IMG/VR virus record: IMGVR_UViG_3300025695_001209 | Coordinates: 8,762-72,761 of that record | Reading direction: 5' to 3' (one strand) | Source: a virus | DNA length: 64,000 bases | Part shown: piece by piece, positions 1 to 64,000 of the stretch | Layout of the letters: each line of letters starts with the position of its first letter | How positions within the stretch are numbered: the stretch's first letter is position 1 | Translations under genes and position numbers: made by a program | The notes under the pieces: generated by a model | Seen by the model: only the letters and a program-made list of their open reading frames with translations | The model's database searches: none | Told to the model about the DNA's origin: nothing

Positions 1-623
1 AAAAACTTAACAGACATATAAAATTCGTCTAAGTTTATGTAACTCCTATCTTTCAACCAATAAACAAAGAACCCCTCTTTATCACCTAAATAATCTAAAT
101 TATAAATCGGTACTCTAACATTAACGTTTTTAGGTACCGTACTTGAACCTATATTAACACTATTAGTTTGTCCCTGATATGAAGGCAATATTATCGTAAA
201 GTATATTTGTTGACTTTGACTCTCGTTGGTATCATAAAAATCTAACTTAAAAAAGCTATTTTTATAAGAATTTGTACTATAATATATTTCTTTGTCTGTG
301 AAACCTGCGTCGTTATAATTACTCACCCAATCAGTTGACGTCGCATTATTAATATTCACGTTTTCAGGTAAAAAATAAAATTCATAGTTAGCACTTGATT
401 TACTAATCATCTGAGGTTTCTTAGGGTCAGTACTTACTACTCGATAAGACTCATGGTCAAATCTAGTCACCTCAAAGTCCTCAGTAGGGTTGATTACCTG
501 TTCGATAACTTCTTCTTCGTACACCTCAATAGCATCTTCACGACCATTAACATCCCAAAATTGTTCTATCGGAATCTGAAGTTCCCTTTCTGTACCGTTA
601 TCTGAAAATCTATATTTATTCAC
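1..623 (-). CDS. Hypothetical virion/baseplate-region protein, partial (runs off the window start)
   Basis: Not in the ORF track. GTG at 623-621 overlaps the stop of the upstream gene. Reads MNKYRFSDNGTERELQIPIEQFWD...FFKLDFYDT...FYMSVKF with no stop before the edge. Confidence 0.75.
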   Translation of the reverse strand, partial: MNKYRFSDNGTERELQIPIEQFWDVNGREDAIEVYEEEVIEQVINPTEDFEVTRFDHESYRVVSTDPKKPQMISKSSANYEFYFLPENVNINNATSTDWVSNYNDAGFTDKEIYYSTNSYKNSFFKLDFYDTNESQSQQIYFTIILPSYQGQTNSVNIGSSTVPKNVNVRVPIYNLDYLGDKEGFFVYWLKDRSYINLDEFYMSVKF

Positions 624-2316
624 AATTATCTATTATTGGTTGCACTATCATATTCATGGTATTAAACCTTCTTTGTGGTGACATCTGATAAAACTTTATG
701 TCTTTAAATGGGTAATGCGCACCATTTAAAAACGGGTAATCAACACCAACATTTTCACTATCTATAAACCCATATGGGTACAAATCTCTCCACCTCCACC
801 TTTCTTCAAAGTTCGAATAAAATGCGTAGTCAGGTATGAAATCAACATCCTGTGCTCGACCTGTTTCCACATAAGGTGAAAATTCTTTAATTTTAATAGT
901 ATTGTGTGGGTGATACACATACCCAATAGGTACCGCACCACTTACATTAGTGTTGAAGTAAGTAGGGTTAAAACTATATTTGTGTAATAGTTGTGATACC
1001 ACATTTTCAGTCATTTCAAAGTCATTCCACTCACAAAAATCACCTAATAATTCATCATCAATTTTTAAGTTTGAATTATAGTAAAATGTTTTTCCGTTTA
1101 CTGTGTAAGTTGATAAAGTAATATTATCTTTATTATCGTTGTTAGACGGTAACCACCACGTATCCACACTATCTTTAAGACGATTAAAGTCCCATCCAAC
1201 ATTAACTGATGTTGTTGGGTTAGATGGTGACGGAGGATTAAACCAACCCATATACCCTTTATTTAATACCGTAACAAATAGTTCCGTCAAAGGTCTTTGT
1301 TGGTTGTCTTTATATCTTGACACATCAATATCCTTTTCAAACGTGAAAGATGCGGTTTGTGAACTATTTCTAACCGAAACCCTTTGTACGTTGTTAGGTG
1401 TAAGTGCTGAGTACTCTAACTTTGAATTATTATTAAATGGTATATTTTCAAATCCCATTCTGGCCATATTATAATCCTTAATGTCTGTTAGGATTTTATG
1501 TTTCCTGACATAGTATTCGGACGTTGTCTCACCTGAGTTATTTTTATTTATCACTCTTTTGAACGTACCCGTTACACCATCGTTAAAAGTGGTACCTGTA
1601 TATCCTAAATCGTATATGGAAAAAACACTCAACTCACTGTTATACTCCTCATCACCCAACTCATATACTTGAAAATAATTCTCCCCTCCGTAGTCAAATG
1701 ATAACTTAGCAAATTCCCCCACACTTAAATTATGATTACCACCACAGTAAAAAGTTATTAACTCCTTACCTTTAAGTTTTCTTCGTTTAATTGCGAAAGG
1801 TATACCATCACTAACATTAAATAATGTTGTTGCACTTAGTTTTTCATTATAATAAGTCATGGTTTGAGCCGTCACATTTTCAAATGCATATGAAAGATAC
1901 ATCGTCCAATTATATGTCGTAGCACTTTTAGGTATTAAGTCTACATGCCCGTCAATACCTTCAGTCCTTAAAAAACTAAACTCGTCGTATTGTGGATATC
2001 CTTTCCAAGAATTACTCGTTACTGAATTTAAAGCATCCACATAATATAAGTCATCTCTAAATGGCGTATAAGTGGTTTTACCTGTGTAAATATTATCAAA
2101 AATATTACTTAACTTACCCGTTATTCTTATGGTGTTAGACGATTGTCGTTCTTTATCAAACCTTTCCGCCAAATTTAAAATGACAGTTCGGTCTCCCTCA
2201 ACCATTTGTCGTTTATCACCCTCTAATGTAATTGGTAACCCACTATCTATCGTTGGTGCCCCTTTATACTGCTTTTCGCTAGGAACTATTCTTATTTGAT
2301 TTGGTTCCCTACTCAT
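616..2316 (-). CDS. Hypothetical structural protein (baseplate region)
   Basis: 566 aa ORF, coupled to both neighbours, aromatic/Asn/Thr-rich, in the baseplate operon. Confidence 0.6.
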   Translation of the reverse strand: MSREPNQIRIVPSEKQYKGAPTIDSGLPITLEGDKRQMVEGDRTVILNLAERFDKERQSSNTIRITGKLSNIFDNIYTGKTTYTPFRDDLYYVDALNSVTSNSWKGYPQYDEFSFLRTEGIDGHVDLIPKSATTYNWTMYLSYAFENVTAQTMTYYNEKLSATTLFNVSDGIPFAIKRRKLKGKELITFYCGGNHNLSVGEFAKLSFDYGGENYFQVYELGDEEYNSELSVFSIYDLGYTGTTFNDGVTGTFKRVINKNNSGETTSEYYVRKHKILTDIKDYNMARMGFENIPFNNNSKLEYSALTPNNVQRVSVRNSSQTASFTFEKDIDVSRYKDNQQRPLTELFVTVLNKGYMGWFNPPSPSNPTTSVNVGWDFNRLKDSVDTWWLPSNNDNKDNITLSTYTVNGKTFYYNSNLKIDDELLGDFCEWNDFEMTENVVSQLLHKYSFNPTYFNTNVSGAVPIGYVYHPHNTIKIKEFSPYVETGRAQDVDFIPDYAFYSNFEERWRWRDLYPYGFIDSENVGVDYPFLNGAHYPFKDIKFYQMSPQRRFNTMNMIVQPIIDNCE

Positions 2317-5300
2317 AATGTCTCTTGATTAAGTACATATTTATCAATGTATCTATTCATCGCTGATTTACCTGTCTTAAGCCCAAAATAAAAGAAGTAA
2401 GGTGAACCCGTATTGATTTTATCTCTTGCCGATGATGGTGCATCGTTAGACACCTCTATTTGTGTCCCCACTATTTTTGAATTGTAGATGAAACCTGGTT
2501 GTTCGGTAGTCGGACTAAACACATCTGATACGTAGTCTTCTGTCGATGTTAACCTATCCATACTTTGGTAGTTAAATGACCCTAACCCACCTGTCGTGTC
2601 TTTAGTTACCCAGTCGTTCAGTTCTGTACCGAATAAACTATAACTATTAGGTTTTAACCCCCACTGATAAAAAGGTACCTCTTGGTCATTAAACCCATAA
2701 TTATCCGTTAGATGACTTGTAAGTGTATCTTGGAAAGTAAATCTACCAGGTGTTATCATATCCCTATTAATTGTGTTAGCTTCAAACAAAACACCAATAA
2801 TTGGTTCACCGTCATTATCCTTAACCCACTTTATATTATCATCACTATAATTCGAACCTAAAAATGGTACAACACCATACTCAGAGTTTATACTTATTAA
2901 TTGTGACACATCCCCATCTAATCTATTATTCTCTCGAGTAAATAATTGGTTTATCGGTGCAATCGCATTACCAACTCTACTCCAAAAATTTGAATTAGAT
3001 AAACGACTTATTACAAATAATTGTAATATGTCTGAAGTATCGTTGTATGATGTACTTTTAATTGTGTCAACAATATATCCTTGGAACTCAGGATTATAAC
3101 ATATCTCTTTAGTGAAGATATCTCTAGGTCCTAAGTCCATAATCGTAGTTGGTGTACCTAAATATTTGTTGTTAGAACCATTATTTGGAAGTAAACCCGG
3201 TTGATTGTCTCTACCAATAAAATTACCGTTACTATATGGTGAAACCCGATAAAAAAATGAATTATTAATTGTCTGATACACCACAGTATCCTTACAATAT
3301 TTATATGTAGGGTCACTTAAGAATTTAGTCTCATTAACATCGTTACCATACACATCATCTTTTTGTACTGCAAACATATATAACGAACCGTTAATCCAAT
3401 TATTAACAAATGTTAAACTCACAACGTTATTACATAAGGCAAACATCATTCTGAACCTAGCTAACCATTCTGTAAGTATCCCAAAATCTTTACCCACTCT
3501 ACCAATTCTTGTCACTAAGTAATAACACCCACCTCTCAATTTTTCAGACTTCTTTTGGTCAGTTACATAATAACACTCATCGTCAGACGGGTAGACACCA
3601 ATAGACTCACCGTTACCTGAATAACAAGACAGTGGTACCATACCACTACATGAAAATGAACCAATCACTTGTGATGCTACCGCACCTGCATCTTCCCCAA
3701 AGTCTTCAGACGAACCAAAATTAACCTCACCAGGTTGTGTTGAAAATGACATGTCAATCTCACCTTCGTCACTTATAATATAAGTCGCGAAAAATCTATT
3801 CTGATGTAAAACAAATCTAAAATCGTGTTGGTCAGAAGTTGGTAAACTGTCGGACCTCATAACTAAAAATTCATTATCACTCATATTAACACTACTTGTC
3901 GGGTTACTGTCGTAATATGTTGGTGAATAATATCTATAACCCGAAATAGATGGTGTACCATCTGAATACATAGCACCCACACCTTCAACTATCTCAGTAT
4001 TTCTATACGCCCAATTATTAACACTAGGTGAAATAGGGGTAAAATCACTCCACGACCCAACACTAGATACTCTAGCAACATCATTAACATTATCAACTAC
4101 AGAACCTAATAAGGATACGTTTGGAGACCCACCATACCAATTTTCTTTAGTATCCCCATTATAAGAACTATAATCTAAATGATTTTGTGTCGTATAACCA
4201 CTGTAATTACTATTTGTAGGTGTGAACGTAAATGACTTATAATATAGTCTTAACCCTGAAAAATCTGATGAATTATTTGTAGTGATTTCATTATGCTTCA
4301 CTATTGAGTAGTCTGAAGAGTTTGAATATGGTTGAATAGGTACATTTAACTTATACTGACCCCTTACTTTATACCCTGAGGTACCCATAGCCTTACCATA
4401 TAACCTACTTAAATCATATTCAACATCCTGTCTTGGTGTGTTAGGGTCTACCCCTCTCACTAAAAAGACCACATAAGTATCTTCCCAATCACTATTTAGT
4501 TGTATGTTTGGTGTTTGTTGTACATAACCCGTACCAGGGTACGTGCTTGGTGCGTTAGGAACAAGATAATTACCATTAACTCTTTGCCACCCAAATAGGT
4601 ACCTCCCTGCTAAAGTATTATTACCAATATTAGAATTGTATGGTTGATTAACGTGATTACCCCCTTCCAAAGCATTATAATCGGAAAGTGTTTGCCCTGT
4701 AATAATCTGATAATATTCAATATCTGATGCAAAATTGTAGTCAAGTGTCTGAGTACCACCAGTAATTGTATAAGTCGTAGTGTTTTGAGTTAGAGTACTT
4801 TCATTCATATACTCTATAGTCACATTCGCATTACCACTAGTATCAAACGTTGTCGTCCCTGTTGTTGTTCCTGACACATTAGGGTCAAGACTATCATCAG
4901 GGTTTTGAAAAGTTATTACACTACCGGGTGTAAAGTTTAAATATGAGGTAGAATCCATAACCATCATAATAACATTATCCGTGTGGTCTTTAGTACTATT
5001 AAACGGTATATCTTTATTAACTTTTACTTTAATTTTATTATACCCACCTTGTTCATGGTACTTTGCCTTAGCATTAAATAAATTGAATTTCTCAGAAAGA
5101 GGTAACTCATCACTTCCGAATGTATTACCATTACCGACATTCCATGAAACATCTGACCAAGGCGTCTTTTGATATATTTGAGAAGTGGTTACACCATCAT
5201 ATCCTGCCATTGTCATTTGATAACCTAACTGATATAAACTGTCCCAATCATTTGGTACCGTCCCACCTGTCACCGATAGTAAATCATAGAAGTCTGTTGA

Positions 5301-7472
5301 TGTAGTATCGACTAGTTTTGAGTAATTAACATTTAATGTTGTACCTACAGTCCCAACCAAATCATCATCTTCAGGTTCATTTTCCGGGTCTACCGATTCA
5401 CATGAACATGCACGACACGCCGGATAAGAAAGATTAGGTAGTGGTATTGACTTTAACGGACATTCTTTTGCCAAGTACGCATCCTTAAGACTAACTTTTT
5501 CAATTTTATTATTTTTCTTCTTGAATAGGTTTATCGCAGTTATTACCAGATTCATAATAGGTACGATAATCGTTAAAAGGGCATTAATAATAAATCGTAA
5601 TACAGGCCACAATAAACAGAAAGAATGTGCCACTAATATTAATGCGTATAGAGGTATTGTGAAAAGAAGAAGGAATAGACTCACAACTAAATATAGTAGG
5701 TCAAAATTCTTAACCCCATCGTTCGTTGGAAACTTATTGTTAGTACTCTCACAATCTCTGTTTAATATTTCTTTAATCCCTAAAAATCTTCCACGATTAT
5801 AACCTTTTCTATACTCATCAATCATCTGAGATGGAGTATATACTTTGTTATAATTCATCAAATAGAATGAGTCTTCACAGTTAATAGCAGCATCTTTATC
5901 CGCATATTCACCCCAATTTAGTGAGAAGGCGTAACTTTTTTGAAACTGAGAATATTTGTAATCATATAACTCATAATTAACGGTAACAGGTATGAAAACA
6001 CCTGAGTTATTTTTTTTAGTAACTCGTATCTCTAAAGTACCTCCTGTTGGAAAATCAATTAATTTCTCAGTTCTTAACTGACCATTAACATATATTTCTA
6101 TTTTCTCAGCATCTGTATTCTCAAATACCTTAACACTTAAATTACTGGTAAGTCCAATAAATTGTGATTGTACCTCATTAGAGTTATTAAAGTTCACAGG
6201 GAATGGACCCGCACTATTGGATAATGTACTTGGGTCGGTACCAGGATTAGAAACACTACCATCCCACCCATACTCACGAATTTGAGGGACCACAAAATTT
6301 GGTCTAATTACATTCCCCTTTATCGGTATAAACCTTTGACCGTCAAACGGACTCGTGTTTTCTTCCGATTGGTATTTAACCTTAAACCTATATTTTCCCT
6401 TTGTTGGTATACCAACATCTGGGTCATTTGATAAAACACTTTCTCCGAACTCATTTGTGACAACATAATCTAAGTTCATAGGGACATCAGTTACGAATGT
6501 TCCTTGGTCATCAATTACTTTCCCACCATTAGGTAACTGATGTTGTTCTAATACTGGGTCACCATTTTCATCCAAATCAATGGTTTGTCTTATCGCCATT
6601 ATTTCACCAGGACCCGTAACTAAACCACATAAATCCCCTTGCTCTGTTCTTGGCTTACAATTTGGTTTTAATGGTCTATTATCATTATCGCTAAATATTG
6701 AACCCATAAACACCGAAGTCGGTCGAATCTCAATACCCATTTCCCTTAAATCAAAGTCAGTCCTTGTAATACCAATATTACATAAATCCTCTTGTCCCCA
6801 AAAAGATGCAACATCAATATCCTTCACTTGATTTACAATCTGAGGTAACTCATCAATATTATTAGATGATTTAAAATTAGAACCATCAAATTGTTCAGCA
6901 ACCCCCATATTCATCCTTATCAAGTCTTGAGGTCTCAAAGAGAAACATCCCATGTTTGATAAGTCTAAATCCATTACGATTTTTTGATTACCCAATGGTA
7001 CACCTGTAATCATGAAATCACCCGACTCATTAGTTTTAACCGTATACCTATAATACTTTTCGTATATCTCTAAAACCTCATTTCGAGTCATTACATCCGA
7101 CCTGGACGGAAAGGTACCTGTTGGCGTGTGTCCACCATATTGCTTTTCATACGGTAGTAAGTTATATCGATACCCATCCTCATTTTTATCTGTAACCGAC
7201 TTATATGGGTATAATGTGGATATTACGGGGTCTTGTAGGTCCATATCATCGATAGGTACAAATATAGAGACGGTGGCATTAGGTAATCCGAACCCACTAT
7301 TTGCAACCACTCTACCAACAACAACACCATAGTCAGCACAGAATCTTGAATACACATCTTCTTGTCTTAACTTTAAAGAAAGAATCTCTAAAAAGTCAAA
7401 GTCTTGCTCAACCGTAACATTAATGTTTTGGTCAGCACCTAATTTGGTTCTTATTCTGTATGATTTAGACAT
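2313..7472 (-). CDS. Large virion protein (baseplate/tail-associated) with N-terminal beta-sandwich and internal hydrophobic segment
   Basis: 1719 aa. GVVVGRV...NATVSIF...TNESGDFMITGVPLG resembles a carboxypeptidase-regulatory-like domain. Lies downstream of the gp6-like gene. Confidence 0.6.
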   Translation of the reverse strand: MSKSYRIRTKLGADQNINVTVEQDFDFLEILSLKLRQEDVYSRFCADYGVVVGRVVANSGFGLPNATVSIFVPIDDMDLQDPVISTLYPYKSVTDKNEDGYRYNLLPYEKQYGGHTPTGTFPSRSDVMTRNEVLEIYEKYYRYTVKTNESGDFMITGVPLGNQKIVMDLDLSNMGCFSLRPQDLIRMNMGVAEQFDGSNFKSSNNIDELPQIVNQVKDIDVASFWGQEDLCNIGITRTDFDLREMGIEIRPTSVFMGSIFSDNDNRPLKPNCKPRTEQGDLCGLVTGPGEIMAIRQTIDLDENGDPVLEQHQLPNGGKVIDDQGTFVTDVPMNLDYVVTNEFGESVLSNDPDVGIPTKGKYRFKVKYQSEENTSPFDGQRFIPIKGNVIRPNFVVPQIREYGWDGSVSNPGTDPSTLSNSAGPFPVNFNNSNEVQSQFIGLTSNLSVKVFENTDAEKIEIYVNGQLRTEKLIDFPTGGTLEIRVTKKNNSGVFIPVTVNYELYDYKYSQFQKSYAFSLNWGEYADKDAAINCEDSFYLMNYNKVYTPSQMIDEYRKGYNRGRFLGIKEILNRDCESTNNKFPTNDGVKNFDLLYLVVSLFLLLFTIPLYALILVAHSFCLLWPVLRFIINALLTIIVPIMNLVITAINLFKKKNNKIEKVSLKDAYLAKECPLKSIPLPNLSYPACRACSCESVDPENEPEDDDLVGTVGTTLNVNYSKLVDTTSTDFYDLLSVTGGTVPNDWDSLYQLGYQMTMAGYDGVTTSQIYQKTPWSDVSWNVGNGNTFGSDELPLSEKFNLFNAKAKYHEQGGYNKIKVKVNKDIPFNSTKDHTDNVIMMVMDSTSYLNFTPGSVITFQNPDDSLDPNVSGTTTGTTTFDTSGNANVTIEYMNESTLTQNTTTYTITGGTQTLDYNFASDIEYYQIITGQTLSDYNALEGGNHVNQPYNSNIGNNTLAGRYLFGWQRVNGNYLVPNAPSTYPGTGYVQQTPNIQLNSDWEDTYVVFLVRGVDPNTPRQDVEYDLSRLYGKAMGTSGYKVRGQYKLNVPIQPYSNSSDYSIVKHNEITTNNSSDFSGLRLYYKSFTFTPTNSNYSGYTTQNHLDYSSYNGDTKENWYGGSPNVSLLGSVVDNVNDVARVSSVGSWSDFTPISPSVNNWAYRNTEIVEGVGAMYSDGTPSISGYRYYSPTYYDSNPTSSVNMSDNEFLVMRSDSLPTSDQHDFRFVLHQNRFFATYIISDEGEIDMSFSTQPGEVNFGSSEDFGEDAGAVASQVIGSFSCSGMVPLSCYSGNGESIGVYPSDDECYYVTDQKKSEKLRGGCYYLVTRIGRVGKDFGILTEWLARFRMMFALCNNVVSLTFVNNWINGSLYMFAVQKDDVYGNDVNETKFLSDPTYKYCKDTVVYQTINNSFFYRVSPYSNGNFIGRDNQPGLLPNNGSNNKYLGTPTTIMDLGPRDIFTKEICYNPEFQGYIVDTIKSTSYNDTSDILQLFVISRLSNSNFWSRVGNAIAPINQLFTRENNRLDGDVSQLISINSEYGVVPFLGSNYSDDNIKWVKDNDGEPIIGVLFEANTINRDMITPGRFTFQDTLTSHLTDNYGFNDQEVPFYQWGLKPNSYSLFGTELNDWVTKDTTGGLGSFNYQSMDRLTSTEDYVSDVFSPTTEQPGFIYNSKIVGTQIEVSNDAPSSARDKINTGSPYFFYFGLKTGKSAMNRYIDKYVLNQETL

Positions 7473-7548
7473 ATAATAGTTTTAAGATAAATACTTATCT
7501 ATCCGTTTTACAATAATAAACCTATAAGTAAGTTTTGTAAAATGTATA

Positions 7549-9387
7549 TTACTTGTAGTCTACGGTTTTAAGGTTTTTAACCCTAACCTTAATATCTTTT
7601 TCAGGGAACCTTACTTGATATATTTGAGATGGTTCCGCAAAAATGGTCTCATCAACTAATTGTATTTCTCTTGTAAAAGAATCAGAATATCTTTGAGATG
7701 TCTCAGCCGATGAGTATTGACCTCCGACCTTATTAATCGCTTTTAAATCTGTGATTGATATCACACCTGCAACATCCTGTATGTTTCTTTTCATTTCCGA
7801 AATAAATACATTTTCACCCATAGTTCTATTTGTCGGTGCCATGTATTTAGTCACTTCATCAATTATTTTAGTAATAACGTTACCCTGATTCTGACCTGAA
7901 TCGATAACTACGGATATGTCATATTCTAAATCGATAACCTGACCAACATTAACAGATATATAATCATTTATCATTCTATATTTTGATAGATAATTGGCAA
8001 TGTTCTGTTTTAAGGTGTTTGATACCGTCTGAGTTAGACTTCCATTAGCATCGTATGATAAGATATTAATATTAATTTTATTATCTTTCTCAGTAATTGC
8101 AGTCTTAGCAGGTGCACCGTATTTTCCTGGCATCTTCCTGATTAAGGCGTTATAGTCATTAATCGTTACCGCTCTGTTTTGTGACGCATAATTAAATGTC
8201 ACCATATTTCTAACCTCTTCAATAGAAGGTTGGTTAGCACCTCCAATAGCTGCAGTGACATTATTGACCGTTAATGAATTGGTTACCGTTTGATTAATGT
8301 TATTAGATGGACCACTAACAAAAAAGTTAACAGTACCTACTTGATTTATTGCGTTTACACCAATATTTGATTGTGTACCTCCACCAATTCTATATTTAAC
8401 AAATAATGTAGTGTTTGCAGCTACCGTTCTACCCAATCCAATATTATTCTGATATTCCTGAATCCTTAATGAAACCCCATTTCTTGCGAACTCAGCCAGT
8501 TGGTCATCAGGTGTTGATGTACCTCCACCAAATTGAACCTTAAGGAAACCTTGAGGTGTGTATTCAGTTATGAACCTTGTCTCAGTATCAATATACTTAC
8601 CGACTTTTAAACCTGGTACGTCAGATGGTTTTGTCGTATCTTCAACAAAAATTGTCGATTCGGCTAATGAGTCTACCTCATACCACTTATCCTGTGCATT
8701 TACAAATTCAGAGTATGTTGGTGTAGATTGAAATGATGTCCCATCTTTTTGTATGATACCTACAACCTCTAAAACATTTTGTTCAGGTAAGAAAAATTCA
8801 AAGAATGGTTTAACGTCATTAGGGTTAATCGTTTTTTTGAATATTTTTGTTAACCCGTTTACCACGACCTCTCTCTTAGTAATTGTATAGTTTACAAGAA
8901 CATTATTAGAATCAAAATTTGGGATTTTAGTTCTATTAGGAAAACCTTCATTATTGTATTGAGATGCGAAATCAATGTCATAAACATTTTCGAATACTTG
9001 ACCTCCACCAATAACTTGTGAACCAGGTCTTAATGTCCCTAAATATCTTGTATCTTCTTGGTCTCCCGACGCAGGTACCGTTATTGAAAAATCAACAATA
9101 GATACTGATGGTCGGTTACCAGGTATCTTCAACCCGTATGTTCTGGCAATATTAAAAATAGATGAACGTTGTTGAGCATATTGTAAAACCGTTTCCTGAA
9201 TACTTCTATCAATATGATAATTTAAGTTATCACCAATTGCCGCGTTTAGGTCCATCAATACTGAGTAGACCGCAGCATCATTGAAGTTATCTATTAATTC
9301 AGGGTAATACTGTTTAGTGTAGTTTACTAAGTCCTGTCTTAGACCTTCGAAATCTCTTTCCGTATATGAAATCTTTTTACTTGCCAT
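7549..9387 (-). CDS. Baseplate wedge subunit (T4 gp6 / P2 gpJ-like)
   Basis: N-terminal RDFEGLRQDL, then AQQRSSIFNIARTYG, YRIGGG, GGANQPSIEEVR and QNRAVTINDY motifs typical of the gp6 family. Confidence 0.9.
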   Translation of the reverse strand: MASKKISYTERDFEGLRQDLVNYTKQYYPELIDNFNDAAVYSVLMDLNAAIGDNLNYHIDRSIQETVLQYAQQRSSIFNIARTYGLKIPGNRPSVSIVDFSITVPASGDQEDTRYLGTLRPGSQVIGGGQVFENVYDIDFASQYNNEGFPNRTKIPNFDSNNVLVNYTITKREVVVNGLTKIFKKTINPNDVKPFFEFFLPEQNVLEVVGIIQKDGTSFQSTPTYSEFVNAQDKWYEVDSLAESTIFVEDTTKPSDVPGLKVGKYIDTETRFITEYTPQGFLKVQFGGGTSTPDDQLAEFARNGVSLRIQEYQNNIGLGRTVAANTTLFVKYRIGGGTQSNIGVNAINQVGTVNFFVSGPSNNINQTVTNSLTVNNVTAAIGGANQPSIEEVRNMVTFNYASQNRAVTINDYNALIRKMPGKYGAPAKTAITEKDNKININILSYDANGSLTQTVSNTLKQNIANYLSKYRMINDYISVNVGQVIDLEYDISVVIDSGQNQGNVITKIIDEVTKYMAPTNRTMGENVFISEMKRNIQDVAGVISITDLKAINKVGGQYSSAETSQRYSDSFTREIQLVDETIFAEPSQIYQVRFPEKDIKVRVKNLKTVDYK

Positions 9388-9393
9388 CTATTA

Positions 9394-9858
9394 TTAAATA
9401 TTGATTATTATAAAATCTTTAGATTGAAAGGTACTATCAGTGATGGTATAATCTATCCTTAGTTTTGCCGTATATTCTTCGACACCTCTACCAGGTAATC
9501 TATAAATTCCCCCAACACCTAAATTATCCATATTTAGTTCCCCTTGAGATTCTAAGTCATCTAAGTAAGGTGTTATTGTTATTTCGTTAATTGTTAAGTT
9601 TGGTATATATTTTTCAACCGAATTTATAATGTCTGTTCTAATACCCTCAAATGTGGTTCCATCCATAGGTTCAAAAATAAACTCATAAATACGTGTACCA
9701 AAATCAGGTAAATAATACCGACTACCTTTTCTTGTTAGTATAAGGTGTAGTAGGTCAGTTCTTATTTCTTCATCAGTCGTTTGAGAAAGAGAAAGATACT
9801 TTCCATCCTTACTATCTTGAAAGGGGAAATTAATACCATATGTTTTACCGTTTGCCAT
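9394..9858 (-). CDS. Baseplate wedge protein (T4 gp25 / gpW-like)
   Basis: LILTRKGSRYYLPDFGTRIYEFIFEP is the gp25 family signature. Confidence 0.9.
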   Translation of the reverse strand: MANGKTYGINFPFQDSKDGKYLSLSQTTDEEIRTDLLHLILTRKGSRYYLPDFGTRIYEFIFEPMDGTTFEGIRTDIINSVEKYIPNLTINEITITPYLDDLESQGELNMDNLGVGGIYRLPGRGVEEYTAKLRIDYTITDSTFQSKDFIIINI

Positions 9859-9862
9859 TGTC

Positions 9863-9870
9863 TATAAATA
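9863..9870 (-). promoter_or_regulatory. TATTTATA motif (putative phage late promoter/initiator) before the gp25-like gene
   Basis: One instance of a motif found before at least 15 gene starts in this window. Here it is only 4 nt from the ATG. Confidence 0.6.
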
Positions 9871-9889
9871 TCTTAACAATTTAAATTAT

Positions 9890-9917
9890 AAAAAAAAGAG
9901 GACCTAAGTCCTCTTTT
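9890..9917 (-). terminator. Intrinsic terminator after nrdA
   Basis: AAAAGAGGAC-CTAA-GTCCTCTTTT hairpin with a T-run on the minus strand. Confidence 0.8.
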
Positions 9918-9944
9918 ATTTAATTTGAATGTAATTTTTACCCC

Positions 9945-11651
9945 TTAACCTTCACATGCAACACACTGTAAATCATTCAGACCTAACTTCTTTCTTGCGA
10001 AAGCTTGTGCCGAATTCATTGAGTGTTGGTAATACAATGTCTTAACTCCCAATTGCCATGCTTCAATAAGAAGTTTGTTAACATCCTTTGTAGCCATATC
10101 AGGTGATATCATTAAGTTTAGTGACTGTGATTGGTCAATATACGTTTGACGTACTGCTGCTTGGTTAACAATAGATGATTGGTTAATTTCCGCAAATGTT
10201 CTAAAAACATCTTTTTGGTCATCACTCAAAAATTCTAAGTGTTGTACCGAACCATCTGCCTGTTTAATACTATTCCACACATCCTTAGTGTCTTTACCCA
10301 TAGTAATTAATAAGTCTTTAAGTACAGGATTTTTGATGGTTACCTTCATTTTAGCAACATCTTTCACGTAACAGTTAGACCAAATAGGTTCAATTGATTG
10401 AGAAACCTGCCCAAGAATAAAAGCTGATGATGTTGTTGGTGCAACTGCGTTAAGTGTAACATTTCTTCGACCATAACCTTTTAGATATTCAGGTTCACCG
10501 AACATTTCCGCCAACTTTTCTGACGCCTTGTATGACTTTTCTTTTATATGTTTAAAAACTTCAACATTAAGTCTCGCAGTTTCTCTCGTATCAAAAGCTA
10601 ATCCTTTAGACTGAAGTAATGAGTGCCATCCTAATACACCTAATCCTAGTGCTCTTTGTCTTTTAGAGAAGTTATATGCTTTCTCTAAGTAGAAAAACGC
10701 TCTTCTACCCTCAATAGTTCCATTGTCTCTTAAGTCTTCAATCTTAGTTAATAACTCAGTCACAACAACGTCCAAAAACATCGTCATCACCTCAACTGCA
10801 TCAGTATCTTTCCATTCGTCATAGTGAAGAACATTCATTGATGATAATACACACACAAACGACTCTTCTTCTGAGTTATGAAGTGCAATTTCAGAACATA
10901 AGTTTGAGTTGTTAATCTTCGCTCCTTTATCTTTATACACATCAACGGTATTATTGTTTGTAGTATCATGGAACATGATATATGGGTAACCAATCTCACC
11001 TCTTCTTTGAATAACTTTAGCCCATACCTCTCTTTTCTTGTCGTCACCAGCAATCATTTCATTCATGAAATCATCTGTAACCGTAACTGCGTGTGTTAAA
11101 TTTTGTATAGTAGAACCCTCAGTACCAATTTCTAAATACTCCATAATGTCGGGATGTTCAACAGGTAAGTATGGTGAGAAACGACCTCTTCGTGTCGACC
11201 CTTGTGATATGTTATCTACAACACTCTCAAAAAGATTCATAAAGTGTACTGCTCCAGGTGCTTGTCCGTTGTCTGTGATTTCAGCACCACGTCCTCTAAT
11301 ATTACCAAAGTAACCTGAAGTACCTCCACCCATTTTAGACATCTCACCAACTTCTGCCTGTGTGAATAGTATTGATTCTATGTTATCACCAATGTTAGAC
11401 CCGAAACAACTAACTGGTAGTCCTCTCTTTTTACCGAAGTTTGCCCATACAGGTGACGATAAAGAATACCAACCTTTACCCATGTAGTTGTAAAATTTTT
11501 CAGCAAATCCTTCTACACCTAATAGTTTTTCAGCGTGTTCCGCAATAGTTTTAATTCTTTCTATCGGTTCCTCACCCTCACTTAAGTATCCTCTACGTAA
11601 GAAGGTTATAGACTCTTCATTAATCCATTCAAATGGTTTTCTTTCTTTCAT
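9945..11651 (-). CDS. nrdA: Ribonucleotide reductase class I alpha subunit (no ATP-cone)
   Basis: PVSCF, SNLCSE, VCVLSS, APTTSS, DQSQSLN, GVKTLYY and the C-terminal CVACEG cysteine pair. Confidence 0.97.
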   Translation of the reverse strand: MKERKPFEWINEESITFLRRGYLSEGEEPIERIKTIAEHAEKLLGVEGFAEKFYNYMGKGWYSLSSPVWANFGKKRGLPVSCFGSNIGDNIESILFTQAEVGEMSKMGGGTSGYFGNIRGRGAEITDNGQAPGAVHFMNLFESVVDNISQGSTRRGRFSPYLPVEHPDIMEYLEIGTEGSTIQNLTHAVTVTDDFMNEMIAGDDKKREVWAKVIQRRGEIGYPYIMFHDTTNNNTVDVYKDKGAKINNSNLCSEIALHNSEEESFVCVLSSMNVLHYDEWKDTDAVEVMTMFLDVVVTELLTKIEDLRDNGTIEGRRAFFYLEKAYNFSKRQRALGLGVLGWHSLLQSKGLAFDTRETARLNVEVFKHIKEKSYKASEKLAEMFGEPEYLKGYGRRNVTLNAVAPTTSSAFILGQVSQSIEPIWSNCYVKDVAKMKVTIKNPVLKDLLITMGKDTKDVWNSIKQADGSVQHLEFLSDDQKDVFRTFAEINQSSIVNQAAVRQTYIDQSQSLNLMISPDMATKDVNKLLIEAWQLGVKTLYYQHSMNSAQAFARKKLGLNDLQCVACEG

Positions 11652-11675
11652 TATATTTTTTGTTTTTTCGTTTTT

Positions 11676-12938
11676 TTAAAATAAATCGTTAGATGTAATC
11701 GATTTAGATTTCTTACTATAATTAATACTTCTCTTATTGAAGAAGTCAGTATGCTTTGTTGTCAGTATTTCGTCATCAAACCACTCTGTCGTTTCTAATA
11801 GTGTCTCATTAATATCAAATATACTATCTACTCCGATAGAGTTCAATGAAACATTAAATCTATGTTTGATGAATTCCATTGTTTCGTTTTTAGTTAAAAA
11901 CTCTAAATCTCCTTCTTCAAATATCCACTCAACAATCTCACGTTCCGCTTCATACGCTTCCATAGTTGCAACAACTAAGTCTTCTTTTAGTTCGTCTGTC
12001 CACCAACTAGGGTTTTCACTCTTAATTAGATTAACTAAATCAAATCCAAAACCAGCGTGTATATTCTCTTCTTTTGATGTTGCTTCAACTGCGTTACTAA
12101 TACCTTTTAACATATTCTTATGTTTGTTGAAAGACATAATCACTAAGAATTGTGAGAATAACGATACATTCTCCACAAACATAGAAAATAAAACAACCGA
12201 TTCAAAATATTCTTTGTTTTCCACAGCCTTTGAGTTAGTGATTGCCTTCTCCAAGTATTTGATTCTTTTACGAATTGCTGGTACCTCCATCAATGTCTCA
12301 AATTCGTTATTTAAACCCAATAACTGTACTAAGTGTGAATAAGCGTCAGCATGTCTCACTTCTGATTCTGCAAAAGTTGCACCAACATTACCAATCTCTG
12401 GTTTTGGCATTCTTTTGTAGATATCACCCCAAAACGATTTAACCGCCACTTCAATTTGTGAAATTGCTAACATCGCTCTTTTTACTGAGGTCTTTTCTTT
12501 TTTATCAAGTTTAACTTTGAAATCCTGAATATCTGAAGTGAAATTAAACTCAGTATGTACCCAGTAAGAGTGTCTAATTGCATCCACATAGTCATTTAAA
12601 TCTGGGTACTCATACGGTTTTAAATTCGTTCTTTTGTTAAAGATGTTTGGACTATTATCCTTACGGTAAATAATATATTCTTTAGCAACATTATTAAGTC
12701 CGTTATCCATAAGTTTGTTCTCCACCATATCGTGTATTTCATCAACATGAGGGACTCTATCTTTCTCACCTCTGAAAATTCCTTTTCTGGTGATTCTAGC
12801 AATTTTATCCGCCATGTCATCATCGATATTACCAACACTTTTCATCGCTTTTAATACCGCATATTTTATCTTTTCCGATTGAAAAATTACTTTATCACCG
12901 TTTCTTTTAATTACATAATTAGTTTCTTTACCATTCAT
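11676..12938 (-). CDS. nrdB: Ribonucleotide reductase beta subunit with N-terminal ATP-cone (NrdBi / class Id-like)
   Basis: ATP-cone VIKRNG...KI...VDEIHDMVENKLM...AKEYIIYR, then ferritin-like ligands IEVAVK, EVRHADAY, ENVSLF, EENIH and the C-terminal DFF. Confidence 0.95.
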   Translation of the reverse strand: MNGKETNYVIKRNGDKVIFQSEKIKYAVLKAMKSVGNIDDDMADKIARITRKGIFRGEKDRVPHVDEIHDMVENKLMDNGLNNVAKEYIIYRKDNSPNIFNKRTNLKPYEYPDLNDYVDAIRHSYWVHTEFNFTSDIQDFKVKLDKKEKTSVKRAMLAISQIEVAVKSFWGDIYKRMPKPEIGNVGATFAESEVRHADAYSHLVQLLGLNNEFETLMEVPAIRKRIKYLEKAITNSKAVENKEYFESVVLFSMFVENVSLFSQFLVIMSFNKHKNMLKGISNAVEATSKEENIHAGFGFDLVNLIKSENPSWWTDELKEDLVVATMEAYEAEREIVEWIFEEGDLEFLTKNETMEFIKHRFNVSLNSIGVDSIFDINETLLETTEWFDDEILTTKHTDFFNKRSINYSKKSKSITSNDLF

Positions 12939-12978
12939 AGTAGTAATACATTTATTTGTTTATTTATTATAAATATGA

Positions 12979-14355
12979 TTAAATACCCTCACGTTGCTTA
13001 CGCTTCTCCATGAGGTCTTTTATTCTATCCCTTTGCTTCTCTTCTCTTTGTTCTTCCAGACCTAAGAACGTCATACTTTGTTCAGTATCAATAACTAACA
13101 TTTCATTATCATACTTACAGTTTTCAAAGACCACCCCATCTTTTCCGATACGTGACTTTGTAATTGCAATCGTACCTAAATTCATCTCTTTTTGTTGTAG
13201 AGACTTAGCAACTGAAATGATTACGTGACCAACTTGAGCTTTCTTAATCGACCCACCCATTTGGTCAGTGGTTACAACCTCGGAAGAAATTGATGAACGG
13301 TTACCTTGTGTTGCGGTCCATCCTACAATGTCTAATTCGTGACACATCGCCTCAAATCCTCTCATAACTGAACCTTCACTCTTCCACTCATCACCTAAAT
13401 TTTTATCAGGCGATATACAATCGATGTAATCAACAACAATCATATCGATTTTGTTTCCTTCCGCAATCATCTTCCTAACCTGATTCTTTATTTGACTCAT
13501 AGTCATGGTATCTGATGGTAGTTTCTTCAACGTTAAAGAGTTAGTTGTATTCTCCTTAATCTCCTTAACTTTCTCCATTACTTCATCTCTATGACCCGAT
13601 AAGTTATCAGGTGCAATTCCTGTCCATAATGTGAAGTGTTTACGCTGAATAATCTTCGGGTTGTCCTCAAAGAAAACCTGTAATACATTGTAACCTAAGT
13701 TAAATGCATTATTAGCTATTTTTGTGAGGAATGTAGTTTTACCTACACCTGTTGGTGCTAAGATAACACCTATCTCCCCTTTCGCTAAACCACCCTTCAT
13801 AAGGTTATCTATACCTGCAACTCCCATAGGTATCGGATGACGATAATCATCATCTAAAACCACATCTAAGTTAGCAAATACATCCGCAGTTCCAGCATCG
13901 ACTTCACCGACTTGTAGTGCTTCTCTCACCATTTCCTCTAAGTGGTCGTAAGACTCAAAATCACCTTTATCTATGATTTTTTGAGCCTTTGACATTACCT
14001 TCTGTAACTCTTGTTGTTTACAGAACTTAAGTGACTTTTCCTGTACAAAAGTCGACCCTTCAATTGGTGACTCTTTTACGTCATTTATCATGTCAAACAC
14101 CATTTTCTGAGCCATAGGCGAGGAAATCTCACTTTTAGTTAATTGCTCAAGTGTTGCAAACGTAGGAGTGTGTTCATACTTTACGTAGTACTCCTTAATC
14201 ATTTGCATAATGATTTTAAAGTATTGATTATCAAAGTACTTCGGGTCAATTACATCAACAATGGAATTGGCAAAGTCTTTGTCAACTACTATGTTGTTTA
14301 TAAGCTGTATTTGGAATGAGTTACCAAGGTAACCGAAGTTTTTTTCTTTTGACAT
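12979..14355 (-). CDS. Replicative DNA helicase (DnaB / T4 gp41-like)
   Basis: Walker A APTGVGKT, IVVDYID, TATQGNR, KSRIG. Confidence 0.93.
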   Translation of the reverse strand: MSKEKNFGYLGNSFQIQLINNIVVDKDFANSIVDVIDPKYFDNQYFKIIMQMIKEYYVKYEHTPTFATLEQLTKSEISSPMAQKMVFDMINDVKESPIEGSTFVQEKSLKFCKQQELQKVMSKAQKIIDKGDFESYDHLEEMVREALQVGEVDAGTADVFANLDVVLDDDYRHPIPMGVAGIDNLMKGGLAKGEIGVILAPTGVGKTTFLTKIANNAFNLGYNVLQVFFEDNPKIIQRKHFTLWTGIAPDNLSGHRDEVMEKVKEIKENTTNSLTLKKLPSDTMTMSQIKNQVRKMIAEGNKIDMIVVDYIDCISPDKNLGDEWKSEGSVMRGFEAMCHELDIVGWTATQGNRSSISSEVVTTDQMGGSIKKAQVGHVIISVAKSLQQKEMNLGTIAITKSRIGKDGVVFENCKYDNEMLVIDTEQSMTFLGLEEQREEKQRDRIKDLMEKRKQREGI

Positions 14356-14392
14356 ATCAATTAATTTTCTTTAGGGTAAAATATAAATATAC

Positions 14393-14845
14393 TTAAACTA
14401 ACTTATAGTTCATGTACTCGTAGGTTAAATCTTCAGACGAGAAAATCTCAGTTAACTCCCGAAGTACACTTTTTAGTTGCGGACGTATGTCTACAGTGTA
14501 TCTTATTTTAGGTGGGTATAATTTTCCGTCAAAAACTCTATGACAAATTGTCTCATCTCCGAGTCTAATTTTTACGTGGAAGTTCTCTTCACCATCGGTA
14601 TTCGAGGTATCTAAGATAGATGAGTCCACCGCAATTTGGTAGTAGTGGTCTAACATATACATGTTAGTTCTATCTTTTAAGATTTCAGTTAAATCGCTAG
14701 TAAAATCATTAACGAATTCTAAGACATCAATACTCTTTCTTGCCTTCGGATTGTACCCCCTCACGTTGAAGTATCTTTGAACAACTATGTTCTCATTCAA
14801 CATTAAAAGGAATTCCATTTTTGTTACGTCGTTTTTTTCTTTCAT
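14393..14845 (-). CDS. Hypothetical protein in replication block
   Basis: 150 aa ORF co-oriented between the exonuclease and helicase genes. Confidence 0.7.
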   Translation of the reverse strand: MKEKNDVTKMEFLLMLNENIVVQRYFNVRGYNPKARKSIDVLEFVNDFTSDLTEILKDRTNMYMLDHYYQIAVDSSILDTSNTDGEENFHVKIRLGDETICHRVFDGKLYPPKIRYTVDIRPQLKSVLRELTEIFSSEDLTYEYMNYKLV

Positions 14846-14852
14846 TTTTTTT

Positions 14853-15860
14853 TTAAATTTTGTTTTTGTAACGTTTTTTTTCTTTTCTAGTTAGTTTCAT
14901 AAAAGGTGTTATAAAATCTACCCAACCATCGTCTTGTTTAGGTAGGTACTTGAAGATTCCATCTTTCATCATCATTCTCATTAGATTCTGATATCCTCTC
15001 CCTTCGGGGTCTAACTCTTCAGTATAGTAGAGTTCAACCATTTCCATGCCCTCATCACTTATCATTGGGTTTGACAAATCTACGATTTTTTTGTTAATAT
15101 CAAAGAATTCTTCACCTAAAACCCCTCTTTTAGTTTTTCCTTCAATGATACTTTGTATAATCTTTCTTTTGTCACCTTCAGATTGTAGCTCTTTAGCACG
15201 TTGTATAATATCGTCAACAGATGTGTAATTGTCCAATATCTCAGGGAAAATCTTTGCAAAAGTTTTCTCACCTAATAAATAAATACCATCAATATTGTCA
15301 GACTTGTCACCTGATAAAATTTTAAATGTAGTTATATTATAATGAGGTAATGAAATATCTTTCAATGGGATATTATCACCCTTCTTATAAAGGTTTCTAT
15401 GATTAGGTGAGTAAACCTCCACATTATCTGAGATGAGCTGTGTAAGGTCCTTATCTGCTGAAAATATAGTTTTGTATTCGTCTTTAGAGACATTACAATA
15501 ATGTGCAATAGCATCATCCGCTTCACACCCATCAATAGATACCTGTCGGATAAACATCTCCTCCAAATACTTCTTAACTCTCGACAACTGCCATTCAAAA
15601 GAAATTTGTTGTTGTTCGTTAAGAGTTCTCTTTCTATTTCTTTTGTATTGTTCTAGTAGGACTCTTCTCGATACTGAGTTATCATCTGCATCCCAAAACA
15701 CTATTATTTTATCATAATTGTGTTCAACTAAGAATTTTTTCAAAGTACTCACAAAATGGAAAATACCACCAATATGGTTACCCTCATGGTAGAATTCTCT
15801 CACTCCGTGAAAACCAATTTTAAATAAATTATTTCCGTCTACTAATAGTGTTTTTGTCAA
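14853..15860 (-). CDS. 5'-3' exonuclease / flap endonuclease (T4 RNase H, PolI N-terminal-like)
   Basis: LLVDGNNL, EADD, SADKDLTQL, GDKSDNIDG and GEKT (helix-3-turn-helix). TTG start. Confidence 0.93.
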   Translation of the reverse strand: MTKTLLVDGNNLFKIGFHGVREFYHEGNHIGGIFHFVSTLKKFLVEHNYDKIIVFWDADDNSVSRRVLLEQYKRNRKRTLNEQQQISFEWQLSRVKKYLEEMFIRQVSIDGCEADDAIAHYCNVSKDEYKTIFSADKDLTQLISDNVEVYSPNHRNLYKKGDNIPLKDISLPHYNITTFKILSGDKSDNIDGIYLLGEKTFAKIFPEILDNYTSVDDIIQRAKELQSEGDKRKIIQSIIEGKTKRGVLGEEFFDINKKIVDLSNPMISDEGMEMVELYYTEELDPEGRGYQNLMRMMMKDGIFKYLPKQDDGWVDFITPFMKLTRKEKKRYKNKI

Positions 15861-15878
15861 CTTACCTTTAATTATAGG

Positions 15879-16880
15879 TTAGACATCTCTGACTTCTTCC
15901 AATTTGTAATCTCCGTCAGTTCCGATTACTTCTTTCCAATACTCCGCCTGTTCTGACTTATATTGTTCAATTGATTTCTTTTCTTCGGTAGACTCTTTAC
16001 CCGCCAAGAAACCGTGTGGTGTTACTATGATTTTACCATCCTCATAACCTAAACCATTAATGTGGTTTTTCATTACAGACACTTTCGTTCTAACCGCAAA
16101 TTTAACTTTTCTTTTGTCTTTAACTGCGGCTATTTTGTTAGTACCCGCATTCTTTTGATTACCAAATAAAAATACTAATGATGAGTTCAACCATATTGCT
16201 TCACCACCTTTAGCTTTAATCTTAGGTTGACCAAAAGGATTATCAGGTAACTCAACCCACGGTTGGTTAACAATTAATAATGTGTTTTCATATTTCGAAT
16301 CTGACTTTCTTGAACCTGATATTCTCTGATTAATACCCATACCTATCTTATCCGCCAATGTAGCCGCGTTGTGTTGTTTACCTCCTTTACCGTCAAAAGT
16401 CATTTTACACGGTACTGAACCAACAGAATCCCATAAGAATAGTAAGTCGTATTCCAACTCACCTTTTTCTTGGGCATCTAATAACTCATTGATATAATCA
16501 GTAATTTGTTCAATATATGAAAAGTTATTGTTAAATAGGAAAAACCCATCCCACTCTAACTCACCTGTTTCTTCGTCAACCACTTCATCACATTCGAAAC
16601 CCATCGTTCTTGCATGTTCAAATGACCACTTCTGTTCGGTGATAATAAAAACAGGGAGGATACTTTTCTTTTGTGCATCAACCGCAGATTTAACCAACGC
16701 AGTTGTTTTACCCGTATCTGAGTGACCTAAAAACATATTTAAGTGACCCATTGCAGGACCAGGTACCCCGACCGCATCCAAAAACGCACTTCCTAAATCA
16801 AAAAACCTCTGTGGTTTGTATTTTGCTGAAGTTGAATACTTTTTTTTCAGTGAACTGAAATCTTTTTTCTTTATTGCCAT
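15879..16880 (-). CDS. recA: RecA/UvsX-like recombinase
   Basis: Walker A GHSDTGKT, WDSVGS, IVNQ, KGGEA, KNH. Confidence 0.88.
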   Translation of the reverse strand: MAIKKKDFSSLKKKYSTSAKYKPQRFFDLGSAFLDAVGVPGPAMGHLNMFLGHSDTGKTTALVKSAVDAQKKSILPVFIITEQKWSFEHARTMGFECDEVVDEETGELEWDGFFLFNNNFSYIEQITDYINELLDAQEKGELEYDLLFLWDSVGSVPCKMTFDGKGGKQHNAATLADKIGMGINQRISGSRKSDSKYENTLLIVNQPWVELPDNPFGQPKIKAKGGEAIWLNSSLVFLFGNQKNAGTNKIAAVKDKRKVKFAVRTKVSVMKNHINGLGYEDGKIIVTPHGFLAGKESTEEKKSIEQYKSEQAEYWKEVIGTDGDYKLEEVRDV

Positions 16881-16896
16881 ATTTTTTTAATTAAAA

Positions 16897-16926
16897 GATG
16901 GTAACGACATTCGTGTCGTTACCATC
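16897..16926 (-). terminator. Hairpin/terminator between ssb and recA
   Basis: Perfect 13-bp stem GATGGTAACGACA-N4-TGTCGTTACCATC followed by TTTT on the minus strand. Confidence 0.75.
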
Positions 16927-16940
16927 ATATTTGTGCTCCC

Positions 16941-17804
16941 TTAAAATGGTAAGTCCTCGTCCACATCCATTTTAGATTGTGGGTCCTCAACTTTACCTGT
17001 ATTAGTATCAGTCGACATACTTCCACCAAATGATGTTTGTTCTTGAGTGTCGTTACCATATACGTATTTCTTTAACTCTGTGTCCCAAACAGGTGTTTCA
17101 CCTCTTGAGATAGCTTCTAAGTATTCGACAGGTTTTTGTGCGTAAACATCTTGCCATGTCAACTCATCTTCAACCCACTCAGTCATTTGAGCCTTATCGG
17201 TATGTATCGGTGTTGGGTCATCATACATAATAGTTTTAACTACCGTATATTCGATACCTGAAGGAGTTTTAGACTTAGATAAGTCCACGATTAAGTCACG
17301 ACCTTCGTTTGCGTCTGTTACATCACCTTTTTGTTTCCAAATTGGAATGATTTTATCAAGGATACCTTCTTGTTTGTAGTTATCTTTGAATCTCCAAAAT
17401 TTAGGTCCGTGGTCTTCATTGTCTCGGTCAATAACTTTAACGATGTAAAACTTACGAGGACGATAAGTACGGGCCAATTCTTTATCTGAATCTTTACCTG
17501 TTGACATCAACTCTTCGTACACCTCAGTAAGTGGTGAACGCTCACCATCATTCTTTCCTGGGTCGAATAGTTTTGTCCATTTACCGTCAATCTGTACTTC
17601 GTGGTACCACACTTCTTTAAATGGTGACGAACCATCTGGTGTCGGTAAAATACGAATGACTTTTTGTCCCGATTTAGTACCCTTAGGTAGATACGTTGTG
17701 AAGTACCTTTTTAATCTGTCTTCTTGAGAGATTTTGTTTCCACCACCCGTGTTGTTGGTGTTTTTTTCATACTGTGCTAACACAGCGTCTAATGCATTTG
17801 CCAT
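16941..17804 (-). CDS. Single-stranded DNA-binding protein (T4 gp32-like)
   Basis: IRILP...PFKEVWYH, acidic tail ending DEDLPF, position next to recA. Confidence 0.85.
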   Translation of the reverse strand: MANALDAVLAQYEKNTNNTGGGNKISQEDRLKRYFTTYLPKGTKSGQKVIRILPTPDGSSPFKEVWYHEVQIDGKWTKLFDPGKNDGERSPLTEVYEELMSTGKDSDKELARTYRPRKFYIVKVIDRDNEDHGPKFWRFKDNYKQEGILDKIIPIWKQKGDVTDANEGRDLIVDLSKSKTPSGIEYTVVKTIMYDDPTPIHTDKAQMTEWVEDELTWQDVYAQKPVEYLEAISRGETPVWDTELKKYVYGNDTQEQTSFGGSMSTDTNTGKVEDPQSKMDVDEDLPF

Positions 17805-17849
17805 AATTTTTCTTTTTTCTCTTGTTATTTATTATCTTAAACTCTTATA

Positions 17850-17880
17850 CAAATATAGTGTTTACATCTATAAAGTCAAA
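17850..17880 (-). promoter_or_regulatory. Bacteroidota housekeeping-sigma promoter driving the replication operon
   Basis: Minus strand TTTG-N19-TATATTTG matches the -33 TTTG / -7 TAnnTTTG consensus. Confidence 0.8.
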
Positions 17881-17891
17881 CCATCATAAAG

Positions 17892-17923
17892 AAAAAAAAC
17901 CACTCGGGTTGAGTGGTTTTTTT
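17892..17923. terminator. Bidirectional intrinsic terminator
   Basis: A8-CCACTC-GGGTT-GAGTGG-T7. Confidence 0.85.
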
Positions 17924-17956
17924 ATAAAAAATCTTAGTATGTTGGTTAAATTTTAG

Positions 17957-18574
17957 TTACTTACCTAAATCAGCTCCGAATGATTTACGAATGTCTGAGT
18001 CGGAATAGTTTTCGACCTCATCCGAAGTTAATATATATTCATTCTTACCCGTCTTTTCCATTTCTTCTGACTTATCATCAAAGAAATCTGTTAACTTTTG
18101 ATTATATGGGTAACTATCTAAACTTCTTAATTGTAATTTTTCTTCAGGTGATTTTTCACGATACTTCTCAACCTTAGCTTCGATATCATTAATCTTTGAT
18201 AGAATTTGGTCCATTTGTGATAACTTACCCTCTAAGTCTGATAACTTAGTGAACATTGTATCCATATATTCATCTTGTTTATCAGATATCTCAGTTTGTT
18301 TATTTACTAAATCTGTAATTTCTAACTCTTCGGTACCACCTTCTATATCCATAGATTCAGATTCACCTTCGTCATTGACTTTCTCAACATCAGGGTCAGA
18401 TTCCACATCAACAGGTTCAGGTATCTCTTCAGCTCCTGAATCCATATCTAAGTCACCACCTAAATCACCACCTAAATCATCAGCGGCATCAACCGGCTCC
18501 TCTTGTTCACTTAAGTACCCATTAATGGTATTGTGTCTCTTAAGTTCTTCTAATATTCTTTTATCTATCGACAT
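17957..18574 (-). CDS. Acidic hypothetical protein (possible prohead core/scaffold-like)
   Basis: 205 aa with a highly acidic N-terminal half, DLGG repeats, coiled-coil character and an LxE-rich leader. Confidence 0.6.
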   Translation of the reverse strand: MSIDKRILEELKRHNTINGYLSEQEEPVDAADDLGGDLGGDLDMDSGAEEIPEPVDVESDPDVEKVNDEGESESMDIEGGTEELEITDLVNKQTEISDKQDEYMDTMFTKLSDLEGKLSQMDQILSKINDIEAKVEKYREKSPEEKLQLRSLDSYPYNQKLTDFFDDKSEEMEKTGKNEYILTSDEVENYSDSDIRKSFGADLGK

Positions 18575-18588
18575 AATCTTTTTTTATT

Positions 18589-18813
18589 TTACCCGTTAAG
18601 TAGTGTTTTCACACCGTGTGGGGTCTCAACTTTTAAGGTACGGTTAACTTGTCTTGAGTTATCAACCCTCTCAATTAACCCATCTCTCATACTAACAGTA
18701 TAACAGTCACCTGTATCTAAGTCACAAACCTCCTTGTAACCATTTCCGGCATCTTTCTCAGTAATTCTCGTATCTTTTGACAAATACTGGTCTAATAATG
18801 TTTTTACATTCAT
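18589..18813 (-). CDS. Hypothetical protein
   Basis: 74 aa containing CDLDTGDC. Preceded by TATTTATA. Confidence 0.65.
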   Translation of the reverse strand: MNVKTLLDQYLSKDTRITEKDAGNGYKEVCDLDTGDCYTVSMRDGLIERVDNSRQVNRTLKVETPHGVKTLLNG

Positions 18814-18856
18814 AATATTACTTTTATATATAAATATAACAAAAACTCAATTTATC

Positions 18857-21800
18857 CTATTGTGTTGATGCATACCATTTAATTGCTTTATCGAATATCG
18901 GTGTAACCTCCTCATATCTTTGTTTAATATCCTTTTCGTTTTGATTTGTAGGGTTAGTTATTATTCTATTAAATTCAGTATCTGAACTTATTTGTGAGTA
19001 ATAATACTTGATGTATATCTTAGCATATAACTCTTCATTTTTATTAACATATTGAGCCGAACCAATTTGTGACATATCATTGTAAACTGACGGAGTATTA
19101 AACGATGCCTTGATTCCGTCCATACTTTTCTTCCAATCACTAAATGACGCAATTGGTATATTTTTTCCGTTACTACTAACACATACTTGCCCTTCTAAAT
19201 CACTAATATTTAATCCCCTTATCTTTTTATTTGTTGTTAAATTACCTAAATTACCATTTTTAAAGTTCACTGTACCACTGTTAAATCCGTTTTCAATCCA
19301 TGGTATTACCCCAATTAACCTTCTAACATCATTATCATTCTGATTTAGTGATAACGTTTTAACATAATTACCAATATTACCATATGATAATGTTTCATCT
19401 CTTAATGGTACGTAAGATAGACCAGCATAATCAGTATATGGTGTACAGAATGATGAGTCCACTTCGTTAAGAGCCACAGTACTACCTGCACTGCTAACAT
19501 TGTTACCTGTATTTTGTGTGGTCTCAGTTGTCGTATTGTTAGTTTTAGGTTTCTTATAACTCGAATTAATTCTTTTTAACATGTCAATATTAACACTCAT
19601 TGTTAAATCAGTAACACTAGGGAAAGAATATTTAGAAATTCTAACACCACTAAACGTCGTCATAAAATTACCAGGACTAATACTATGTGATACATCTGTA
19701 ATCCAATATGGACCTGTGAACATAGGAACATACCTTAGGTTAAAATACATCGTAGGTTGAATCATCATATTACCCATTGAAGTAATTTGGCAGTTGTAAC
19801 TTCTGTTCTTATAAATGTTATATAAAGAGGTTGACTGTTGAGAGGTTTTAGAACCTTTACTCTGATTCGCCATATCTGTCAAAATACGGAACGATTCAGA
19901 TGTATCCTTATATTGTGACTGGTCTAAACTTACAGATTTAAATATACCCTGGTTTCTCACACCAAAGTCAACATTAAACCCAACAACCTTATTTGATGAA
20001 GCGTAATCCGTTTTATTCGTTTGATTTTCTCTAAGAACTTGTGCTTTGTAAATGTCAAAACTGTCATCACCAAACCTATAATCGGTATTTTCGGGTTGTT
20101 TCAAATGTTCCGATACCTTATCAGTATATAGACACAAGAAACGTGGTCGACTTTTATTATGGTCGACCTCTAAGAATGTACCAAACACATCAGACGCTGA
20201 ACTTTCAAAACCTTCTTCCGGCTTAGCGTCTTTAGCGGGTTCATTAACACCATAAAAATTCGTATATGACGGTAATGCCATAAATAACATATTATTACCC
20301 TTAATCAAATGACCTATTAAAGTGTAAATTGAGTTGGAAGCAGACTTATCATTAATGAAACCCATTAAACTCGATATGTCCACAATTAGTTTATCACCAA
20401 TATCTCTATTTGCCTTATCTAAAAATAAAAAATCCTCAAATAATGTCCTGTTTTGAAAATCACCACCAGCAATCCATTTATCATTTAATACTTTGAAAAA
20501 CTCATATAACTCCAATTTAGCCACATCACCGTTCATTGATGATTTTAAGTTTTCACTTTCCTCAGTAATCTTAGGTAAATCCTTATTTAATTTAGTGAAT
20601 AAATTATTTTGGACCTTTCTCTGTGAATTATCCATTAATGTTAGATATTCATTAAATAGTGACATGAACTGAGTATCAGTCATAGTTGAGTCTTGATACT
20701 TTTGAGTTGAATATATTTGAATTATAGGTGCTAACGTTCTCACATTATTTGCAGTAAATTCAATATTCATCTCCACGAAGAAATCGGTAATAGTCGAACC
20801 ACTATCACTGTAACTCATACCGTCAGCATCGTACTCGCCAACAGACAACCTTAATGCCGTCCAAGCGTCAGGATATTGTGATTCACTAATTGCCACCGTA
20901 GTTGTATTACCCATCTCGGGTAATGAATCATTAACATAGTTTCCAAATTCTATTTTTTGATTCTGTGTTTGATATTGCGGGTCATCGGTAAATGAATACC
21001 AAGAGCGTCTGTTGAAATTTGATGGGTTACCTTGTTTAAAGATGTAAGTTTTATTTAATAAAACCTTAACTGAGTCTCTTAGACCTGTCATTTGTTTTTC
21101 GGCAATTAATACACCGTCTAAATCACCCTGACCTGTTAAGTTGGGTCTTTCAACAAAAAAGATATCTCTTAACGAATTAATTAAATTTGGTTTTTCTTCA
21201 ACTTTACCTTTAATATCTACATTGTCCACATCTCGATTAGGGTCTTTACAAAAATTCAAAAACTCCTCTTCAAAACTATCCATTATTGATTCATTAAACA
21301 CCGCTAGAATTTCCTCAATGGTTGAGTATTCAGAAACGGACTCTAAATTAAAAGCCGTCTGATTATTACTGGTTATATCGATAGTCTTTATGTATTGTCT
21401 ATATGTGGGTTTTTTTAGTAAAGAAGCATCGAAATACCCATAATGTGAACCACCCCATATAGTTTTAATCGACCCATCATAAAGAGATTGTCTAATTGGT
21501 TCACCACTAATTTTACCTAACTTATCTATCACTTCAAATTGATATTGATTAAAATTACCACCTCCAGCAGAAGGGTAACATAAGACTTTTGGTGTGTTAG
21601 TTACATCATATGTTTTAGGCTTATCGTAAAAGGCATAGTACGAACTAATATTATATGTTGTGTTTCCTGACGACACATTAATTATTGAATCACTGTTTGT
21701 TGCGATTTTTAATCCATTACCATCAAAATTAGTTTTACCTTGATTATAATTAGTAAAATCTTGTTGTGTCGTACCGGTAATAAACTCATCATAACCAAAT

Positions 21801-24800
21801 AGATAATTTACACTATTAACAATTTTTGGGTAAAACCCAACATTACTAAGGTCTAAGTATGACGGTGTAGACGACACGGAAGGTAATAAGAAGTTCGTAT
21901 TTAAAACGTAATCTAAGGTAGTAGTGTCCCCATATTTAGGTATTTTATAAACCGTAGATGGATTTGGTACACCCGATAACGGACCATATAAGTCATCCTC
22001 ATCAACACTAGTCCACACATCGTCTAATATATCAATACCATCGTTAATAAACTTCTTATATCTATGCCAAACAGAACCGTATTTAACAACCCATGCATAG
22101 GGCATTTTGTGTAACGCACCAAACTTATTATATATTGCGAAGTTATAATCATCATCAGGTTTTGAATCCCCATGATTGATTTTCTCCTTTAGTGTTTGTA
22201 GTGGTAACGAATTTAAATACATATACCCCATCGATACATAAGGATTATCAATATTGTTTTTCTTATTCTCAACAGAGTTCGTTATTGAGTTTATAAAGTA
22301 TGGTGTATTAAGTAATGATGTTGTCTGATACCTCGATGTAAATCCACTGTAATCATTACCGTAATCAATTTTACCTTCAGTGGCGTAGTAATCATTATTA
22401 GTTATTGTGTTATCAAATTTTGTCTTTATAGAAGTATAACTAGGTATGTTAATGGTATCATCTGTATTATTAACCCATGAGCGTACTAAACTTGGTGTGT
22501 CTGAAAAGTCATTGAATAAATTGTTTTCATTAAATGAAGTGATGGTCATTTTACTATCAGAAAAGAACATCGAATGTGTCGTCGAGTTTGCTTGGTCCGC
22601 GTTAGGTATAGCATTACCCTTTGACACATTATTTCTTAACCACGTTAAATCAGTTAATGGATACACATCTGTGAAACTCAAAGCATCTGTTTCTGATGAT
22701 GACTTTAAGAACTCCCTCATTTTATTTTTACCATCATCTGAAACGTCAATCACGGGTGAATCGTCTTCATACTCAAACAAACTATATAACCCATAGAGTC
22801 TCTCATCATAAGCCCTTATATATGGGGTAACGAAAACATCCGCTAAATATGTGTTCCATAATTCACCGGTACCGTTGTTAGAAATATGAGAAAGAACACT
22901 TTCAAAATTTGAAGAACTGAGACCTAATCTTTTAAGTTTCATTTTTAAATATGGGTCACTCTCAATAGCGTTCTTAATGGTGATAGTTTCAAAATCGGCA
23001 GTAACTTGATAAAGATTCTGTGACGACTCTTTTTTACGATATATCTTAGTGTAGTTTGAAGATAATAGGGTTCTTTCCCATAATTCATATAAGAAATTTA
23101 CCTCACTCAAATTAGTGTAAGGTATGTTATTAAACGGAAACTCGGTAGGGTTTACAGGTATTGTTTTAATCTCCTTTTTTTGATTGGTGTAGTTGGCACT
23201 TTTTTGTTCTTCTCTTTTTTGAAGCTTACCCTTTATAAACTCTTCAATAAACTTAACCTCAGGCCACTTATCAAATAGATACGCCTTAGTTTTAAACTCT
23301 ATCTTAGGGTCACCAATATATTTTACAACGTATTTTTCGTTACCATCTTCATCTATTTCAGACTCAAAATACTGAGGCCAAGGATAAATTGTCTTATCAT
23401 TGTCAGTTGTAGACAATACAGTATCTTTAGAGTCAACTCCATTGGATGTTTGCTCATTGACAATTACATCTTGTCTAATAGGGTCATCTTTTACATTCCA
23501 TGCATCTCTGTGTACCTCATCCATCAGTCGATAAAATGCATCAACATTTGCCATTAACATACCCATTACATTCCTAATTGTCGGTCTAAAACCTAATCCA
23601 CCATCAGGACTTTCAACTTTTTGAGCCAACGCAGTTGATAACTCTTTTTGTATCGTTTCCGATTTATCGGTAAAAATTCTCTCAATCTTATCAATCTTAC
23701 TTAAGAACGAACCTGATAAAGTTTCTTTCTTATTAGTTACCTGACCAAAACCATAAAACTGAGAACTTAATTCCTCATCAACCGTTAAGTCCTTATTTAA
23801 ATATTTGTTTTGTAATTCAAAGTATGAGGTAGTTTCAATATTAAATGCTGCCAACTCACTTTCTGTCGGTGTTGCGTTTTTTTGTCTTTGAAAAGTTTTT
23901 TCGATATCAACGTTTTCGTAAACCAAATCAAATTTTAAATCATTACTTGATATAGTAACTGGTATGTCTGAAGATTGTTTTTTACCCAAAATTGTGTATT
24001 CCCCATCTTCTCCAAACGTGGCATTTGTTAATAATTTTTCATTAAATTCGTTAATCTTAGCAACTAATTGTGCTTCAGCATCTTTTTGCTGTTGTAAACC
24101 GTTAGCACCTTTTTTAAGACCATAAAATACATTACCCTTTTTATCTATAAATGTCTTAGTAGTATCCAAATATTCAAATGGCCACCTTTTCGAACGGAAT
24201 ACGGTTATATATTCACGATAACTTCTTATTGTTTTCCTATATAAATCAATATCATTTAATACTGATAAATCTTCTTTACTAAATTGTTGTCTAATAAAAT
24301 CCTCCAACCCATTTAACCTAGACCCCAATTCTGATAAATTTAATCTAGGAATCGATTCGTCAATTAACCCTTTAGAAATATATGTTGAGTACACATCACT
24401 AATGACTTTACTCCCACGAGTCACAACGATTGGTTTTGTAGAGACCTCACTATTACCCGCAGCGTTTTGTGCTATTTGTGCCAAATCTTGGGTACCTAAC
24501 ACTTTATTTAATGATGTCAAATCTCCGTTATAATCTGAAGGGTCCTCGTTACTATCAACCAATAAATTAGTCTCATACATATGTGGTAAGGCAAATAACG
24601 CACCAATCGATAAATCTGATAATATTGCAGCGGTACGTCCTATAAAAGAAACAGAAACCTTGTAGTTACCATCTGTTGGGTCAAATCGTGCATTAAAGCT
24701 TTTCATCATCAACTCATAACGTACTGCTTTACCATAAAACCCTTTTACGGTTAAAAAGAATAATGGATATGGCATTTGTAAAAATGCCGAATATGGTGAG

Positions 24801-25330
24801 TTTTCACCTAATTCAAACAACGTCCTTCCCTGTACATCAATCATCTCAATATCCACTTGAGGTATATACGACGCATTGTTTTTAATGTTAATACTTGTAA
24901 TACCTAAAAGTTGAGTATCTTGTGAATTGTTAACTACCGAACCCTCTTCAGTAATCCTTGTTTGATTGATACCATTACCATTTAATGAGTTCTGACCAGT
25001 TAATTGGTCTGTATATGAGGTATCTAAATACTTTTTACCCTGTGGTTTTAAAAAGTTTACCTTACCATCTTCATTACCCCCAAAGTTCGCAATTTTTAAA
25101 TTTTTACCCATTTGGTCAGTATTCTCACCTAAAGCTAGCTTGGTTCTTGGTATCATTTTAGCCTCCAAATTCGCATACATTACTAAGTTCTCATGCTGAA
25201 CTAATCTTTCAATTTGTTTACCGTCCGAGTCAAGGACCTTATTAGGGTCAACTAAGACAATATTATCAAATTGGTCAAAGGCTATTTTTTCACCCCCGTA
25301 AAAACTTCTGAAATTCTTATTAACGGCCAT
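18857..25330 (-). CDS. Giant baseplate hub protein (gp27/gpD-like termini), possible C-terminal muralytic domain
   Basis: 2157 aa. MGNMMIQP...GPYWITDVSHSI...FMTTFSGVR resembles hub C-terminal strands. Follows the gp53-like gene. Confidence 0.6.
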   Translation of the reverse strand: MAVNKNFRSFYGGEKIAFDQFDNIVLVDPNKVLDSDGKQIERLVQHENLVMYANLEAKMIPRTKLALGENTDQMGKNLKIANFGGNEDGKVNFLKPQGKKYLDTSYTDQLTGQNSLNGNGINQTRITEEGSVVNNSQDTQLLGITSINIKNNASYIPQVDIEMIDVQGRTLFELGENSPYSAFLQMPYPLFFLTVKGFYGKAVRYELMMKSFNARFDPTDGNYKVSVSFIGRTAAILSDLSIGALFALPHMYETNLLVDSNEDPSDYNGDLTSLNKVLGTQDLAQIAQNAAGNSEVSTKPIVVTRGSKVISDVYSTYISKGLIDESIPRLNLSELGSRLNGLEDFIRQQFSKEDLSVLNDIDLYRKTIRSYREYITVFRSKRWPFEYLDTTKTFIDKKGNVFYGLKKGANGLQQQKDAEAQLVAKINEFNEKLLTNATFGEDGEYTILGKKQSSDIPVTISSNDLKFDLVYENVDIEKTFQRQKNATPTESELAAFNIETTSYFELQNKYLNKDLTVDEELSSQFYGFGQVTNKKETLSGSFLSKIDKIERIFTDKSETIQKELSTALAQKVESPDGGLGFRPTIRNVMGMLMANVDAFYRLMDEVHRDAWNVKDDPIRQDVIVNEQTSNGVDSKDTVLSTTDNDKTIYPWPQYFESEIDEDGNEKYVVKYIGDPKIEFKTKAYLFDKWPEVKFIEEFIKGKLQKREEQKSANYTNQKKEIKTIPVNPTEFPFNNIPYTNLSEVNFLYELWERTLLSSNYTKIYRKKESSQNLYQVTADFETITIKNAIESDPYLKMKLKRLGLSSSNFESVLSHISNNGTGELWNTYLADVFVTPYIRAYDERLYGLYSLFEYEDDSPVIDVSDDGKNKMREFLKSSSETDALSFTDVYPLTDLTWLRNNVSKGNAIPNADQANSTTHSMFFSDSKMTITSFNENNLFNDFSDTPSLVRSWVNNTDDTINIPSYTSIKTKFDNTITNNDYYATEGKIDYGNDYSGFTSRYQTTSLLNTPYFINSITNSVENKKNNIDNPYVSMGYMYLNSLPLQTLKEKINHGDSKPDDDYNFAIYNKFGALHKMPYAWVVKYGSVWHRYKKFINDGIDILDDVWTSVDEDDLYGPLSGVPNPSTVYKIPKYGDTTTLDYVLNTNFLLPSVSSTPSYLDLSNVGFYPKIVNSVNYLFGYDEFITGTTQQDFTNYNQGKTNFDGNGLKIATNSDSIINVSSGNTTYNISSYYAFYDKPKTYDVTNTPKVLCYPSAGGGNFNQYQFEVIDKLGKISGEPIRQSLYDGSIKTIWGGSHYGYFDASLLKKPTYRQYIKTIDITSNNQTAFNLESVSEYSTIEEILAVFNESIMDSFEEEFLNFCKDPNRDVDNVDIKGKVEEKPNLINSLRDIFFVERPNLTGQGDLDGVLIAEKQMTGLRDSVKVLLNKTYIFKQGNPSNFNRRSWYSFTDDPQYQTQNQKIEFGNYVNDSLPEMGNTTTVAISESQYPDAWTALRLSVGEYDADGMSYSDSGSTITDFFVEMNIEFTANNVRTLAPIIQIYSTQKYQDSTMTDTQFMSLFNEYLTLMDNSQRKVQNNLFTKLNKDLPKITEESENLKSSMNGDVAKLELYEFFKVLNDKWIAGGDFQNRTLFEDFLFLDKANRDIGDKLIVDISSLMGFINDKSASNSIYTLIGHLIKGNNMLFMALPSYTNFYGVNEPAKDAKPEEGFESSASDVFGTFLEVDHNKSRPRFLCLYTDKVSEHLKQPENTDYRFGDDSFDIYKAQVLRENQTNKTDYASSNKVVGFNVDFGVRNQGIFKSVSLDQSQYKDTSESFRILTDMANQSKGSKTSQQSTSLYNIYKNRSYNCQITSMGNMMIQPTMYFNLRYVPMFTGPYWITDVSHSISPGNFMTTFSGVRISKYSFPSVTDLTMSVNIDMLKRINSSYKKPKTNNTTTETTQNTGNNVSSAGSTVALNEVDSSFCTPYTDYAGLSYVPLRDETLSYGNIGNYVKTLSLNQNDNDVRRLIGVIPWIENGFNSGTVNFKNGNLGNLTTNKKIRGLNISDLEGQVCVSSNGKNIPIASFSDWKKSMDGIKASFNTPSVYNDMSQIGSAQYVNKNEELYAKIYIKYYYSQISSDTEFNRIITNPTNQNEKDIKQRYEEVTPIFDKAIKWYASTQ

Positions 25331-25637
25331 AGTAATAGAAGTGTGTGTCTAAAGTGTTTTTATAATCTTGTAATGATTGTACCAATGGAAATGGAATTAT
25401 CAATACGGACCCATCTGGAATATCTTTTTCTAAACTACCGTGCTGTGGGTTGGCCATTTGTATTAACCACCCAAAGTAAGGTGTCTGATAAAACTCAAAA
25501 CTAATTTTATCTAATCTACTCACATCTGCTTTATAAACATACCTCTTATCTGTAGTTTTTGAAGGCAAAACTATATTTGGTACAACAGTTTGTTGTCCAT
25601 TCAATAAAAACTTCTGATATCTATCGTAATACCTCAT
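25320..25637 (-). CDS. Baseplate wedge protein (gp53 / LysM-like)
   Basis: RLDKISFEFYQTPYFGWLIQMANP...IPDGSVLIIP. Confidence 0.8.
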   Translation of the reverse strand: MRYYDRYQKFLLNGQQTVVPNIVLPSKTTDKRYVYKADVSRLDKISFEFYQTPYFGWLIQMANPQHGSLEKDIPDGSVLIIPFPLVQSLQDYKNTLDTHFYYYGR

Positions 25638-28600
25638 TATTGTAGTTTTACTTTATTATTCCATTTAGTTAGGTCACCTTCGTTATTACCCGAATATAGT
25701 TTTTGTATTTTTTCGGTATCAGTATTAGGTGGTGTTGGGTTATTAGTAAATGTAAATTCCCTTACTTTATCTTTTGTGTAAGGTATATCTCTAAATTCAC
25801 TTGTTGAGTCAACCTTATCATTATACGATTCAAATAGTTTATTAATTTCAGTCCGTGCCTTTTCAAAGTCTTTTAACCCATTATTAACGTTATTAGTTAT
25901 ATTAGTTATCCATTCTTTTGGATTTTTAAAATTATTTTCTTTAACTAACTTTGTTAACTCTTCAATTAAGGTAACACTATTATCTAAAATATACCTATAG
26001 AATGTTAAGTAATATCTTTTAAGTGGTTCATCAGTAAAATCAGAAACCATTATCGTCATACTTAAATCTTTTTGGTACACATTATTTGAATTTTCAGGTG
26101 CTAATATTTCAAAACTATTACCATTAACAGTATAAACTTTTTCCCCATTAATAGAGTATAGTTTGTTTAACTTATCACTAATAATTTTTAAGTCTCCTCG
26201 TAGTTCATCCAACGTGTCAGTATAGTTTGTCGATGGATACACTTGTGTTGTCGCAGTTAAATCATAAATTACTGTTTTATCTGATTGTATAAACCCATCA
26301 ATTTCTTCATTGACAACATTCATCTTATCTATTATCCTGGTTAACTCTAACTCATAAGTTGTTAATGTTTGTAAATCAACAACCATTTCTGACTCAAAAT
26401 TACTTTGTAATCTATTAATAATTTCCTTTAGTTTTCTATCGTATTTTTTTACGTCTTTATTTTTAAAACTATTACTATTACTAAAAGTTTTATTTAGACC
26501 CGCAAACTGTAAAGGGTGTACATCATTATCGACATCATCAATAGCTTTACTAAACTGATATTGTATTTTATCAACTAACTTTTCTGATTTACCGAAAATC
26601 TTAGTGTTATTACCAATTATATCACCCTCAACATATTTCATGTCTTTAGTAAATAACCTCAGTCCAATCTCCCCGTAACTCTCAGCAACACACTGTAATG
26701 TTGGACCTACAGAGTCCCTATATGTCTCATACTTAACTATTAAATCATTCATTATAGATTTATAGTTAATAACACCAGTAATCGATGTCCCTGAGTTTGA
26801 TAACACTTGACTTGTTATTTCACCAATAGTTGACCCCCCATCTTTAGCATCCACACCACTAACATCATTTATACTAAATGGTACTTCTGGTAATATCGAT
26901 AATAACGAAGGTAGAGTTTCAGCGTCTTCTGGTACGACAGACCTCTCATCATACATCTCAGTATTTGCATAATAATTGAATGATAGAGCGTTTTGTAATC
27001 TATCAATAGGACCTTTTAATCCGTGTCCACCGATAAAATAAAAAGATAACGTAACATCCGCAATCATCGGTTGTACACCAATACCTTCAGGATTAAGGTC
27101 TAACACTAATGGGTCGTACCTAACACTCATTTGATTAATAGCTATTTTTGTGTGAAAGAAGTCACCTACCCTTAATACACATATTGGTGGTGAACCGAAT
27201 GACGTGTTTAACGCATTATTTTCCAAAGGTTGACCATCAGGCCCAATTGTTGGTATTGTGTCACCAGGTCTCATACATTGTTGTAAGAATGTAAGTCTGG
27301 TGTTTAACCCTTCTGGTGTCATTGAATGGAATGTTGGGTTAAAGTATTTAATCTTTTCTTTAATACCTTCATATAAGAAAGAGGTATCTTCTGACATTGC
27401 CTCAAAATAATCACACTCTGAAAGTAATTTTCTCAATACTTTTTTAGTGATTCCTTCACGTATCGATATCTCATCAGTCGTTCTAGGAGCTCCTTTACCT
27501 TTTTCAATTACAGGTACTTTATCAACCACAGTATCAACTTTAACAATGTCCTCGTCCGTTGGTTCTTTTTCTTCAATCGGAGGTGCAGTCAATTCAATTG
27601 ACTTAATCGTAGTTCTACGACATGCCATAGCATCTATTGAATAAATTTTAGCAACTTCATCTGTGATTTCTTTAGAGCAATCAACACCGTCAATTGTTGT
27701 TTCTTCACCTGTGAAATCTCTTTGGATACCAATTAAACCATTTTCATTAAGTTTTTTTATTCTCGAGTCATTCAATATTTGTTGTTCAACTGAATCGACC
27801 CTTCTTTTAGATAAATTAACATTATAACTTTTATCATTTGGTGACGACGCAGAACCGGTTAATTTTATCTGAACTCTATATTTGTTAGTTGCAACTTCAA
27901 CTAACTTATCAATTAACGAATCGAGTTGTGTTTTTCCCGCTTTAATATTATTATCAAAGAAGGTTTGAACCTGTTGTTTTTGACCTATTGAGTCAGATTG
28001 TGTCAAGTACTCACTTTCAAGTGCAAGATAATTGTTATAAGTGGTATTATATGGTACTGATGATGTAACACCTCGTGACCTTGAGTCTGGCTTATCGTTA
28101 TGGAAATACAACTTAGTACCCTCAAACTGTGATAAGTCAGGTTTCTGAGGTGTTTCTGTCGTAACATTATCGGGTTCGGGGTTTTGTCTTGGTACCTCAA
28201 CAAAGGACTCTCTAAATACATCAGGATTGTTTGTTTTACTGACAACTTCATATATGTCATTAAAACTTAATTGACCATATTTTCTTGCCAGTTCGTAAAT
28301 ATCCATTGTCTTACAACCAGCAAAGAAACTATCAACAATTTTAGTAACCTGTGAGTCGGGAGTGACATTAGCTAACTCTTTATCTACTAAAGTGTTTAAA
28401 ACTGAAGGGTGGTCCACTAAGATTTTAAACGATATTGAACCTTGTCTTTGAGTATTAGAATACGTATATATTGGTTCAGGTCGACCTAAAAAGTCATTAG
28501 ATGTCCAACTGGCACTAACACTTTCATCAACACTTAAATTATACGGTGGAAACCACATTACTCTACCCCCATTTGGTCCTTTCTCACACTCAGCTAAATC

Positions 28601-30247
28601 TTGAGTCATATTGGACGTTCTCCAAGCTAAATTCTCAATAGACAACATATATTTAGTGATATTCTCACCATCTTTAGTACCAAAGTTCGTTGGTACTCCC
28701 CCTGATTTTTGTGGGGCAATATTTAAATTATATGTATTATCCAAGACAGAGTTCGTAAATTTACGTATATTACCATCTCTTTTTTGTAGGTCTGCCATTG
28801 TATAGTATGGTGTGTCTTTTGTAAAGACACGACAATATTCCTCACCAACAAAAGCACCGTTTTCATTAACGTATCTTTTAACTCTCGAACCTTTCGTTAT
28901 TTCACGTGTCCCATCGAAAAATACTTTTGAAACTTGATTAATCGCAGTACCAACATGACTTAATCTGGCTTGACCTTGTAATCCATCGGCCGAATCAACT
29001 AACCTTTGAGTGTCGTCTAAAATTGAACCCTCAGTTAAATTAAAACCGTTTGATGACGATGAATTAAATTGAGAACTAATAGGTTGAAATCCTGGGTCAC
29101 TACCTTTTATATCTCCACCTCCACCTACTTTTTTTCCAGCTGCTTTACTACTATCAGGTGACACCCATGTGAACCCTCCTTGTATGTCAGGATTATCACT
29201 TGGTTCAACAGTATTAAGACCAAACTTAAACTGATTACCCTCGTATAATGTTGCTAACTCACCATAACCTCTAACTGCCGTCTGTACTCTATTACCGTCC
29301 ATATCAACAGGTAACTCGTTAGGTGGTGCAATAATATCATTAGGGTCTTGAGTTCGTTTACCAACATAGTAGTTACCATTAGGGGCCAGTAAGTTAAGGT
29401 CCGAAATAAAATTACCCTTATAATCAGGTCTAAATCTATTATACTCTAAAGACTTAAACATTGTGGATGTTTGACCTCGTCCTGTATTATTAAGGAATAT
29501 ATCGGAACCATTCTTTTTTTCAGGTAATAATTTACCTCCACCAAATAAATTAGATACGGCATTTACAGCTAAATTAGTGTAAACCTTTTTACCTTCGAAA
29601 TAATCACCAGGTATCCAAGAAAACGGAACATAAACACCCGTTATTCTACTTATGAAATCTAAACCTTTACCAACGATATTTGTAGGTGAAGATATTGTCC
29701 AATCAGGCTCGATTAGTTCTTGTCGACCAGTTAGTATATCTGCAGCAATAAAAGGGTCTTTTAATGCATTAAGAAAGTTTGCTCGACCCAACGTCTCTTG
29801 TCTTATTTCTTCATCGACACGATACTGAAATTCATCCTTCAATGATTTAGCACCAATTTGAATCATTGCAGAATCTTGAGTCAATGAACCATTAGTACCT
29901 TCTGGGTCATCATTTAATAGAATACTTGCACTCGTATAACTTGAAGAGACAAACTTATAATACGTTTCCCTTGTTGAAACTAATTTTTGGACGTCCTGAA
30001 CAGTATACCTGTCATCGTAACCCCCTTCAGGACCATATTGGTTTTGTAGAAATAATTTAACTTCCTCAACATCCCCAATATTCTCAACCTCATCACTGTC
30101 AGTGACAGTGTAGTTTGAAAGTATTAACTCAGACTGACCTGGATTTGTAGAAGGTGAAAAACCATCACTATTAAAAGGTGGTAGGTTTTTGACCAACAGT
30201 TTTTTTCTGAAGTCTTCTGTGGAATTAAATGATAATGGACTTGGCAT
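25637..30247 (-). CDS. Baseplate/tail-tube initiator-like protein with internal OmpA-like domain
   Basis: Tube-initiator-like segments (WFPPY...GRPEPIYTYSNTQR; PPICVLRVGDF...QPMIADVTLSF) flank LTGSAS...YNVNLSKRRVDSV. Confidence 0.7.
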   Translation of the reverse strand: MPSPLSFNSTEDFRKKLLVKNLPPFNSDGFSPSTNPGQSELILSNYTVTDSDEVENIGDVEEVKLFLQNQYGPEGGYDDRYTVQDVQKLVSTRETYYKFVSSSYTSASILLNDDPEGTNGSLTQDSAMIQIGAKSLKDEFQYRVDEEIRQETLGRANFLNALKDPFIAADILTGRQELIEPDWTISSPTNIVGKGLDFISRITGVYVPFSWIPGDYFEGKKVYTNLAVNAVSNLFGGGKLLPEKKNGSDIFLNNTGRGQTSTMFKSLEYNRFRPDYKGNFISDLNLLAPNGNYYVGKRTQDPNDIIAPPNELPVDMDGNRVQTAVRGYGELATLYEGNQFKFGLNTVEPSDNPDIQGGFTWVSPDSSKAAGKKVGGGGDIKGSDPGFQPISSQFNSSSSNGFNLTEGSILDDTQRLVDSADGLQGQARLSHVGTAINQVSKVFFDGTREITKGSRVKRYVNENGAFVGEEYCRVFTKDTPYYTMADLQKRDGNIRKFTNSVLDNTYNLNIAPQKSGGVPTNFGTKDGENITKYMLSIENLAWRTSNMTQDLAECEKGPNGGRVMWFPPYNLSVDESVSASWTSNDFLGRPEPIYTYSNTQRQGSISFKILVDHPSVLNTLVDKELANVTPDSQVTKIVDSFFAGCKTMDIYELARKYGQLSFNDIYEVVSKTNNPDVFRESFVEVPRQNPEPDNVTTETPQKPDLSQFEGTKLYFHNDKPDSRSRGVTSSVPYNTTYNNYLALESEYLTQSDSIGQKQQVQTFFDNNIKAGKTQLDSLIDKLVEVATNKYRVQIKLTGSASSPNDKSYNVNLSKRRVDSVEQQILNDSRIKKLNENGLIGIQRDFTGEETTIDGVDCSKEITDEVAKIYSIDAMACRRTTIKSIELTAPPIEEKEPTDEDIVKVDTVVDKVPVIEKGKGAPRTTDEISIREGITKKVLRKLLSECDYFEAMSEDTSFLYEGIKEKIKYFNPTFHSMTPEGLNTRLTFLQQCMRPGDTIPTIGPDGQPLENNALNTSFGSPPICVLRVGDFFHTKIAINQMSVRYDPLVLDLNPEGIGVQPMIADVTLSFYFIGGHGLKGPIDRLQNALSFNYYANTEMYDERSVVPEDAETLPSLLSILPEVPFSINDVSGVDAKDGGSTIGEITSQVLSNSGTSITGVINYKSIMNDLIVKYETYRDSVGPTLQCVAESYGEIGLRLFTKDMKYVEGDIIGNNTKIFGKSEKLVDKIQYQFSKAIDDVDNDVHPLQFAGLNKTFSNSNSFKNKDVKKYDRKLKEIINRLQSNFESEMVVDLQTLTTYELELTRIIDKMNVVNEEIDGFIQSDKTVIYDLTATTQVYPSTNYTDTLDELRGDLKIISDKLNKLYSINGEKVYTVNGNSFEILAPENSNNVYQKDLSMTIMVSDFTDEPLKRYYLTFYRYILDNSVTLIEELTKLVKENNFKNPKEWITNITNNVNNGLKDFEKARTEINKLFESYNDKVDSTSEFRDIPYTKDKVREFTFTNNPTPPNTDTEKIQKLYSGNNEGDLTKWNNKVKLQ

Positions 30248-30292
30248 CTATTTTAGTTTACTATATAAATAGACGAATTACTTATTTTATGA

Positions 30293-32107
30293 TTAATAAG
30301 TACTCCCTTGTCTAGCGATTTCTTGTTGTATCATATTAGTTAAGTTCCTTAACGCAGTAGGGTCAGTTTGTAAAGATTGAATAGACATACCATTACCTTG
30401 TAATTGTATCGTCCCTGTGTGATTCACATTTAAGTCTTCATGTTGTTGTATTGCTGTCTCAACTTTCATTGGGGTAGTAGTCGTGATTTCAGATATATTA
30501 ACAGGTTGTAGACTCAATGGTGAAACACTACTACTTTGTACTGATTGTGGTTGAAATGACGATGATTGTGGTTGAAATGAAGCTGATTGTGGTTGGGATG
30601 AAGCTGATTGTGTACTTCCCGATTGTCTATTAAATAAACCACCACCTATATTGTTAGTATTGAAAGATGGAAGACCAAGTAAACTACCTGAAGTCAAATT
30701 TGCAAATTTATTAAACGCATCTGCCATTAATTTACCTAAATCCGTAACTCCACCTTGTGCGTACGTATCAAATGCCGTTGCAAATGCTTCTCCTGCAGAA
30801 ACAAACACCCTATTACTTTCGTCAAACACTTTTTGAACATTTTCAGGAGTAACTACTTTAGCAAGTGATTTACTCATCATTTCAGCGGTTGTTTTTAATC
30901 TTCCAGTAACTTCATCAAATTGACTTGACGACGCGATTGATGCAGTTACTGCCCTTGCAGGTTGGGAAAGTGTTTTTTCAATATCTTCTAAAACCGTCAG
31001 TTGCTCTTTGGCAATATCTTTTGCACTCAACTGGTTTTTTTGAAAATTGTCTTTTAACGACGCAATCTCATTAGTGGTTAAATCAGTAGCCGACTTTAAT
31101 TCATCTTGACCAGGTATTTTGAATTTTAATTCCCCACCCTCAAATTGACCAACATTAGATAAGAACTCTTTAGTATCATCATCATAGTTACTACTAAAAT
31201 CTAATTGAGATAAGGCTTCTTGTTTTTGTGCAGATTTAATAGCGGTAGTAGATAATTCTTCATAAGACATATTAAGAGCCTTTGCCTGTGCCCTTAATCT
31301 CCTCATTTCAGTCGCGGAAAGACTAAAACTACCCGTGGTTTCATTAAACGAAACTGTGGACGCAGCTGCTTTAACAATCGATTCTTGAAGACCATCGATA
31401 TCATTTTGAGCCATATTCATCAATTGGAAGGGGTCCGCCAATGCACCAACAGCACCTCCTAACATTTGAAATTCCGAAGCTAAATTAATTGCCTCACTAG
31501 GGTCCAATAAATTACCCGCCAATGCTGTGACATCAGCCATATTTATTCTCAGAGCTTGTGAACGAGCAACCATATTAGTAAATCCTTCCACACCATTTTT
31601 AAAGTTGTAGGAATTCATTAGTTTAATGTTTGCACCCACAGTCTTTAAGAACTGTCCCGTATTTAACCCTAACTGAGATGCTCGTTTACGAGATAATTCT
31701 ATTTGTTCAGCAGCTTGTGTTGGCCCAACACCTATTGAATCAAATCCCTCGACTAAGGAACCCATTTCTTCGGCAGTTAAATTAGCCGCCCTTTGTATAG
31801 CAACAAGACTCTCTAATTGTTGGTTAGTTAAATATACGTTTTTTTGTAGTGAAGTGGCAATTGAACTATACACAGAACCAACCTCACTTGCTGAGACCCC
31901 TAAGTCTGCCATATTAGCAGCCGCTTGTCCAATTTCTATTCTGATTTCAGCGGCAGACCTAGCTCCCTGACCAAACACATCTGAGGAAACTGACTTAGCT
32001 ACTTTATCGAACTCTAAAATTGCAGATTGTAGTTGTGTATACGCTTGAGTTGCGTTTTGAAACGCCCCACTTAAATCCGTAGCACCACCTGTGTCTTGTA
32101 AAAACAT
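30293..32107 (-). CDS. Tape-measure-like tail protein
   Basis: Ala/Gln/Ser-rich helical protein directly after the tube and chaperone genes. Confidence 0.65.
   Translation of the reverse strand: MFLQDTGGATDLSGAFQNATQAYTQLQSAILEFDKVAKSVSSDVFGQGARSAAEIRIEIGQAAANMADLGVSASEVGSVYSSIATSLQKNVYLTNQQLESLVAIQRAANLTAEEMGSLVEGFDSIGVGPTQAAEQIELSRKRASQLGLNTGQFLKTVGANIKLMNSYNFKNGVEGFTNMVARSQALRINMADVTALAGNLLDPSEAINLASEFQMLGGAVGALADPFQLMNMAQNDIDGLQESIVKAAASTVSFNETTGSFSLSATEMRRLRAQAKALNMSYEELSTTAIKSAQKQEALSQLDFSSNYDDDTKEFLSNVGQFEGGELKFKIPGQDELKSATDLTTNEIASLKDNFQKNQLSAKDIAKEQLTVLEDIEKTLSQPARAVTASIASSSQFDEVTGRLKTTAEMMSKSLAKVVTPENVQKVFDESNRVFVSAGEAFATAFDTYAQGGVTDLGKLMADAFNKFANLTSGSLLGLPSFNTNNIGGGLFNRQSGSTQSASSQPQSASFQPQSSSFQPQSVQSSSVSPLSLQPVNISEITTTTPMKVETAIQQHEDLNVNHTGTIQLQGNGMSIQSLQTDPTALRNLTNMIQQEIARQGSTY
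30541..30611 (-). repeat. 21-bp tandem repeat (3-4 copies) encoding QS(A/S)S(F/S)QP
   Basis: TGATTGTGGTTG(A/G)(A/G)ATGA recurs at 21-nt spacing. Confidence 0.85.
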
Positions 32108-32135
32108 TTAAATTACTTTTATTATAAATACCTTA

Positions 32136-32285
32136 TCAAGACTTTTGTCTACGCTTTTCGTTTAAGTTTTCCATATCTGTAACAAATTTATTTATGAAAT
32201 ATTTTCTTTCAAAGGTAGGCATTTTGAGCACATCTGAGTATGAGAAACCTAATTCCTTAACGGAATAGTAAATCTCATCGAGCAT
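32136..32285 (-). CDS. Small tail assembly chaperone (T4 gp51 / 'T'-part-like), 49 aa
   Basis: Not in the ORF track. MLDEIYYSVKELGFSYSDVLKMPTFERKYFINKFVTDMENLNEKRRQKS. The frame is open upstream into the end of the chaperone gene. Confidence 0.8.
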   Translation of the reverse strand: MLDEIYYSVKELGFSYSDVLKMPTFERKYFINKFVTDMENLNEKRRQKS

Positions 32286-32298
32286 AGCTTGCCTATAA

Positions 32299-33048
32299 TC
32301 AGAAGAAAGGACGAAAAAACTCCCCCCCGAAGGTTATACGTGTAGTAACCTTTTCTCCTGACGGGGCAGTGAAAACACGAGTCAAGTCTAATCTTGGTTC
32401 CGCACCTTCCATTGTTTTTTTAATATGTTTAGAGTCCGCTATTGGTAAATTAACAATATTAGATGATATTTCAGCCATATCTTTTGAACCATCAAATTCA
32501 ACAATCACTCTCTCAAGACGTTTGGTGACGACAGGCGCAACCACACCCTCAGGATATGAGTCCATCATTTTTTGAAGATTTTGTATGTCTTTTTGATTTA
32601 ACAATCTACATTTAACCATCTTTTTACTAACGGGTAACATAATTTCAAAAAGACCTTCTGAATTAGGCTCAATAGTCACAGGATTAACAGAGATTGAATC
32701 TAAAGTAATAGTAGTTTCAAAATCTTTTAGTGTCTTTGGGTCCTTCATGTTAAAGGTATAATTACTACCAAATGAAGTGTTTCTTAAAAATATAAGGATT
32801 GCCTCTACATCACACTCCAATAACTCCATTGGGTCAAAATTAGGTTCATATATTTTATTCCGCAAAAGAGTCATAATAACATTATCAGTTTGTCTTTGAC
32901 CTAACAGTGTGTTTTCATCTTGTGCAGTTAAATAACCAACTTTAATGGATGATTTACCATTCGAATAGAATTTACCTTTTGAAGGTAGTTCAACTACGTC
33001 ATGTGGTAAATTAAAATCTTGTTGTCCGTATTGTGCTGATGTATCCAT
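32299..33048 (-). CDS. Tail/baseplate hub assembly chaperone (T4 gp26-like)
   Basis: VELPSKGKFY...LTAQDE...DVEAILIFLRNTSFG, C-terminal EFFRPFF. Lies between tube and tape measure genes. Confidence 0.8.
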   Translation of the reverse strand: MDTSAQYGQQDFNLPHDVVELPSKGKFYSNGKSSIKVGYLTAQDENTLLGQRQTDNVIMTLLRNKIYEPNFDPMELLECDVEAILIFLRNTSFGSNYTFNMKDPKTLKDFETTITLDSISVNPVTIEPNSEGLFEIMLPVSKKMVKCRLLNQKDIQNLQKMMDSYPEGVVAPVVTKRLERVIVEFDGSKDMAEISSNIVNLPIADSKHIKKTMEGAEPRLDLTRVFTAPSGEKVTTRITFGGEFFRPFF

Positions 33049-33060
33049 ATTTTTTATATT

Positions 33061-33093
33061 AAAAAAACCATAGAAGATATACTCCTATGGTTT
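33061..33093 (-). terminator. Probable terminator after tail tube gene
   Basis: AAACCATAG...CTATGGTTT stem with a T-run on the minus strand. Confidence 0.6.
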
Positions 33094-33131
33094 AATTATA
33101 GTTGAACTGATTTTTTCGTAAATAGTATTTC

Positions 33132-33620
33132 TTAATAAACTAAAACACATCTATCTGGACGTAATGTCGCAGTTATAGTCGCAACACCATCATCAGAATA
33201 ACCAAGTGAATCAAAATTCACATCAGTTAAGAATGTCCCTTGTAATATCCACTTTTCAACCGCCACACCTGTTGGGTCTAACATCTCTAAGTTAATATTT
33301 TTCTTATATCCCGCAGCATATCCCATACGACCAGTTACTGATTCAGCATGTAGACGAACCCACTCCATCAACGCTTGAGACGCAGAAGGACCAATAGGGT
33401 CACGGAATGTTACGTTTAATGTACTCCAAGTAAATCTACCTGCAACATATGTCGAAGTATTCAAAAATGGTACTTCAACCGGATTAATCGATACTTGAGG
33501 ACGTGAAGTTGACTCTACGTACCAAGAGTTGATACCTAACGATGAATCGAAAGTCATTATGAACCTATTTTTTCTTTTTGGTTCGTAAGGTACCGGCATT
33601 TTCATTAATAAATCAGCCAT
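33132..33620 (-). CDS. Tail tube protein (T4 gp19-like)
   Basis: EPKRKNRF, AGRFTWSTLNVTFRD, LMEW, YKKNI, WILQGTF. Confidence 0.9.
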   Translation of the reverse strand: MADLLMKMPVPYEPKRKNRFIMTFDSSLGINSWYVESTSRPQVSINPVEVPFLNTSTYVAGRFTWSTLNVTFRDPIGPSASQALMEWVRLHAESVTGRMGYAAGYKKNINLEMLDPTGVAVEKWILQGTFLTDVNFDSLGYSDDGVATITATLRPDRCVLVY

Positions 33621-33790
33621 TGTATTTTAATTTTAATTATTTTTTAGTTTATTACTTATAAATAGTTGGGGTAGGTAAAATTTTTCTATTTACTTTTAAT
33701 CTTATTTTCAGATAATATAAAAACTAACTAGTAAAATATATTATATCTTTTTAATTGATTTTAAAATATAAAAATAAATACTAGTATATA

Positions 33791-34642
33791 TTATACTTCT
33801 TTTTTCTCTCCTCCTTTAGTTAAATAAGTTTTAACTGGTTTATCATCTTTATATTCTTTATCCAGAAAATCTTTTATTGAATCAATATTTCCGGGGTCAT
33901 CGTCTGAAAACCCAATCATAGGTACAAAGTTGTTTTTTATGTCATTTTTAAAGAAAGCTCTTTGATTTAACTTTGAGGACATTTCTTTAACGTATGAAAT
34001 GAAGTCTCTTAAAGCCTTAATCTTTCCTTCTTCAGGATTAGCTGCACTACCTTCTCCATATGTCACTGGATGAAACTTCAGTAAGTTTAGGTACATTTCA
34101 ATCATATCATCATCAGTCATATCATCTTCACCCGTAAAGTCACGGTATTTTTTAAGATTACTAATTAATGTATCTTTACTAATACCCTTATGGTTAGTCA
34201 TAATCATGTTATAGACCGCATCTCTTAAAACTGAAGGTGTATGTCCACGAGCAGTTATTATAGAGAATATTGACCCTCCGTTCACCGCTTCCACAAAATC
34301 ACTCCATGAAGGTCCTTCATCCGCAACCATTGCATCTACAATAAATTGTGAATCTCCCTTTACAGTAAAGTTTCTATATGGGTCTTCAGCATAACCTACA
34401 ATATTATCACCATTATACATGAATGGTTCCTTACCTAAAACCCCACGATACTCTGCGAAGTCTTCAGTTGACATACCCACCTCTTTACCATCGTCGGTTA
34501 AAACCATTATTTGAGTTGGCATGTTCAAAATGTTATCGTCCCAATCAAAAGCGTAATACTTTAAGTCGGGATTACCAACATCGTCAAAACCTTCTTTCAG
34601 CTCTTTTTCTTCGATGTACTCTCTTAAAATTTTACGAACCAT
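33791..34642 (-). CDS. HAD-superfamily phosphatase-like protein with LxE-rich leader
   Basis: FDWDDNI (motif I), ITARG (II), K (III), GFSDDD (IV). Confidence 0.7.
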   Translation of the reverse strand: MVRKILREYIEEKELKEGFDDVGNPDLKYYAFDWDDNILNMPTQIMVLTDDGKEVGMSTEDFAEYRGVLGKEPFMYNGDNIVGYAEDPYRNFTVKGDSQFIVDAMVADEGPSWSDFVEAVNGGSIFSIITARGHTPSVLRDAVYNMIMTNHKGISKDTLISNLKKYRDFTGEDDMTDDDMIEMYLNLLKFHPVTYGEGSAANPEEGKIKALRDFISYVKEMSSKLNQRAFFKNDIKNNFVPMIGFSDDDPGNIDSIKDFLDKEYKDDKPVKTYLTKGGEKKEV

Positions 34643-34785
34643 TACTTTTTAGTGTTAATTTTCTCGATTAATCTCTCTAATTGTGTTTCTGAAATTACAA
34701 TATTTTGTGGTTTTTCAGAAAAAGTCTTAACTCCATTACCCTTAATATTAAGGTGTTCCGATAATATAGATTTTTTAAATTTCAT
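34642..34785 (-). CDS. Small hypothetical protein, 47 aa
   Basis: Not in the ORF track. MKFKKSILSEHLNIKGNGVKTFSEKPQNIVISETQLERLIEKINTKK. TAATG stop/start coupling to the HAD gene. Confidence 0.7.
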   Translation of the reverse strand: MKFKKSILSEHLNIKGNGVKTFSEKPQNIVISETQLERLIEKINTKK

Positions 34786-34861
34786 TTTTTTTTGTTTAAA
34801 CGTTTAATTATGGCTAATGGGGACCACCATGTAGTCCCCATGTTAATATAAATATGTCGAA

Positions 34862-37800
34862 TTAGATATCTTCGAACGATGCTCCTGTTGGAGTTATCAA
34901 GAATTCAATATCAATGAATTCAAGTGCTCTCGTTGGTTTTAAATAAATCTTACCTGTTAACGTGTTATTATCCAAATCTTCAGGTGTGTTTTCAACAACA
35001 ACACGGAAGTCAATAAGACCTCTATCTCTTCTAATTGAGTCTAATATCGGATTAACAGCGTCTAAGAAATCTTGTCTTACTTGGTCATCATTTTGTTCAA
35101 ATAACAATCTAACAGCTACTGCCGAAATTAATTTACGTGCTTGTAGTAACAATCTTCTTACATTTATTCTATCAAGTGCTGACTCTCTAAGTTGTAGAGT
35201 TTTATTACCCCAAATTACAGTACCAACATCAGAGAAGGTTGCAATTGGGTTTAGTCTACCTTGATATAGTGTATCTCTATCTTCCTGCGTTAACTTCTTA
35301 CGTGCCTTAACAGCGTTAACCAAACCTCTTGTGTAACCAGCAGTTGCGAACCAAGGGAAAGCCACGTTATCTGTTAATGCTAAGTTTTTAACAACTTCAG
35401 ATGTTGGTGGAATGTAAACTTGTGTATTATTCACACCATCTCTTGTTAAAATCCATGGGTAATAAGTTGCAGTGTAGTTAGAATCAATATCTGACTCCTC
35501 TAAATTATCAACTGACTCATCAGGGTAGATAAAGTCCGTATCAAATGAAGATGTGTTAGGAACATACATGTTGTAATCAGGTGTAGTACAGATGTAGATT
35601 GAATCTGCTCTGTCTGTTTCAATCATATCAACCGCATCCTCAACTAAGTTTGAGTGATTAACATAATCAATACCTGGTGTTACAAATATGTTGATGTTTA
35701 CTGCTTCAGGGTTTTCAAATGTTTTCTGACCCATTAAGTAAGCGTAGTAATCACTATTCGCCCAATCAGTAGTGTCTTCTCCAACTGCAATTTGTTTGAA
35801 TTGTCCCCATCCTGTTGCGGTTGGGAATGATACTGAAGGTGCTGAACCAGCTAAATATCCTGTACCACCCAATCTAAATGTGTCTTGATTAGAACGGAAT
35901 TGTCTATAAATGTCCCATCCATCAAAACCACCTTTAGCCAATAAAGTAAATTTACGAGAATTTAATTTATAGTAAGGGTTACTTTGTAACGTAGGGTCAG
36001 TAGTGAAACTAGCTGAACCAACATCAAACGCTGAAGTTCCTGAAGAAACATACTGTCCTGAAATTGTAACAACTGTTGCTCCTGAATCCATATGGAAACC
36101 TTTAGTTAAGTAAGCCCAATCAGTACTTTCAGTTGCGGTTGAAAGGTTTGATGGGTTTTGTTTACCACCGTATTTAAAGAAGTCAGAATCAATACCAACG
36201 GTATTTGATATACCCAAGTATGTTTTTCTAACTTTATCACCTGAACTTCTTGTTGAATTGTCTAATCCTGTTGTTGTCCCAAATGGTGGGTTATAAATAA
36301 CTTCACCTGGTGTATTGTATTTTGTTTTATATTCTACGAATGGACTTCTTGCTCCTGAGTATTCTCTCATTACGTAACCTTCAAACCCACATGGTAGTGC
36401 GTCTACAGGTGCGTCTTCGTCCATATCTAACATTATGTATCTTGATTTAAGTTCAAACTCACCGTTAGATGTACCAATTTTCTTAGCCACATAACCATTT
36501 TCACCTGGACTCATAGTACAGTTAGTAAACTTCTCAATAATAACAGGATTAGCATCCGTATCAAAGTAGTCACGAACAATAACATCAAAAGTATTATTTG
36601 AGAATGACATATTCGCCAATGAAACTTTTACTAAGTTGTTTGCTGCATTACCATCGGATATTAAGACAAATCTAAATAACCTATCTACTTTTGTACCTCT
36701 TAATTCTGAAACTAAGAATGGAGTTGACGGTGTTTGATATTGTTCTAAATACCAACCGATTGATGTGTTGCCACCGTTGTCGTTTCTTGCTGATGGTAAA
36801 GAAACCAAGTCACAGTTAAGACCTCTTATTTTACCTAACCTATAACCTTGTGTTAATAGTGAGTAATAAGACTCCTCAACAAATAATGGGAATTCACTAC
36901 TTGTTTTACCGAAGTTAGTTGAACCAAATACTTTAGTTAAATAATTTGTATCAGATAAGTTAAATGATGTTTTGAATGAGAATGTCCCACCGTTATTTGT
37001 AATACCTGAAATCGCAAATGGAGAATACGGATTCTTTTGAACATCAGCGTAAGCCCCTGAACAATCCATAACTACTTGTGTTAAGCCACTAATATTATAA
37101 ACTGGTCCACCATCTGAATTACTATTATTACCTCTTGAACGTAGAGTTGCCACAACAACATCGTTATATTCGGTAAACGCCGAAGCCGAGTATGTTAATA
37201 CTGAACCACTAACCGTCCCTGAAAAACTTCCTGATACACCTGTACCTGTTAATGATGTAATTGCCGAGTTAAATGACATACCACTATAGTTATCATTTGA
37301 ACCTGGTTCAAATGCTCCATAGTACCATGGGTCCATTAAAGAATCATCATAATCTGCAATTGAATCATATAAACCATCAACACCTAAACTATTAGTTATT
37401 GCCGTGTATCCTTGACCCGTAAATGAGTTATATACCGCATCTGTCACAACACCCCACTGTGAACCTGTCGTCGCACTTAGTGAATTGTCTAATAATGCAT
37501 TATGTATAAATGTTTGCATCTGAGTCAACATTGTTGTTGAGTCTCCATTATATAATGTAATCGTGTCATTAATATAATCAGATATAGGTGACGGGAACGC
37601 TCCAAGACTAACTGATGTTGTCGAACCTGTTGAACCTGTGAAATCCACAGACCACGTTGTTACAGTTGGTGTTGATAAAGTTGATGGGTCTAAGTTTGCT
37701 TGTGTCGTAATTGACCAAGAAGGACCTGCGTCGTAACCTGATAAACCTAATACTCTCGTTACGAATAGTTGATTAGATTGTTGTAAATATGCTTTAGCGA

Positions 37801-38038
37801 TGTAAGCCGCTTCATATTTTGGGATTTGTGTGTTAACAAATTTGGTTGGGTTTGTCCCTCCGAAGTAAGATTGGAACTCGTCAAAGCCTGAGATAAAAAT
37901 TGGTTCAAATGCTGGACCTGTTAAAGTCTCACCAACTAAACCTAAAGTCGTTACCCCAACACTTTGTGCCACGAAACTCAAATCTCTTTCTGATGTGTAA
38001 ACACCTGGAGAAACGAATACTTTGTTTGATACTGCCAT
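34862..38038 (-). CDS. Tail sheath protein (T4 gp18-like)
   Basis: FVSPGVYTSERD, YYPW, PWFATAGYTRG, WGNKTL, DRINVRRL, EFIDIEF. Confidence 0.96.
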   Translation of the reverse strand: MAVSNKVFVSPGVYTSERDLSFVAQSVGVTTLGLVGETLTGPAFEPIFISGFDEFQSYFGGTNPTKFVNTQIPKYEAAYIAKAYLQQSNQLFVTRVLGLSGYDAGPSWSITTQANLDPSTLSTPTVTTWSVDFTGSTGSTTSVSLGAFPSPISDYINDTITLYNGDSTTMLTQMQTFIHNALLDNSLSATTGSQWGVVTDAVYNSFTGQGYTAITNSLGVDGLYDSIADYDDSLMDPWYYGAFEPGSNDNYSGMSFNSAITSLTGTGVSGSFSGTVSGSVLTYSASAFTEYNDVVVATLRSRGNNSNSDGGPVYNISGLTQVVMDCSGAYADVQKNPYSPFAISGITNNGGTFSFKTSFNLSDTNYLTKVFGSTNFGKTSSEFPLFVEESYYSLLTQGYRLGKIRGLNCDLVSLPSARNDNGGNTSIGWYLEQYQTPSTPFLVSELRGTKVDRLFRFVLISDGNAANNLVKVSLANMSFSNNTFDVIVRDYFDTDANPVIIEKFTNCTMSPGENGYVAKKIGTSNGEFELKSRYIMLDMDEDAPVDALPCGFEGYVMREYSGARSPFVEYKTKYNTPGEVIYNPPFGTTTGLDNSTRSSGDKVRKTYLGISNTVGIDSDFFKYGGKQNPSNLSTATESTDWAYLTKGFHMDSGATVVTISGQYVSSGTSAFDVGSASFTTDPTLQSNPYYKLNSRKFTLLAKGGFDGWDIYRQFRSNQDTFRLGGTGYLAGSAPSVSFPTATGWGQFKQIAVGEDTTDWANSDYYAYLMGQKTFENPEAVNINIFVTPGIDYVNHSNLVEDAVDMIETDRADSIYICTTPDYNMYVPNTSSFDTDFIYPDESVDNLEESDIDSNYTATYYPWILTRDGVNNTQVYIPPTSEVVKNLALTDNVAFPWFATAGYTRGLVNAVKARKKLTQEDRDTLYQGRLNPIATFSDVGTVIWGNKTLQLRESALDRINVRRLLLQARKLISAVAVRLLFEQNDDQVRQDFLDAVNPILDSIRRDRGLIDFRVVVENTPEDLDNNTLTGKIYLKPTRALEFIDIEFLITPTGASFEDI

Positions 38039-38106
38039 GTTTTTTAATTTCTTTTAGAATTTATTTTATAATAAATATTTAGAAAAAACGCAAAAAACAT
38101 TCACTG

Positions 38107-38157
38107 AGGTAGCATATTTATAAAATAGGCAGTATTTATTCTGCCTTTTTTCTACCT
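38107..38157. promoter_or_regulatory. Nested inverted-repeat operator upstream of RHH gene
   Basis: AGGTAG(38107)...AGGCAG(38127)...CTGCCT(38141)...CTACCT(38152), interleaved with two TATTTAT motifs. Confidence 0.55.
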
Positions 38158-38163
38158 TTATTT

Positions 38164-38313
38164 ATGAAAGAAATTAAAAATATTAAAATATCGACAGAAG
38201 TTCACTCAACATTAAAAACGTATTGTGAAGATAATGGTTTAAAAATGTATAAGTTTTTAGAGAAAATGATTATGGAAAAATGTTCGAAACCTAAAGATAT
38301 TTACGGTGAGTAA
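38164..38313 (+). CDS. Ribbon-helix-helix-like DNA-binding protein, 49 aa
   Basis: Not in the ORF track. MKEIKNIKISTEVHSTLKTYCEDNGLKMYKFLEKMIMEKC...: alternating beta strand, helix, G, helix. Confidence 0.7.
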   Translation: MKEIKNIKISTEVHSTLKTYCEDNGLKMYKFLEKMIMEKCSKPKDIYGE

Positions 38314-39351
38314 TTAAATCAGTTTTGCCGTTGTGAATATCTGAGATTCACCAATAGATTTTTTAACGACAACAAACTTAACCAAATCATTAGTATTTAC
38401 CTGAATTTTTGTTATGTTATCACCAACATAGTCATTATTAATGTACACTGAGAAACTATCCACATTGAAAGTTTCATTTAAATGTAGGTCGGCACTATAC
38501 CTAAATGTTTCACTTAATTCTGTATTACCACTAACAAAAAGTAAATCAACAGGGAACTCATTTGGGTTTTCAGGTTGAGGATTAACCTTCACTGACTTAT
38601 TAAGTTGAGGTATTTCAAACATTGTCAATGCTCTCGACACACCTGGACTTACCTCAAACTCATCTTCATCCATTAAAAACCCTAACATAGTAAACTCGTA
38701 GTTTTGTATGTAGTATTTTCTTTTATCAATGTCCATAACTGATTCATCTGAAATGTTATTTAAAACAATAGGAATGTAATGTCCTTTAATAATTGTGTAT
38801 GCTTGTCGAGAAGAAAATTTCTGTAAAACATTTTTGTTAAACTCATTTAACCCTCTCATTCGATTAACAAATATTTTAACATTATATGTTATATCGACAG
38901 GTATTGGCTGAGGTATCTTATAAACATCTACACCTTTTCTTTGTCCGTCCCATGTCGGAACCTTGGCATAATAAAATTGTTTTCTATTAGGTATTGTGTA
39001 TTGTAAAGATGGGTTAGTACCATAAGGGACTTCAGGTTGTCTAACAGTAGTAATAAATGGGGGTTTAACGTTTTTATCTAAATCTTGGAAATTCCAAGTT
39101 TCTGTAAATTGAGACCAATTCTGTGTTGTGATAATAATATCTACAGTAGGAACGGTGTTACCGTCCATAAAAGTTTTTAAATCTTCTTTTACGAAATCTA
39201 ACATTCCTCGGTCCAAATCAGCATGACCAATACCTTTAGGTAGGTATGTTCCGTCCTTTTGAATATCATCTAAAAGTTGAATCCTCCTATCTAACCCTGT
39301 TTTTTTAGGAATTAAATCAATCGTTTTTTTTATCTTTTTTGGTAATGCCAT
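38314..39351 (-). CDS. Tail completion / sheath stabiliser (gp15-like)
   Basis: PQPIPVDITYNVKIF motif. Lies between the neck and sheath genes. Confidence 0.55.
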   Translation of the reverse strand: MALPKKIKKTIDLIPKKTGLDRRIQLLDDIQKDGTYLPKGIGHADLDRGMLDFVKEDLKTFMDGNTVPTVDIIITTQNWSQFTETWNFQDLDKNVKPPFITTVRQPEVPYGTNPSLQYTIPNRKQFYYAKVPTWDGQRKGVDVYKIPQPIPVDITYNVKIFVNRMRGLNEFNKNVLQKFSSRQAYTIIKGHYIPIVLNNISDESVMDIDKRKYYIQNYEFTMLGFLMDEDEFEVSPGVSRALTMFEIPQLNKSVKVNPQPENPNEFPVDLLFVSGNTELSETFRYSADLHLNETFNVDSFSVYINNDYVGDNITKIQVNTNDLVKFVVVKKSIGESQIFTTAKLI

Positions 39352-39866
39352 TATATTCCGTTGAATTCATCATTTGACACCGGCGACGCCACAATACTCC
39401 TGTAATATGGTTTATAACCACCATATGTATGCCTGTTATCTGAGGTGATACGACCGTCATCAGCAACGGAGTAGTATCTAACTCTATCTTCTTTTTCATA
39501 ATAACCAATATAATCACCAAACTCGATATCGACACCCATCTCATCTAAGTATGATTGGTATATACCGATTTTTAAGTTTCCTGGTTCTACTTGTCCGATT
39601 TTTGAGTTACCCATAAACGCGTTTGTCGGTGCTTCAATCTGAACATAACCTTTAAGTTCTATAGGTGCTCGATACTGAACCCCTTCGGAAACTACCTCAC
39701 CATAAACATCGTCTTTCTTAGTTCGTTGTCTATCTACACGATATAACACAAACGTGAAATTCATATCACCATGTAACCATTCTTGGCCCATGGAGATATC
39801 TAAATCAAAATCTTCTTCAGCGAAGAATTTACTTAATCTCGTTATTGGTACTTTTCTTTGACTCAT
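39351..39866 (-). CDS. Neck / head-closure protein (gp14-like)
   Basis: Start reassigned to MSQRK (39866), just after two TATTTAT motifs. LYRVD...DDVYGE...GDYI pattern. Confidence 0.6.
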   Translation of the reverse strand: MSQRKVPITRLSKFFAEEDFDLDISMGQEWLHGDMNFTFVLYRVDRQRTKKDDVYGEVVSEGVQYRAPIELKGYVQIEAPTNAFMGNSKIGQVEPGNLKIGIYQSYLDEMGVDIEFGDYIGYYEKEDRVRYYSVADDGRITSDNRHTYGGYKPYYRSIVASPVSNDEFNGI

Positions 39867-39915
39867 CAATTGATAAATATCTATAAATAGATTATATTTA
39901 AATGTATTTACATGT

Positions 39916-41670
39916 ATGAAAGAAAATAATTTGGTTTCAAACGTCCCTGAAATAAGGGCCACCCGTATTTTAGAAGAGTACGAGGGGTATAACAATTATA
40001 TACTTTTGTTAAAGAAAAAAATGCAAATTAAAAAACATTTTAAAATAACAAGGGCACAATCAGACTATGTAATCGACTTTCACGAGTTACAACCAAAAAT
40101 CGCAAGAAAATGGGTTGAGTTAGATGAGTACTTCGGAAATAAAATGAAAGAGGAAAAATTACTTCCCAAAAGACCCACTCAAATTTATGTTGAAAAAATA
40201 TTAGTCGAAAAAGATAAATCGTTCCACATATATGGGAAACTTTTTGAATCTGAAGACCTACATGATTTTTGGTTACCAAAAGCAGCAGTTATACAAAATA
40301 AAGAAAGGAAAGTCGAAATAGACTACACCAAATACTCACATAGACCACCTTTAGAACATCAAAAGCTGGCTGTTGAAAAATTAGTCGGTAACGATAAATA
40401 TATTTTGGCGGATGATATGGGTCTTGGTAAAACAACCGCAACCGTAATGGCTGCGTTGGAAACAGGTGCAAAAAAGATATTAATTATATGTCCAGCATCA
40501 TTAAAAATCAATTGGCAACGAGAGATTGAAAATTATACAGATAAGTCAATATCAATAGTTGAGGGTAAGAAATGGGAACCTGCTGACTTTATGATTATAA
40601 ATTTCGATATACTAAAAAACTTCCATAACCTTAAAAAGGTAAAGGAATCGATAATACTGAACTACGGTTTTGATGTCGTGATAGTTGATGAGGCACATTA
40701 TATACAAAACAAACAAGCCCAAAGAACAAAAATAGCCAACGATATTTGTAATAAGGTCGGTAAAGTATGGTTACTAACAGGTACACCAATGACATCAAGA
40801 CCAATTAACTACTTTAACTTATTAGATTTAGTTGACTCACCTGTGGCATATAATTGGATGGCCTACGCGATTCGTTATTGTGAGGGGTATCAATTTAATG
40901 TAGGAAATAGAAAAGTTTGGAATGTTAACGGTTCTTCTAATTTGATAGAATTAAGAGATAGAACAAAACCACACGTACTTAGACGATTAAAAGAAGATAT
41001 ATTGGACTTACCTGATAAAATATTAACACCCGTTTATTTACGACTAAAATCAAAACAATATGAAGCACTTATGGGTGAGTACTTTGATTGGTATGAAAAT
41101 TCAGAGGAATCTTCCTCATTAACCGTGCAGTTCTCAAAACTAATGAAAGTCAGACAAATCATAGCAGAAGAAAAGGTTAGAGACACCATCGAGATTGCAC
41201 AAAACATCATAGAACAAGGAAAAAAAGTTATTATTTTTACAAACTTTACAGATACATTAAATCAAATAAAATCTCATTTTGGTAAAGACGCTGTGACATT
41301 AGACGGTAAAATGTCTAAACCCGCACGACAACACTCAGTTGATGAATTTCAAACAAACGATAAGGTTAAGGTTTTCGTTGGAAATCTGAAAGCTGCTGGT
41401 GTCGGGATTACATTGACATCTGCCGAAGCAGTAATAATGAATGATTTATCATTTGTACCCTCAGACCATTCACAGGCTGAGGACAGAGCTTATAGATACG
41501 GTCAAAAGTCTAACGTATCTGTCTTTTATCCGATATTTGAAAACTCTATCGAGGGTGCAATATACGACATATTATCAAAAAAGAAAAACGTTTTTGAAAC
41601 TGTTATGGGGGATAATGAAGATAAGGGGAGTATTGTTGAAGAAATATTAAATACTATCACAAGAAGATAG
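39916..41670 (+). CDS. SNF2-family helicase/translocase
   Basis: LADDMGLGKT, CPASLKINW, DEAH, LTGTP, LRRLK, QAEDRAYRYGQ. Confidence 0.95.
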   Translation: MKENNLVSNVPEIRATRILEEYEGYNNYILLLKKKMQIKKHFKITRAQSDYVIDFHELQPKIARKWVELDEYFGNKMKEEKLLPKRPTQIYVEKILVEKDKSFHIYGKLFESEDLHDFWLPKAAVIQNKERKVEIDYTKYSHRPPLEHQKLAVEKLVGNDKYILADDMGLGKTTATVMAALETGAKKILIICPASLKINWQREIENYTDKSISIVEGKKWEPADFMIINFDILKNFHNLKKVKESIILNYGFDVVIVDEAHYIQNKQAQRTKIANDICNKVGKVWLLTGTPMTSRPINYFNLLDLVDSPVAYNWMAYAIRYCEGYQFNVGNRKVWNVNGSSNLIELRDRTKPHVLRRLKEDILDLPDKILTPVYLRLKSKQYEALMGEYFDWYENSEESSSLTVQFSKLMKVRQIIAEEKVRDTIEIAQNIIEQGKKVIIFTNFTDTLNQIKSHFGKDAVTLDGKMSKPARQHSVDEFQTNDKVKVFVGNLKAAGVGITLTSAEAVIMNDLSFVPSDHSQAEDRAYRYGQKSNVSVFYPIFENSIEGAIYDILSKKKNVFETVMGDNEDKGSIVEEILNTITRR

Positions 41671-41715
41671 TACATTTTTCTCATATGGTGTTATTTATAT
41701 AAAAAACACATAATT

Positions 41716-43251
41716 ATGAAGTTTAAAAAAAGCCAAGAACGAATTCAAGATATTGAAAAAACAATTAATGAATCAGAAAACAATCAAAAAATAAATGAAA
41801 ATGTTAAAGGAGTAAAAAGAATAACGGCAATTAAGTTACCTTATTCATACTCATCTTTAAGTCGTTTCATCGATAAAGAAACGATGAATGTTCATTACAA
41901 TCAACACTATAAAGGGTATCTTAAAAAACTCAACAAGGCGTTAGAGTCGGTTAAGGACGAAGACTTAGAATTGGAACAGATTGTAAAGGGAATATCTCGT
42001 TACAATCAAACCATCAAAAATAACGCTGGTGGGGCATATAACCACGAGTTATTTTGGCAAATGATGTCACCAAAACCACAACAACCAAATGGTCCAGTAC
42101 TTGACAAAATTAAGCGTAAATTCAAAACTTTCGCCAATTTCAAAAAAGAATTTAAGAACAAATCATTATCTAAGTTTGGTTCAGGTTGGGTATGGTTGGT
42201 TCTAACAAAGAGTGGTGATGTTAAAATTATTACGACAACCAATCAAGATAACCCGTTAATGAATACTGTAAAATTCGGTGGAATACCTTTATTAGGGTTA
42301 GACCTTTGGGAACACGCATATTATCTAAAATATAAAAATAGAAGAAATGAATATGTTGATAATTTCTTTAAGGTGATTAATTGGTCGTTCGTAAACAAAC
42401 AATTCGACACACATCAAAAAGGTAAGCTTAACGAGTCGAAAGTTGTGAAAGCACTTATTAGTGAAGGACTCTCTAAAGGATGTTCACCACAACAAGTGAA
42501 TACATATCGAATGGTTTTCAATAGAAACCCACAAGTCAAAAAGAAGTTTATGTATGCAATTATGGATATACTAAAAGAAGTTTATTCAGAATTTCATTAC
42601 GAAAAAAATCAATACGCAGATGGTCAAATGTCAGGGATTTATGATTTCGAACAACCAGGTCGTTCAGTCATAAATAAGTTGAACACAAACTACTCGGCCT
42701 TCTGTATTTTAGTGAATGACCTCAACGCAGTGTTAAAACATTATGGGCAGGACCCATTAAACTTTGTGGGTGTTAGTGACAAACAACAACTACGTGAAGT
42801 GCAAAGAATGATTAAATTGATGGTTCAGTTTAGATATAGGATTTTTAATCAAGAATCAGGGACATTCCAAAGTATCATGGCATCTTTAGATAAGACCAAT
42901 AAGTTTGGTGATGAAAGAGAAATAAAGGCCGTCATTAATATGAAAAATATTTTTAATACTAAAAAAGTATTTAAAGTTGGTGAATTAGGTGGTAAAGATG
43001 ATATGATTGGTGGTATCGATGCGACTGTTGAAATAGACGGACAAACAAAAACCATACAGGTTAAACCATTTAATAATACCGAAGAAAATGAAGATAGGAC
43101 TACGGTATTTGGTACGGGTAATGTTAAACCATATAAAACCGATTACATGTGTTTTCATAGTGATACAAAAGGAACTTTAGTGTTTAAAAATGACGACACT
43201 AAAATTGTTAATGGTAGGTATACTTTCCCTTCTGATAGTTTAGTGAATTAA
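41716..43251 (+). CDS. Fe/Mn superoxide dismutase fused to a C-terminal PD-(D/E)XK-like domain
   Basis: LPYSY, HYNQHY, GGAYNHELFW, FGSGWVWL, NQDNP, DLWEHAYY (all four metal ligands), plus about 280 extra aa with E...GID...IQVK. Confidence 0.88.
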   Translation: MKFKKSQERIQDIEKTINESENNQKINENVKGVKRITAIKLPYSYSSLSRFIDKETMNVHYNQHYKGYLKKLNKALESVKDEDLELEQIVKGISRYNQTIKNNAGGAYNHELFWQMMSPKPQQPNGPVLDKIKRKFKTFANFKKEFKNKSLSKFGSGWVWLVLTKSGDVKIITTTNQDNPLMNTVKFGGIPLLGLDLWEHAYYLKYKNRRNEYVDNFFKVINWSFVNKQFDTHQKGKLNESKVVKALISEGLSKGCSPQQVNTYRMVFNRNPQVKKKFMYAIMDILKEVYSEFHYEKNQYADGQMSGIYDFEQPGRSVINKLNTNYSAFCILVNDLNAVLKHYGQDPLNFVGVSDKQQLREVQRMIKLMVQFRYRIFNQESGTFQSIMASLDKTNKFGDEREIKAVINMKNIFNTKKVFKVGELGGKDDMIGGIDATVEIDGQTKTIQVKPFNNTEENEDRTTVFGTGNVKPYKTDYMCFHSDTKGTLVFKNDDTKIVNGRYTFPSDSLVN

Positions 43252-43294
43252 AAATAAACGCATAAAACCAGATATTTATATATAAAACGTCAAT

Positions 43295-44407
43295 ATGTCA
43301 ATTATTTTAGAACCACAAAGAACCAAATTATACACGAGAATTCGTCACTTACTTGGTGCACCGATTAGGGGTATTGAGTTAGAAGATGAAATGATGGACT
43401 CATTATTAGAATTATCTATCGAGGATTATTCTCAATACGTTAATGATTGGTTAATTGAATCTCAATGGACATCTTTATATGGTCTTAATCAAGATACACA
43501 ATCAGTTGCTAAGGCACTTATAACCCGTTCTTTAGACTGGGAAACTCAATACACATACGCATATTCTAAGATTGTGGGATTACAATCGGGTGGAGACTCT
43601 GAACTTAAAAAAGATTATTTTGACCTGAAAGCTAATCAACAAATATACGAAATACCTGCAGGTAGAGAAATCAATGAACTTCTTTGGTTTACACGTGCTG
43701 AGCTTGACGCAGCTTTTTTCGACCCATTTATGGGTGGATTTGGTGGATTTGGTGGTATCGGTTTAGGTGGTGGTGCTGGTTTCTCACAAATGGGTGGACA
43801 GGGTAATTATTTTGTATCACCAGGTTTTGACATCTTACTTAGAATGCAAGATATTAACATTAAAAGAAGGATAATTGGTGGTGAACTTACTTACAGAATA
43901 ACCGCACTTCCTGAAGGTAAAAAAGCAATACACCTATATAACGTACCAGGTGGTAAGTTTGATTTTGGTAATATGGCAAACAACAACTACAGAGTATGGT
44001 ATTGGTATTATGAAACCGAAGATAGAGAGAGTTGTTTAGATAAGCACCCTGATATCGTTCGTTTACCGTCTGATGTGAATTTAGAAAACTTAAGATGGGG
44101 TGAACTTAATTCACCTGCACAAACATGGGTTCGTAGATGGTTCACCGCATATGTTAAAGAGACCTTAGGTCGAGTTCGTGGTAAATTTAGTGGTAATTTA
44201 AAAACACCAGATTCTGAGTTACAGTTAGAATATGACTCATTATTAAGTGAATCTAAAGATGAAAAATCAAAATTAGAGGAAGAGTTAAAAATGAGATTAG
44301 AAAGACTTCGTCCTGATAAAATGATGGAAGTTAAGGCTAATCAAGCAGAAAGTCTAAACAAATCTTTACAATATAGAGCACTTCCACGTCAGATTTATGT
44401 GATTTAA
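43295..44407 (+). CDS. Neck / head-tail adaptor protein (gp13-like)
   Basis: LGAP..IEL, WVRRWFTAYVKETLGRVRGKF. Contains a Gly-rich insertion. Confidence 0.8.
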   Translation: MSIILEPQRTKLYTRIRHLLGAPIRGIELEDEMMDSLLELSIEDYSQYVNDWLIESQWTSLYGLNQDTQSVAKALITRSLDWETQYTYAYSKIVGLQSGGDSELKKDYFDLKANQQIYEIPAGREINELLWFTRAELDAAFFDPFMGGFGGFGGIGLGGGAGFSQMGGQGNYFVSPGFDILLRMQDINIKRRIIGGELTYRITALPEGKKAIHLYNVPGGKFDFGNMANNNYRVWYWYYETEDRESCLDKHPDIVRLPSDVNLENLRWGELNSPAQTWVRRWFTAYVKETLGRVRGKFSGNLKTPDSELQLEYDSLLSESKDEKSKLEEELKMRLERLRPDKMMEVKANQAESLNKSLQYRALPRQIYVI

Positions 44408-44408
44408 A

Positions 44409-44741
44409 ATGGGAATATTTAAAAGTTATCCCGTCACTAAAATTGTTGGTGGTTTAGAAGTTAAAACCTCAGATTCAATTATATTAACTGATGAGTCTTA
44501 CACTACTAATGGTGAGTCAGCAATTGTAGTTAAAAAAGTTGATAAATGTGTCATCACATTAGATGAAAAAACAACAGACCACATTACGATTAAATCAATG
44601 ACTAATGTTACTATCAAAAGTGAATCGCTTATTGATGATGAGTATAATCAAATTGAAACCGAAAGAGGTGCATCTGTCGAACTTAAATTTATTGGTAGAA
44701 CATGGTACGTTATGTCGTCCGATGGTTTAAAAAACTCTTAA
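44409..44741 (+). CDS. Hypothetical beta-rich virion protein
   Basis: 110 aa, coupled to the neck gene, ends in SVELKFIGRTWYV. Confidence 0.6.
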   Translation: MGIFKSYPVTKIVGGLEVKTSDSIILTDESYTTNGESAIVVKKVDKCVITLDEKTTDHITIKSMTNVTIKSESLIDDEYNQIETERGASVELKFIGRTWYVMSSDGLKNS

Positions 44742-47581
44742 CCAAATAATGATTTTTGGTTAGTTTCTATTTTTTTTCTAACTATTTTTTTCTTTTCTGC
44801 AATGTAAGGTTTTTCCTCGTCTCTAACATTATCCACTTCAAGACCTAACATAATGTCACCATTTTTCTTTACATAGTCAGTATCTACCTTGTCGATTGTA
44901 CCGTCAACATACATGTAATATGGGTCAATACCTACCTTTTTCCAAAACTCGACTTCGGTATCGGATAAAGTTAATACCTCCTCTAACATATCTTGGTCAC
45001 CTTCTCTACGAGGGAAACCACGAACTAACTCAGATTGTGTCTTAGTGAAAACTGGTTGGTCAGCGGGGTCCTCAATTAAAATATCAGGACGGATTTCGGG
45101 TGAAAATACAACTAATAAGGGTTCAATTCTTTTATTAAACGCCGCTAAATAACGAGGTACATTATACTCACCTAACATGTCAGGACTCTCAGTTAAGTAT
45201 TCCTCGTTTATGTGGTAACAATTTAACACCACCTCATCTTTTTTCTTTTGAACATCACCGTGTGATTTTCTCTCACCATTATTCACATAGTAGATAGTGT
45301 CACCCAACCCAATAGGTAAATTATGTTTTATTGCCAATTCCATATGTGCTTGACGAGACATAAATGAACCCGATTTAGTTCTTTTAGTTATATGTTTTTT
45401 ATAATCTTCGATACTTTGTTTAACACGGGCTTTGTTGGCAATTTTCGCTATTGGTATTTTTTTGTTAAAAATAATATCTACATACTCGTAGTAATAGTCT
45501 AAGAATTCATGACCTTTTCCATCTAATAACATACGAAGACTTTTATCTAAGAAATCTGCAACATATGTGGGTAATTTTTTAGATTTAATAGTATTACCCG
45601 TTAGTTTTACTTTTCCTTTATCTGTTAATAGTGCGTAGTTCTTACGTGCAACATTTATAGTTGCCGGCCATTGTCCATCTGTGTCTAACCCCATTTCATT
45701 CCTCATGAAGATATCGTTATATTCCGCAACATCTGCCTCTGAACCATAATACGTTTTACCTTTTTCAACTAATCCATTTAACCCAAGACCCACATAACTA
45801 TGTTGGTCCTTACCTTCAGGTACTGAAAAGTTAACACCATCCGTATCCATAACTAATGGTTTGTAATCTCTTTCCATAAACCACATAATCATTTGTCTTA
45901 AGTATTGTCGACCAGTACATGTTATTTGTTCACCCATATCCATATCTCCCCATGGGAATACGTGAGGTGCTGACAATGAACCAAAGAAGGCGTTAATAAA
46001 AATCTTAATTGGTAATTGTTTACGATTATACTGTGAGGAAAGTTTAGGGTCTGTCTTTGAATAGTCAGCAGCCAATTTCTTATATTTAATACGTGTATCA
46101 CGGAAATACTTCAACATACTCTTCATTGCCCCTGTTACATCACATTTAGGGAAGACATCATGAACTAACTGAATAGAAGGGTATAGTGAAGAGTAATCAA
46201 GTTTCAATACGTCTGTTGAGTACCCAACAGCCAATAATCTCGATAACCCACCTGTAAATGGTCGTTTCTCACCTTTCTTAGGGATTGCTAAACCATGCTT
46301 ATACGACCATGACGCCATAATCATCTTCCATAAAGTTGCGGTACCCATAGTTGAAAGTCTCTCATACGTTGTTGGTACTAACTTAGCCAAAAGAAAGTTA
46401 GCTTGATTAAATTCCTCATCAACAACCATGGTCTCCCATATATCATCATAAAGATACCTTTCCACAATGTACTTACCGTTTACCTTTTCATAATGTCCAG
46501 GAAATCTCTCCATAAGATTTTCAGTTCCCTTTGAACCAACCTCTTTAAACCCACCTGTTTTTGGGTTGAAGTAATAGTCTTTATTGTCAAAATAAGTTTT
46601 ACCAATCTTATCACCCTGAACATAAACACGATTTTCCTTTTCTGCACCAATAAATTGTGTGATATACTTCAGTCCCCAACTTTTGATATCGGAATTAATC
46701 GCTTGTGCCCTACGTACTGCATGTGCAATATCGACAACATTATATCCCCACATCTGCATCTGAACAAAATCCTCCATTTCATTTGCAAGTTTAAGGATAC
46801 TATCTTTTTGTCTAAACTTCACTTCAGGGTTTAGGGTCCTGATTATCTTTTTAGGGTCTAACCCTAATATCTCAGCCCTACGGATTAAAAATGGAAAATC
46901 AAAAAATGCTGAGTTATATCCACCAATCAACGTTGGTTTTAACTGGTTAACTATTTTAAAGAACTCGATAATAAGTTGTCTCTCTTCTTCATCGTTGTTT
47001 GCTGCAATAACCTTTTCAAAACCTTTATTGTCTTTCATACCAATAAGGAAGATACTACTTTCTTCGGGTGATAAACCAGTCGTTTCAATATCGAATACGA
47101 ATCTATGTACTTCGTCATACTCGTCAAAACCTTTAAACAGTCTCTTTCCCTTTTGACATAGATATTGTTCAACAGGTGACATTATCATTATATGTTCTGA
47201 ATTACCTCTTTCCCATGGGTCTAACCCACCTCCCTTAAAAAAGTTAACTAGGTTTGAGTAAGACTTTGTAGTCTTAACCATATACTTTAAACCTTGTTCC
47301 ATTCTCTCATCACCATGGGTATCTAATTTCTCAATTAGTATTCCGTGTGTTGACATTGCTTGTTTTTGGGCAGCTTTAGACCCACCGTAAAACTTTTTAC
47401 CGTGAAGGTCACCAACCCATGCAAATGGAATAAATGTGTCTTGTTTGATTTGTTTGCCCTGAATTGGGTCTTGAATTACCTTAAATACTTTTCCTGAACG
47501 ATAGTCGTATTCTAACGCTACAATATACTTTTCAGGGTCCTCTCCTAATAGGAATTGTTCAATTACTTCTTGTGATACCAT
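44738..47581 (-). CDS. polB: Family B DNA polymerase
   Basis: Exo motifs FDIETT, GYNSAFFD, YLYDD. Polymerase motifs DYSSLYPS, KIFINAFFG, DTDG, KNYA. Confidence 0.95.
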   Translation of the reverse strand: MVSQEVIEQFLLGEDPEKYIVALEYDYRSGKVFKVIQDPIQGKQIKQDTFIPFAWVGDLHGKKFYGGSKAAQKQAMSTHGILIEKLDTHGDERMEQGLKYMVKTTKSYSNLVNFFKGGGLDPWERGNSEHIMIMSPVEQYLCQKGKRLFKGFDEYDEVHRFVFDIETTGLSPEESSIFLIGMKDNKGFEKVIAANNDEEERQLIIEFFKIVNQLKPTLIGGYNSAFFDFPFLIRRAEILGLDPKKIIRTLNPEVKFRQKDSILKLANEMEDFVQMQMWGYNVVDIAHAVRRAQAINSDIKSWGLKYITQFIGAEKENRVYVQGDKIGKTYFDNKDYYFNPKTGGFKEVGSKGTENLMERFPGHYEKVNGKYIVERYLYDDIWETMVVDEEFNQANFLLAKLVPTTYERLSTMGTATLWKMIMASWSYKHGLAIPKKGEKRPFTGGLSRLLAVGYSTDVLKLDYSSLYPSIQLVHDVFPKCDVTGAMKSMLKYFRDTRIKYKKLAADYSKTDPKLSSQYNRKQLPIKIFINAFFGSLSAPHVFPWGDMDMGEQITCTGRQYLRQMIMWFMERDYKPLVMDTDGVNFSVPEGKDQHSYVGLGLNGLVEKGKTYYGSEADVAEYNDIFMRNEMGLDTDGQWPATINVARKNYALLTDKGKVKLTGNTIKSKKLPTYVADFLDKSLRMLLDGKGHEFLDYYYEYVDIIFNKKIPIAKIANKARVKQSIEDYKKHITKRTKSGSFMSRQAHMELAIKHNLPIGLGDTIYYVNNGERKSHGDVQKKKDEVVLNCYHINEEYLTESPDMLGEYNVPRYLAAFNKRIEPLLVVFSPEIRPDILIEDPADQPVFTKTQSELVRGFPRREGDQDMLEEVLTLSDTEVEFWKKVGIDPYYMYVDGTIDKVDTDYVKKNGDIMLGLEVDNVRDEEKPYIAEKKKIVRKKIETNQKSLFG

Positions 47582-47611
47582 AATATTTTTTGTTCGTTTG
47601 AGACATTATAC

Positions 47612-47630
47612 TCACATCGTGTTGATGTGA
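47612..47630 (-). promoter_or_regulatory. Inverted repeat in polB leader
   Basis: TCACATC-N5-GATGTGA between the predicted promoter and the ATG. Confidence 0.5.
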
Positions 47631-47653
47631 TTACTCTTAACATTTAATTACAG

Positions 47654-47684
47654 TAAAGGTAATAATTAATATTGGATTATCAAA
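47654..47684 (-). promoter_or_regulatory. Bacteroidota-type promoter for polB
   Basis: Minus strand TTTG-N19-TACCTTTA (one mismatch to TAnnTTTG), same spacing as the ssb promoter. Confidence 0.6.
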
Positions 47685-48033
47685 TGATATTGATATAAAG
47701 GTTTTCTCTTATTGGTGCAATTAGTTCGCCCATTGAGTTAATGATTGAAAACTCACCGAGATAACGACCTTTTCGTTTTGTGTCCCTTAATGACCACTTA
47801 TAATAAATGTAGTAAGTCATTGGAGCGTCGGGATTGTCTTGTGTTTTTTCAGTGATGAAAGCATTATTCATTACGATTTTAGGAACACCTGTTGACTCTT
47901 CCTTCATTGAAAAACGAATGGTTGCATTGTCTAAATCTGCATCGAATACCTTCCATGAGTCTGTTCGACCATCACGTACCACCTCCATTTTTAAGATTGG
48001 GAGTTCACTATTCTGTTTTATAAAAAATTCCAT
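47680..48033 (-). CDS. BppU-like Ig-fold virion protein, paralog 2
   Basis: MEFFIKQNSELP...ATIRFSM...YKW...DT...GRYLGEFSI. Confidence 0.65.
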   Translation of the reverse strand: MEFFIKQNSELPILKMEVVRDGRTDSWKVFDADLDNATIRFSMKEESTGVPKIVMNNAFITEKTQDNPDAPMTYYIYYKWSLRDTKRKGRYLGEFSIINSMGELIAPIRENLYINII

Positions 48034-48062
48034 ATATGATATAAATACCCTTAAAAACTTAT

Positions 48063-48440
48063 TTATTTGTTTCTACGACAACACATTTCAGTATCGGCAA
48101 AAGAATCCGAAACTGTGATATTAAGGTTACTTTCAATAGGTACCTCATATGTTCCACGTTCGTTTGTTATAGTGAAGAACCCACGGTATCTACCACTTTT
48201 ATTCGTATTTTTTTTTGAAAACTGATAAGACAGAGCATATCCACTACCGTCATCCATTAATTTTATAGTTGCCGGTGAGTTGGCTATTTTCATCACATTA
48301 TTCTTAATGTCCACCATTGAAAATGTTATTGTAGATGCAGAGATGTTTTTGTCGAGCTGGTTATAACCGTTTCTTGATTCATTTAAAACCTCAACTTGTA
48401 ATTTAGGTAGAGTACTATTTTTCTTTATGTAAAATTCCAC
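48063..48440 (-). CDS. BppU-like Ig-fold virion protein, paralog 1
   Basis: MEFYIKKNSTLP...STITFSM...YQF...NT...GRYRGFFTI. GTG start. Confidence 0.65.
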   Translation of the reverse strand: MEFYIKKNSTLPKLQVEVLNESRNGYNQLDKNISASTITFSMVDIKNNVMKIANSPATIKLMDDGSGYALSYQFSKKNTNKSGRYRGFFTITNERGTYEVPIESNLNITVSDSFADTEMCCRRNK

Positions 48441-48455
48441 AATTATTTAATTTTT

Positions 48456-50450
48456 TTAAACGTTAAATCCAAAACCACAATCTGTTTCGACCACATCGAA
48501 TCCAAATGCACATCCTTCGTCGACAACATTAAACCCAAAATTACACGAGACATCATTCATTACAAAATCAAAATTACAAGTCTCTAAATCGATGTTAAAG
48601 TCAAAGAAACAATTTGCTAGAATTTCTAAACAATTTGGACACCAAAAATCAAATAAATCATAAGTGTCTCTTTCAATTCTAAAATTATGTTGTACTTGAG
48701 GTGAACTTAAGGGTTCAATATAAAATCTCATTTTTGAAATACCACCCATAAATGTACCACCAAAATTGGGTTCCATTTCAATATTAGTGACAAGTATCGG
48801 TTCATATGTCGTCCCTGAAATCATTTCATTCGGCATACACTCCGGGTCCTGTATATAAGGACCATCTAAAGTATTACAGGATGTTGGTATTAAACTTTCT
48901 CTTAATCCTTGTGTCCCACCACCCCATGAAATGGTGTATGGTACCCCAATCTGTTTTTCTTTTTCAGTATTTAATTCGTGAGGGATAATCTCCTCAAAGT
49001 CTTCGATTACCATAAACAAGTAACCGTTGACGTATAGTTTTAAGGACCCGCGTCTATCGTCTACTTGGTCTAACCAATTTTGTGACCACTGTATGTTACC
49101 GACTTTTGTGTCGTTGGCACCACTAGGTCCGATTAATTTAACGGTATTTCCGGCTGTAGATGCTGTGTACGACTGAGTTCGTATATCATTTAACCCCCCA
49201 TCGTTTAGTAAGTCACAGTTTTCTAAGTATTTATATCGTTCAAACACTGCAGACAGCATAACCCATCTTTCTTCAGTTTTTTCTGACTCATTAATAGGGA
49301 ACCCACATACGTCATAAATTCCAGCAGTAGAACATATTTCATTTATACAATATCCTGATGAATATGTGGTACCCGTATTTTCGCAAGTACCTGTGGTTAC
49401 ACAGCTACCGGTATATTTAATATACTTAACACATATTTTAGGATTTTTTGGGTCACCACTTAACTGTAGTGATATGGCGTTAGATAAGACATCAAGTGCG
49501 GGGTCTGACTCTTTATTTGGGTATATTGTTATATTACCACACGTTTTAAAACAATCCACTAATGAACTAGTGACCCTTTGATATAATTCAACAGACGCAC
49601 TACGTACAATCTCGTCAGAATTACAAATAAAAAGACCTTTATATATAACAGGAATACCTGTTGCTTTATGATAGAATTTATTCTCAGAACGACTTCCAAG
49701 AAAAAAGAACGTTCCGGCATTATCAGGATACACATCGTTAAGATATTCTTGGTTGTCCATTAACTCAAACTCATCGAATTGACGTGGTTTTAATATCGTC
49801 TCCATAGACCACCCTTTATTTACCCTTTCAGGTAAAATTTCATAGTCATACCCATGTAGTTTATAAAAACCCTGAAAAAAACCTCCGTATAATTCTTGGT
49901 AGTAACCAACAGAGTCATCTACTTTATCAACAATGTTATATACGGTTTCCTTATCTTTACCCTGAAATCTCGTGTTAGGTAAATTGTTAAATGTACCAAC
50001 AGGGTGTAACTTCATTCTCCTATCGTGGTATAGTGGGTCATAAGTTTTAGATGGAAAAACACCCATAGAGTAATATAAGGTATCACCTGTTATCTTATTA
50101 AATAATCCAACATCAATCATGGTTAGACCTGCATCACAAGTACCGTTAAATTCTGTGTAACAACTAAGGTCATCATTATTTGGGTTATAATAATTTAAAG
50201 AAGTAAAAGTGTTTGCGGTATTTGAGACACCCCAATAAAGATTTGGTTTAGATGTCGTCCCTAGTTGAGTTAAATCTATATTGACTGGTAATCGATTACC
50301 GTCATCAGCGGCGATTACTTTATCTGAGAAAACAACCTCACTATCATAATTCTCTTCATCGGAAGATAAAGTTATGTCAAAATACTCGCTGGAATCCAAC
50401 TTAACCTTAAATCTTTTGAAGTTATAACCATTAATGCTCTGACCTGCCAT
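48456..50450 (-). CDS. Cys-rich virion protein with lectin/LamG-like strands and C-terminal repeats
   Basis: GWSMETILKP, LKLYVNG, ISWGGG, FMGGISKMRFY resemble a concanavalin/LamG fold. Confidence 0.55.
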   Translation of the reverse strand: MAGQSINGYNFKRFKVKLDSSEYFDITLSSDEENYDSEVVFSDKVIAADDGNRLPVNIDLTQLGTTSKPNLYWGVSNTANTFTSLNYYNPNNDDLSCYTEFNGTCDAGLTMIDVGLFNKITGDTLYYSMGVFPSKTYDPLYHDRRMKLHPVGTFNNLPNTRFQGKDKETVYNIVDKVDDSVGYYQELYGGFFQGFYKLHGYDYEILPERVNKGWSMETILKPRQFDEFELMDNQEYLNDVYPDNAGTFFFLGSRSENKFYHKATGIPVIYKGLFICNSDEIVRSASVELYQRVTSSLVDCFKTCGNITIYPNKESDPALDVLSNAISLQLSGDPKNPKICVKYIKYTGSCVTTGTCENTGTTYSSGYCINEICSTAGIYDVCGFPINESEKTEERWVMLSAVFERYKYLENCDLLNDGGLNDIRTQSYTASTAGNTVKLIGPSGANDTKVGNIQWSQNWLDQVDDRRGSLKLYVNGYLFMVIEDFEEIIPHELNTEKEKQIGVPYTISWGGGTQGLRESLIPTSCNTLDGPYIQDPECMPNEMISGTTYEPILVTNIEMEPNFGGTFMGGISKMRFYIEPLSSPQVQHNFRIERDTYDLFDFWCPNCLEILANCFFDFNIDLETCNFDFVMNDVSCNFGFNVVDEGCAFGFDVVETDCGFGFNV
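48459..48611 (-). repeat. Five 11-aa (33-bp) repeats CxF(D/G)Fxxxxxx
   Basis: CFFDFNIDLET CNFDFVMNDVS CNFGFNVVDEG CAFGFDVVETD CGFGFNV. Confidence 0.85.
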
Positions 50451-50497
50451 TCTCTTTTTTATGATAAATACTTTCTTTGTTGTATTTATAGTAAAAA

Positions 50498-51205
50498 ATG
50501 AGTATGATTAAGTCCGATATCTTTAGAAAAAAAAGTGCAGCTGAAGAGAAAGCACTTAAAATGGGATGTAAAGGTACCCACAAACACGATGGTGGGTTCA
50601 TGCCTTGTAATTCACATTCCGAATGGGAAAAAATAAGTTCAGTAAGTGAAAAAGAAGAAATTGACGAGTTAGTTGATTATGACGGGACTATGAATAACTC
50701 AAAAATCCCGATATTAGACCCTAATGTTACCCCAAAGAAAACCACAGACCAAACAGTTGCTGCTTCACGTACAAAACAAGACCCATATGCTTTAGGGTTT
50801 AGAAGGTATATTGGTGAAGAGGATATGTCTTCGGCATTTGGATGGGAAGAAACTGAAGATATGGGTTTCGATGAGACTATAGAATATTTAGAGAAACAAT
50901 TAGGTGTAGACAATGCTGAGGAAAGGGCCGAGGAAATGGGTAAGGACGATAAGTTAGAAAAGAAAAAAACACCAGGTTCTTTCACAAGAATGAGACTTCA
51001 AGAAAAGGAAAAAATGTTCACGAAAGAACAAGTAATGAAAATGAAAGAAGATTTACTTGTCGATAAAAACTCAGATAACGGAGTACAATCCACAAATAAG
51101 GAGATTTCTAAAATCATACTTAGAAATATTAAAGCACTTAAGAAATTATCCAAAAAAGAAGGTATCAGTACTCAACAACTTATAACTCTATTAAAAAATG
51201 AATAA
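50498..51205 (+). CDS. Hypothetical protein with N-terminal Cys/His micro-domain (DUF3721-like)
   Basis: AEEKALKMGCKGTHKHDGGFMPCNSH. Confidence 0.65.
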   Translation: MSMIKSDIFRKKSAAEEKALKMGCKGTHKHDGGFMPCNSHSEWEKISSVSEKEEIDELVDYDGTMNNSKIPILDPNVTPKKTTDQTVAASRTKQDPYALGFRRYIGEEDMSSAFGWEETEDMGFDETIEYLEKQLGVDNAEERAEEMGKDDKLEKKKTPGSFTRMRLQEKEKMFTKEQVMKMKEDLLVDKNSDNGVQSTNKEISKIILRNIKALKKLSKKEGISTQQLITLLKNE

Positions 51206-51653
51206 AAATCTTTACGATAGAAAAGCAAAACTACCAAAATCACTAATAAAACATTTAGAAGAATGTGGTACGTCAGTTGATGCAGATTCAAATACTGAGG
51301 GTTTTAATCGTAATAAAGAACTCAGAGAAACAGGAGTAGCATCTTACCAACAAATAAAAAGAATTAAAAATTGGTTCGACTCTTTTGGTGGTAACAAAGA
51401 AGACGCTCCGTTTATATTAAATGGTGGTGACAGAATGCAAAAATGGTGTGGTCACGTTTTAGACCATTGGAGGTCAGTAGAACAAGGAGGTAAAAAAAGA
51501 AAAGCCGATGGAGGGATGGAAAACCAATTCATTGATAACCATGAAAAAAATGGTTTAGTAGTAAACCCACATGATAAACATGAAAAGGGTATTAATAAGT
51601 TCGATACGACAATAAAAGAGAGTATCATTAAAAGATTTAAAAGATTAACATAA
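51198..51653 (+). CDS. Hypothetical protein (head-associated domain-like)
   Basis: QIKRIKNWF...LNGGDRMQKW pattern. Overlaps the upstream gene. Confidence 0.6.
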   Translation: MNKNLYDRKAKLPKSLIKHLEECGTSVDADSNTEGFNRNKELRETGVASYQQIKRIKNWFDSFGGNKEDAPFILNGGDRMQKWCGHVLDHWRSVEQGGKKRKADGGMENQFIDNHEKNGLVVNPHDKHEKGINKFDTTIKESIIKRFKRLT

Positions 51654-51654
51654 A

Positions 51655-51951
51655 ATGGCAGAACAAAACGACAGATTAGATTTTTCACAACCAAAGAATA
51701 GTTTGAGTGAAATCGCAGAAAGAGAAAGAGCAAAACTTTTCCCACGTAATGACTATTCACCTCTTTCAGACAAGTATTCGGCGGAACATCCTGATGCTTT
51801 AGCTGACGGAGACGATGAAGGTAGAGGTACAGGAGTATTTTTAGATATACATAATTTAGGTGGTGGTACAAGTACCGACATCAATGAAAGAAATGACGAT
51901 ATCAAAATTAATAAGTACAACTATAAAAACGGTTATAAAGTAGAGGACTAA
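51655..51951 (+). CDS. Hypothetical protein
   Basis: 98 aa containing HPDALADGDDEGRGTG. Tightly coupled to neighbours. Confidence 0.7.
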   Translation: MAEQNDRLDFSQPKNSLSEIAERERAKLFPRNDYSPLSDKYSAEHPDALADGDDEGRGTGVFLDIHNLGGGTSTDINERNDDIKINKYNYKNGYKVED

Positions 51952-52346
51952 TGAAACTACAGGAAACCCTAAGGTCGGTTCTTTTAGAGGTGGCGTCAAT
52001 GGATGACGTACAAAGAGCGATAAAACAAAAACAAGTGGTCACCATATTCTATGATGGTGACGAACCTGGTGGTCGTGGTTTTAGAACTATTGAACCTGTT
52101 TGTTTTGGGTTTTCAAAAGCGGGTAATAGAGTCTTACGAGGTTGGGACATGGAAGGTGCGTCTCACACCGCATTAAAAGGTGAACAACCCTTACCAGGGT
52201 GGAGATTATTTAGGTTAGATAAGATAACGACATTTAAACCTACCTTAGATAACTTTACATCTCCCAGACCCGGCTATAACTTTAATGGGGACAAGAGTAT
52301 GTCAAGAGTAATAATCAACGCACAATTTAATAACGAAAATGAATAA
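51951..52346 (+). CDS. Stand-alone WYL-domain protein
   Basis: AI...VTIFY...RTIEP...LRGW...WRLFRLDKI. No HTH domain. Confidence 0.85.
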   Translation: MKLQETLRSVLLEVASMDDVQRAIKQKQVVTIFYDGDEPGGRGFRTIEPVCFGFSKAGNRVLRGWDMEGASHTALKGEQPLPGWRLFRLDKITTFKPTLDNFTSPRPGYNFNGDKSMSRVIINAQFNNENE

Positions 52347-52935
52347 CGATTTAATGCAAAAATTAGCCATGTCTAAAAAGATTATGGATGCCACGGAAAA
52401 TATTAAACCAGGACAACAAGGTTTATCTCAGTTACCTATGTCTGAAAATATAGATGCAAAATATAACATACCACAGGATATGTTACAACAAGCACCACAA
52501 CAACCAACATCTTCACCTCAAATGTCACAACAACCTGTGACCGAAGATAAAATTCAAAATTCTAATTTACCTGATGAAATTAAGAAATTAATGATGGAAC
52601 ACCCAATACAACAACCAAATTTCGGTGGTGGTGGTGCTACATTATCTGACGATGTTATTGAAGGTGCACAAAGACTAATGGGTAGAAATAACCCACAACC
52701 TATAAATGAGACACCTAAGACTAACCCGTCAAAAACAATGACAGGTAATAATGGAGAACTTAAACAAATGATTAGAGACGTTGTTAGAGACACTGTTAGG
52801 GATGTTGTCAGAGAAGAGTTACAAAGTTCAGGGATGTTAACTGAAGGAGGTTCAAAGACAAATGAAACACTACAACTTAGAGTGGGAAAGCACGTTTTTG
52901 AGGGTAAAGTAACAAAAATCAAAAAGGTAAAATAA
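52339..52935 (+). CDS. Hypothetical Gln/Pro-rich protein
   Basis: 198 aa containing SNLPDEIKKLMMEHPI and RDVVRDTVRDVVRE repeats. Confidence 0.7.
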   Translation: MNNDLMQKLAMSKKIMDATENIKPGQQGLSQLPMSENIDAKYNIPQDMLQQAPQQPTSSPQMSQQPVTEDKIQNSNLPDEIKKLMMEHPIQQPNFGGGGATLSDDVIEGAQRLMGRNNPQPINETPKTNPSKTMTGNNGELKQMIRDVVRDTVRDVVREELQSSGMLTEGGSKTNETLQLRVGKHVFEGKVTKIKKVK

Positions 52936-52990
52936 CCAACCCCTTTTCTTATTCTTTTTTTTGTGTTATACTTTTATCAAAAGTGAAAGT

Positions 52991-54205
52991 ATGTCAAAAA
53001 TTAAAGTATTAGTATTACCTTCTGACCGTACAGGTGTAGGTAAATTTCGTTCAGTAGAACCCCATATATTCTTACAACAATCAAACCCTGAAGATTTTCA
53101 TGTGGACATTGATTATGAGCCAAGGATTAACGATTTAAACTATTGGAAACAATATGATATGGTATGTTTCCATAGGTCAATTGGTCGTGACCCTAGACAA
53201 TCCGTAGAGATTGTTAAGATGTTAAATAAATTAGGTGTTGTAACGGTCATGGATTTAGATGACTATTGGTTACCAACAAAGGACCACCCAGCACATAATA
53301 TAGTTCTTAAAAATGAAATACATCTTAGAATTATTGACAACTTAAAAGTTGCTCAATATGTTACCACAACGACTTCTTTATTCGCAACAGAGATTAAAAA
53401 ATATAATAAAAATGTTTTTATTCTACCAAACGCGATTAACCCAAAAGAACCTCAATTTAATGCTGAAACCAAACCATCTGATAAAGTTAGATTTGGTTGG
53501 TTAGGTGGTTCATCACACTTAGAAGATTTAAAGTTACTAAATGGTAGTTTTTCAAGATTGAAAGATTTAAAAGACCAATATAGTGTACATCTTTGTGGTT
53601 TCGATACGAGAGGTACTGTAACTGAAATTAATCCTAAGACTAATGAACAAAAACAACGTCCAATAAAACCACATGAAACGGTATGGGCAGAGTATGAAAA
53701 GATTTTCACTAACAACTATAACTTAGTAACACCTGAACATAAGGAATTCTTATTAAAGTATAGTCAGGAACCTTTTACGTTAGATGAAGAACCTTTCTAC
53801 AATAGAGTATGGACCGAACCTGTCACATCATATGCTAAAAACTACGCAAATTTCGATGTGTCTTTAGCACCACTTAAAAATCACATATTTAATAGGGCCA
53901 AATCACAATTAAAAGTTATCGAGGCAGGTTTTTATAAAAAAGCCATTATCGCTTCAGATATCGGACCCTATGGAATTGATTTGACACATTCACTTAAAAA
54001 TGGTAACTTTACTGACGGTAATGCTTTATTAGTGAAAGAAAGTAGAAACCATAGTGATTGGTCTAAATTCATGAAAAAATTAATTACTAACCCATCATGG
54101 GTTGAGGATTTAGGTGAGAGACTTTATGAGACGGTCTCTAAGACTTATGACTTAAATATTGTAACAGCAACAAGAGCAGAAATTTATAAAGAAATAACAC
54201 GATGA
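52991..54205 (+). CDS. Glycosyltransferase (GT-B, GT4-like)
   Basis: Start reassigned to MSKIK. DLDDYW, LPNAI, GWLGGSSH, APL...FNRAKSQLKVIEAG, IASDIGPY. Confidence 0.85.
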   Translation: MSKIKVLVLPSDRTGVGKFRSVEPHIFLQQSNPEDFHVDIDYEPRINDLNYWKQYDMVCFHRSIGRDPRQSVEIVKMLNKLGVVTVMDLDDYWLPTKDHPAHNIVLKNEIHLRIIDNLKVAQYVTTTTSLFATEIKKYNKNVFILPNAINPKEPQFNAETKPSDKVRFGWLGGSSHLEDLKLLNGSFSRLKDLKDQYSVHLCGFDTRGTVTEINPKTNEQKQRPIKPHETVWAEYEKIFTNNYNLVTPEHKEFLLKYSQEPFTLDEEPFYNRVWTEPVTSYAKNYANFDVSLAPLKNHIFNRAKSQLKVIEAGFYKKAIIASDIGPYGIDLTHSLKNGNFTDGNALLVKESRNHSDWSKFMKKLITNPSWVEDLGERLYETVSKTYDLNIVTATRAEIYKEITR

Positions 54206-54903
54206 TTAACGTACCGAAGACAAAACTATTATTTTTCGACATTGAAACTGTCGGGATTGAGGAAGATTTTAAAACCCTAAAAAAGAATAGACCCGAACTT
54301 GCAAAATTGTTTGAGTCATATAAAGGATGGATTATAAAGAGATTTCCTGAAGAGGAAGATAGTACTATTGATGAAATGTTTTATAATAAATCGGCACTGA
54401 TACCTGAGTTTGCCAAAATAATAGTTGCGTCTTTTGCGTTTCACACACCTAATGGTGATGTTCACACACAAACATTCTCATCAGATGAGGAGGTTGAGGT
54501 CTTAAACGACATTAAAGGACTACTAAATAAAGTTAGTAAAATGGACTTTTATCTATGTGGTCATAATATTAAGAACTTTGACATCCCTATGATTGGAAAG
54601 AGAATGTTAATTAACGGTATTAAACCACCATCCCTTTTACCACAATACGACACCAAACCGTGGGAAATAAAGGCAGTTGACACTATGGAGTTATGGAAAT
54701 TTGGAAATAACTATTCTATGGCATCTTTAGAACTTATGTGTGTATCGATGGGTGTGTCATCCCCAAAAGAAGGTGAGGTTACTGGTAACATTGTCCACAA
54801 AACATATTGGGAGACAGGTGGTTTAGACCCCATTGCCAAATATTGTGATGAGGATGTGGATGTCCTTGCAAAATTAATAGATAAAATATATAACTTAGTA
54901 TAA
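54202..54903 (+). CDS. DEDD 3'-5' exonuclease (PolB-exo-like)
   Basis: FDIET, GHNIKNFDIP, DTM, YCDEDV. Confidence 0.88.
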   Translation: MINVPKTKLLFFDIETVGIEEDFKTLKKNRPELAKLFESYKGWIIKRFPEEEDSTIDEMFYNKSALIPEFAKIIVASFAFHTPNGDVHTQTFSSDEEVEVLNDIKGLLNKVSKMDFYLCGHNIKNFDIPMIGKRMLINGIKPPSLLPQYDTKPWEIKAVDTMELWKFGNNYSMASLELMCVSMGVSSPKEGEVTGNIVHKTYWETGGLDPIAKYCDEDVDVLAKLIDKIYNLV

Positions 54904-55499
54904 TGGGAAGAATGAAAGATATGACAGAAGGTCTTAGAATGTTAAAAGACCTAAAAAAAGGATTAGGGGGTATGGATACGAACAACCCTCAAAAAATGCT
55001 AGACTCAATGGGTTTAGATATGGATGAACTAAATAGAACATTTATTGAAGCTTCATCACCAAAAACCACATTAAGATACTCATATAAGTCAGTAAATACT
55101 GAACCGTCATACGCATACCCCACTGACTCAGGTTTTGACCTCAGAGCCAACAAAAAGGTCACACTTGAACCACTAGAAAGATTTTTAGTACCCACAGGTC
55201 TATTTTTAGATATCCCTGATGGTTACGAAGTTCAAGTCAGGCCAAAGAGTGGATTGGCAATTAAAAAGGGATTATCGGTGGTAAATACACCAGGTACTGT
55301 AGACCAAGGATATACAGGTGAGATACAGGTCATCCTCATTAATTTAAGTAATGAAGCACACACCATCGAAATTGGAGATAAAATCGCTCAAGCGGTTCTA
55401 TGTCCCGTAATGTCAGGTAAGTTTGTGGAATTACAAAGAGTTCTTAATGTCGACGATAAAGACCGTGGAGATAATGGATTTGGCTCAACAGGAAATTAA
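54903..55499 (+). CDS. dut: Trimeric dUTPase with N-terminal extension
   Basis: SGFDL, RPKSGLA, PGTVDQGYTGEI, IAQ, RGDNGFGSTG. Confidence 0.95.
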   Translation: MGRMKDMTEGLRMLKDLKKGLGGMDTNNPQKMLDSMGLDMDELNRTFIEASSPKTTLRYSYKSVNTEPSYAYPTDSGFDLRANKKVTLEPLERFLVPTGLFLDIPDGYEVQVRPKSGLAIKKGLSVVNTPGTVDQGYTGEIQVILINLSNEAHTIEIGDKIAQAVLCPVMSGKFVELQRVLNVDDKDRGDNGFGSTGN

Positions 55500-55500
55500 T

Positions 55501-55887
55501 ATGGAAACAGTAAGTCCAACATTACCCGAAGGTATTAAAAATTACCTTATTGATATCGATGGTACAATTACCGATGATGTCCCAAATGAAGAACCAGAAA
55601 GAATGGTAAGTTGTTTACCCTATGAAGGTTCAATTGATATGATAAATGAGTGGTACGATAATGGTCATATTATCACCTTCTTCACTTCTCGCTCGGAAGA
55701 ACATAGAGAAGTCACAGAAGAGTGGTTCAAAAAACACGGATATAAGTATCATAACTTATTAATGAACAAACCTCGTGGAGGAAATTACCATTGGATTGAT
55801 AACCATATTGTAAGGGCTACTCGATATAACGGTAAATGGACACCACTAACAGATAAAGAAACAACAATACAAGTATTTGACGATTAA
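55501..55887 (+). CDS. Small HAD-family phosphatase
   Basis: Start reassigned to METVSP. IDIDGTI, FTSR, MNKP, IDN. Confidence 0.8.
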   Translation: METVSPTLPEGIKNYLIDIDGTITDDVPNEEPERMVSCLPYEGSIDMINEWYDNGHIITFFTSRSEEHREVTEEWFKKHGYKYHNLLMNKPRGGNYHWIDNHIVRATRYNGKWTPLTDKETTIQVFDD

Positions 55888-57275
55888 TGATTACAATAGG
55901 ATATAGTACAAAAAAGATAGACCCTAAATTTAGAGAATACATTGAGGAATCATGTGGGTTAAGAGGTGTTGAAGTGATACCTTTTGAGAACCCTGGTACT
56001 CATTCACTTACCGAAGCATATAATATCATTCTTGAGAAATCAACGAATGATATTGTTGTGCTTTGTCATGATGACATCTATTTCGAGAAAAAAAATTGGG
56101 GTAACAAAGTGTTAAAACATTTTAAAAGAAATCCCGATTATGGTATTATCGGCGCTGCGGGTACTAAATACATGCCAAAATCAGGTAGGTGGTGGGAAAT
56201 ACCCTCAGAGATGTATGGTGTTGTTAATCATGAGCACGAAGGTAAAAAATGGACGTCTAAGTACAGTGAACCAAAAGGTAATCGATTAGACCAAACGGTA
56301 CTCGTTGATGGTTTATTTATGGCGGTTAACAAACCCACTTTAAAGACTCGATTCGATGAGGACGTTAAAGGTTTTCACTTCTATGAGGTGGATTTTTGCT
56401 TTAGAAACTTTTTAGAGGGTGTGATGATTGGTGTGTTTTACGATATTAGAATTACACATAAGTCAGTTGGTATGACTAATGACCAGTGGGAATTGAATAG
56501 ACAACAATTCGTGAACACACACAAAGACAATTTACCCGTAATACTTCCTACGACTTACAATAAGAAGACGGTTAAGAAGAATGAACCATTAGTTACTTTA
56601 GCAATGCCAATCTATAACTATGCTAAGATGTTAAATCCATGTCTTAACTCAGTTTTTAATCAGGATTACACTAATTTCGAAGTGGTAATAGTTAATGATG
56701 GGTCTGATGACGAATACTGTTTACTAAAACTAAAAACATTAGAGGGTCATGAATCTATTAAAGTAATACATAAAGAAAATACTGGTGTATCTGATACACG
56801 TAACATTGCGGTAAAAGAAGGTAAGGGTGAATATATACTACCATTAGACGCCGATGATATGATTTTACCTGGTTACCTCAAAACGGGTGTTAACATTATT
56901 AGAAACAATCCAAAAATTAGCCCTGTATATTGTGATACAGTACATGCCGGTGAGATGAAAGGATTAGAAAAAAGACCTGAATGGTCACAAGAGAGACTAT
57001 TACAAGGTCCATTCATAGTTAATAGTTCAATGTACTCACGTGAAGCTTATGAATCCATTGAAGGGTACAATACTGAAATGAAAGGATGGGTTGATTATGA
57101 TTTATGGGTTCAAATGATGGACGCAGGATATGAAGGTAAGAGAATACCCAAAGGTTTATTTGTTTATTTTCATCACGAAAGTGAAGGTAAGGGTTCTGTC
57201 TCAACATCTGCAAGACAGAATATGAGTGAATTACACAAAACGGTTTTAGATAGACATAAACTTAGAAATACCTAA
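55887..57275 (+). CDS. Two-domain GT-A glycosyltransferase (GT2-like + GT2)
   Basis: N-domain LCHDD, VDGLF, FHFYEVD. C-domain PIYN, VNDGSDD, RN, LDADD, DYDLW. Confidence 0.9.
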   Translation: MITIGYSTKKIDPKFREYIEESCGLRGVEVIPFENPGTHSLTEAYNIILEKSTNDIVVLCHDDIYFEKKNWGNKVLKHFKRNPDYGIIGAAGTKYMPKSGRWWEIPSEMYGVVNHEHEGKKWTSKYSEPKGNRLDQTVLVDGLFMAVNKPTLKTRFDEDVKGFHFYEVDFCFRNFLEGVMIGVFYDIRITHKSVGMTNDQWELNRQQFVNTHKDNLPVILPTTYNKKTVKKNEPLVTLAMPIYNYAKMLNPCLNSVFNQDYTNFEVVIVNDGSDDEYCLLKLKTLEGHESIKVIHKENTGVSDTRNIAVKEGKGEYILPLDADDMILPGYLKTGVNIIRNNPKISPVYCDTVHAGEMKGLEKRPEWSQERLLQGPFIVNSSMYSREAYESIEGYNTEMKGWVDYDLWVQMMDAGYEGKRIPKGLFVYFHHESEGKGSVSTSARQNMSELHKTVLDRHKLRNT

Positions 57276-57276
57276 C

Positions 57277-57882
57277 ATGTTGAAAGAAAAGAGTATAATA
57301 ATAATTGGGTCTTCAGATGTAATGTTAGAGAATAAATTAGGTGATAAAATTAATAGTTTCGATGTTGTCGTTAGATTTAATAGGGCACCCACATCTAATT
57401 ATGAAGATTATGTTGGGTCTAAAACCAACATTAGGTTTGTTAATTCTCACGTAGTAAAGAACACACCTAAACAAAATGAAGACTTAGATTTTTTACCATC
57501 AATTAAAAATCAAGTCATATGTAGTGATTTTAATATAAATGATAATGATTTTTATAAAGTTTTCGATAAAAGTTGTACATTTAAACAAGTTAATAGGTTT
57601 GATAATTTTAAAAAATTTAAAATTAATATTATTAATAAATTAAATATCGATTTAAAAATGAAAACACGAGAACCATCCGTTGGGTTAAGTGCTATATGTT
57701 ATTACATAAATAAGGGGTATAAACCCACAATTTATGGATTTCACCTGCACGATGAAAATAAAAATGTTTCCCCCCATTATTGGAAAAAGAAGTTGTCTGT
57801 TGGTAATTGTCATAACTTTTCCTACGAGAGAAAACTAATAAAAGAACTAATAAAATTAAATTACTTAAAATTATTAAAATGA
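57277..57882 (+). CDS. GT29 sialyltransferase-like glycosyltransferase
   Basis: Sialylmotif L (IIGSS...LGDKINSFDVVVRFNRAP...VGSKT), S (PSVG...YGF), III (HYW), VS (HNFSYE). Confidence 0.85.
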   Translation: MLKEKSIIIIGSSDVMLENKLGDKINSFDVVVRFNRAPTSNYEDYVGSKTNIRFVNSHVVKNTPKQNEDLDFLPSIKNQVICSDFNINDNDFYKVFDKSCTFKQVNRFDNFKKFKINIINKLNIDLKMKTREPSVGLSAICYYINKGYKPTIYGFHLHDENKNVSPHYWKKKLSVGNCHNFSYERKLIKELIKLNYLKLLK

Positions 57883-58172
57883 AGATATTTGTGGATATTG
57901 ATGAAACAATTTGCTATTATAAAGACAATAGAGATTATAACCTAGCATTACCAATAGTGGATAATATAAAAAAAATTAATAAACTATATGATGAAGGTCA
58001 CCACATTAAGTATTGGACCGCTAGAGGTTCGGTTATAAAAAAAGATTGGTTTGATATCACTAAAAATCAACTTGATACGTGGGGGTGTAAATATCATGAA
58101 TTAAGTGTTGGTCAGAAACCCGCATATGATTTACTAATATGTGATAAAACAAAAAGAATAGAAGAAATATGA
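57879..58172 (+). CDS. Small HAD-family phosphatase
   Basis: VDIDETI, WTARG, KP, CDK. Confidence 0.8.
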   Translation: MKIFVDIDETICYYKDNRDYNLALPIVDNIKKINKLYDEGHHIKYWTARGSVIKKDWFDITKNQLDTWGCKYHELSVGQKPAYDLLICDKTKRIEEI

Positions 58173-59077
58173 TAAGATATAAAAATCCGGTTTACCCTAT
58201 CCCACCATCTTTTGATGATGATGAAAATTTAGAGTTAGACTCCACAATTAATTATTTAAACTATATTAAAACGAACGGTGGTAAAATTGTAATGACAACT
58301 GCTGGTACTTCACAGTATAATTTACTTTCAACCGAAGAAATAAGGTCATTAAATTTATGTGTAATTAATAATTTTCAGGGTGAAAAAATATTAGGACTTC
58401 CACCTCTTAGTCTTAAACACATCAAAGAAGAAATTGAGTTAATGAATACTATATGTGATTCAGAGGACCGTAATGAGATTTCGTTATTGATATTATTTCC
58501 TGAAAGATATTATGATGATGAACAGATTTGTGAATACTTTGAAGAAATTTGCAGTATAAGTAAATTCGACGTTTTAGTCCACGGAAACCTCCTAAGAAAA
58601 GGTATGGGAGGTGTGTATGAGTACAGTAAACCACTGTTAGAAAAACTTAGTAATATAGACGGTTTTATTGGTATGAAGGAAGAGGCTTCAAATCTAATGC
58701 ATTCGACGACTAATTTACCAAAAGAAAATTTTGAGGTTATAGTAGCAGGTGGTAGTATGAAAAGGTTTTGGGGGTTATATCCTCACGGTGCAACAACATA
58801 CTTAACAGGTGTAGGTTCTTTTTTCCCTAAATTAGAGGAGTCATTTTTCTTAAATTATAAGAACCATAACATAAATGAATGTATAACAATTATTAATGAA
58901 ATTGAAACCCCTTTATTTGAGACTTTTATGACATCAGGGTGGCATCTATCCATGAGAACTTCATTGAAACATTTAGGTTTTATTAAGAACGATAGAAAAC
59001 CATTTAAACAACCTACAAATGAAACTAAAGAAAATATTATAAACACACTTAATAAAATTAAAAAATATGAAGAATAA
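58169..59077 (+). CDS. DHDPS / N-acetylneuraminate-lyase family aldolase (divergent)
   Basis: PSFDDDENL, AGTSQY..LS.EE, Schiff-base lysine in IGMKE. Confidence 0.75.
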   Translation: MIRYKNPVYPIPPSFDDDENLELDSTINYLNYIKTNGGKIVMTTAGTSQYNLLSTEEIRSLNLCVINNFQGEKILGLPPLSLKHIKEEIELMNTICDSEDRNEISLLILFPERYYDDEQICEYFEEICSISKFDVLVHGNLLRKGMGGVYEYSKPLLEKLSNIDGFIGMKEEASNLMHSTTNLPKENFEVIVAGGSMKRFWGLYPHGATTYLTGVGSFFPKLEESFFLNYKNHNINECITIINEIETPLFETFMTSGWHLSMRTSLKHLGFIKNDRKPFKQPTNETKENIINTLNKIKKYEE

Positions 59078-59828
59078 TAAAACATACATCATAGGACCGT
59101 GTAGTCTTGAAAACTATGAGTTATCATACGAGGTACTATCCAAAGTATATCCAATTTTAAAAGATAAGGACTTTTATTTTAAAGGCTCATTCGATAAGGC
59201 TAATAGAAGTTCAATCACTGGTAAAAGAGGTCCAGGACTAGAGGAAGGGATTGAAATATTTAAAAAGTTAAAACAAGACTTTCCTAACTTAAAAGTGACT
59301 ACTGATGTACACGAAGTTGGACAGGTTGAAAAATTATCAGGTGTAGTTGACGTGATTCAAATACCCGCGTTTTTATGTAGACAAACAGATTTATTAGTTG
59401 AGTGTGCTAAGTTCTTTGATATTGTAAACATAAAAAAGGGACAATGGATGAACCCACAAAATATGGTTAAAGGGATTGATAAAATAAAAGAAACTAACCC
59501 TAACGCTCAAGTTTGGATGACTGAAAGAGGTAGTGCATTTGGGTATTCACAGTTCATCGTTGACTTTTCAAATGTGGACTACCTTAAAGAACATTTTGAT
59601 AAGGTTATCTTTGATGTTACTCACTCAGCTCAATTACCTAAACCAAATGGTAGAATGGGTGGTAATCCCACACTAGCAGCGAGATATTTTAAAACTGTAG
59701 ACATTTTCAACTATGATGGAGTATTTGCAGAAGCACACCCTAATCCTCCATTATCATATTCGGATGCAGATTCAGTACTACCGATAAATGAAATGGTAGA
59801 ACTACTAAAAAAAGATATTAATGTATAG
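59067..59828 (+). CDS. kdsA: Kdo-8-phosphate synthase (metal-dependent type)
   Basis: GPC, FDKANRSS, TDVHE, QIPAFLCRQTDLL, KKGQ, ERG, DVTHS, EAHP, SDA. Confidence 0.93.
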   Translation: MKNNKTYIIGPCSLENYELSYEVLSKVYPILKDKDFYFKGSFDKANRSSITGKRGPGLEEGIEIFKKLKQDFPNLKVTTDVHEVGQVEKLSGVVDVIQIPAFLCRQTDLLVECAKFFDIVNIKKGQWMNPQNMVKGIDKIKETNPNAQVWMTERGSAFGYSQFIVDFSNVDYLKEHFDKVIFDVTHSAQLPKPNGRMGGNPTLAARYFKTVDIFNYDGVFAEAHPNPPLSYSDADSVLPINEMVELLKKDINV

Positions 59829-60453
59829 TATAAAAAATATATGGTCATCTACTAATCATGGCTGGAGACACATCACTAAAAGTATGGACCAATCAAAGAA
59901 ACAAAGAATAATTAAAAGGGTTAATAAAAATCTTTTAGATAATTCATTGTATGATAATGTAGAGACCGTATTGGATTGGGGTTGTGGAGGTGGACTATTA
60001 TCTAAAGTGCTATTAGATAAAGGTTTTAATGTTTGTGTAGTGGACCTTGTTGAACATAGTATAGAATCCGCTTTAGATTATGCCGTTGGTATATCTTACA
60101 CTCAATTAGTTGATGAAGACATAGAAAAGTTCAAATATCTTGGACCCAAACCTGATGTTATATTCTCCCATGCAGTTATACAACATTTTCCTAATTATGA
60201 TTACTTCACTAAAGTATTAAAAATATGGACTGAAGACATTAAACCAAATTATATATCTCTTCAGGTTAAGTTAGGTGAGAGCACGAAATCGGCAGAAAAT
60301 TATAAAAAAGATTTTCTAAATGGACTACTCTTTAAGGAAGTCGACTTAATAAAAGACTTTAAGGATAAAAACTACGAATTAATTAGTAGTGAATCAGAAT
60401 ACTCATTAAGTAATATTAAAATGGGTTATTATAATTTTAAAAAATTAGTATAA
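59821..60453 (+). CDS. Class I SAM-dependent methyltransferase
   Basis: VLDWGCGGG, VIQHFP. Confidence 0.88.
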   Translation: MYSIKNIWSSTNHGWRHITKSMDQSKKQRIIKRVNKNLLDNSLYDNVETVLDWGCGGGLLSKVLLDKGFNVCVVDLVEHSIESALDYAVGISYTQLVDEDIEKFKYLGPKPDVIFSHAVIQHFPNYDYFTKVLKIWTEDIKPNYISLQVKLGESTKSAENYKKDFLNGLLFKEVDLIKDFKDKNYELISSESEYSLSNIKMGYYNFKKLV

Positions 60454-60454
60454 A

Positions 60455-61366
60455 ATGTTTAAGAAACGAAGAGCAAGATATGTTATTGAAAAATTAAAGG
60501 ATAAAAAATATCCTAAAAAACCAAAAAAAGATATTCAAATATCTGATATTACTAATGGATATAAAACTACGAAAATACTAAATAAAGAAACAAAAATAAC
60601 AACCATTGGTTCGTGTTTTGCTGAAGAGCTGAGATTGTGGTTAAATCAGAATAAATATAATATTTCAAACCCGATGTGGGGTCAGGTATATAATATAAAA
60701 AATATAAAACAAATATTTAAATTTTCATTAGAACCTGATACGTGGAATCCAAAAGAGTCCGTGTGGGATTTTGATGGAGATATTAGACATCCATATATAA
60801 AAGGACCTCAATTAGAACCATATAAGTTAGGTAATAAAAATAACTACATTCGTAACATGAATGATTTGCATGATAGTTTTTCTAAAGTTTTAAAAGAAAT
60901 TAATGTAATAATTATCACATTAGGTCAAACAGAGTTTTGGGGTAATAAAGATGATAAATGTGCCTTTTACGCTGCGCCATGGATTAATACCAAAGAGGGT
61001 GAAAAAAATCATAAATTTTTTAATTTATCCGTAGAAGAAGTTAAAGAAGAACTTAGAGATAGTATTAAAATTTTGAAAAAACATAATCCTAATATTAAAA
61101 TCATAATTTCAGTCTCACCTGTCCCATTAGTGGCCTCAGGACAAGAAAAATTAAGTGGATTCATTTTAGCCAATAAAGCAAAATCTTCCCAACACATCGC
61201 CACTCTAGAAGTAATAGATGAATTTAAAAATGTACAATATATGCCGTCATATGAAATAGTTAATAGTGATTTAATAGGTAGTTATGAAAATGACGGTAGA
61301 CACATTAAACGTACTAAAGTTAAATCAATTATGGATACCTTTGAAAAATTATTTTGTTATGAGTAA
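60455..61366 (+). CDS. GSCFA-domain protein (SGNH-like)
   Basis: IGSCFA, ITLG, SVSPVPL, KS, YMPSYE, DGRH. Confidence 0.9.
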   Translation: MFKKRRARYVIEKLKDKKYPKKPKKDIQISDITNGYKTTKILNKETKITTIGSCFAEELRLWLNQNKYNISNPMWGQVYNIKNIKQIFKFSLEPDTWNPKESVWDFDGDIRHPYIKGPQLEPYKLGNKNNYIRNMNDLHDSFSKVLKEINVIIITLGQTEFWGNKDDKCAFYAAPWINTKEGEKNHKFFNLSVEEVKEELRDSIKILKKHNPNIKIIISVSPVPLVASGQEKLSGFILANKAKSSQHIATLEVIDEFKNVQYMPSYEIVNSDLIGSYENDGRHIKRTKVKSIMDTFEKLFCYE

Positions 61367-61934
61367 AAAAATACATATCGGATTCCATAAAGCGGGCTCT
61401 ACATTTTTGCAACAAATTGTTTTTCCTACGCTTCCTAATTATAAAGGTAGATATTATGCAGGTAGTAAAGATAAACATACTGATTTATATATTGGAGAAA
61501 CCGTAAACAATGGTTGCGAAAACATATTAAAATATTATAGTAAATTTGATAACCATTTTATATCTAATGAAATTTTTACAAAACTTAGACGAGAAAAACT
61601 TTTAGAACTTTTAAAAAAATATAATTATGATAATGTTTTAGTTGTTGAACGTAATTTAGATGATTTAATTAAAAGTAGACAACGTCATAAATCACAAGAT
61701 TTCTTTCTTCAAAAAAAAATAAATAATAGCAATATTGATGAAGAAGTGTCTAATCACTATTCAACGGAAAAATTGTCTGAAAATATTGTAAATTTAACTA
61801 TCATAAATTTTGAAAAGTTTTTTAGTGGAGATAAAAAAGAAATAAAAAAGTTATCAGAATTTTTAGAATATGATGTCGAAGATATTGTATTATCCAATTT
61901 ACATAAAAAAATAAACGCAAAAAGAAAAAAATAA
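61359..61934 (+). CDS. Sulfotransferase-like protein
   Basis: Start reassigned to MSKKIH. PAPS-binding loop HIGFHKAGSTFLQ, ISNE, R....IKS. Confidence 0.75.
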   Translation: MSKKIHIGFHKAGSTFLQQIVFPTLPNYKGRYYAGSKDKHTDLYIGETVNNGCENILKYYSKFDNHFISNEIFTKLRREKLLELLKKYNYDNVLVVERNLDDLIKSRQRHKSQDFFLQKKINNSNIDEEVSNHYSTEKLSENIVNLTIINFEKFFSGDKKEIKKLSEFLEYDVEDIVLSNLHKKINAKRKK

Positions 61935-61936
61935 AA

Positions 61937-62629
61937 ATGAAAAGATTATGTATTATACCCGCTAGAGGAGGGAGTAAAAGATTACCAGGTAAAAATATTA
62001 AACCTCTAAATGGTAAACCATTAGTTTTTTATACTATAGACGCAGTACTAAAATCTAATATGTTTGATAAAGTAATATTTACATCTGATGATGATACAAT
62101 ACTTGATACTGTATCTAATAATTACTCATCAACAGTTTTAGAGGTAATTAAAAGACCTTTAGAATTAGCTACGGACACATCTAAAGTAATTGATACTGTT
62201 ATGTATTTTTTAGATGATGACTATGACCAAACATGGTTAACTTTACCTACATCACCTATGAAAATATCTGAAGATTTTGTTAAGTCTTCAAAACTACTAA
62301 AAGAAGATGACGATTCAGTGCTTTCATACACAGAAATGGAGTTCCCCCCAACATTAGGTTTGGTAGTGAAAAACAATAACATATTAGAAGATTATGACCA
62401 AACCAATCCATGGCAAAATGGTAATAGTCGTAGTCAAGACCATCCAACCATATATAGACCTAACGGTGCAATATATGGTTCTTGGACAAAAAAATTAAAA
62501 GAAAATAAAAATTATTATATAGGTCAAACTAAGGGATATTTTATGTCAAGAAAAAGGTCTGTTGATATTGATACTCAGTTTGAATTTGATTTAGCGGAAT
62601 TTATGTTACAAACAAATCATTTATCATGA
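61937..62629 (+). CDS. neuA: CMP-ulosonic acid synthetase (acylneuraminate cytidylyltransferase, NeuA-like)
   Basis: IIPARGGSKRLPGKNIK, RP.ELA.D, PTSP, NGAIY, SVDIDT..EF. Confidence 0.9.
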   Translation: MKRLCIIPARGGSKRLPGKNIKPLNGKPLVFYTIDAVLKSNMFDKVIFTSDDDTILDTVSNNYSSTVLEVIKRPLELATDTSKVIDTVMYFLDDDYDQTWLTLPTSPMKISEDFVKSSKLLKEDDDSVLSYTEMEFPPTLGLVVKNNNILEDYDQTNPWQNGNSRSQDHPTIYRPNGAIYGSWTKKLKENKNYYIGQTKGYFMSRKRSVDIDTQFEFDLAEFMLQTNHLS

Positions 62630-63444
62630 AAAAAGTAGTAGGGATTATAGGTAATGGGTTCGTTGGTGAGTCACAAGCGTTCGCCTTCTCACCAACTAAT
62701 GAAATAAGAATTTATGATGTAGACCCTCTAAAGTCTACACATACAAAAGAAGAGTCTCACCAATCAGACTTCATATTCGTTTGTGTACCAACGCCGATGA
62801 ATATAGACGGAAAACAAGACCTATCATATGTTGAAAAGGTATTTGAGGAATCTATTGAGGGACCCATATATATTATCAAGTCAACGGTATTACCTGGTAC
62901 TACAGAACAATTAATTCAAAAGTATCCACACTTAAATATAGTGTTCTCACCTGAGTTTTTAACTGAGAGAACAGCTAAGTTAGATATGTTAACACAGGCA
63001 AGAGTTATATTTGGTGGTGACAGAGAATTAACTAATAAAGTTGAGGAACTTTTCAGTGGTAGGTTCATGAATAGACATTTCATTCATACCGACTCTAAAA
63101 CCGCTGAGTTTATCAAATATATGAATAACACATACTTCGCCACTAAAGTGTCAATTATGAACGAATATTACCGTTTAGCTCAGTTAGTCGGTGTAAATTG
63201 GGAAGACGCCCTTTATGGTTTTACCTCTGATGGTAGAGTCGGTGACTCACACCTTCACGTACCTGGCCCTGACGGTAAAGTTGGGTTTGGTGGAACTTGT
63301 TTCCCAAAAGATATCAATGCACTTATGAGTATGGCAAATGAAGTGGGTGTTAATATGAATGTATTGGAAGCCGCTTGGAAAACAAACTTAGAGGTTAGAC
63401 CTGAACAAGACTGGTCTAAACTAAAAGGTCGTGCAATATCGTAA
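62626..63444 (+). CDS. UDP-glucose/nucleotide-sugar 6-dehydrogenase (short form)
   Basis: GNGFVG, CVPTP, KSTV.PG, PEFL, AEFIKY, GFGGTCFPKD. Lacks the C-terminal domain. Confidence 0.88.
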   Translation: MKKVVGIIGNGFVGESQAFAFSPTNEIRIYDVDPLKSTHTKEESHQSDFIFVCVPTPMNIDGKQDLSYVEKVFEESIEGPIYIIKSTVLPGTTEQLIQKYPHLNIVFSPEFLTERTAKLDMLTQARVIFGGDRELTNKVEELFSGRFMNRHFIHTDSKTAEFIKYMNNTYFATKVSIMNEYYRLAQLVGVNWEDALYGFTSDGRVGDSHLHVPGPDGKVGFGGTCFPKDINALMSMANEVGVNMNVLEAAWKTNLEVRPEQDWSKLKGRAIS

Positions 63445-63535
63445 CAACACAAAGGGTTACTTTCATTATTTTATTACTAATTTATATCTTAGTTTAGTGT
63501 ATTAAACACTACTTAAAATTATTTTAAAAAAATTA

Positions 63536-64000
63536 ATGGCAACAAAAGGAAAAAAAGTAGATAACACCTCTAAAATGTCACGTAAAGAAATTATTCGTGA
63601 TATTATTGGTAAGACACCAAGAAAGAAATTCTTATCTGAAAATCAAAAGGAATATTATCAAACTCTGTGTGATAGTGAAATCACTATTTGTACAGGTCCT
63701 GCAGGTGTTGGTAAATCGTATGTCGCTATGAGTGCTGCGGTTCAATTATTATTGGATGAAAATAACTCATATGAAAAAATCATCATCGTTAGACCGGCAG
63801 TAGAAGCTGAAGAAAAATTAGGGGCATTACCTGGTAACTTAGAAGAAAAATTAGACCCTTATATCTTTCCGTCTTATTACTTACTAAATAAAATTGTAGG
63901 TAAGAGTGCCAGAGAGAAACTAAAAGAACATGACGTGATTGAAGTATTTGCGCTAGCATATATGAGGGGGATGAATATTGATAATTCAATCCTAATTTTT
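63536..64000 (+). CDS. phoH: PhoH-family ATPase, partial (runs off the window end)
   Basis: Not in the ORF track. MATKGKK...NQKEY...GPAGVGKS...IVRPAVE...LGALPG...EKLDPY...AYMRG. Confidence 0.92.
   Translation, partial: MATKGKKVDNTSKMSRKEIIRDIIGKTPRKKFLSENQKEYYQTLCDSEITICTGPAGVGKSYVAMSAAVQLLLDENNSYEKIIIVRPAVEAEEKLGALPGNLEEKLDPYIFPSYYLLNKIVGKSAREKLKEHDVIEVFALAYMRGMNIDNSILIF

Follow-up and report, generated by a model that had tools for sequence, protein, structure and literature searches.

The window analysed here, that is, the whole 64,000-nt stretch of DNA, spanned positions 8,762 to 72,761 of the IMG/VR record IMGVR_UViG_3300025695_001209. The gene under study lay on its + strand at exactly the span given in the original prediction. 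The features of the locus were as follows:

39916..41670, + strand: SNF2-family helicase, the constant upstream neighbour (phrog_62, E 1.5e-109)
41692..41699, + strand: promoter-like motif TATTTATA, 16 nt upstream of the ATG
41716..43251, + strand: whole open reading frame (ORF), 511 aa, comprising leader, superoxide dismutase (SOD), linker, helical domain and PD-(D/E)XK-fold domain
41716..41829, + strand: N-terminal leader, residues 1-38, charged, with no hydrophobic stretch and with INE at 17-19 and 26-28
41830..42399, + strand: Fe/Mn superoxide dismutase domain, residues 39-228 (PF00081 and PF02777)
41893-41895, 42043-42045, 42301-42303 and 42313-42315, + strand: SOD ligand positions H60, H110, D196 and H200
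42400..42480, + strand: interdomain linker, residues 229-255, with LNE at 42427-42435 (238-240) and ISE at 42457-42465 (248-250)
42481..42894, + strand: helical domain, residues 256-393 (138 aa), with GRSxxNxLNTNY and S317, N320 and N337
42895..43248, + strand: PD-(D/E)XK-fold domain of the predicted model, residues 394-511 (118 aa), with a conserved E...D...QxK
42919-42921, 43000-43002, 43018-43020 and 43057-43065, + strand: key residues E402, D429, D435 and Q448-V-K450
43273-43280, + strand: second TATTTATA, ahead of the neck gene
43295..44407, + strand: 370-aa gp13-like neck/adaptor protein, the constant downstream neighbour (PHROG and PDB matches)
44409..44741, + strand: 110-aa fast-evolving protein, the last gene of the + strand block

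The ORF encoded a single polypeptide in which a leader, a complete Mn-type Fe/Mn SOD, a linker, a helical domain and a PD-(D/E)XK-fold domain followed one another, and the predicted fusion proved genuine and conserved, being present in >100 metagenomic sequences. A homologue search returned 386 proteins at E <= 1e-3; among the 120 listed, most were 510-521 aa long with both SOD Pfam domains. Conservation counts in this study refer to 129 distinct fused homologues, all of which retained one open frame at identities of 38-92%. The same fusion, for which a search in other contigs had been proposed, was recovered in 18 and 31 loci of separate metagenomes. The junction between the SOD and the C-terminal module was bridged without indels by contigs of three independent runs (X2, X3 and X5), these run contigs being short, with none covering the whole stretch and X1-X3 each gapped somewhere within 42460-42850. 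A tblastn search with the whole protein yielded 32 records, none with 80% coverage, and the C-terminal module was touched by two megaphage records only, at 23% identity. Database sources call the whole protein simply "superoxide dismutase", and its larger half stands there without annotation.

The SOD domain, predicted to be intact at about 41836-42393, was indeed complete within nearly the same bounds. Sod_Fe_N (PF00081; residues 39-118, E 7e-21) and Sod_Fe_C (PF02777; residues 125-228, E 1.1e-38) lay in the correct order, and both exceeded their gathering scores (74.9 bits vs. a cut-off of 27, and 131.8 bits vs. 20.9). Solved SOD chains matched in 155 cases at E <= 1e-20, the best being 3tjt (1.2e-56). 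Residues H60, H110, D196 and H200, which we take to be the SOD metal ligands (His, His, Asp, His), aligned with the solved SODs and were invariant in 129/129. The GG (G105 G106) and NQD (N176 Q177 D178) signatures, from which a Mn type had been predicted, were also present; the glycines were kept in 128-129, the glutamine in 128 and the aspartate in 127 of the 129 fused homologues. By the criteria attributed to Parker and Blake (reportedly G-G, F and Q-D), the Mn-type set G105, G106, F113, Q177 and D178 was retained at each position in 127-129/129. These residues support a Mn-type assignment as a signature-based class, with metal use and dismutase activity predicted. The top NCBIfam model was SOD [Mn], at 170.1 bits vs. 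a cut-off of 363, and SOD [Fe] reached 156.2 bits vs. 348; because both scores fell under the cut-offs, the domain is, by these profiles, a diverged member of the family and not a SodA/SodB equivalog.

The approximately 280 residues that follow the SOD had been predicted to end in a nuclease-like pattern. Structure prediction and Foldseek searches divided them into two domains: the last ~118 residues, where E...D...QxK fell on the expected helix and strands, and the preceding helical domain, which had no fold match. The best Foldseek row for the C-terminal module (pLDDT 92.5) was 2ost at E 4e-3, with 0 rows at E <= 1e-3, and 10/10 of the best rows belonged to PD-(D/E)XK-type nucleases or related proteins. 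VIA-align gave 15 rows at Z >= 5, most of them again PD-(D/E)XK-type or related and matching model residues ~159-276; they included Hjc (2wcw, Z 7.9, rmsd 3.5 A, 102 residues; 1gef, Z 6.0), I-Ssp6803I (Z 7.3), Hje (Z 7.0), HhaI and NhoI (6.7 each) and the phage 15-6 resolvase (5.3). DpnI and tRNA-splicing endonuclease were also among the structural matches. The residues from E402 to K450 sat on model helix 147-177 and strands 201-205 and 208-216, a placement taken from the secondary structure of the model. A PD-(D/E)XK nuclease fold for the last ~118 residues is supported by the model, at middling fold scores, and nuclease activity is predicted.

The conserved residues agreed with the original prediction for GID (433-435) and IQVK (447-450); the glutamate proposed at nt 42913 corresponds to E400, a variable position in the homologues, and the invariant glutamate is E402. 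E402, D429, D435, Q448 and K450 were invariant in 129/129 fused homologues, and among 56 distant members D200 and K215 were invariant, with E167 and Q213 kept in >=90%. The active site is of the D...QxK variant (D435, Q448-V-K450), a pattern typical of Mrr. Membership in an Mrr-like family, as had been proposed, was not sustained: the window protein had no Pfam match to Mrr_cat (PF04471) or Mrr_cat_2, and 0/56 family members matched Mrr_cat, with 1/56 matching Mrr_cat_2 at E 0.0045. In the Atlas, 10% of a neighbouring cluster carries Mrr_cat, which is noted here as no more than a lead. No Pfam family occurred in more than two of the 56 members, and the module had no usable match in Pfam, PHROGs or NCBIfam. 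Against PDB sequences, phmmer gave 0 matches and a profile search a best E of 0.11. Hjc (PF01870) gave no Pfam hit in the window protein.

The helical domain was modelled with confidence (pLDDT 97.7), and its GRSxxNxLNTNY is the most conserved motif of the family. Searched alone, its best PDB match was at Z 4.3 and its best Foldseek row at E 0.62, values that leave the fold unrecognised, a weak or missing structural match being no proof of a new fold.

The surroundings of the gene changed how the SOD is to be understood. The SNF2 helicase lay directly upstream in 18/18 and 80/80 related loci (98/98), and synteny held in 80/80 loci, of which 46 were SOD-less, 31 fused and 3 cut by contig ends. 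The slot between the helicase and the gp13-like neck gene always held the leader and the nuclease-like module. The SOD does not form the core of the gene; it is rather an optional insert in a leader-plus-nuclease-like protein. A tree of 62 locus-verified modules required 2 changes of SOD state, and one SOD-less pair was nested in a fused clade with 98% support and still had the end piece of the leader. The SOD is optional; its state changed at least twice, probably by loss. A tree of all 102 representative rows required 8 changes and was set aside, since the gene calls may be truncated in many of the database rows.

The prediction that a neck gene adjoins was borne out by a PHROG match to "head-tail adaptor Ad2" (E 1.2e-10, 62 residues), and the likeness to the T4 neck protein gp13 was weak (PDB, E 0.03, collinear at both ends). 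The neck protein was 92-97% identical among close relatives. The module was 43-46% identical where the helicase and neck proteins were 64-70% identical, and ranked with the most divergent genes in this block. Its family formed 171 clusters at 50% identity. Proteins of 576-1109 aa and a paralogue of 383 aa carried the module behind different N-terminal regions that lack annotation, and a second paralogue with a different N-terminal domain occurred in the same genome. The N-terminal parts of the SOD-less 576-1109 aa proteins had no Pfam domain and no clear pattern of sites at the junction.

The leader was 24-51 aa long in 123/129 distinct fused homologues; of the others, 4 began 8 aa ahead of LPY and 2 had no LPY/LPF anchor. 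A profile of the fused leaders matched the N-termini of 85/104 SOD-less forms at E <= 10 (best 3.6e-8), and several distant SOD-less members started with 6-10 residues ending in [LI]NE. The flanking motifs that had been predicted, the two INE of the leader and the LNE and ISE of the linker, were all confirmed, and their positions before the SOD and in the linker were conserved across homologues. An [LIV]xE stood <=20 aa before LPY in 123/129, 8 residues away in 87 and 12-13 away in 31. In the linker, which had a pLDDT of 50-58 in the predicted model, the E240 column held E in 129/129 (122 as [LIV]xE) and the E250 column in 127/129 (125 as [LIV]xE), so that both were as conserved as E199 of the SOD active site. 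The background of [LIV]xE in these AT-rich proteins was 0.021 per position, or 10.8 per protein, and the positional fixity across 129 homologues is not a matter of chance. Further conserved [LIV]xE columns lay within folded domains (E288, E361), and one was the SOD's own D-x-W-E-H; conservation alone is therefore no marker of a cut site. The SOD-less forms had [LIV]xE at the linker-site column in 62/104 only, some with Q or T-E. The (L/I)-x-E at the end of the leader, as expected of T4-type trimmed cargo, was present as a pattern.

The TATTTATA motif was found 5' of the gene, as predicted, and was repeated ahead of the following gene. Neither a sigma-70-type promoter nor a + strand terminator was found next to the gene. 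The count in the window was not above chance (17 observed vs. 12.9 +/- 3.8 expected). In a 99%-complete relative of 330 ORFs (G001), 49/91 copies were co-oriented and <=60 nt upstream of a gene, whereas five other 8-mers rich in AT had 4-10 such copies, and three 8-mers overlapping or mirroring TATTTATA had 19-37. The placement of the motif, unlike its raw count, was above chance. In G001 it stood ahead of the orthologue and of 48 further ORFs, usually at a distance of 12-19 nt from the start, and 8/10 of the scanned TATTTATA-bearing ORFs with a named PHROG category were virion or lysis genes. Among the genes preceded were those for protease, portal, sheath, tube, baseplate wedge, tail fibre, neck and endolysin; DnaB, nrdB and an HNH endonuclease also had the motif upstream. 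The claim of a late motif stood in that mainly virion and lysis genes carry it, and was weakened by its presence at DnaB and nrdB. Late expression of the gene, as predicted from the distribution of TATTTATA, is supported, as is the nuclease fold from the structural matches.

The phages concerned are uncultured myophages of roughly 300 kb with T4-type head genes. A megablast of 10 kb against isolated phages gave no match, and the nearest isolates to the PolB were only 24-25% identical, so there is no cultured relative with a proteome. The lineage is common in marine metagenomes. A T4-type prohead protease, on which the original prediction depended, was present in the lineage as a gp21-like Peptidase_S77 in G001 (E 2.4e-25; orthologue at 213433-214152) and G002 (2.8e-24); the window's own record, which is 21% complete, had no protease gene. 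The capsid protein of the 99%-complete relative matched T4 gp23 at 5.6e-24, and the solved mature chain of gp23 has 456 aa vs. 521 aa at full length.

We consider it quite possible, at somewhat less than even confidence, that the protein is a packaged precursor, cut by the prohead protease into an SOD and a nuclease-like protein that are delivered at infection. Transcription would start from the late-type promoter TATTTATA of the lineage, and the leader would carry the precursor into the prohead. There the T4-type protease would cut after [LIV]-x-E, at one site 8-13 residues before the SOD and at two in the linker (E240, E250), freeing the SOD and the nuclease-like protein within the head to exit with the DNA. 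The part of effector would fall to the nuclease-like module, which would cut or bind DNA as infection begins, and the SOD would be an add-on that clears superoxide around the incoming or packaged genome. Against packaging, the leader was not seen on any second protein of G001, where its profile matched the orthologue only (7e-12; next best E 0.07); in T4, a capsid-targeting sequence is common to several internal proteins.

A credible alternative, to which we give only slightly less weight, is that the protein is a cytoplasmic, unprocessed late enzyme. Its module would be an endonuclease that is structure-specific or debranches DNA, in the manner of T4 endonuclease VII or archaeal Hjc. It would act together with the neighbouring SNF2 helicase on phage DNA that is being replicated or recombined ahead of packaging, or else break down host DNA. 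The SOD would be a fused helper that shields the DNA work or the radical-based ribonucleotide reductase, and the leader and linker would serve oligomerisation or partner binding. The top structural matches of the module were Holliday-junction resolvases (Hjc, Hje and that of phage 15-6), T4 endonuclease VII is also made late, and the window encodes a UvsX-like recombinase, SSB, exonuclease, DnaB and PolB as well as class I RNR genes. The resolvase role appeared vacant in G001, which holds the orthologue and had no match at E <= 1 to Endonuclease_7, RuvC, VRR_NUC, Hjc or RusA, although the Endonuclease_7 control was below the cut-off in all control genomes, which makes the blank for that family a weak one. 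Together with the helicase as constant neighbour, the lack of a classical resolvase family there favours a DNA-processing role in the cell. However, such an enzyme gives no reason for a conserved, charged leader of 20-50 aa that is kept with or without the SOD, and leaves the invariant glutamates of a flexible linker unexplained. The divergence of the module relative to its neighbours is unusual for a core DNA-processing enzyme, the same genome has the second paralogue with another N-terminal domain, and an additional helical domain of 138 aa sets the protein apart from the small dimeric resolvases.

An extension of the packaging reading, possible but doubtful in our estimation, is that leader and module form a head-delivered effector platform in a marine lineage of T4-type jumbo phages that is widespread, with optional enzymes spliced between them and released by the prohead protease, and with the helical domain as a new DNA-recognition fold. 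We think it unlikely that the PD-(D/E)XK-fold module lacks cutting activity and serves as a DNA-binding anchor, holding optional enzymes (the SOD here, other N-terminal domains in relatives) on phage DNA within the capsid or within the cell. The other unannotated N-terminal regions carried by the module would suit an anchor, as would the Q in place of the usual acidic residue of the (D/E)xK triad in 129/129, and the structural matches include structural subunits of tRNA-splicing endonuclease and other non-catalytic PD-(D/E)XK folds. However, E402, D435, K450 and D429 were invariant family-wide to about 22% identity, as is characteristic of a functional metal-dependent active site, and D...QxK variants occur in active enzymes in the Mrr literature. 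An artefactual fusion, whether from chimeric assembly, an overlooked stop or frameshift, or two separate genes, is scarcely conceivable, as no supporting point was found and the single open frame of the 129 fused sequences, the loci in separate metagenomes and the indel-free junction refute it as far as sequence data can.

Our finding that the leader and nuclease-like module are the constant occupants of the slot, with the SOD optional, is new, as are the T4-type protease and capsid protein of the 99%-complete relative, the fixed positions of the [LIV]-x-E motifs and the association of TATTTATA mainly with virion and lysis genes. Phage SODs tend to be classed as auxiliary metabolic genes; here the SOD is joined to a conserved, uncharacterised nuclease-like protein. 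Neither a phage SOD-nuclease fusion nor a capsid-packaged phage SOD came up in our literature searches. If the packaging reading is true, the principle of the T4 internal proteins would extend to a modular polyprotein, and the fusion would be a concrete case of a phage bringing protection against oxidative stress along with its DNA. If the effector-platform reading is true, this would be the first antioxidant enzyme reported in a phage capsid, delivered or used in the particle for protection of the genome, as far as the literature was searched. If the module is instead a cytoplasmic endonuclease, it would be a candidate for the resolvase or debranching nuclease so far missing from these phages. 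On both readings, a family of 171 clusters with a confidently modelled domain that lacks a fold match deserves a name.

Several known systems resemble parts of this protein. The giant eukaryotic viruses Megavirus and PBCV-1 reportedly package Cu,Zn-SODs in their virions to blunt the oxidative defence of the host early in infection; those enzymes differ from the Fe/Mn SOD here in SOD family, viruses and hosts, and have no fusion partner. The Pseudomonas jumbo phage PA5oct offers a precedent for the packaging reading: it encodes a SOD-like protein, an Fe/Mn-SOD homologue (EST35_0261; 27% identity, E 7e-14), whose GenBank entry bears the note "ESI-MS/MS". In the PA5oct paper, this label denotes proteins detected in virion preparations, and some detected proteins are classed as "virion-unrelated enzymes" (PMC7318152). 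EST35_0261 has 182 aa, without leader or nuclease module, and its phage is unrelated to the present lineage.

Residues 394-511 resemble Hjc/Hje, I-Ssp6803I, HhaI, NhoI and DpnI (Z 5.6-7.9, rmsd 2.9-3.5 A, 90-102 residues), and like PD-(D/E)XK enzymes have E on the first helix, D opening the second strand and xK on the third. Unlike those enzymes, they have Q for the second acidic residue, follow a 138-aa helical domain without a fold match, and gave no sequence-profile match to the Pfam families concerned. The polyvalent proteins of phages and conjugative elements, reportedly described by Iyer, Burroughs, Anand, de Souza and Aravind in 2017 and proposed to enter the new host with the DNA, similarly string together unrelated enzyme domains, nucleases included. 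They are usually very large, with methylases, peptidases and ARTs, whereas the fusion has only two enzymatic modules and candidate protease sites; we know of no SOD among them. A further parallel is offered by the T4 internal proteins IPI-III and Alt, which are capsid-targeted cargo trimmed by the prohead protease gp21, Alt being an enzyme. The fusion differs from these in being multi-domain and polyprotein-like, with internal candidate sites and a leader of 20-50 aa vs. about 10 that was found on no other G001 protein. Like the T4 internal proteins, it belongs to a lineage with a gp23-like capsid protein and an S77 protease among its T4-type head genes, has an N-terminal leader that ends in [LI]-x-E, and combines a late-type promoter and fast evolution with an enzyme as candidate cargo.

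The fusion of a superoxide dismutase (SOD) to a nuclease-like module is real, conserved and unannotated; it combines known kinds of element, namely a phage SOD and a PD-(D/E)XK nuclease, and may also be T4-style head cargo. The gene and its surroundings in the window were as follows.

41692-41699: promoter-like 8-mer TATTTATA, 16 nt 5' of the fusion gene's ATG
41716-43251, plus strand: fusion gene, 511 aa
43295-44407, plus strand: p370, gp13-like neck/adaptor gene
44409-44741, plus strand: p110
44738-47581, minus strand: PolB, family B

Pfam placed Sod_Fe_N at residues 39-118 (E 7e-21) and Sod_Fe_C at residues 125-228 (E 1.1e-38), with no match past residue 228, and a search against solved structures returned 155 SOD chains at E <= 1e-20 for the first 237 residues, the closest being 3tjt (E 1.2e-56; alignment spanning residues 40-226). 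Across 129 distinct fused homologues (38-92% identity to the window protein), the four metal ligands H60, H110, D196 and H200 were invariant. The Mn-type signature noted in the original prediction was confirmed, as G105, G106, F113, Q177 and D178 were retained in 127-129 of the 129 and the top NCBIfam model was SOD [Mn]; its 170 bits lie far under the equivalog cut-off of 363, and the domain is a diverged SOD and not a SodA equivalog.

Two domains make up the C-terminal 276 residues. Residues 236-511 were modelled with AlphaFold2, using 56 diverse family members as input, and the model reached a mean pLDDT of 92.5 and a pTM of 0.86, with pLDDT of 50-58 only in its first 20 residues, which form the linker. 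For the last ~118 residues, a Foldseek search of the PDB returned nothing at E <= 1e-3; the top ten rows were all PD-(D/E)XK-type nucleases, including I-Ssp6803I (E 4e-3), SPARDA and NhoI, and Hjc ranked 11. VIA-align against 48,161 representative chains matched Hjc (2wcw; Z 7.9, rmsd 3.5 Å, 102 residues), I-Ssp6803I (Z 7.3), Hje (Z 7.0), HhaI and NhoI (Z 6.7), and DpnI and tRNA-splicing endonucleases (Z 5-6), all over model residues ~159-276; the tool's note rates these values as middling, and the case for the PD-(D/E)XK assignment is how consistently one family was matched. In the model, E402 lies on a long helix, D435 starts a strand and Q448-x-K450 lies on the next, with an additional D429, placing family-wide conserved residues where a PD-(D/E)XK site would be expected; none of the five varied across the 129 fused homologues. 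The glutamate originally singled out at nt 42913 is present as E400 but is variable, the conserved residue being E402.

The strongest sequence conservation in the family, a motif with S317, N320 and N337, lies within residues 256-393, which were modelled separately (pLDDT 97.7) and had no fold match (best VIA-align Z 4.3, best Foldseek E 0.62); the nuclease fold sought in the C-terminal part was recognised for the last ~118 residues and not for this helical domain. No sequence profile assigned the C-module (linker, helical and PD-(D/E)XK-fold parts) to any named family: Mrr_cat_2 and RE_EcoO109I each matched one of 56 members (both E 0.0045), and Atlas neighbours carried RE_TaqI, RE_MjaI or Mrr_cat on part of the members, as a lead only. 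The predicted restriction-endonuclease-like fold was thus supported by the structural matches and the placement of conserved residues, whereas Mrr membership was not, because family profile matches were nearly absent.

A search with the C-module found 386 proteins at E <= 1e-3 in a 90%-clustered collection and 171 representatives at the same threshold in a 50%-clustered library. Among the 120 matches listed from the former, most were 510-521 aa long and carried the two SOD Pfam domains, confirming that the fusion recurs elsewhere, and the remainder were mainly ~294-aa "hypothetical proteins". In BFVD, the same fusion is named "superoxide dismutase [uncultured Caudovirales phage]", and a marine phage protein of 1113 aa has the C-module at its end. 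Part of the window was present in 20 sequencing runs from 14 studies, the majority labelled marine. Contigs of runs X2 and X3 crossed 41500-42618 with zero differences, and an X5 contig crossed 42038-42762 with seven substitutions and no indel; therefore, a stop or frameshift between the domains, which would have made the fusion an artefact, was absent from all three. The listings and abstracts returned by full-text literature searches described no phage SOD-nuclease fusion and no capsid-packaged phage SOD.

The window's record, a 72,761-base IMG/VR contig, was rated 21% complete, which implies a phage genome of ~300 kb or more. The window also encodes a 1057-aa tail sheath, baseplate proteins, class I RNR, DnaB, a UvsX-like recombinase, SSB and PolB, as well as giant ORFs without matches (PHROG, E <= 1e-5) and two glycosyltransferase-like genes within a plus-strand block of unknown genes; the latter may be relevant to how DNA or surface is modified, and hence to what a phage nuclease would spare.

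2313-7472, minus strand: 1719-aa ORF
18857-25330, minus strand: 2157-aa ORF
25637-30247, minus strand: 1536-aa ORF, TATTTATA 16 nt upstream, sub-threshold Pfam OmpA and CheD only
52961-54205, plus strand: glycosyltransferase-like, phrog_7162, 4e-45
55887-57275, plus strand: glycosyltransferase-like, phrog_9549, 6.5e-12

Megablast found no close isolate, and PolB was at most 25% identical to that of any isolate, the nearest being Salinibacter and Nostoc/Anabaena phages. A relative, G001 (297,164 bases, rated 99% complete), carries the orthologous gene at 88% identity. It encodes a T4 gp21-type prohead protease (Peptidase_S77, E 2.4e-25; PHROG "head maturation protease", 8.9e-44), a portal and a T4 gp23-type capsid protein (E 5.6e-24); head building in this lineage therefore follows the T4 way. 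The T4 prohead protease cuts after (L/I)-x-E, and the T4 capsid chain in the PDB table has 456 aa when mature and 521 aa at full length.

The 17 copies of TATTTATA in the window, against 12.9 +/- 3.8 expected, mean nothing by themselves; most lay 4-36 nt upstream of a co-oriented gene. In G001, with 330 ORFs considered, 49 of 91 copies on both strands preceded a co-oriented ORF by no more than 60 nt, compared with 4-10 for five other AT-rich 8-mers and 19-37 for three overlapping or mirroring TATTTATA. A PHROGs scan covered 47 of these 49 ORFs, the two straddling locus borders being excluded, and gave a named category to ten: eight virion or lysis genes (endolysin, tail fibre, baseplate wedge, tube, sheath, neck adaptor, head protease, portal) and two DNA genes (DnaB, HNH endonuclease), with 37 without named function. 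In the window, nrdB was also preceded by the motif, and PolB (which has a TATAAT-like box in its place), helicase, RNR large subunit, UvsX, SSB and exonuclease were not. Because eight of the ten named genes were virion or lysis genes, and DnaB, HNH endonuclease and nrdB were included, TATTTATA is a putative late-type signal with exceptions. Two further window ORFs carry it.

39351-39995, minus strand: TTG start at 39995 probably wrong; relatives' 171-aa protein starts at ATG 39866, with co-oriented TATTTATA just upstream (39882-39889), which removes the overlap with the helicase start at 39916
50498-51205, plus strand: 235 aa, N-terminal DUF3721 match (E 3.3e-10), TATTTATA 7 nt upstream

Gene order was identical in 18 of 18 fusion loci and 80 of 80 loci found with a SOD-less homologue: sheath, p345 and p171 on the minus strand; SNF2 helicase, slot X, p370 and p110 on the plus strand; and PolB, again on the minus strand. 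Among the 80 loci, a sample biased by its SOD-less query, 46 had a SOD-less protein of 277-309 aa in slot X, 31 had a SOD fusion of 510-519 aa, and three had a gene truncated at the end of the contig. Of 104 distinct SOD-less proteins, 85 had N-termini that matched a profile of the leader (the first ~40 residues of fused proteins) at E <= 10, with values of 3.6e-8 to 4.2e-5 for the top 15, and the 309-aa SOD-less form retained the leader's end piece, which abuts the SOD's LPY in fused proteins; it is thus the C-module, not the SOD, that the leader accompanies.

A C-module tree of 62 distinct rows with complete ORFs verified in loci (40 fused, 22 SOD-less) excluded the other 119 of 181 rows, which are known only as database proteins, because some of them are truncated gene calls. 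It required two changes of SOD state, a SOD-less clade of 20 (support 100%) and a 309-aa SOD-less pair inside a fused clade of 98% support; a weaker tree of all 102 representatives required eight. The tree is unrooted and does not itself prove gain or loss, and the nested pair with its leftover leader piece reads as SOD loss.

The C-module was among the block's most divergent genes (43-46% identity, against 64-70% for helicase and p370 and 45-61% for PolB; in closer relatives, 68% against 92% for p370). The most conserved gene of the block was p370 (92-97% in close and 61-72% in distant relatives), which has a glycine-rich stretch, GGFGGFGGIGLGGGAGF, outside its alignment to T4 gp13. A second, diverged module paralogue in G001 (287530-288681, minus strand, locus L121; 383 aa, profile E 1.3e-26) has a different ~150-aa N-terminal region, an intact D...QxK and its own TATTTATA; it lies among small genes without known function that cluster at the right end. 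The architecture was established, with leader and nuclease-like module as the core, SOD as an option, and T4-type head machinery in the lineage.

Our tentative reading, which is that of the original prediction and stands somewhat short of an even chance, is that a late precursor made from the fusion gene would enter the prohead and be cut at [LIV]xE sites. As [LIV]xE is frequent in these proteins (0.021 per position, 10.8 per protein), only its position counts, and six alignment columns carried it in at least 60% of the 129 fused homologues.

Before the SOD, at one column: 94
SOD active-site E199: 117
E240: 122 (E itself in 129)
E250: 125 (E itself in 127)
E288, inside the helical domain: 91
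E361, inside the helical domain: 105

A site lay within 20 residues ahead of the SOD's LPY in 123 of 129, at exactly 8 residues in 87 and at 12-13 in 31, including the window protein; four leaderless homologues started at a Met directly past the pre-SOD site, and the LPY/LPF anchor was absent in two. S or G mostly followed E240 and E250, and several distant SOD-less members opened with just 6-10 residues closing in [LI]NE. Counting against cut sites, the linker column carried [LIV]xE in only 62 of 104 SOD-less forms, and conserved copies also lay within folded domains. Also counting against them, the leader was found on no other protein among G001's 330 ORFs.

Five otherwise unrelated G001 proteins (loci L033, L035, L038; 206549-206800, 231438-232598, 233306-234373, 286254-286643, 290279-290563) share a ~22-residue N-terminal motif, (K/R)(I/L)(T/S)E(S/E)(D/E)L..(I/M)(V/I).(R/K)(V/I)(L/I).E, closing in [LIV]xE, and three have TATTTATA upstream. 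It resembles a leader that the five have in common and may be the tag by which the lineage actually targets proteins to the capsid or secretes them; no copy turned up in the window.

The main rival, for which we see a real but lesser chance, is a cytoplasmic late nuclease partnering the adjacent SNF2 helicase as a resolvase, debranching enzyme or host-DNA nuclease; the best structural matches were resolvases, and no classical resolvase family was found in G001. A non-catalytic DNA anchor is improbable because the PD-(D/E)XK site is invariant. Of the readings considered, the prohead precursor covers most features at once: the leader kept with or without SOD, the invariant linker glutamates, the putative late-type promoter, the neck-gene adjacency, the fast evolution and the modular paralogues. 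It is held below even because [LIV]xE is so frequent and because none of the other G001 ORFs was found with the leader. One precedent favours phage SOD in particles: the GenBank note of the PA5oct SOD-like protein reads "ESI-MS/MS", a label that the PA5oct paper links to virion preparations, also counting 7 of 93 detected proteins as "virion-unrelated enzymes" (PMC7318152).

Follow-up and report, generated by a model that had tools for sequence, protein, structure and literature searches.

We describe a phage-encoded cassette in which a Kdo-8-phosphate synthase (KdsA), a NeuA-type CMP-sugar activator and a GT29 glycosyltransferase are brought together, a hybrid that recurs across many uncultured phages and for which we found no description in phages in the literature. 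Our preferred reading, to which we assign a probability of roughly 0.6, is that the cassette makes CMP-Kdo or a close derivative from host arabinose-5-phosphate and that the GT29 enzyme transfers the sugar. We infer all substrates and products of the cassette from observed families, folds, motifs, conserved synteny and phage context. The observation of an earlier note on this DNA is confirmed, while its interpretation (an exchangeable ulosonic acid module built around a eukaryote-type sialyltransferase) is partly supported.

Cassette layout and phage context

The window (the whole analysed stretch, 64,000 nucleotides of IMG/VR record IMGVR_UViG_3300025695_001209) carries, between positions 57277 and 62629, eight plus-strand ORFs in a row, each junction of which overlaps or leaves 1-2 nt (-11 to +2 nt; Table 1), in agreement with the tight coupling noticed before. 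The reported AT-richness was borne out by a sliding GC check: the 5.35-kb cassette is the window's GC minimum (0.286, against a window mean of 0.339, sd 0.013), and none of the 587 same-size windows is as low. The GT2 and UGDH genes that were said to flank it are present as well.

Table 1. Genes of the cassette and its flanks, by position in the window
Feature	Position	Strand	Matches or remarks
Second mini-HAD paralogue	55423..55887	+	Upstream edge of glyco-island
Two-domain GT2 glycosyltransferase, 462 aa	55887..57275	+	PF13712, PF00535
Minimal soluble GT29, 201 aa	57277..57882	+	PF00777
Mini-HAD phosphatase, AfhF family, 97 aa	57879..58172	+	Motifs, fold, profile
Divergent DHDPS/NAL-superfamily enzyme, 302 aa	58169..59077	+	PF00701
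Kdo-8-phosphate synthase KdsA, metal-dependent type, 253 aa	59067..59828	+	NF003543, PF00793
SAM-dependent methyltransferase, 210 aa	59821..60453	+	PF13489, PF08241, PF13649
GSCFA-family protein, 303 aa	60455..61366	+	PF08885
Sulfotransferase-like protein, 191 aa	61359..61934	+	PF00685 just under cut-off
NeuA-type CMP-ulosonate synthetase, 230 aa	61937..62629	+	PF02348
Short UGDH-like dehydrogenase, 272 aa	62626..63444	+	PF03721, PF00984; downstream edge of island

As had been proposed, the contig comes from a phage, of which it covers a part (CheckV completeness 21%): it encodes baseplate wedge, RNR, DnaB, UvsX-like and PhoH proteins, and we ascribe it to a marine jumbo phage. The cassette lies inside a co-directional block of phage genes, with dUTPase on one side and PhoH on the other, and six of its eight proteins belong to no PHROG family. 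Near-identical contigs occur in the runs of three other studies. Those of one independent assembly (X2) cover 57463-58362, 58421-59665, 59636-61589 and 62117-63562 with 0-1 differences and span six of the nine junctions from the GT2 to the UGDH-like gene; the GT2/GT29 junction is spanned only by one 497-base contig of another run (X3, 10 differences), and the sulfotransferase/cytidylyltransferase junction is bridged by none of the other-study contigs among the matches listed.

Enzymes of the proposed core pathway

All eight family assignments of the earlier note were reproduced (the sulfotransferase marginally, see below), and the five profiles it had put forward as a check (PF00777, PF00793, PF02348, PF00701, PF08885) all match. 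The GT29 protein scores 81.6 bits against PF00777 (cut-off 23) and, as claimed, conserves all four sialylmotifs (L, S, III as HYW and VS as H..E; alignment A1). Its profile matches pig ST3Gal-I (2wnb, E 9.7e-30) far better than the GT42 enzyme CstII (6e-5), and the AF2 model (pLDDT 92.8) has a sialyltransferase fold with ST6GalNAc2, ST8SiaIII and ST3Gal-I as best Foldseek matches. A search for a hydrophobic 19-mer found none (maximum Kyte-Doolittle value 0.63), and the L-motif cysteine of the eukaryotic enzymes is absent. We regard the protein as a soluble relative of animal sialyltransferases and predict it to be a CMP-ulosonate transferase.

The label 'eukaryote-type' did not survive, as GT29 is not restricted to eukaryotes: bacterial members were reported in 2018 (PMC5811610), relatives are encoded in 101 IMG/VR stretches, and 129 of the 150 best relatives in a 1.84-billion-protein library are at most 250 aa long. 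Bacterial relatives occur in Pelagibacteraceae, Opitutales, Stieleria, Defluviicoccus and a Bacteroidetes MAG; at locus L082, in the single-cell genome of a member of the Pelagibacteraceae, the GT29 gene adjoins NeuA/NeuB/NeuC-type genes.

KdsA is recognised by PF00793 (143.9 bits) and by NF003543 above the NCBIfam equivalog cut-off (264 against 242 bits), though it stays under the stricter TIGR01362 cut-off (253.7 against 314). It aligns with Kdo8PS of A. aeolicus (1fwn, E 1.1e-57) and retains the active-site segments GPC, KANRSS, IPAFLCRQTDL and THS. KdsA-like matches are rare in GenBank phages (10 of 50,697 records), and no arabinose-5-phosphate isomerase was found in the window.

The cytidylyltransferase (PF02348, 86 bits) aligns over its full length (residues 3-224) with NeuA of N. 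meningitidis (1eyr, E 3.2e-28), whereas KdsB models match residues 1-67 only; the PseF model scores 132.5 bits, under its cut-off of 205.7. The known substrates of NeuA-type enzymes are nine-carbon sugars. The starred tree clade that holds this activator has 10 rows (eight KdsA-only loci, one with both synthases and one NeuB-only), and the activators linked to the DHDPS-like gene have a clade-specific motif set. The activator thus appears to be co-inherited with the KdsA and DHDPS-like genes, and this NeuA-type clade may activate an eight-carbon sugar.

No Pfam model matches the 97-aa ORF; only fold and profile show it to be a HAD, and the HAD motifs (DxDxT, T..R, K, D) are conserved. Its family profile hits the 9iqw chain at E 2.8e-20, the ORF matches phrog_1238 at 5e-22, and the predicted fold (pLDDT 90.6) is closest to 9iqw, the phosphatase AfhF of phage HY126 (Foldseek 5.7e-7, 37% identity), followed by 1xpj and the T4 Pnkp phosphatase, with KdsC/YrbI weaker. 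Hence the previous call of a HAD phosphatase stands, but not a KdsC-like one: we place the protein in the AfhF/1xpj/EcbF-BcbF mini-HAD family. AfhF, a D-arabinose-1,5-diphosphate phosphatase, strips the terminal 5-phosphate off arabinofuranose-1,5-bisphosphate (PMC13326640), and since C8 of Kdo-8-phosphate derives from that end of the same pentose, we counted this activity towards the predicted role of the mini-HAD as a Kdo-8-phosphate (terminal sugar phosphate) phosphatase. The upstream paralogue (154 aa, with an N-terminal extension; phrog_1238 7e-17; HAD-type matches PF03767 and PF24694) is 32% identical to it (alignment A4) and has a GC content (0.351) close to that of the remaining genome.

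The DHDPS-like enzyme matches PF00701 at 28.1 bits (cut-off 22.1), and its profile (A2) finds DapA structures (E 2.6e-23) ahead of acylneuraminate lyase (4n4p, 5e-15). Within the family, which is plentiful in metagenomes (228 matches), the Schiff-base lysine K170 is invariant, as is H138 at the DapA tyrosine position, and the position equivalent to 'GDD' in DapA is basic. The best NCBIfam model is 5-dehydro-4-deoxyglucarate dehydratase, above DapA, both far below cut-off. The matches are all remote, so homology gives no readable reaction; in 12 of 12 loci the gene immediately precedes kdsA, and its step may be tied to the synthase. To our knowledge, no Kdo pathway has a place for such an enzyme, and the final sugar may therefore not be Kdo itself.

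Predicted tailoring genes and flanks

The methyltransferase (PF13489, 38.6 bits; also PF08241 and PF13649) has homologues at the same position in two related loci (L008 and L018; 47-48% identical). The GSCFA protein covers the full PF08885 profile (147.9 bits), and the motif can be read in its translation; no homologue was found in the 79 IMG/VR loci compared below, and run X5 holds a ~96% relative spanning 60366-61830. Pfam assigns the family to its SGNH hydrolase clan; the protein is a candidate O-acyl esterase or transferase. The sulfotransferase assignment is marginal: the protein reaches 21.2-21.6 bits against PF00685, just short of the cut-off of 22, and has no sequence match in the PDB, and a 27% identical protein (L004:16713-17588) scores 45.9 bits. 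Its longest ORF begins at 61284; the internal ATG at 61359, with an 8-nt overlap with the GSCFA gene, is the more likely start.

The GT2 enzyme (PF13712 at residues 28-210, PF00535 at 238-345) probably makes the acceptor glycan; L008 has a 43% identical homologue in the corresponding place. The UGDH-like protein (phrog_9148; gene GC 0.376) matches PF03721 and PF00984 only; profile searches detected no C-terminal domain, and the TIGR03026 match covers profile positions 67-295 of 413.

Comparison of GT29 loci

We compared 80 GT29 loci (79 from IMG/VR plus the window), which are not independent (74 distinct GT29 sequences in 89 ORFs). Within 10 kb of GT29, KdsA, NeuB or a CMP-synthetase was found in 44 of them (CMP-synthetase in 38, NeuB in 31, KdsA in 13), a mini-HAD in 19 and the DHDPS-like gene in 18; the other 36 had no ulosonate gene within that distance, many of them being truncated or placed in the opposite half of the GT29 tree. 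The conserved core (mini-HAD, DHDPS-like, KdsA, NeuA-type cytidylyltransferase) stands beside GT29 in another 12 IMG/VR loci, which include near-duplicates; this bears out the proposed hybrid of Kdo-type synthase with sialic-type activator and transferase.

The cassette is modular, as the earlier note had suspected. In the syntenic relative L008 the core occupies the same site, flanked by dUTPase and PhoH, but GSCFA, sulfotransferase and UGDH are missing, and in another lineage NeuB replaces KdsA between loci with 89% identical GT29 and 86% identical activators (L004 and L028). There the DHDPS-like gene is swapped along with the synthase (21% identity); either specificity is loose or two routes converge. 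KdsA and NeuB labels are likewise intermixed in the GT29 tree. Related islands carry more than 10 glycosyltransferases as well as C- and O-methyltransferases, sulfotransferases and aminotransferases.

Proposed pathway and alternatives

We reason that the phage-encoded module would be co-transcribed and its product an eight-carbon 3-deoxy-ulosonic acid, Kdo or a close derivative. KdsA would join arabinose-5-phosphate, assumed to come from the host, with PEP to give Kdo-8-phosphate, from which the mini-HAD would take off the terminal phosphate; the DHDPS/NAL-like Schiff-base enzyme may work on the 2-keto-3-deoxy acid, either in the synthase step or in one adjacent to it. The NeuA-type, rather than a KdsB-type, cytidylyltransferase would form the CMP-sugar, and the soluble GT29, acting in the cytoplasm, would attach it to an acceptor from neighbouring GT2 enzymes. 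This acceptor may belong to the phage (a structural protein or glycan) or be a lipid-linked glycan of the host envelope. Methyltransferase, GSCFA (SGNH-type) and sulfotransferase-like proteins would add variable, lineage-specific tailoring.

A possible, if tentative, alternative is that the product is not Kdo but another keto-deoxy acid, either a new derivative of Kdo or different in some other way. On this view the DHDPS/NAL-like enzyme, together with the mini-HAD, would remodel the skeleton ahead of CMP activation, be it through C4 epimerisation (retro-aldol, then aldol), dehydration or a condensation of pyruvate with a dephosphorylated aldose, and activator and GT29 would be specialised for the resulting sugar. 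The DHDPS-like gene is conserved as strongly as its neighbour KdsA, is naturally fused to the mini-HAD in locus L022, and is exchanged with the synthase while GT29 and activator stay 86-89% identical; the departures from DapA around an invariant lysine, the preference for the dehydratase model and the motif set of the linked activators point the same way. Against this, known pathways offer no template, and matches as remote as 28 bits to PF00701 leave the reaction unreadable. Another reading, which we consider unlikely, splits the cassette into two jobs: KdsA and HAD would raise host Kdo for LPS, and the NeuA-type enzyme and GT29 would use a nine-carbon nonulosonic acid of the host. The NeuA-like activator, the 31 loci with NeuB rather than KdsA, the Pelagibacteraceae locus and cyanophage S-SCSM2R, which has KdsA and a separate KdsB-annotated gene without GT29, would fit it; NeuB, however, is absent from the window, the activator clade co-inherits with KdsA and the DHDPS-like gene, translational overlaps join the genes into one unit, and entry of Kdo into LPS would still require KdsB, which the phage does not supply.

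That the cassette belongs to the host, as part of a chimeric assembly or a bacterial island, and has no phage function is very improbable: the low GC, the proteins without PHROG family and the marine bacteria with GT29 and NulO genes could be so explained, but not easily the co-directional block and insertion site shared with L008, the other-study contigs across most junctions, or the relatives in 101 IMG/VR stretches. Scarcely credible, finally, is that the sugar goes onto phage DNA as a hypermodification instead of onto protein or polysaccharide; AfhF, the closest characterised mini-HAD relative, acts in DNA arabinosylation and a dUTPase/dCTP-deaminase-like gene lies just upstream, but the 12 kb examined held no hydroxymethylase, thymidylate-synthase homologue or DNA glycosyltransferase, and the enzyme repertoire of related islands is typical of complex glycans.

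Relation to known systems

The canonical bacterial Kdo pathway runs through KdsD, KdsA, KdsC and KdsB to GT30 (WaaA) or GT99 (WbbB-type) transferases. The cassette we read as a Kdo-type pathway shares its synthase, phosphatase, CMP activation and transfer, with an orthologous KdsA, but has an AfhF-type mini-HAD for KdsC, a NeuA-type enzyme for KdsB and GT29 as transferase, adds the DHDPS-like enzyme and is without KdsD. Bacterial GT29 sialyltransferase-like proteins, mostly of marine proteobacteria, place the same CAZy family outside eukaryotes (Petit et al., PMC5811610); the main text of that paper, which names GT30/GT73/GT99, treats their function as putative and describes no association of their genes with KdsA by neighbourhood, and the words 'phage' and 'virus' do not occur in it. 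Cyanophage S-SCSM2R (PQ898602, PMC12801897) is also marine and has a 42% identical Kdo-8-phosphate synthase adjoining a cytidylyltransferase, but the latter is annotated KdsB, the window's NeuA-type enzyme has no tblastn match there, and no GT29, DHDPS-like gene or mini-HAD was found in the 16.7 kb around kdsA. AfhF shares family and fold with the mini-HAD and terminally dephosphorylates an arabinose-5-phosphate-derived sugar, but it feeds UDP-arabinose for DNA modification (PMC13326640), whereas the mini-HAD sits in an ulosonate operon and is once fused to a DHDPS-like enzyme.

GT29 is also borne by eukaryotic viruses (coccolithoviruses and chelonid herpesvirus 5 among the matches listed); here, in contrast, the host is bacterial, the enzyme minimal and cytoplasmic, and the donor pathway its own. 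The sialyltransferase of myxoma virus is another case, and such viral genes resemble host Golgi enzymes. The plant GT29 RCKT1/MGP2 is much longer, membrane-anchored and fed by a KdsB-type CMP-Kdo synthetase, whereas the phage enzyme, soluble and reduced to a core of 201 aa, lacks the L-motif cysteine and has a NeuA-type activator. The plant enzyme is the closest precedent, overlooked by the earlier note: a GT29 with sialylmotifs in a Kdo-making rather than sialic-acid system, treated as a Golgi glycosyltransferase and proposed as an inverting CMP-beta-Kdo:RG-II Kdo transferase (PMC11288761). We propose that it and the phage GT29 are both putative Kdo transferases.

Genomic setting and support for the assembly

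The window spans bases 8762-72761 of an IMG/VR virus record that is 72.8 kb long and, according to CheckV, 21% complete; its genes for a baseplate wedge, ribonucleotide reductase, DnaB-like helicase, UvsX-like recombinase, exonuclease, dUTPase and PhoH point to a tailed phage, probably a jumbo phage. All the main ORFs past the strand switch near 50.5 kb lie on the + strand, and the eight that form the cassette (GT29, a 97-aa mini-HAD, a DHDPS-like enzyme, KdsA, a methyltransferase, GSCFA, a sulfotransferase-like protein and a NeuA-type cytidylyltransferase, hereafter the activator) are separated by gaps of 1-2 nt or overlap by 4-11 nt. HMM searches reproduced the family calls that the earlier note had made (e.g., those for PF00777, PF02348 and PF08885). 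Its observation that the cassette is AT-richer than its surroundings was borne out too: the GC fraction of 0.286 was not matched by any of 587 same-size sliding windows (mean 0.339, sd 0.013), while the genes on either side (GT2, second HAD and UGDH-like; 0.35-0.38) are at the level of the remaining genome. As a general sign of transfer the GC dip was ruled out, for among eight relatives the GC of the module lay below that of its flanks in some and above it in others.

The cassette stretch was also present in contigs from sequencing runs of three other studies; one of these runs yielded nearly identical pieces (table), and another (X5) a ~96% relative spanning the methyltransferase, GSCFA and sulfotransferase genes. 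Since matching contigs come from independent runs, an assembly chimera is unlikely. None of the 24 runs listed as holding the stretch was an RNA run, and in window 50000-64000 both promoter-like (76 vs 65.9 +/- 8.5 expected) and terminator-like sites (7 vs 6.3 expected) stayed at chance level. DNA-level searches of GenBank phages with the cassette and with 20 kb of the window gave two short 77% matches or nothing, and 6 of the 8 cassette proteins had no PHROG family.

Elsewhere in the window, four very large - strand ORFs may encode structural or fibre proteins and would thus be candidate targets of glycosylation. The DUF3721 domain in one product, known chiefly from marine picocyanobacteria and the phages that infect them, points faintly to such hosts. 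It competes with the SAR11-like pointer provided by L082 (a Pelagibacteraceae single-cell genome contig carrying a GT29 relative), which, like the low GC, is no more than a hint.

Coordinates of features in the window and in related loci (L-numbers denote loci with GT29 relatives)
Feature	Locus	Position	Strand	Length	Remarks
Very large ORF	window	2313-7472	-	1719 aa	
Very large ORF	window	18857-25330	-	2157 aa	
Very large ORF	window	25637-30247	-	1536 aa	
Very large ORF	window	34862-38038	-	1058 aa	
Divergent switch	window	50450-50498			- strand genes to 50450, + strand from 50498; GC skew changes sign
DUF3721 product	window	50498-51205	+		PF12518, E 3e-10
Second mini-HAD	window	55423-55887	+	154 aa	longer paralogue, upstream edge of island
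GT2	window	55887-57275	+		
Cassette	window	57277-62629	+	5.35 kb	eight ORFs
Sulfotransferase-like, longest ORF	window	from 61284	+		83-nt overlap with GSCFA (61284-61366)
Sulfotransferase-like, likelier start	window	from 61359	+		internal ATG, 8-nt overlap with GSCFA
UGDH-like	window	62626-63444	+	272 aa	
Run X2 contig pieces	window	57463-58362, 58421-59665, 59636-61589, 62117-63562			0-1 differences
PhyH-type dioxygenase	L002	10483-11190			
Related module	L004	9953-18280			
Related module	L028	9953-16123			
NeuB-isomerase fusion	L004	10582-12435		617 aa	xylose-isomerase-like TIM barrel
Sulfotransferase-like relative	L004	16713-17588			27% identical
NeuB-isomerase fusion	L037	10612-12114		500 aa	cupin/lyxose-isomerase-like domain
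Mini-HAD-DHDPS-like fusion	L022	11555-12751		398 aa	directly 5' of KdsA
Short UGDH-like	L018	3153-4124			

A soluble GT29 core and its relatives

The cassette transferase (201 aa) matched PF00777 at 81.6 bits (cut-off 23; profile positions 58-269 of 272), and the family alignment retains the sialylmotif columns L (G11, R33-F34-N35, G47, T50), S (G136, G154-F155), III (H167-Y168) and VS (H179, E184), which line up motif for motif with pig ST3Gal-I. The family profile recovered ST3Gal-I at E 9.7e-30, as against 6e-5 for the GT42 enzyme CstII. Foldseek searches with the AlphaFold model (pLDDT 92.8) ranked human and pig ST6GalNAc2, ST8SiaIII, ST3Gal-I and ST6Gal1 highest (E 3e-9 to 3e-6, TMq 0.57-0.72), with CstII weaker (5e-5), and the protein is predicted from this model to have the GT-A variant sialyltransferase fold.

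Eukaryotic Golgi sialyltransferases have a type II membrane anchor, a stem and a conserved disulfide between motifs L and S. The cassette protein starts only six residues ahead of motif L, contains no hydrophobic 19-mer, and has Ile in the position of the L-motif Cys of ST3Gal-I. A Golgi-type sialyltransferase (a subset of GT29) is therefore ruled out by the lack of both anchor and L-motif Cys, and the cassette GT29 is a soluble catalytic core.

Bacterial GT29s have been known since 2018, chiefly from marine alpha-proteobacteria (PMC5811610, in the excerpts available). Our scan of one genome per species, with a closer GT29 alignment (A3) as query, placed GT29 in six loci: a Pelagibacteraceae single-cell genome (with the order GT29, cytidylyltransferase, NeuB/SAF, UDP-GlcNAc 2-epimerase), two Opitutales MAGs, Stieleria, Defluviicoccus and a Bacteroidetes MAG. 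Such loci leave 'eukaryote-type', as the earlier note had described this soluble protein, as merely a historical label. Literature searches on phage GT29 and on Kdo transferases of phages listed GT29s of eukaryotic viruses, and none of the papers listed dealt with a GT29 from a bacteriophage. The parts of the module all belong to known families; their combination and spread in phages we did not find in print.

Relatives were numerous and mostly short. Of 284 candidates in a metagenome protein collection, 29 were homologues of GT29 at E <= 0.001, all between 138 and 350 aa in length, and an exhaustive protein library gave 10,968 matches at E <= 0.001 (220 at <= 1e-30), 129 of the best 150 having at most 250 aa. 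A scan of IMG/VR with the single GT29 protein returned nothing, and an alignment-based scan gave 101 stretches encoding relatives; a family long held to be the eukaryotic sialyltransferases is hence found in bacteriophages at scale, compared with 2 matches in 50,697 GenBank phage records (10 for KdsA, 0 for the DHDPS-like enzyme). Two or three GT29 genes were seen in eight IMG/VR loci (L022, L031, L032, L036, L048, L050, L060, L075), and four GT29-like places in LR756508, a 484-kb uncultured phage in GenBank. The huge-phage record LR756500 was rejected as a carrier of the module, as it matched only KdsA and the N-terminal part of the cytidylyltransferase, the other module genes being absent.

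Gene neighbourhoods were compared in 80 loci (79 from the best 80 of the 101 IMG/VR stretches, plus the window), in which ORFs were called, clustered and named with Pfam; the loci are not all independent, as the 89 GT29 ORFs comprise 74 distinct sequences and several loci nearly duplicate one another. At distances of up to 10 kb from GT29 we found a CMP-synthetase in 38/80 loci, NeuB in 31, a mini-HAD in 19, a DHDPS-like gene in 18 and KdsA in 13, with KdsA, NeuB and CMP-synthetase all absent from 36. Transfer from a CMP-ulosonic acid is predicted from this context, namely the 38 loci with CMP-synthetase. A PhyH-type Fe/2-oxoglutarate dioxygenase (in L002 and 17 other loci; none in the window) often neighbours KdsA and CMP-synthetase and, by analogy to Kdo hydroxylase, may hydroxylate the ulosonate.

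Enzymes of the donor pathway

KdsA exceeded the cut-off of the NF003543 equivalog (264 vs 242 bits) and fell below that of the stricter TIGR01362 (253.7 vs 314). It aligned with the Kdo8PS of A. aeolicus at E 1.1e-57 and retains the GPC, KANRSS, IPAFLCRQTDL and THS segments, in which we take the KANRS loop to bind arabinose-5-P and the Cys and His to be metal ligands. The activator matched PF02348 at 86 bits and NeuA (1eyr) over its full length (residues 3-224, E 3.2e-28), and scored 132.5 bits against the PseF equivalog (cut-off 205.7). On sequence grounds it belongs to the NeuA/PseF-type family without being orthologous to any named enzyme. KdsB equivalog models cover only its residues 1-68 (28-45 bits vs cut-offs of 155-281) and KdsB chains of the PDB only residues 1-88; an identity as KdsB, the CMP-Kdo synthetase, is ruled out by this confinement to the N-terminal loop.

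The 97-aa ORF has no matching Pfam model, and it keeps the HAD motifs (D6-x-D8-x-T10, T47/R49, K80, D84/D89). Its confident model is a HAD-like Rossmannoid with fold matches to AfhF (9iqw), 1xpj, the T4 Pnkp phosphatase, HisB-N and KdsC, the best match by both structure and profile being AfhF of phage HY126. A KdsC-like reading of the HAD gave way to this one: YrbI/KdsC structures rank behind (E 0.016-0.06), no KdsC model of NCBIfam matched at E <= 0.01, and the sole match was TIGR01689 (EcbF-BcbF, 17 bits). AfhF is a Mg-dependent phosphatase that strips the terminal phosphate from arabinofuranose-1,5-bisphosphate (PMC13326640, in the excerpts available); a literature search on PDB entry 9iqw found nothing. 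Phage members of the mini-HAD family are very numerous (one ESM Atlas cluster has 2421 members), and 'phosphoheptose isomerase', the automatic name of its phage clusters there, is at odds with the HAD fold.

The DHDPS-like enzyme passed PF00701 weakly (28.1 bits, cut-off 22.1), and its family profile matched DapA structures at E 2.6e-23; ESM Atlas returned DHDPS-family clusters only, and 228 homologues of the enzyme were counted in metagenomes. K170 is invariant and aligns with the 'GIK' (Schiff-base) lysine of DapA. His138 is invariant where DapA has a Tyr that we take to be catalytic, and basic residues replace the 'GDD' segment. A DapA or NanA orthologue is ruled out by this Tyr-to-His138 exchange and by TIGR00674 (21.4 bits vs 206). 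In all 12 loci with both genes, DHDPS-like lies directly 5' of KdsA, and in L022 it is fused to the mini-HAD. A complex prediction for the two separate proteins scored 0.00, which neither supports nor opposes binding.

Regarding the tailoring genes, the methyltransferase gave a clear family match by HMM search and GSCFA covered PF08885 completely (147.9 bits, positions 1-237 of 237). The sulfotransferase call stood in part: the protein's own PF00685 score (21.2-21.6 bits) is just under the cut-off of 22, a PDB sequence search gave no relevant match and PAPS-loop-like segments were seen by eye only, while the relative in L004 clears the model at 45.9 bits. Its likelier start resembles the other operon junctions. 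At the downstream edge, the UGDH-like protein has NAD-binding and central domains, with no match to a C-terminal UDP-binding domain. Such short forms, seen also in L018, L053, L055, L057 and L082, constitute a cluster of their own that is conserved (6 loci, median 277 aa), often adjoin GT29 (Pelagibacteraceae contig included), and may act on a substrate other than a UDP-sugar.

Exchange within the module

The claim that the module is exchangeable was upheld by two sets of relatives. L008 has upstream genes and PhoH in common with the window and carries its island at the same site (dUTPase, GT2, GT29, HAD, DHDPS-like, KdsA, methyltransferase, cytidylyltransferase, PhoH), without GSCFA, sulfotransferase and UGDH. 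KdsA and the activator are 76-78% identical between the two and GT29 only 31%; judged by these identities, the transferase is the fast-changing part of the module.

In the related phages L004 and L028 the GT29s (89%), activators (86%) and neighbouring methyltransferases (88-89%) are nearly the same. The synthase block of L028 consists of DHDPS-like and KdsA, that of L004 of a NeuB-SAF-xylose-isomerase-like fusion, a DHDPS-like protein sharing just 21% identity with its counterpart and an APH-type kinase. The DHDPS-like gene thus follows the synthase and is not coupled to the activator or transferase, and one activator-transferase pair would appear to serve both KdsA and NeuB routes. The make-up of the activator clade to which the window belongs (10 rows: 8 KdsA-only loci, 1 with both synthases, 1 NeuB-only) agrees with this movement under a common activator and transferase. 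Activators tied to DHDPS-like genes have common motifs missing from other NeuB-linked activators, and KdsA and NeuB labels are mixed in the GT29 tree (60 rows; 29 left out for length or duplication). The NeuB-isomerase fusions of L004 and L037 hint that the aldose substrate is supplied on-enzyme.

Proposed pathway and alternatives

The logic of synthase, phosphatase, activator and transferase put forward in the earlier note holds by families, folds, motifs, operon structure and kept synteny. We favour (with a probability of roughly 0.6) a Kdo route in which KdsA would condense host arabinose-5-P and PEP to Kdo-8-P, the AfhF-type mini-HAD would remove its terminal phosphate, the NeuA-type enzyme would make the CMP-sugar, and the soluble GT29 would pass this on, within the cytoplasm, to a glycan begun by the adjacent GT2 enzymes. 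In chemical terms the terminal phosphate of Kdo-8-P is the 5-phosphate of its arabinose moiety, the very target of AfhF. The methyltransferase, GSCFA and sulfotransferase-like proteins would afterwards tailor the sugar or the glycan.

That the final sugar is something other than plain Kdo we regard as unlikely. Such a sugar could come from the DHDPS-like enzyme, which might epimerise, break the C3-C4 bond and join it again, carry out a dehydration, or take the acid while it is still phosphorylated; the enzyme keeps the Schiff-base lysine and travels with the synthase. As to the acceptor, related islands are rich in glycosyltransferases and in enzymes that modify sugars. The conserved neighbour gene clusters scanned against Pfam (on partial contigs, where absence counts for little) include no flippase, polymerase or transporter, a faint pointer to phage components being decorated in the cytoplasm. 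More speculative, and in our view improbable, is the joint proposition that ~200-aa soluble, disulfide-free GT29s constitute an extensive family in phages and marine bacteria whose members transfer Kdo/Kdn-type sugars in the cytoplasm, that the DHDPS-like/mini-HAD pair turns Kdo-8-P into an undescribed sugar, methylated, sulfated or acylated and placed on the virion instead of the host, and that prokaryotic and phage mini-GT29s, not Golgi enzymes, are ancestral to the sialyltransferase fold.

The Kdo route that we favour would be a non-canonical one, with its AfhF-type phosphatase, NeuA-type activator and extra DHDPS-like step, and the KdsA-for-NeuB swap, which leaves activator and transferase almost as they were, offers a ready comparison for donor specificity. 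Acidic, possibly methylated or sulfated sugars would thereby join the means by which marine jumbo phages may alter virions or host surfaces. The neighbourhood ties of these genes to defined donor pathways give a direct way to test the role of prokaryotic GT29s and their use of CMP-Kdo. For the plant enzyme RCKT1 this use is still a question since the protein resists expression (PMC11288761, in the excerpts available); a 201-aa soluble GT29 with its own donor operon should express easily, and provides a minimal model of the fold and possibly a tool enzyme. RCKT1/MGP2, as presented in those excerpts, is in turn the precedent for a GT29 proposed to work with Kdo.
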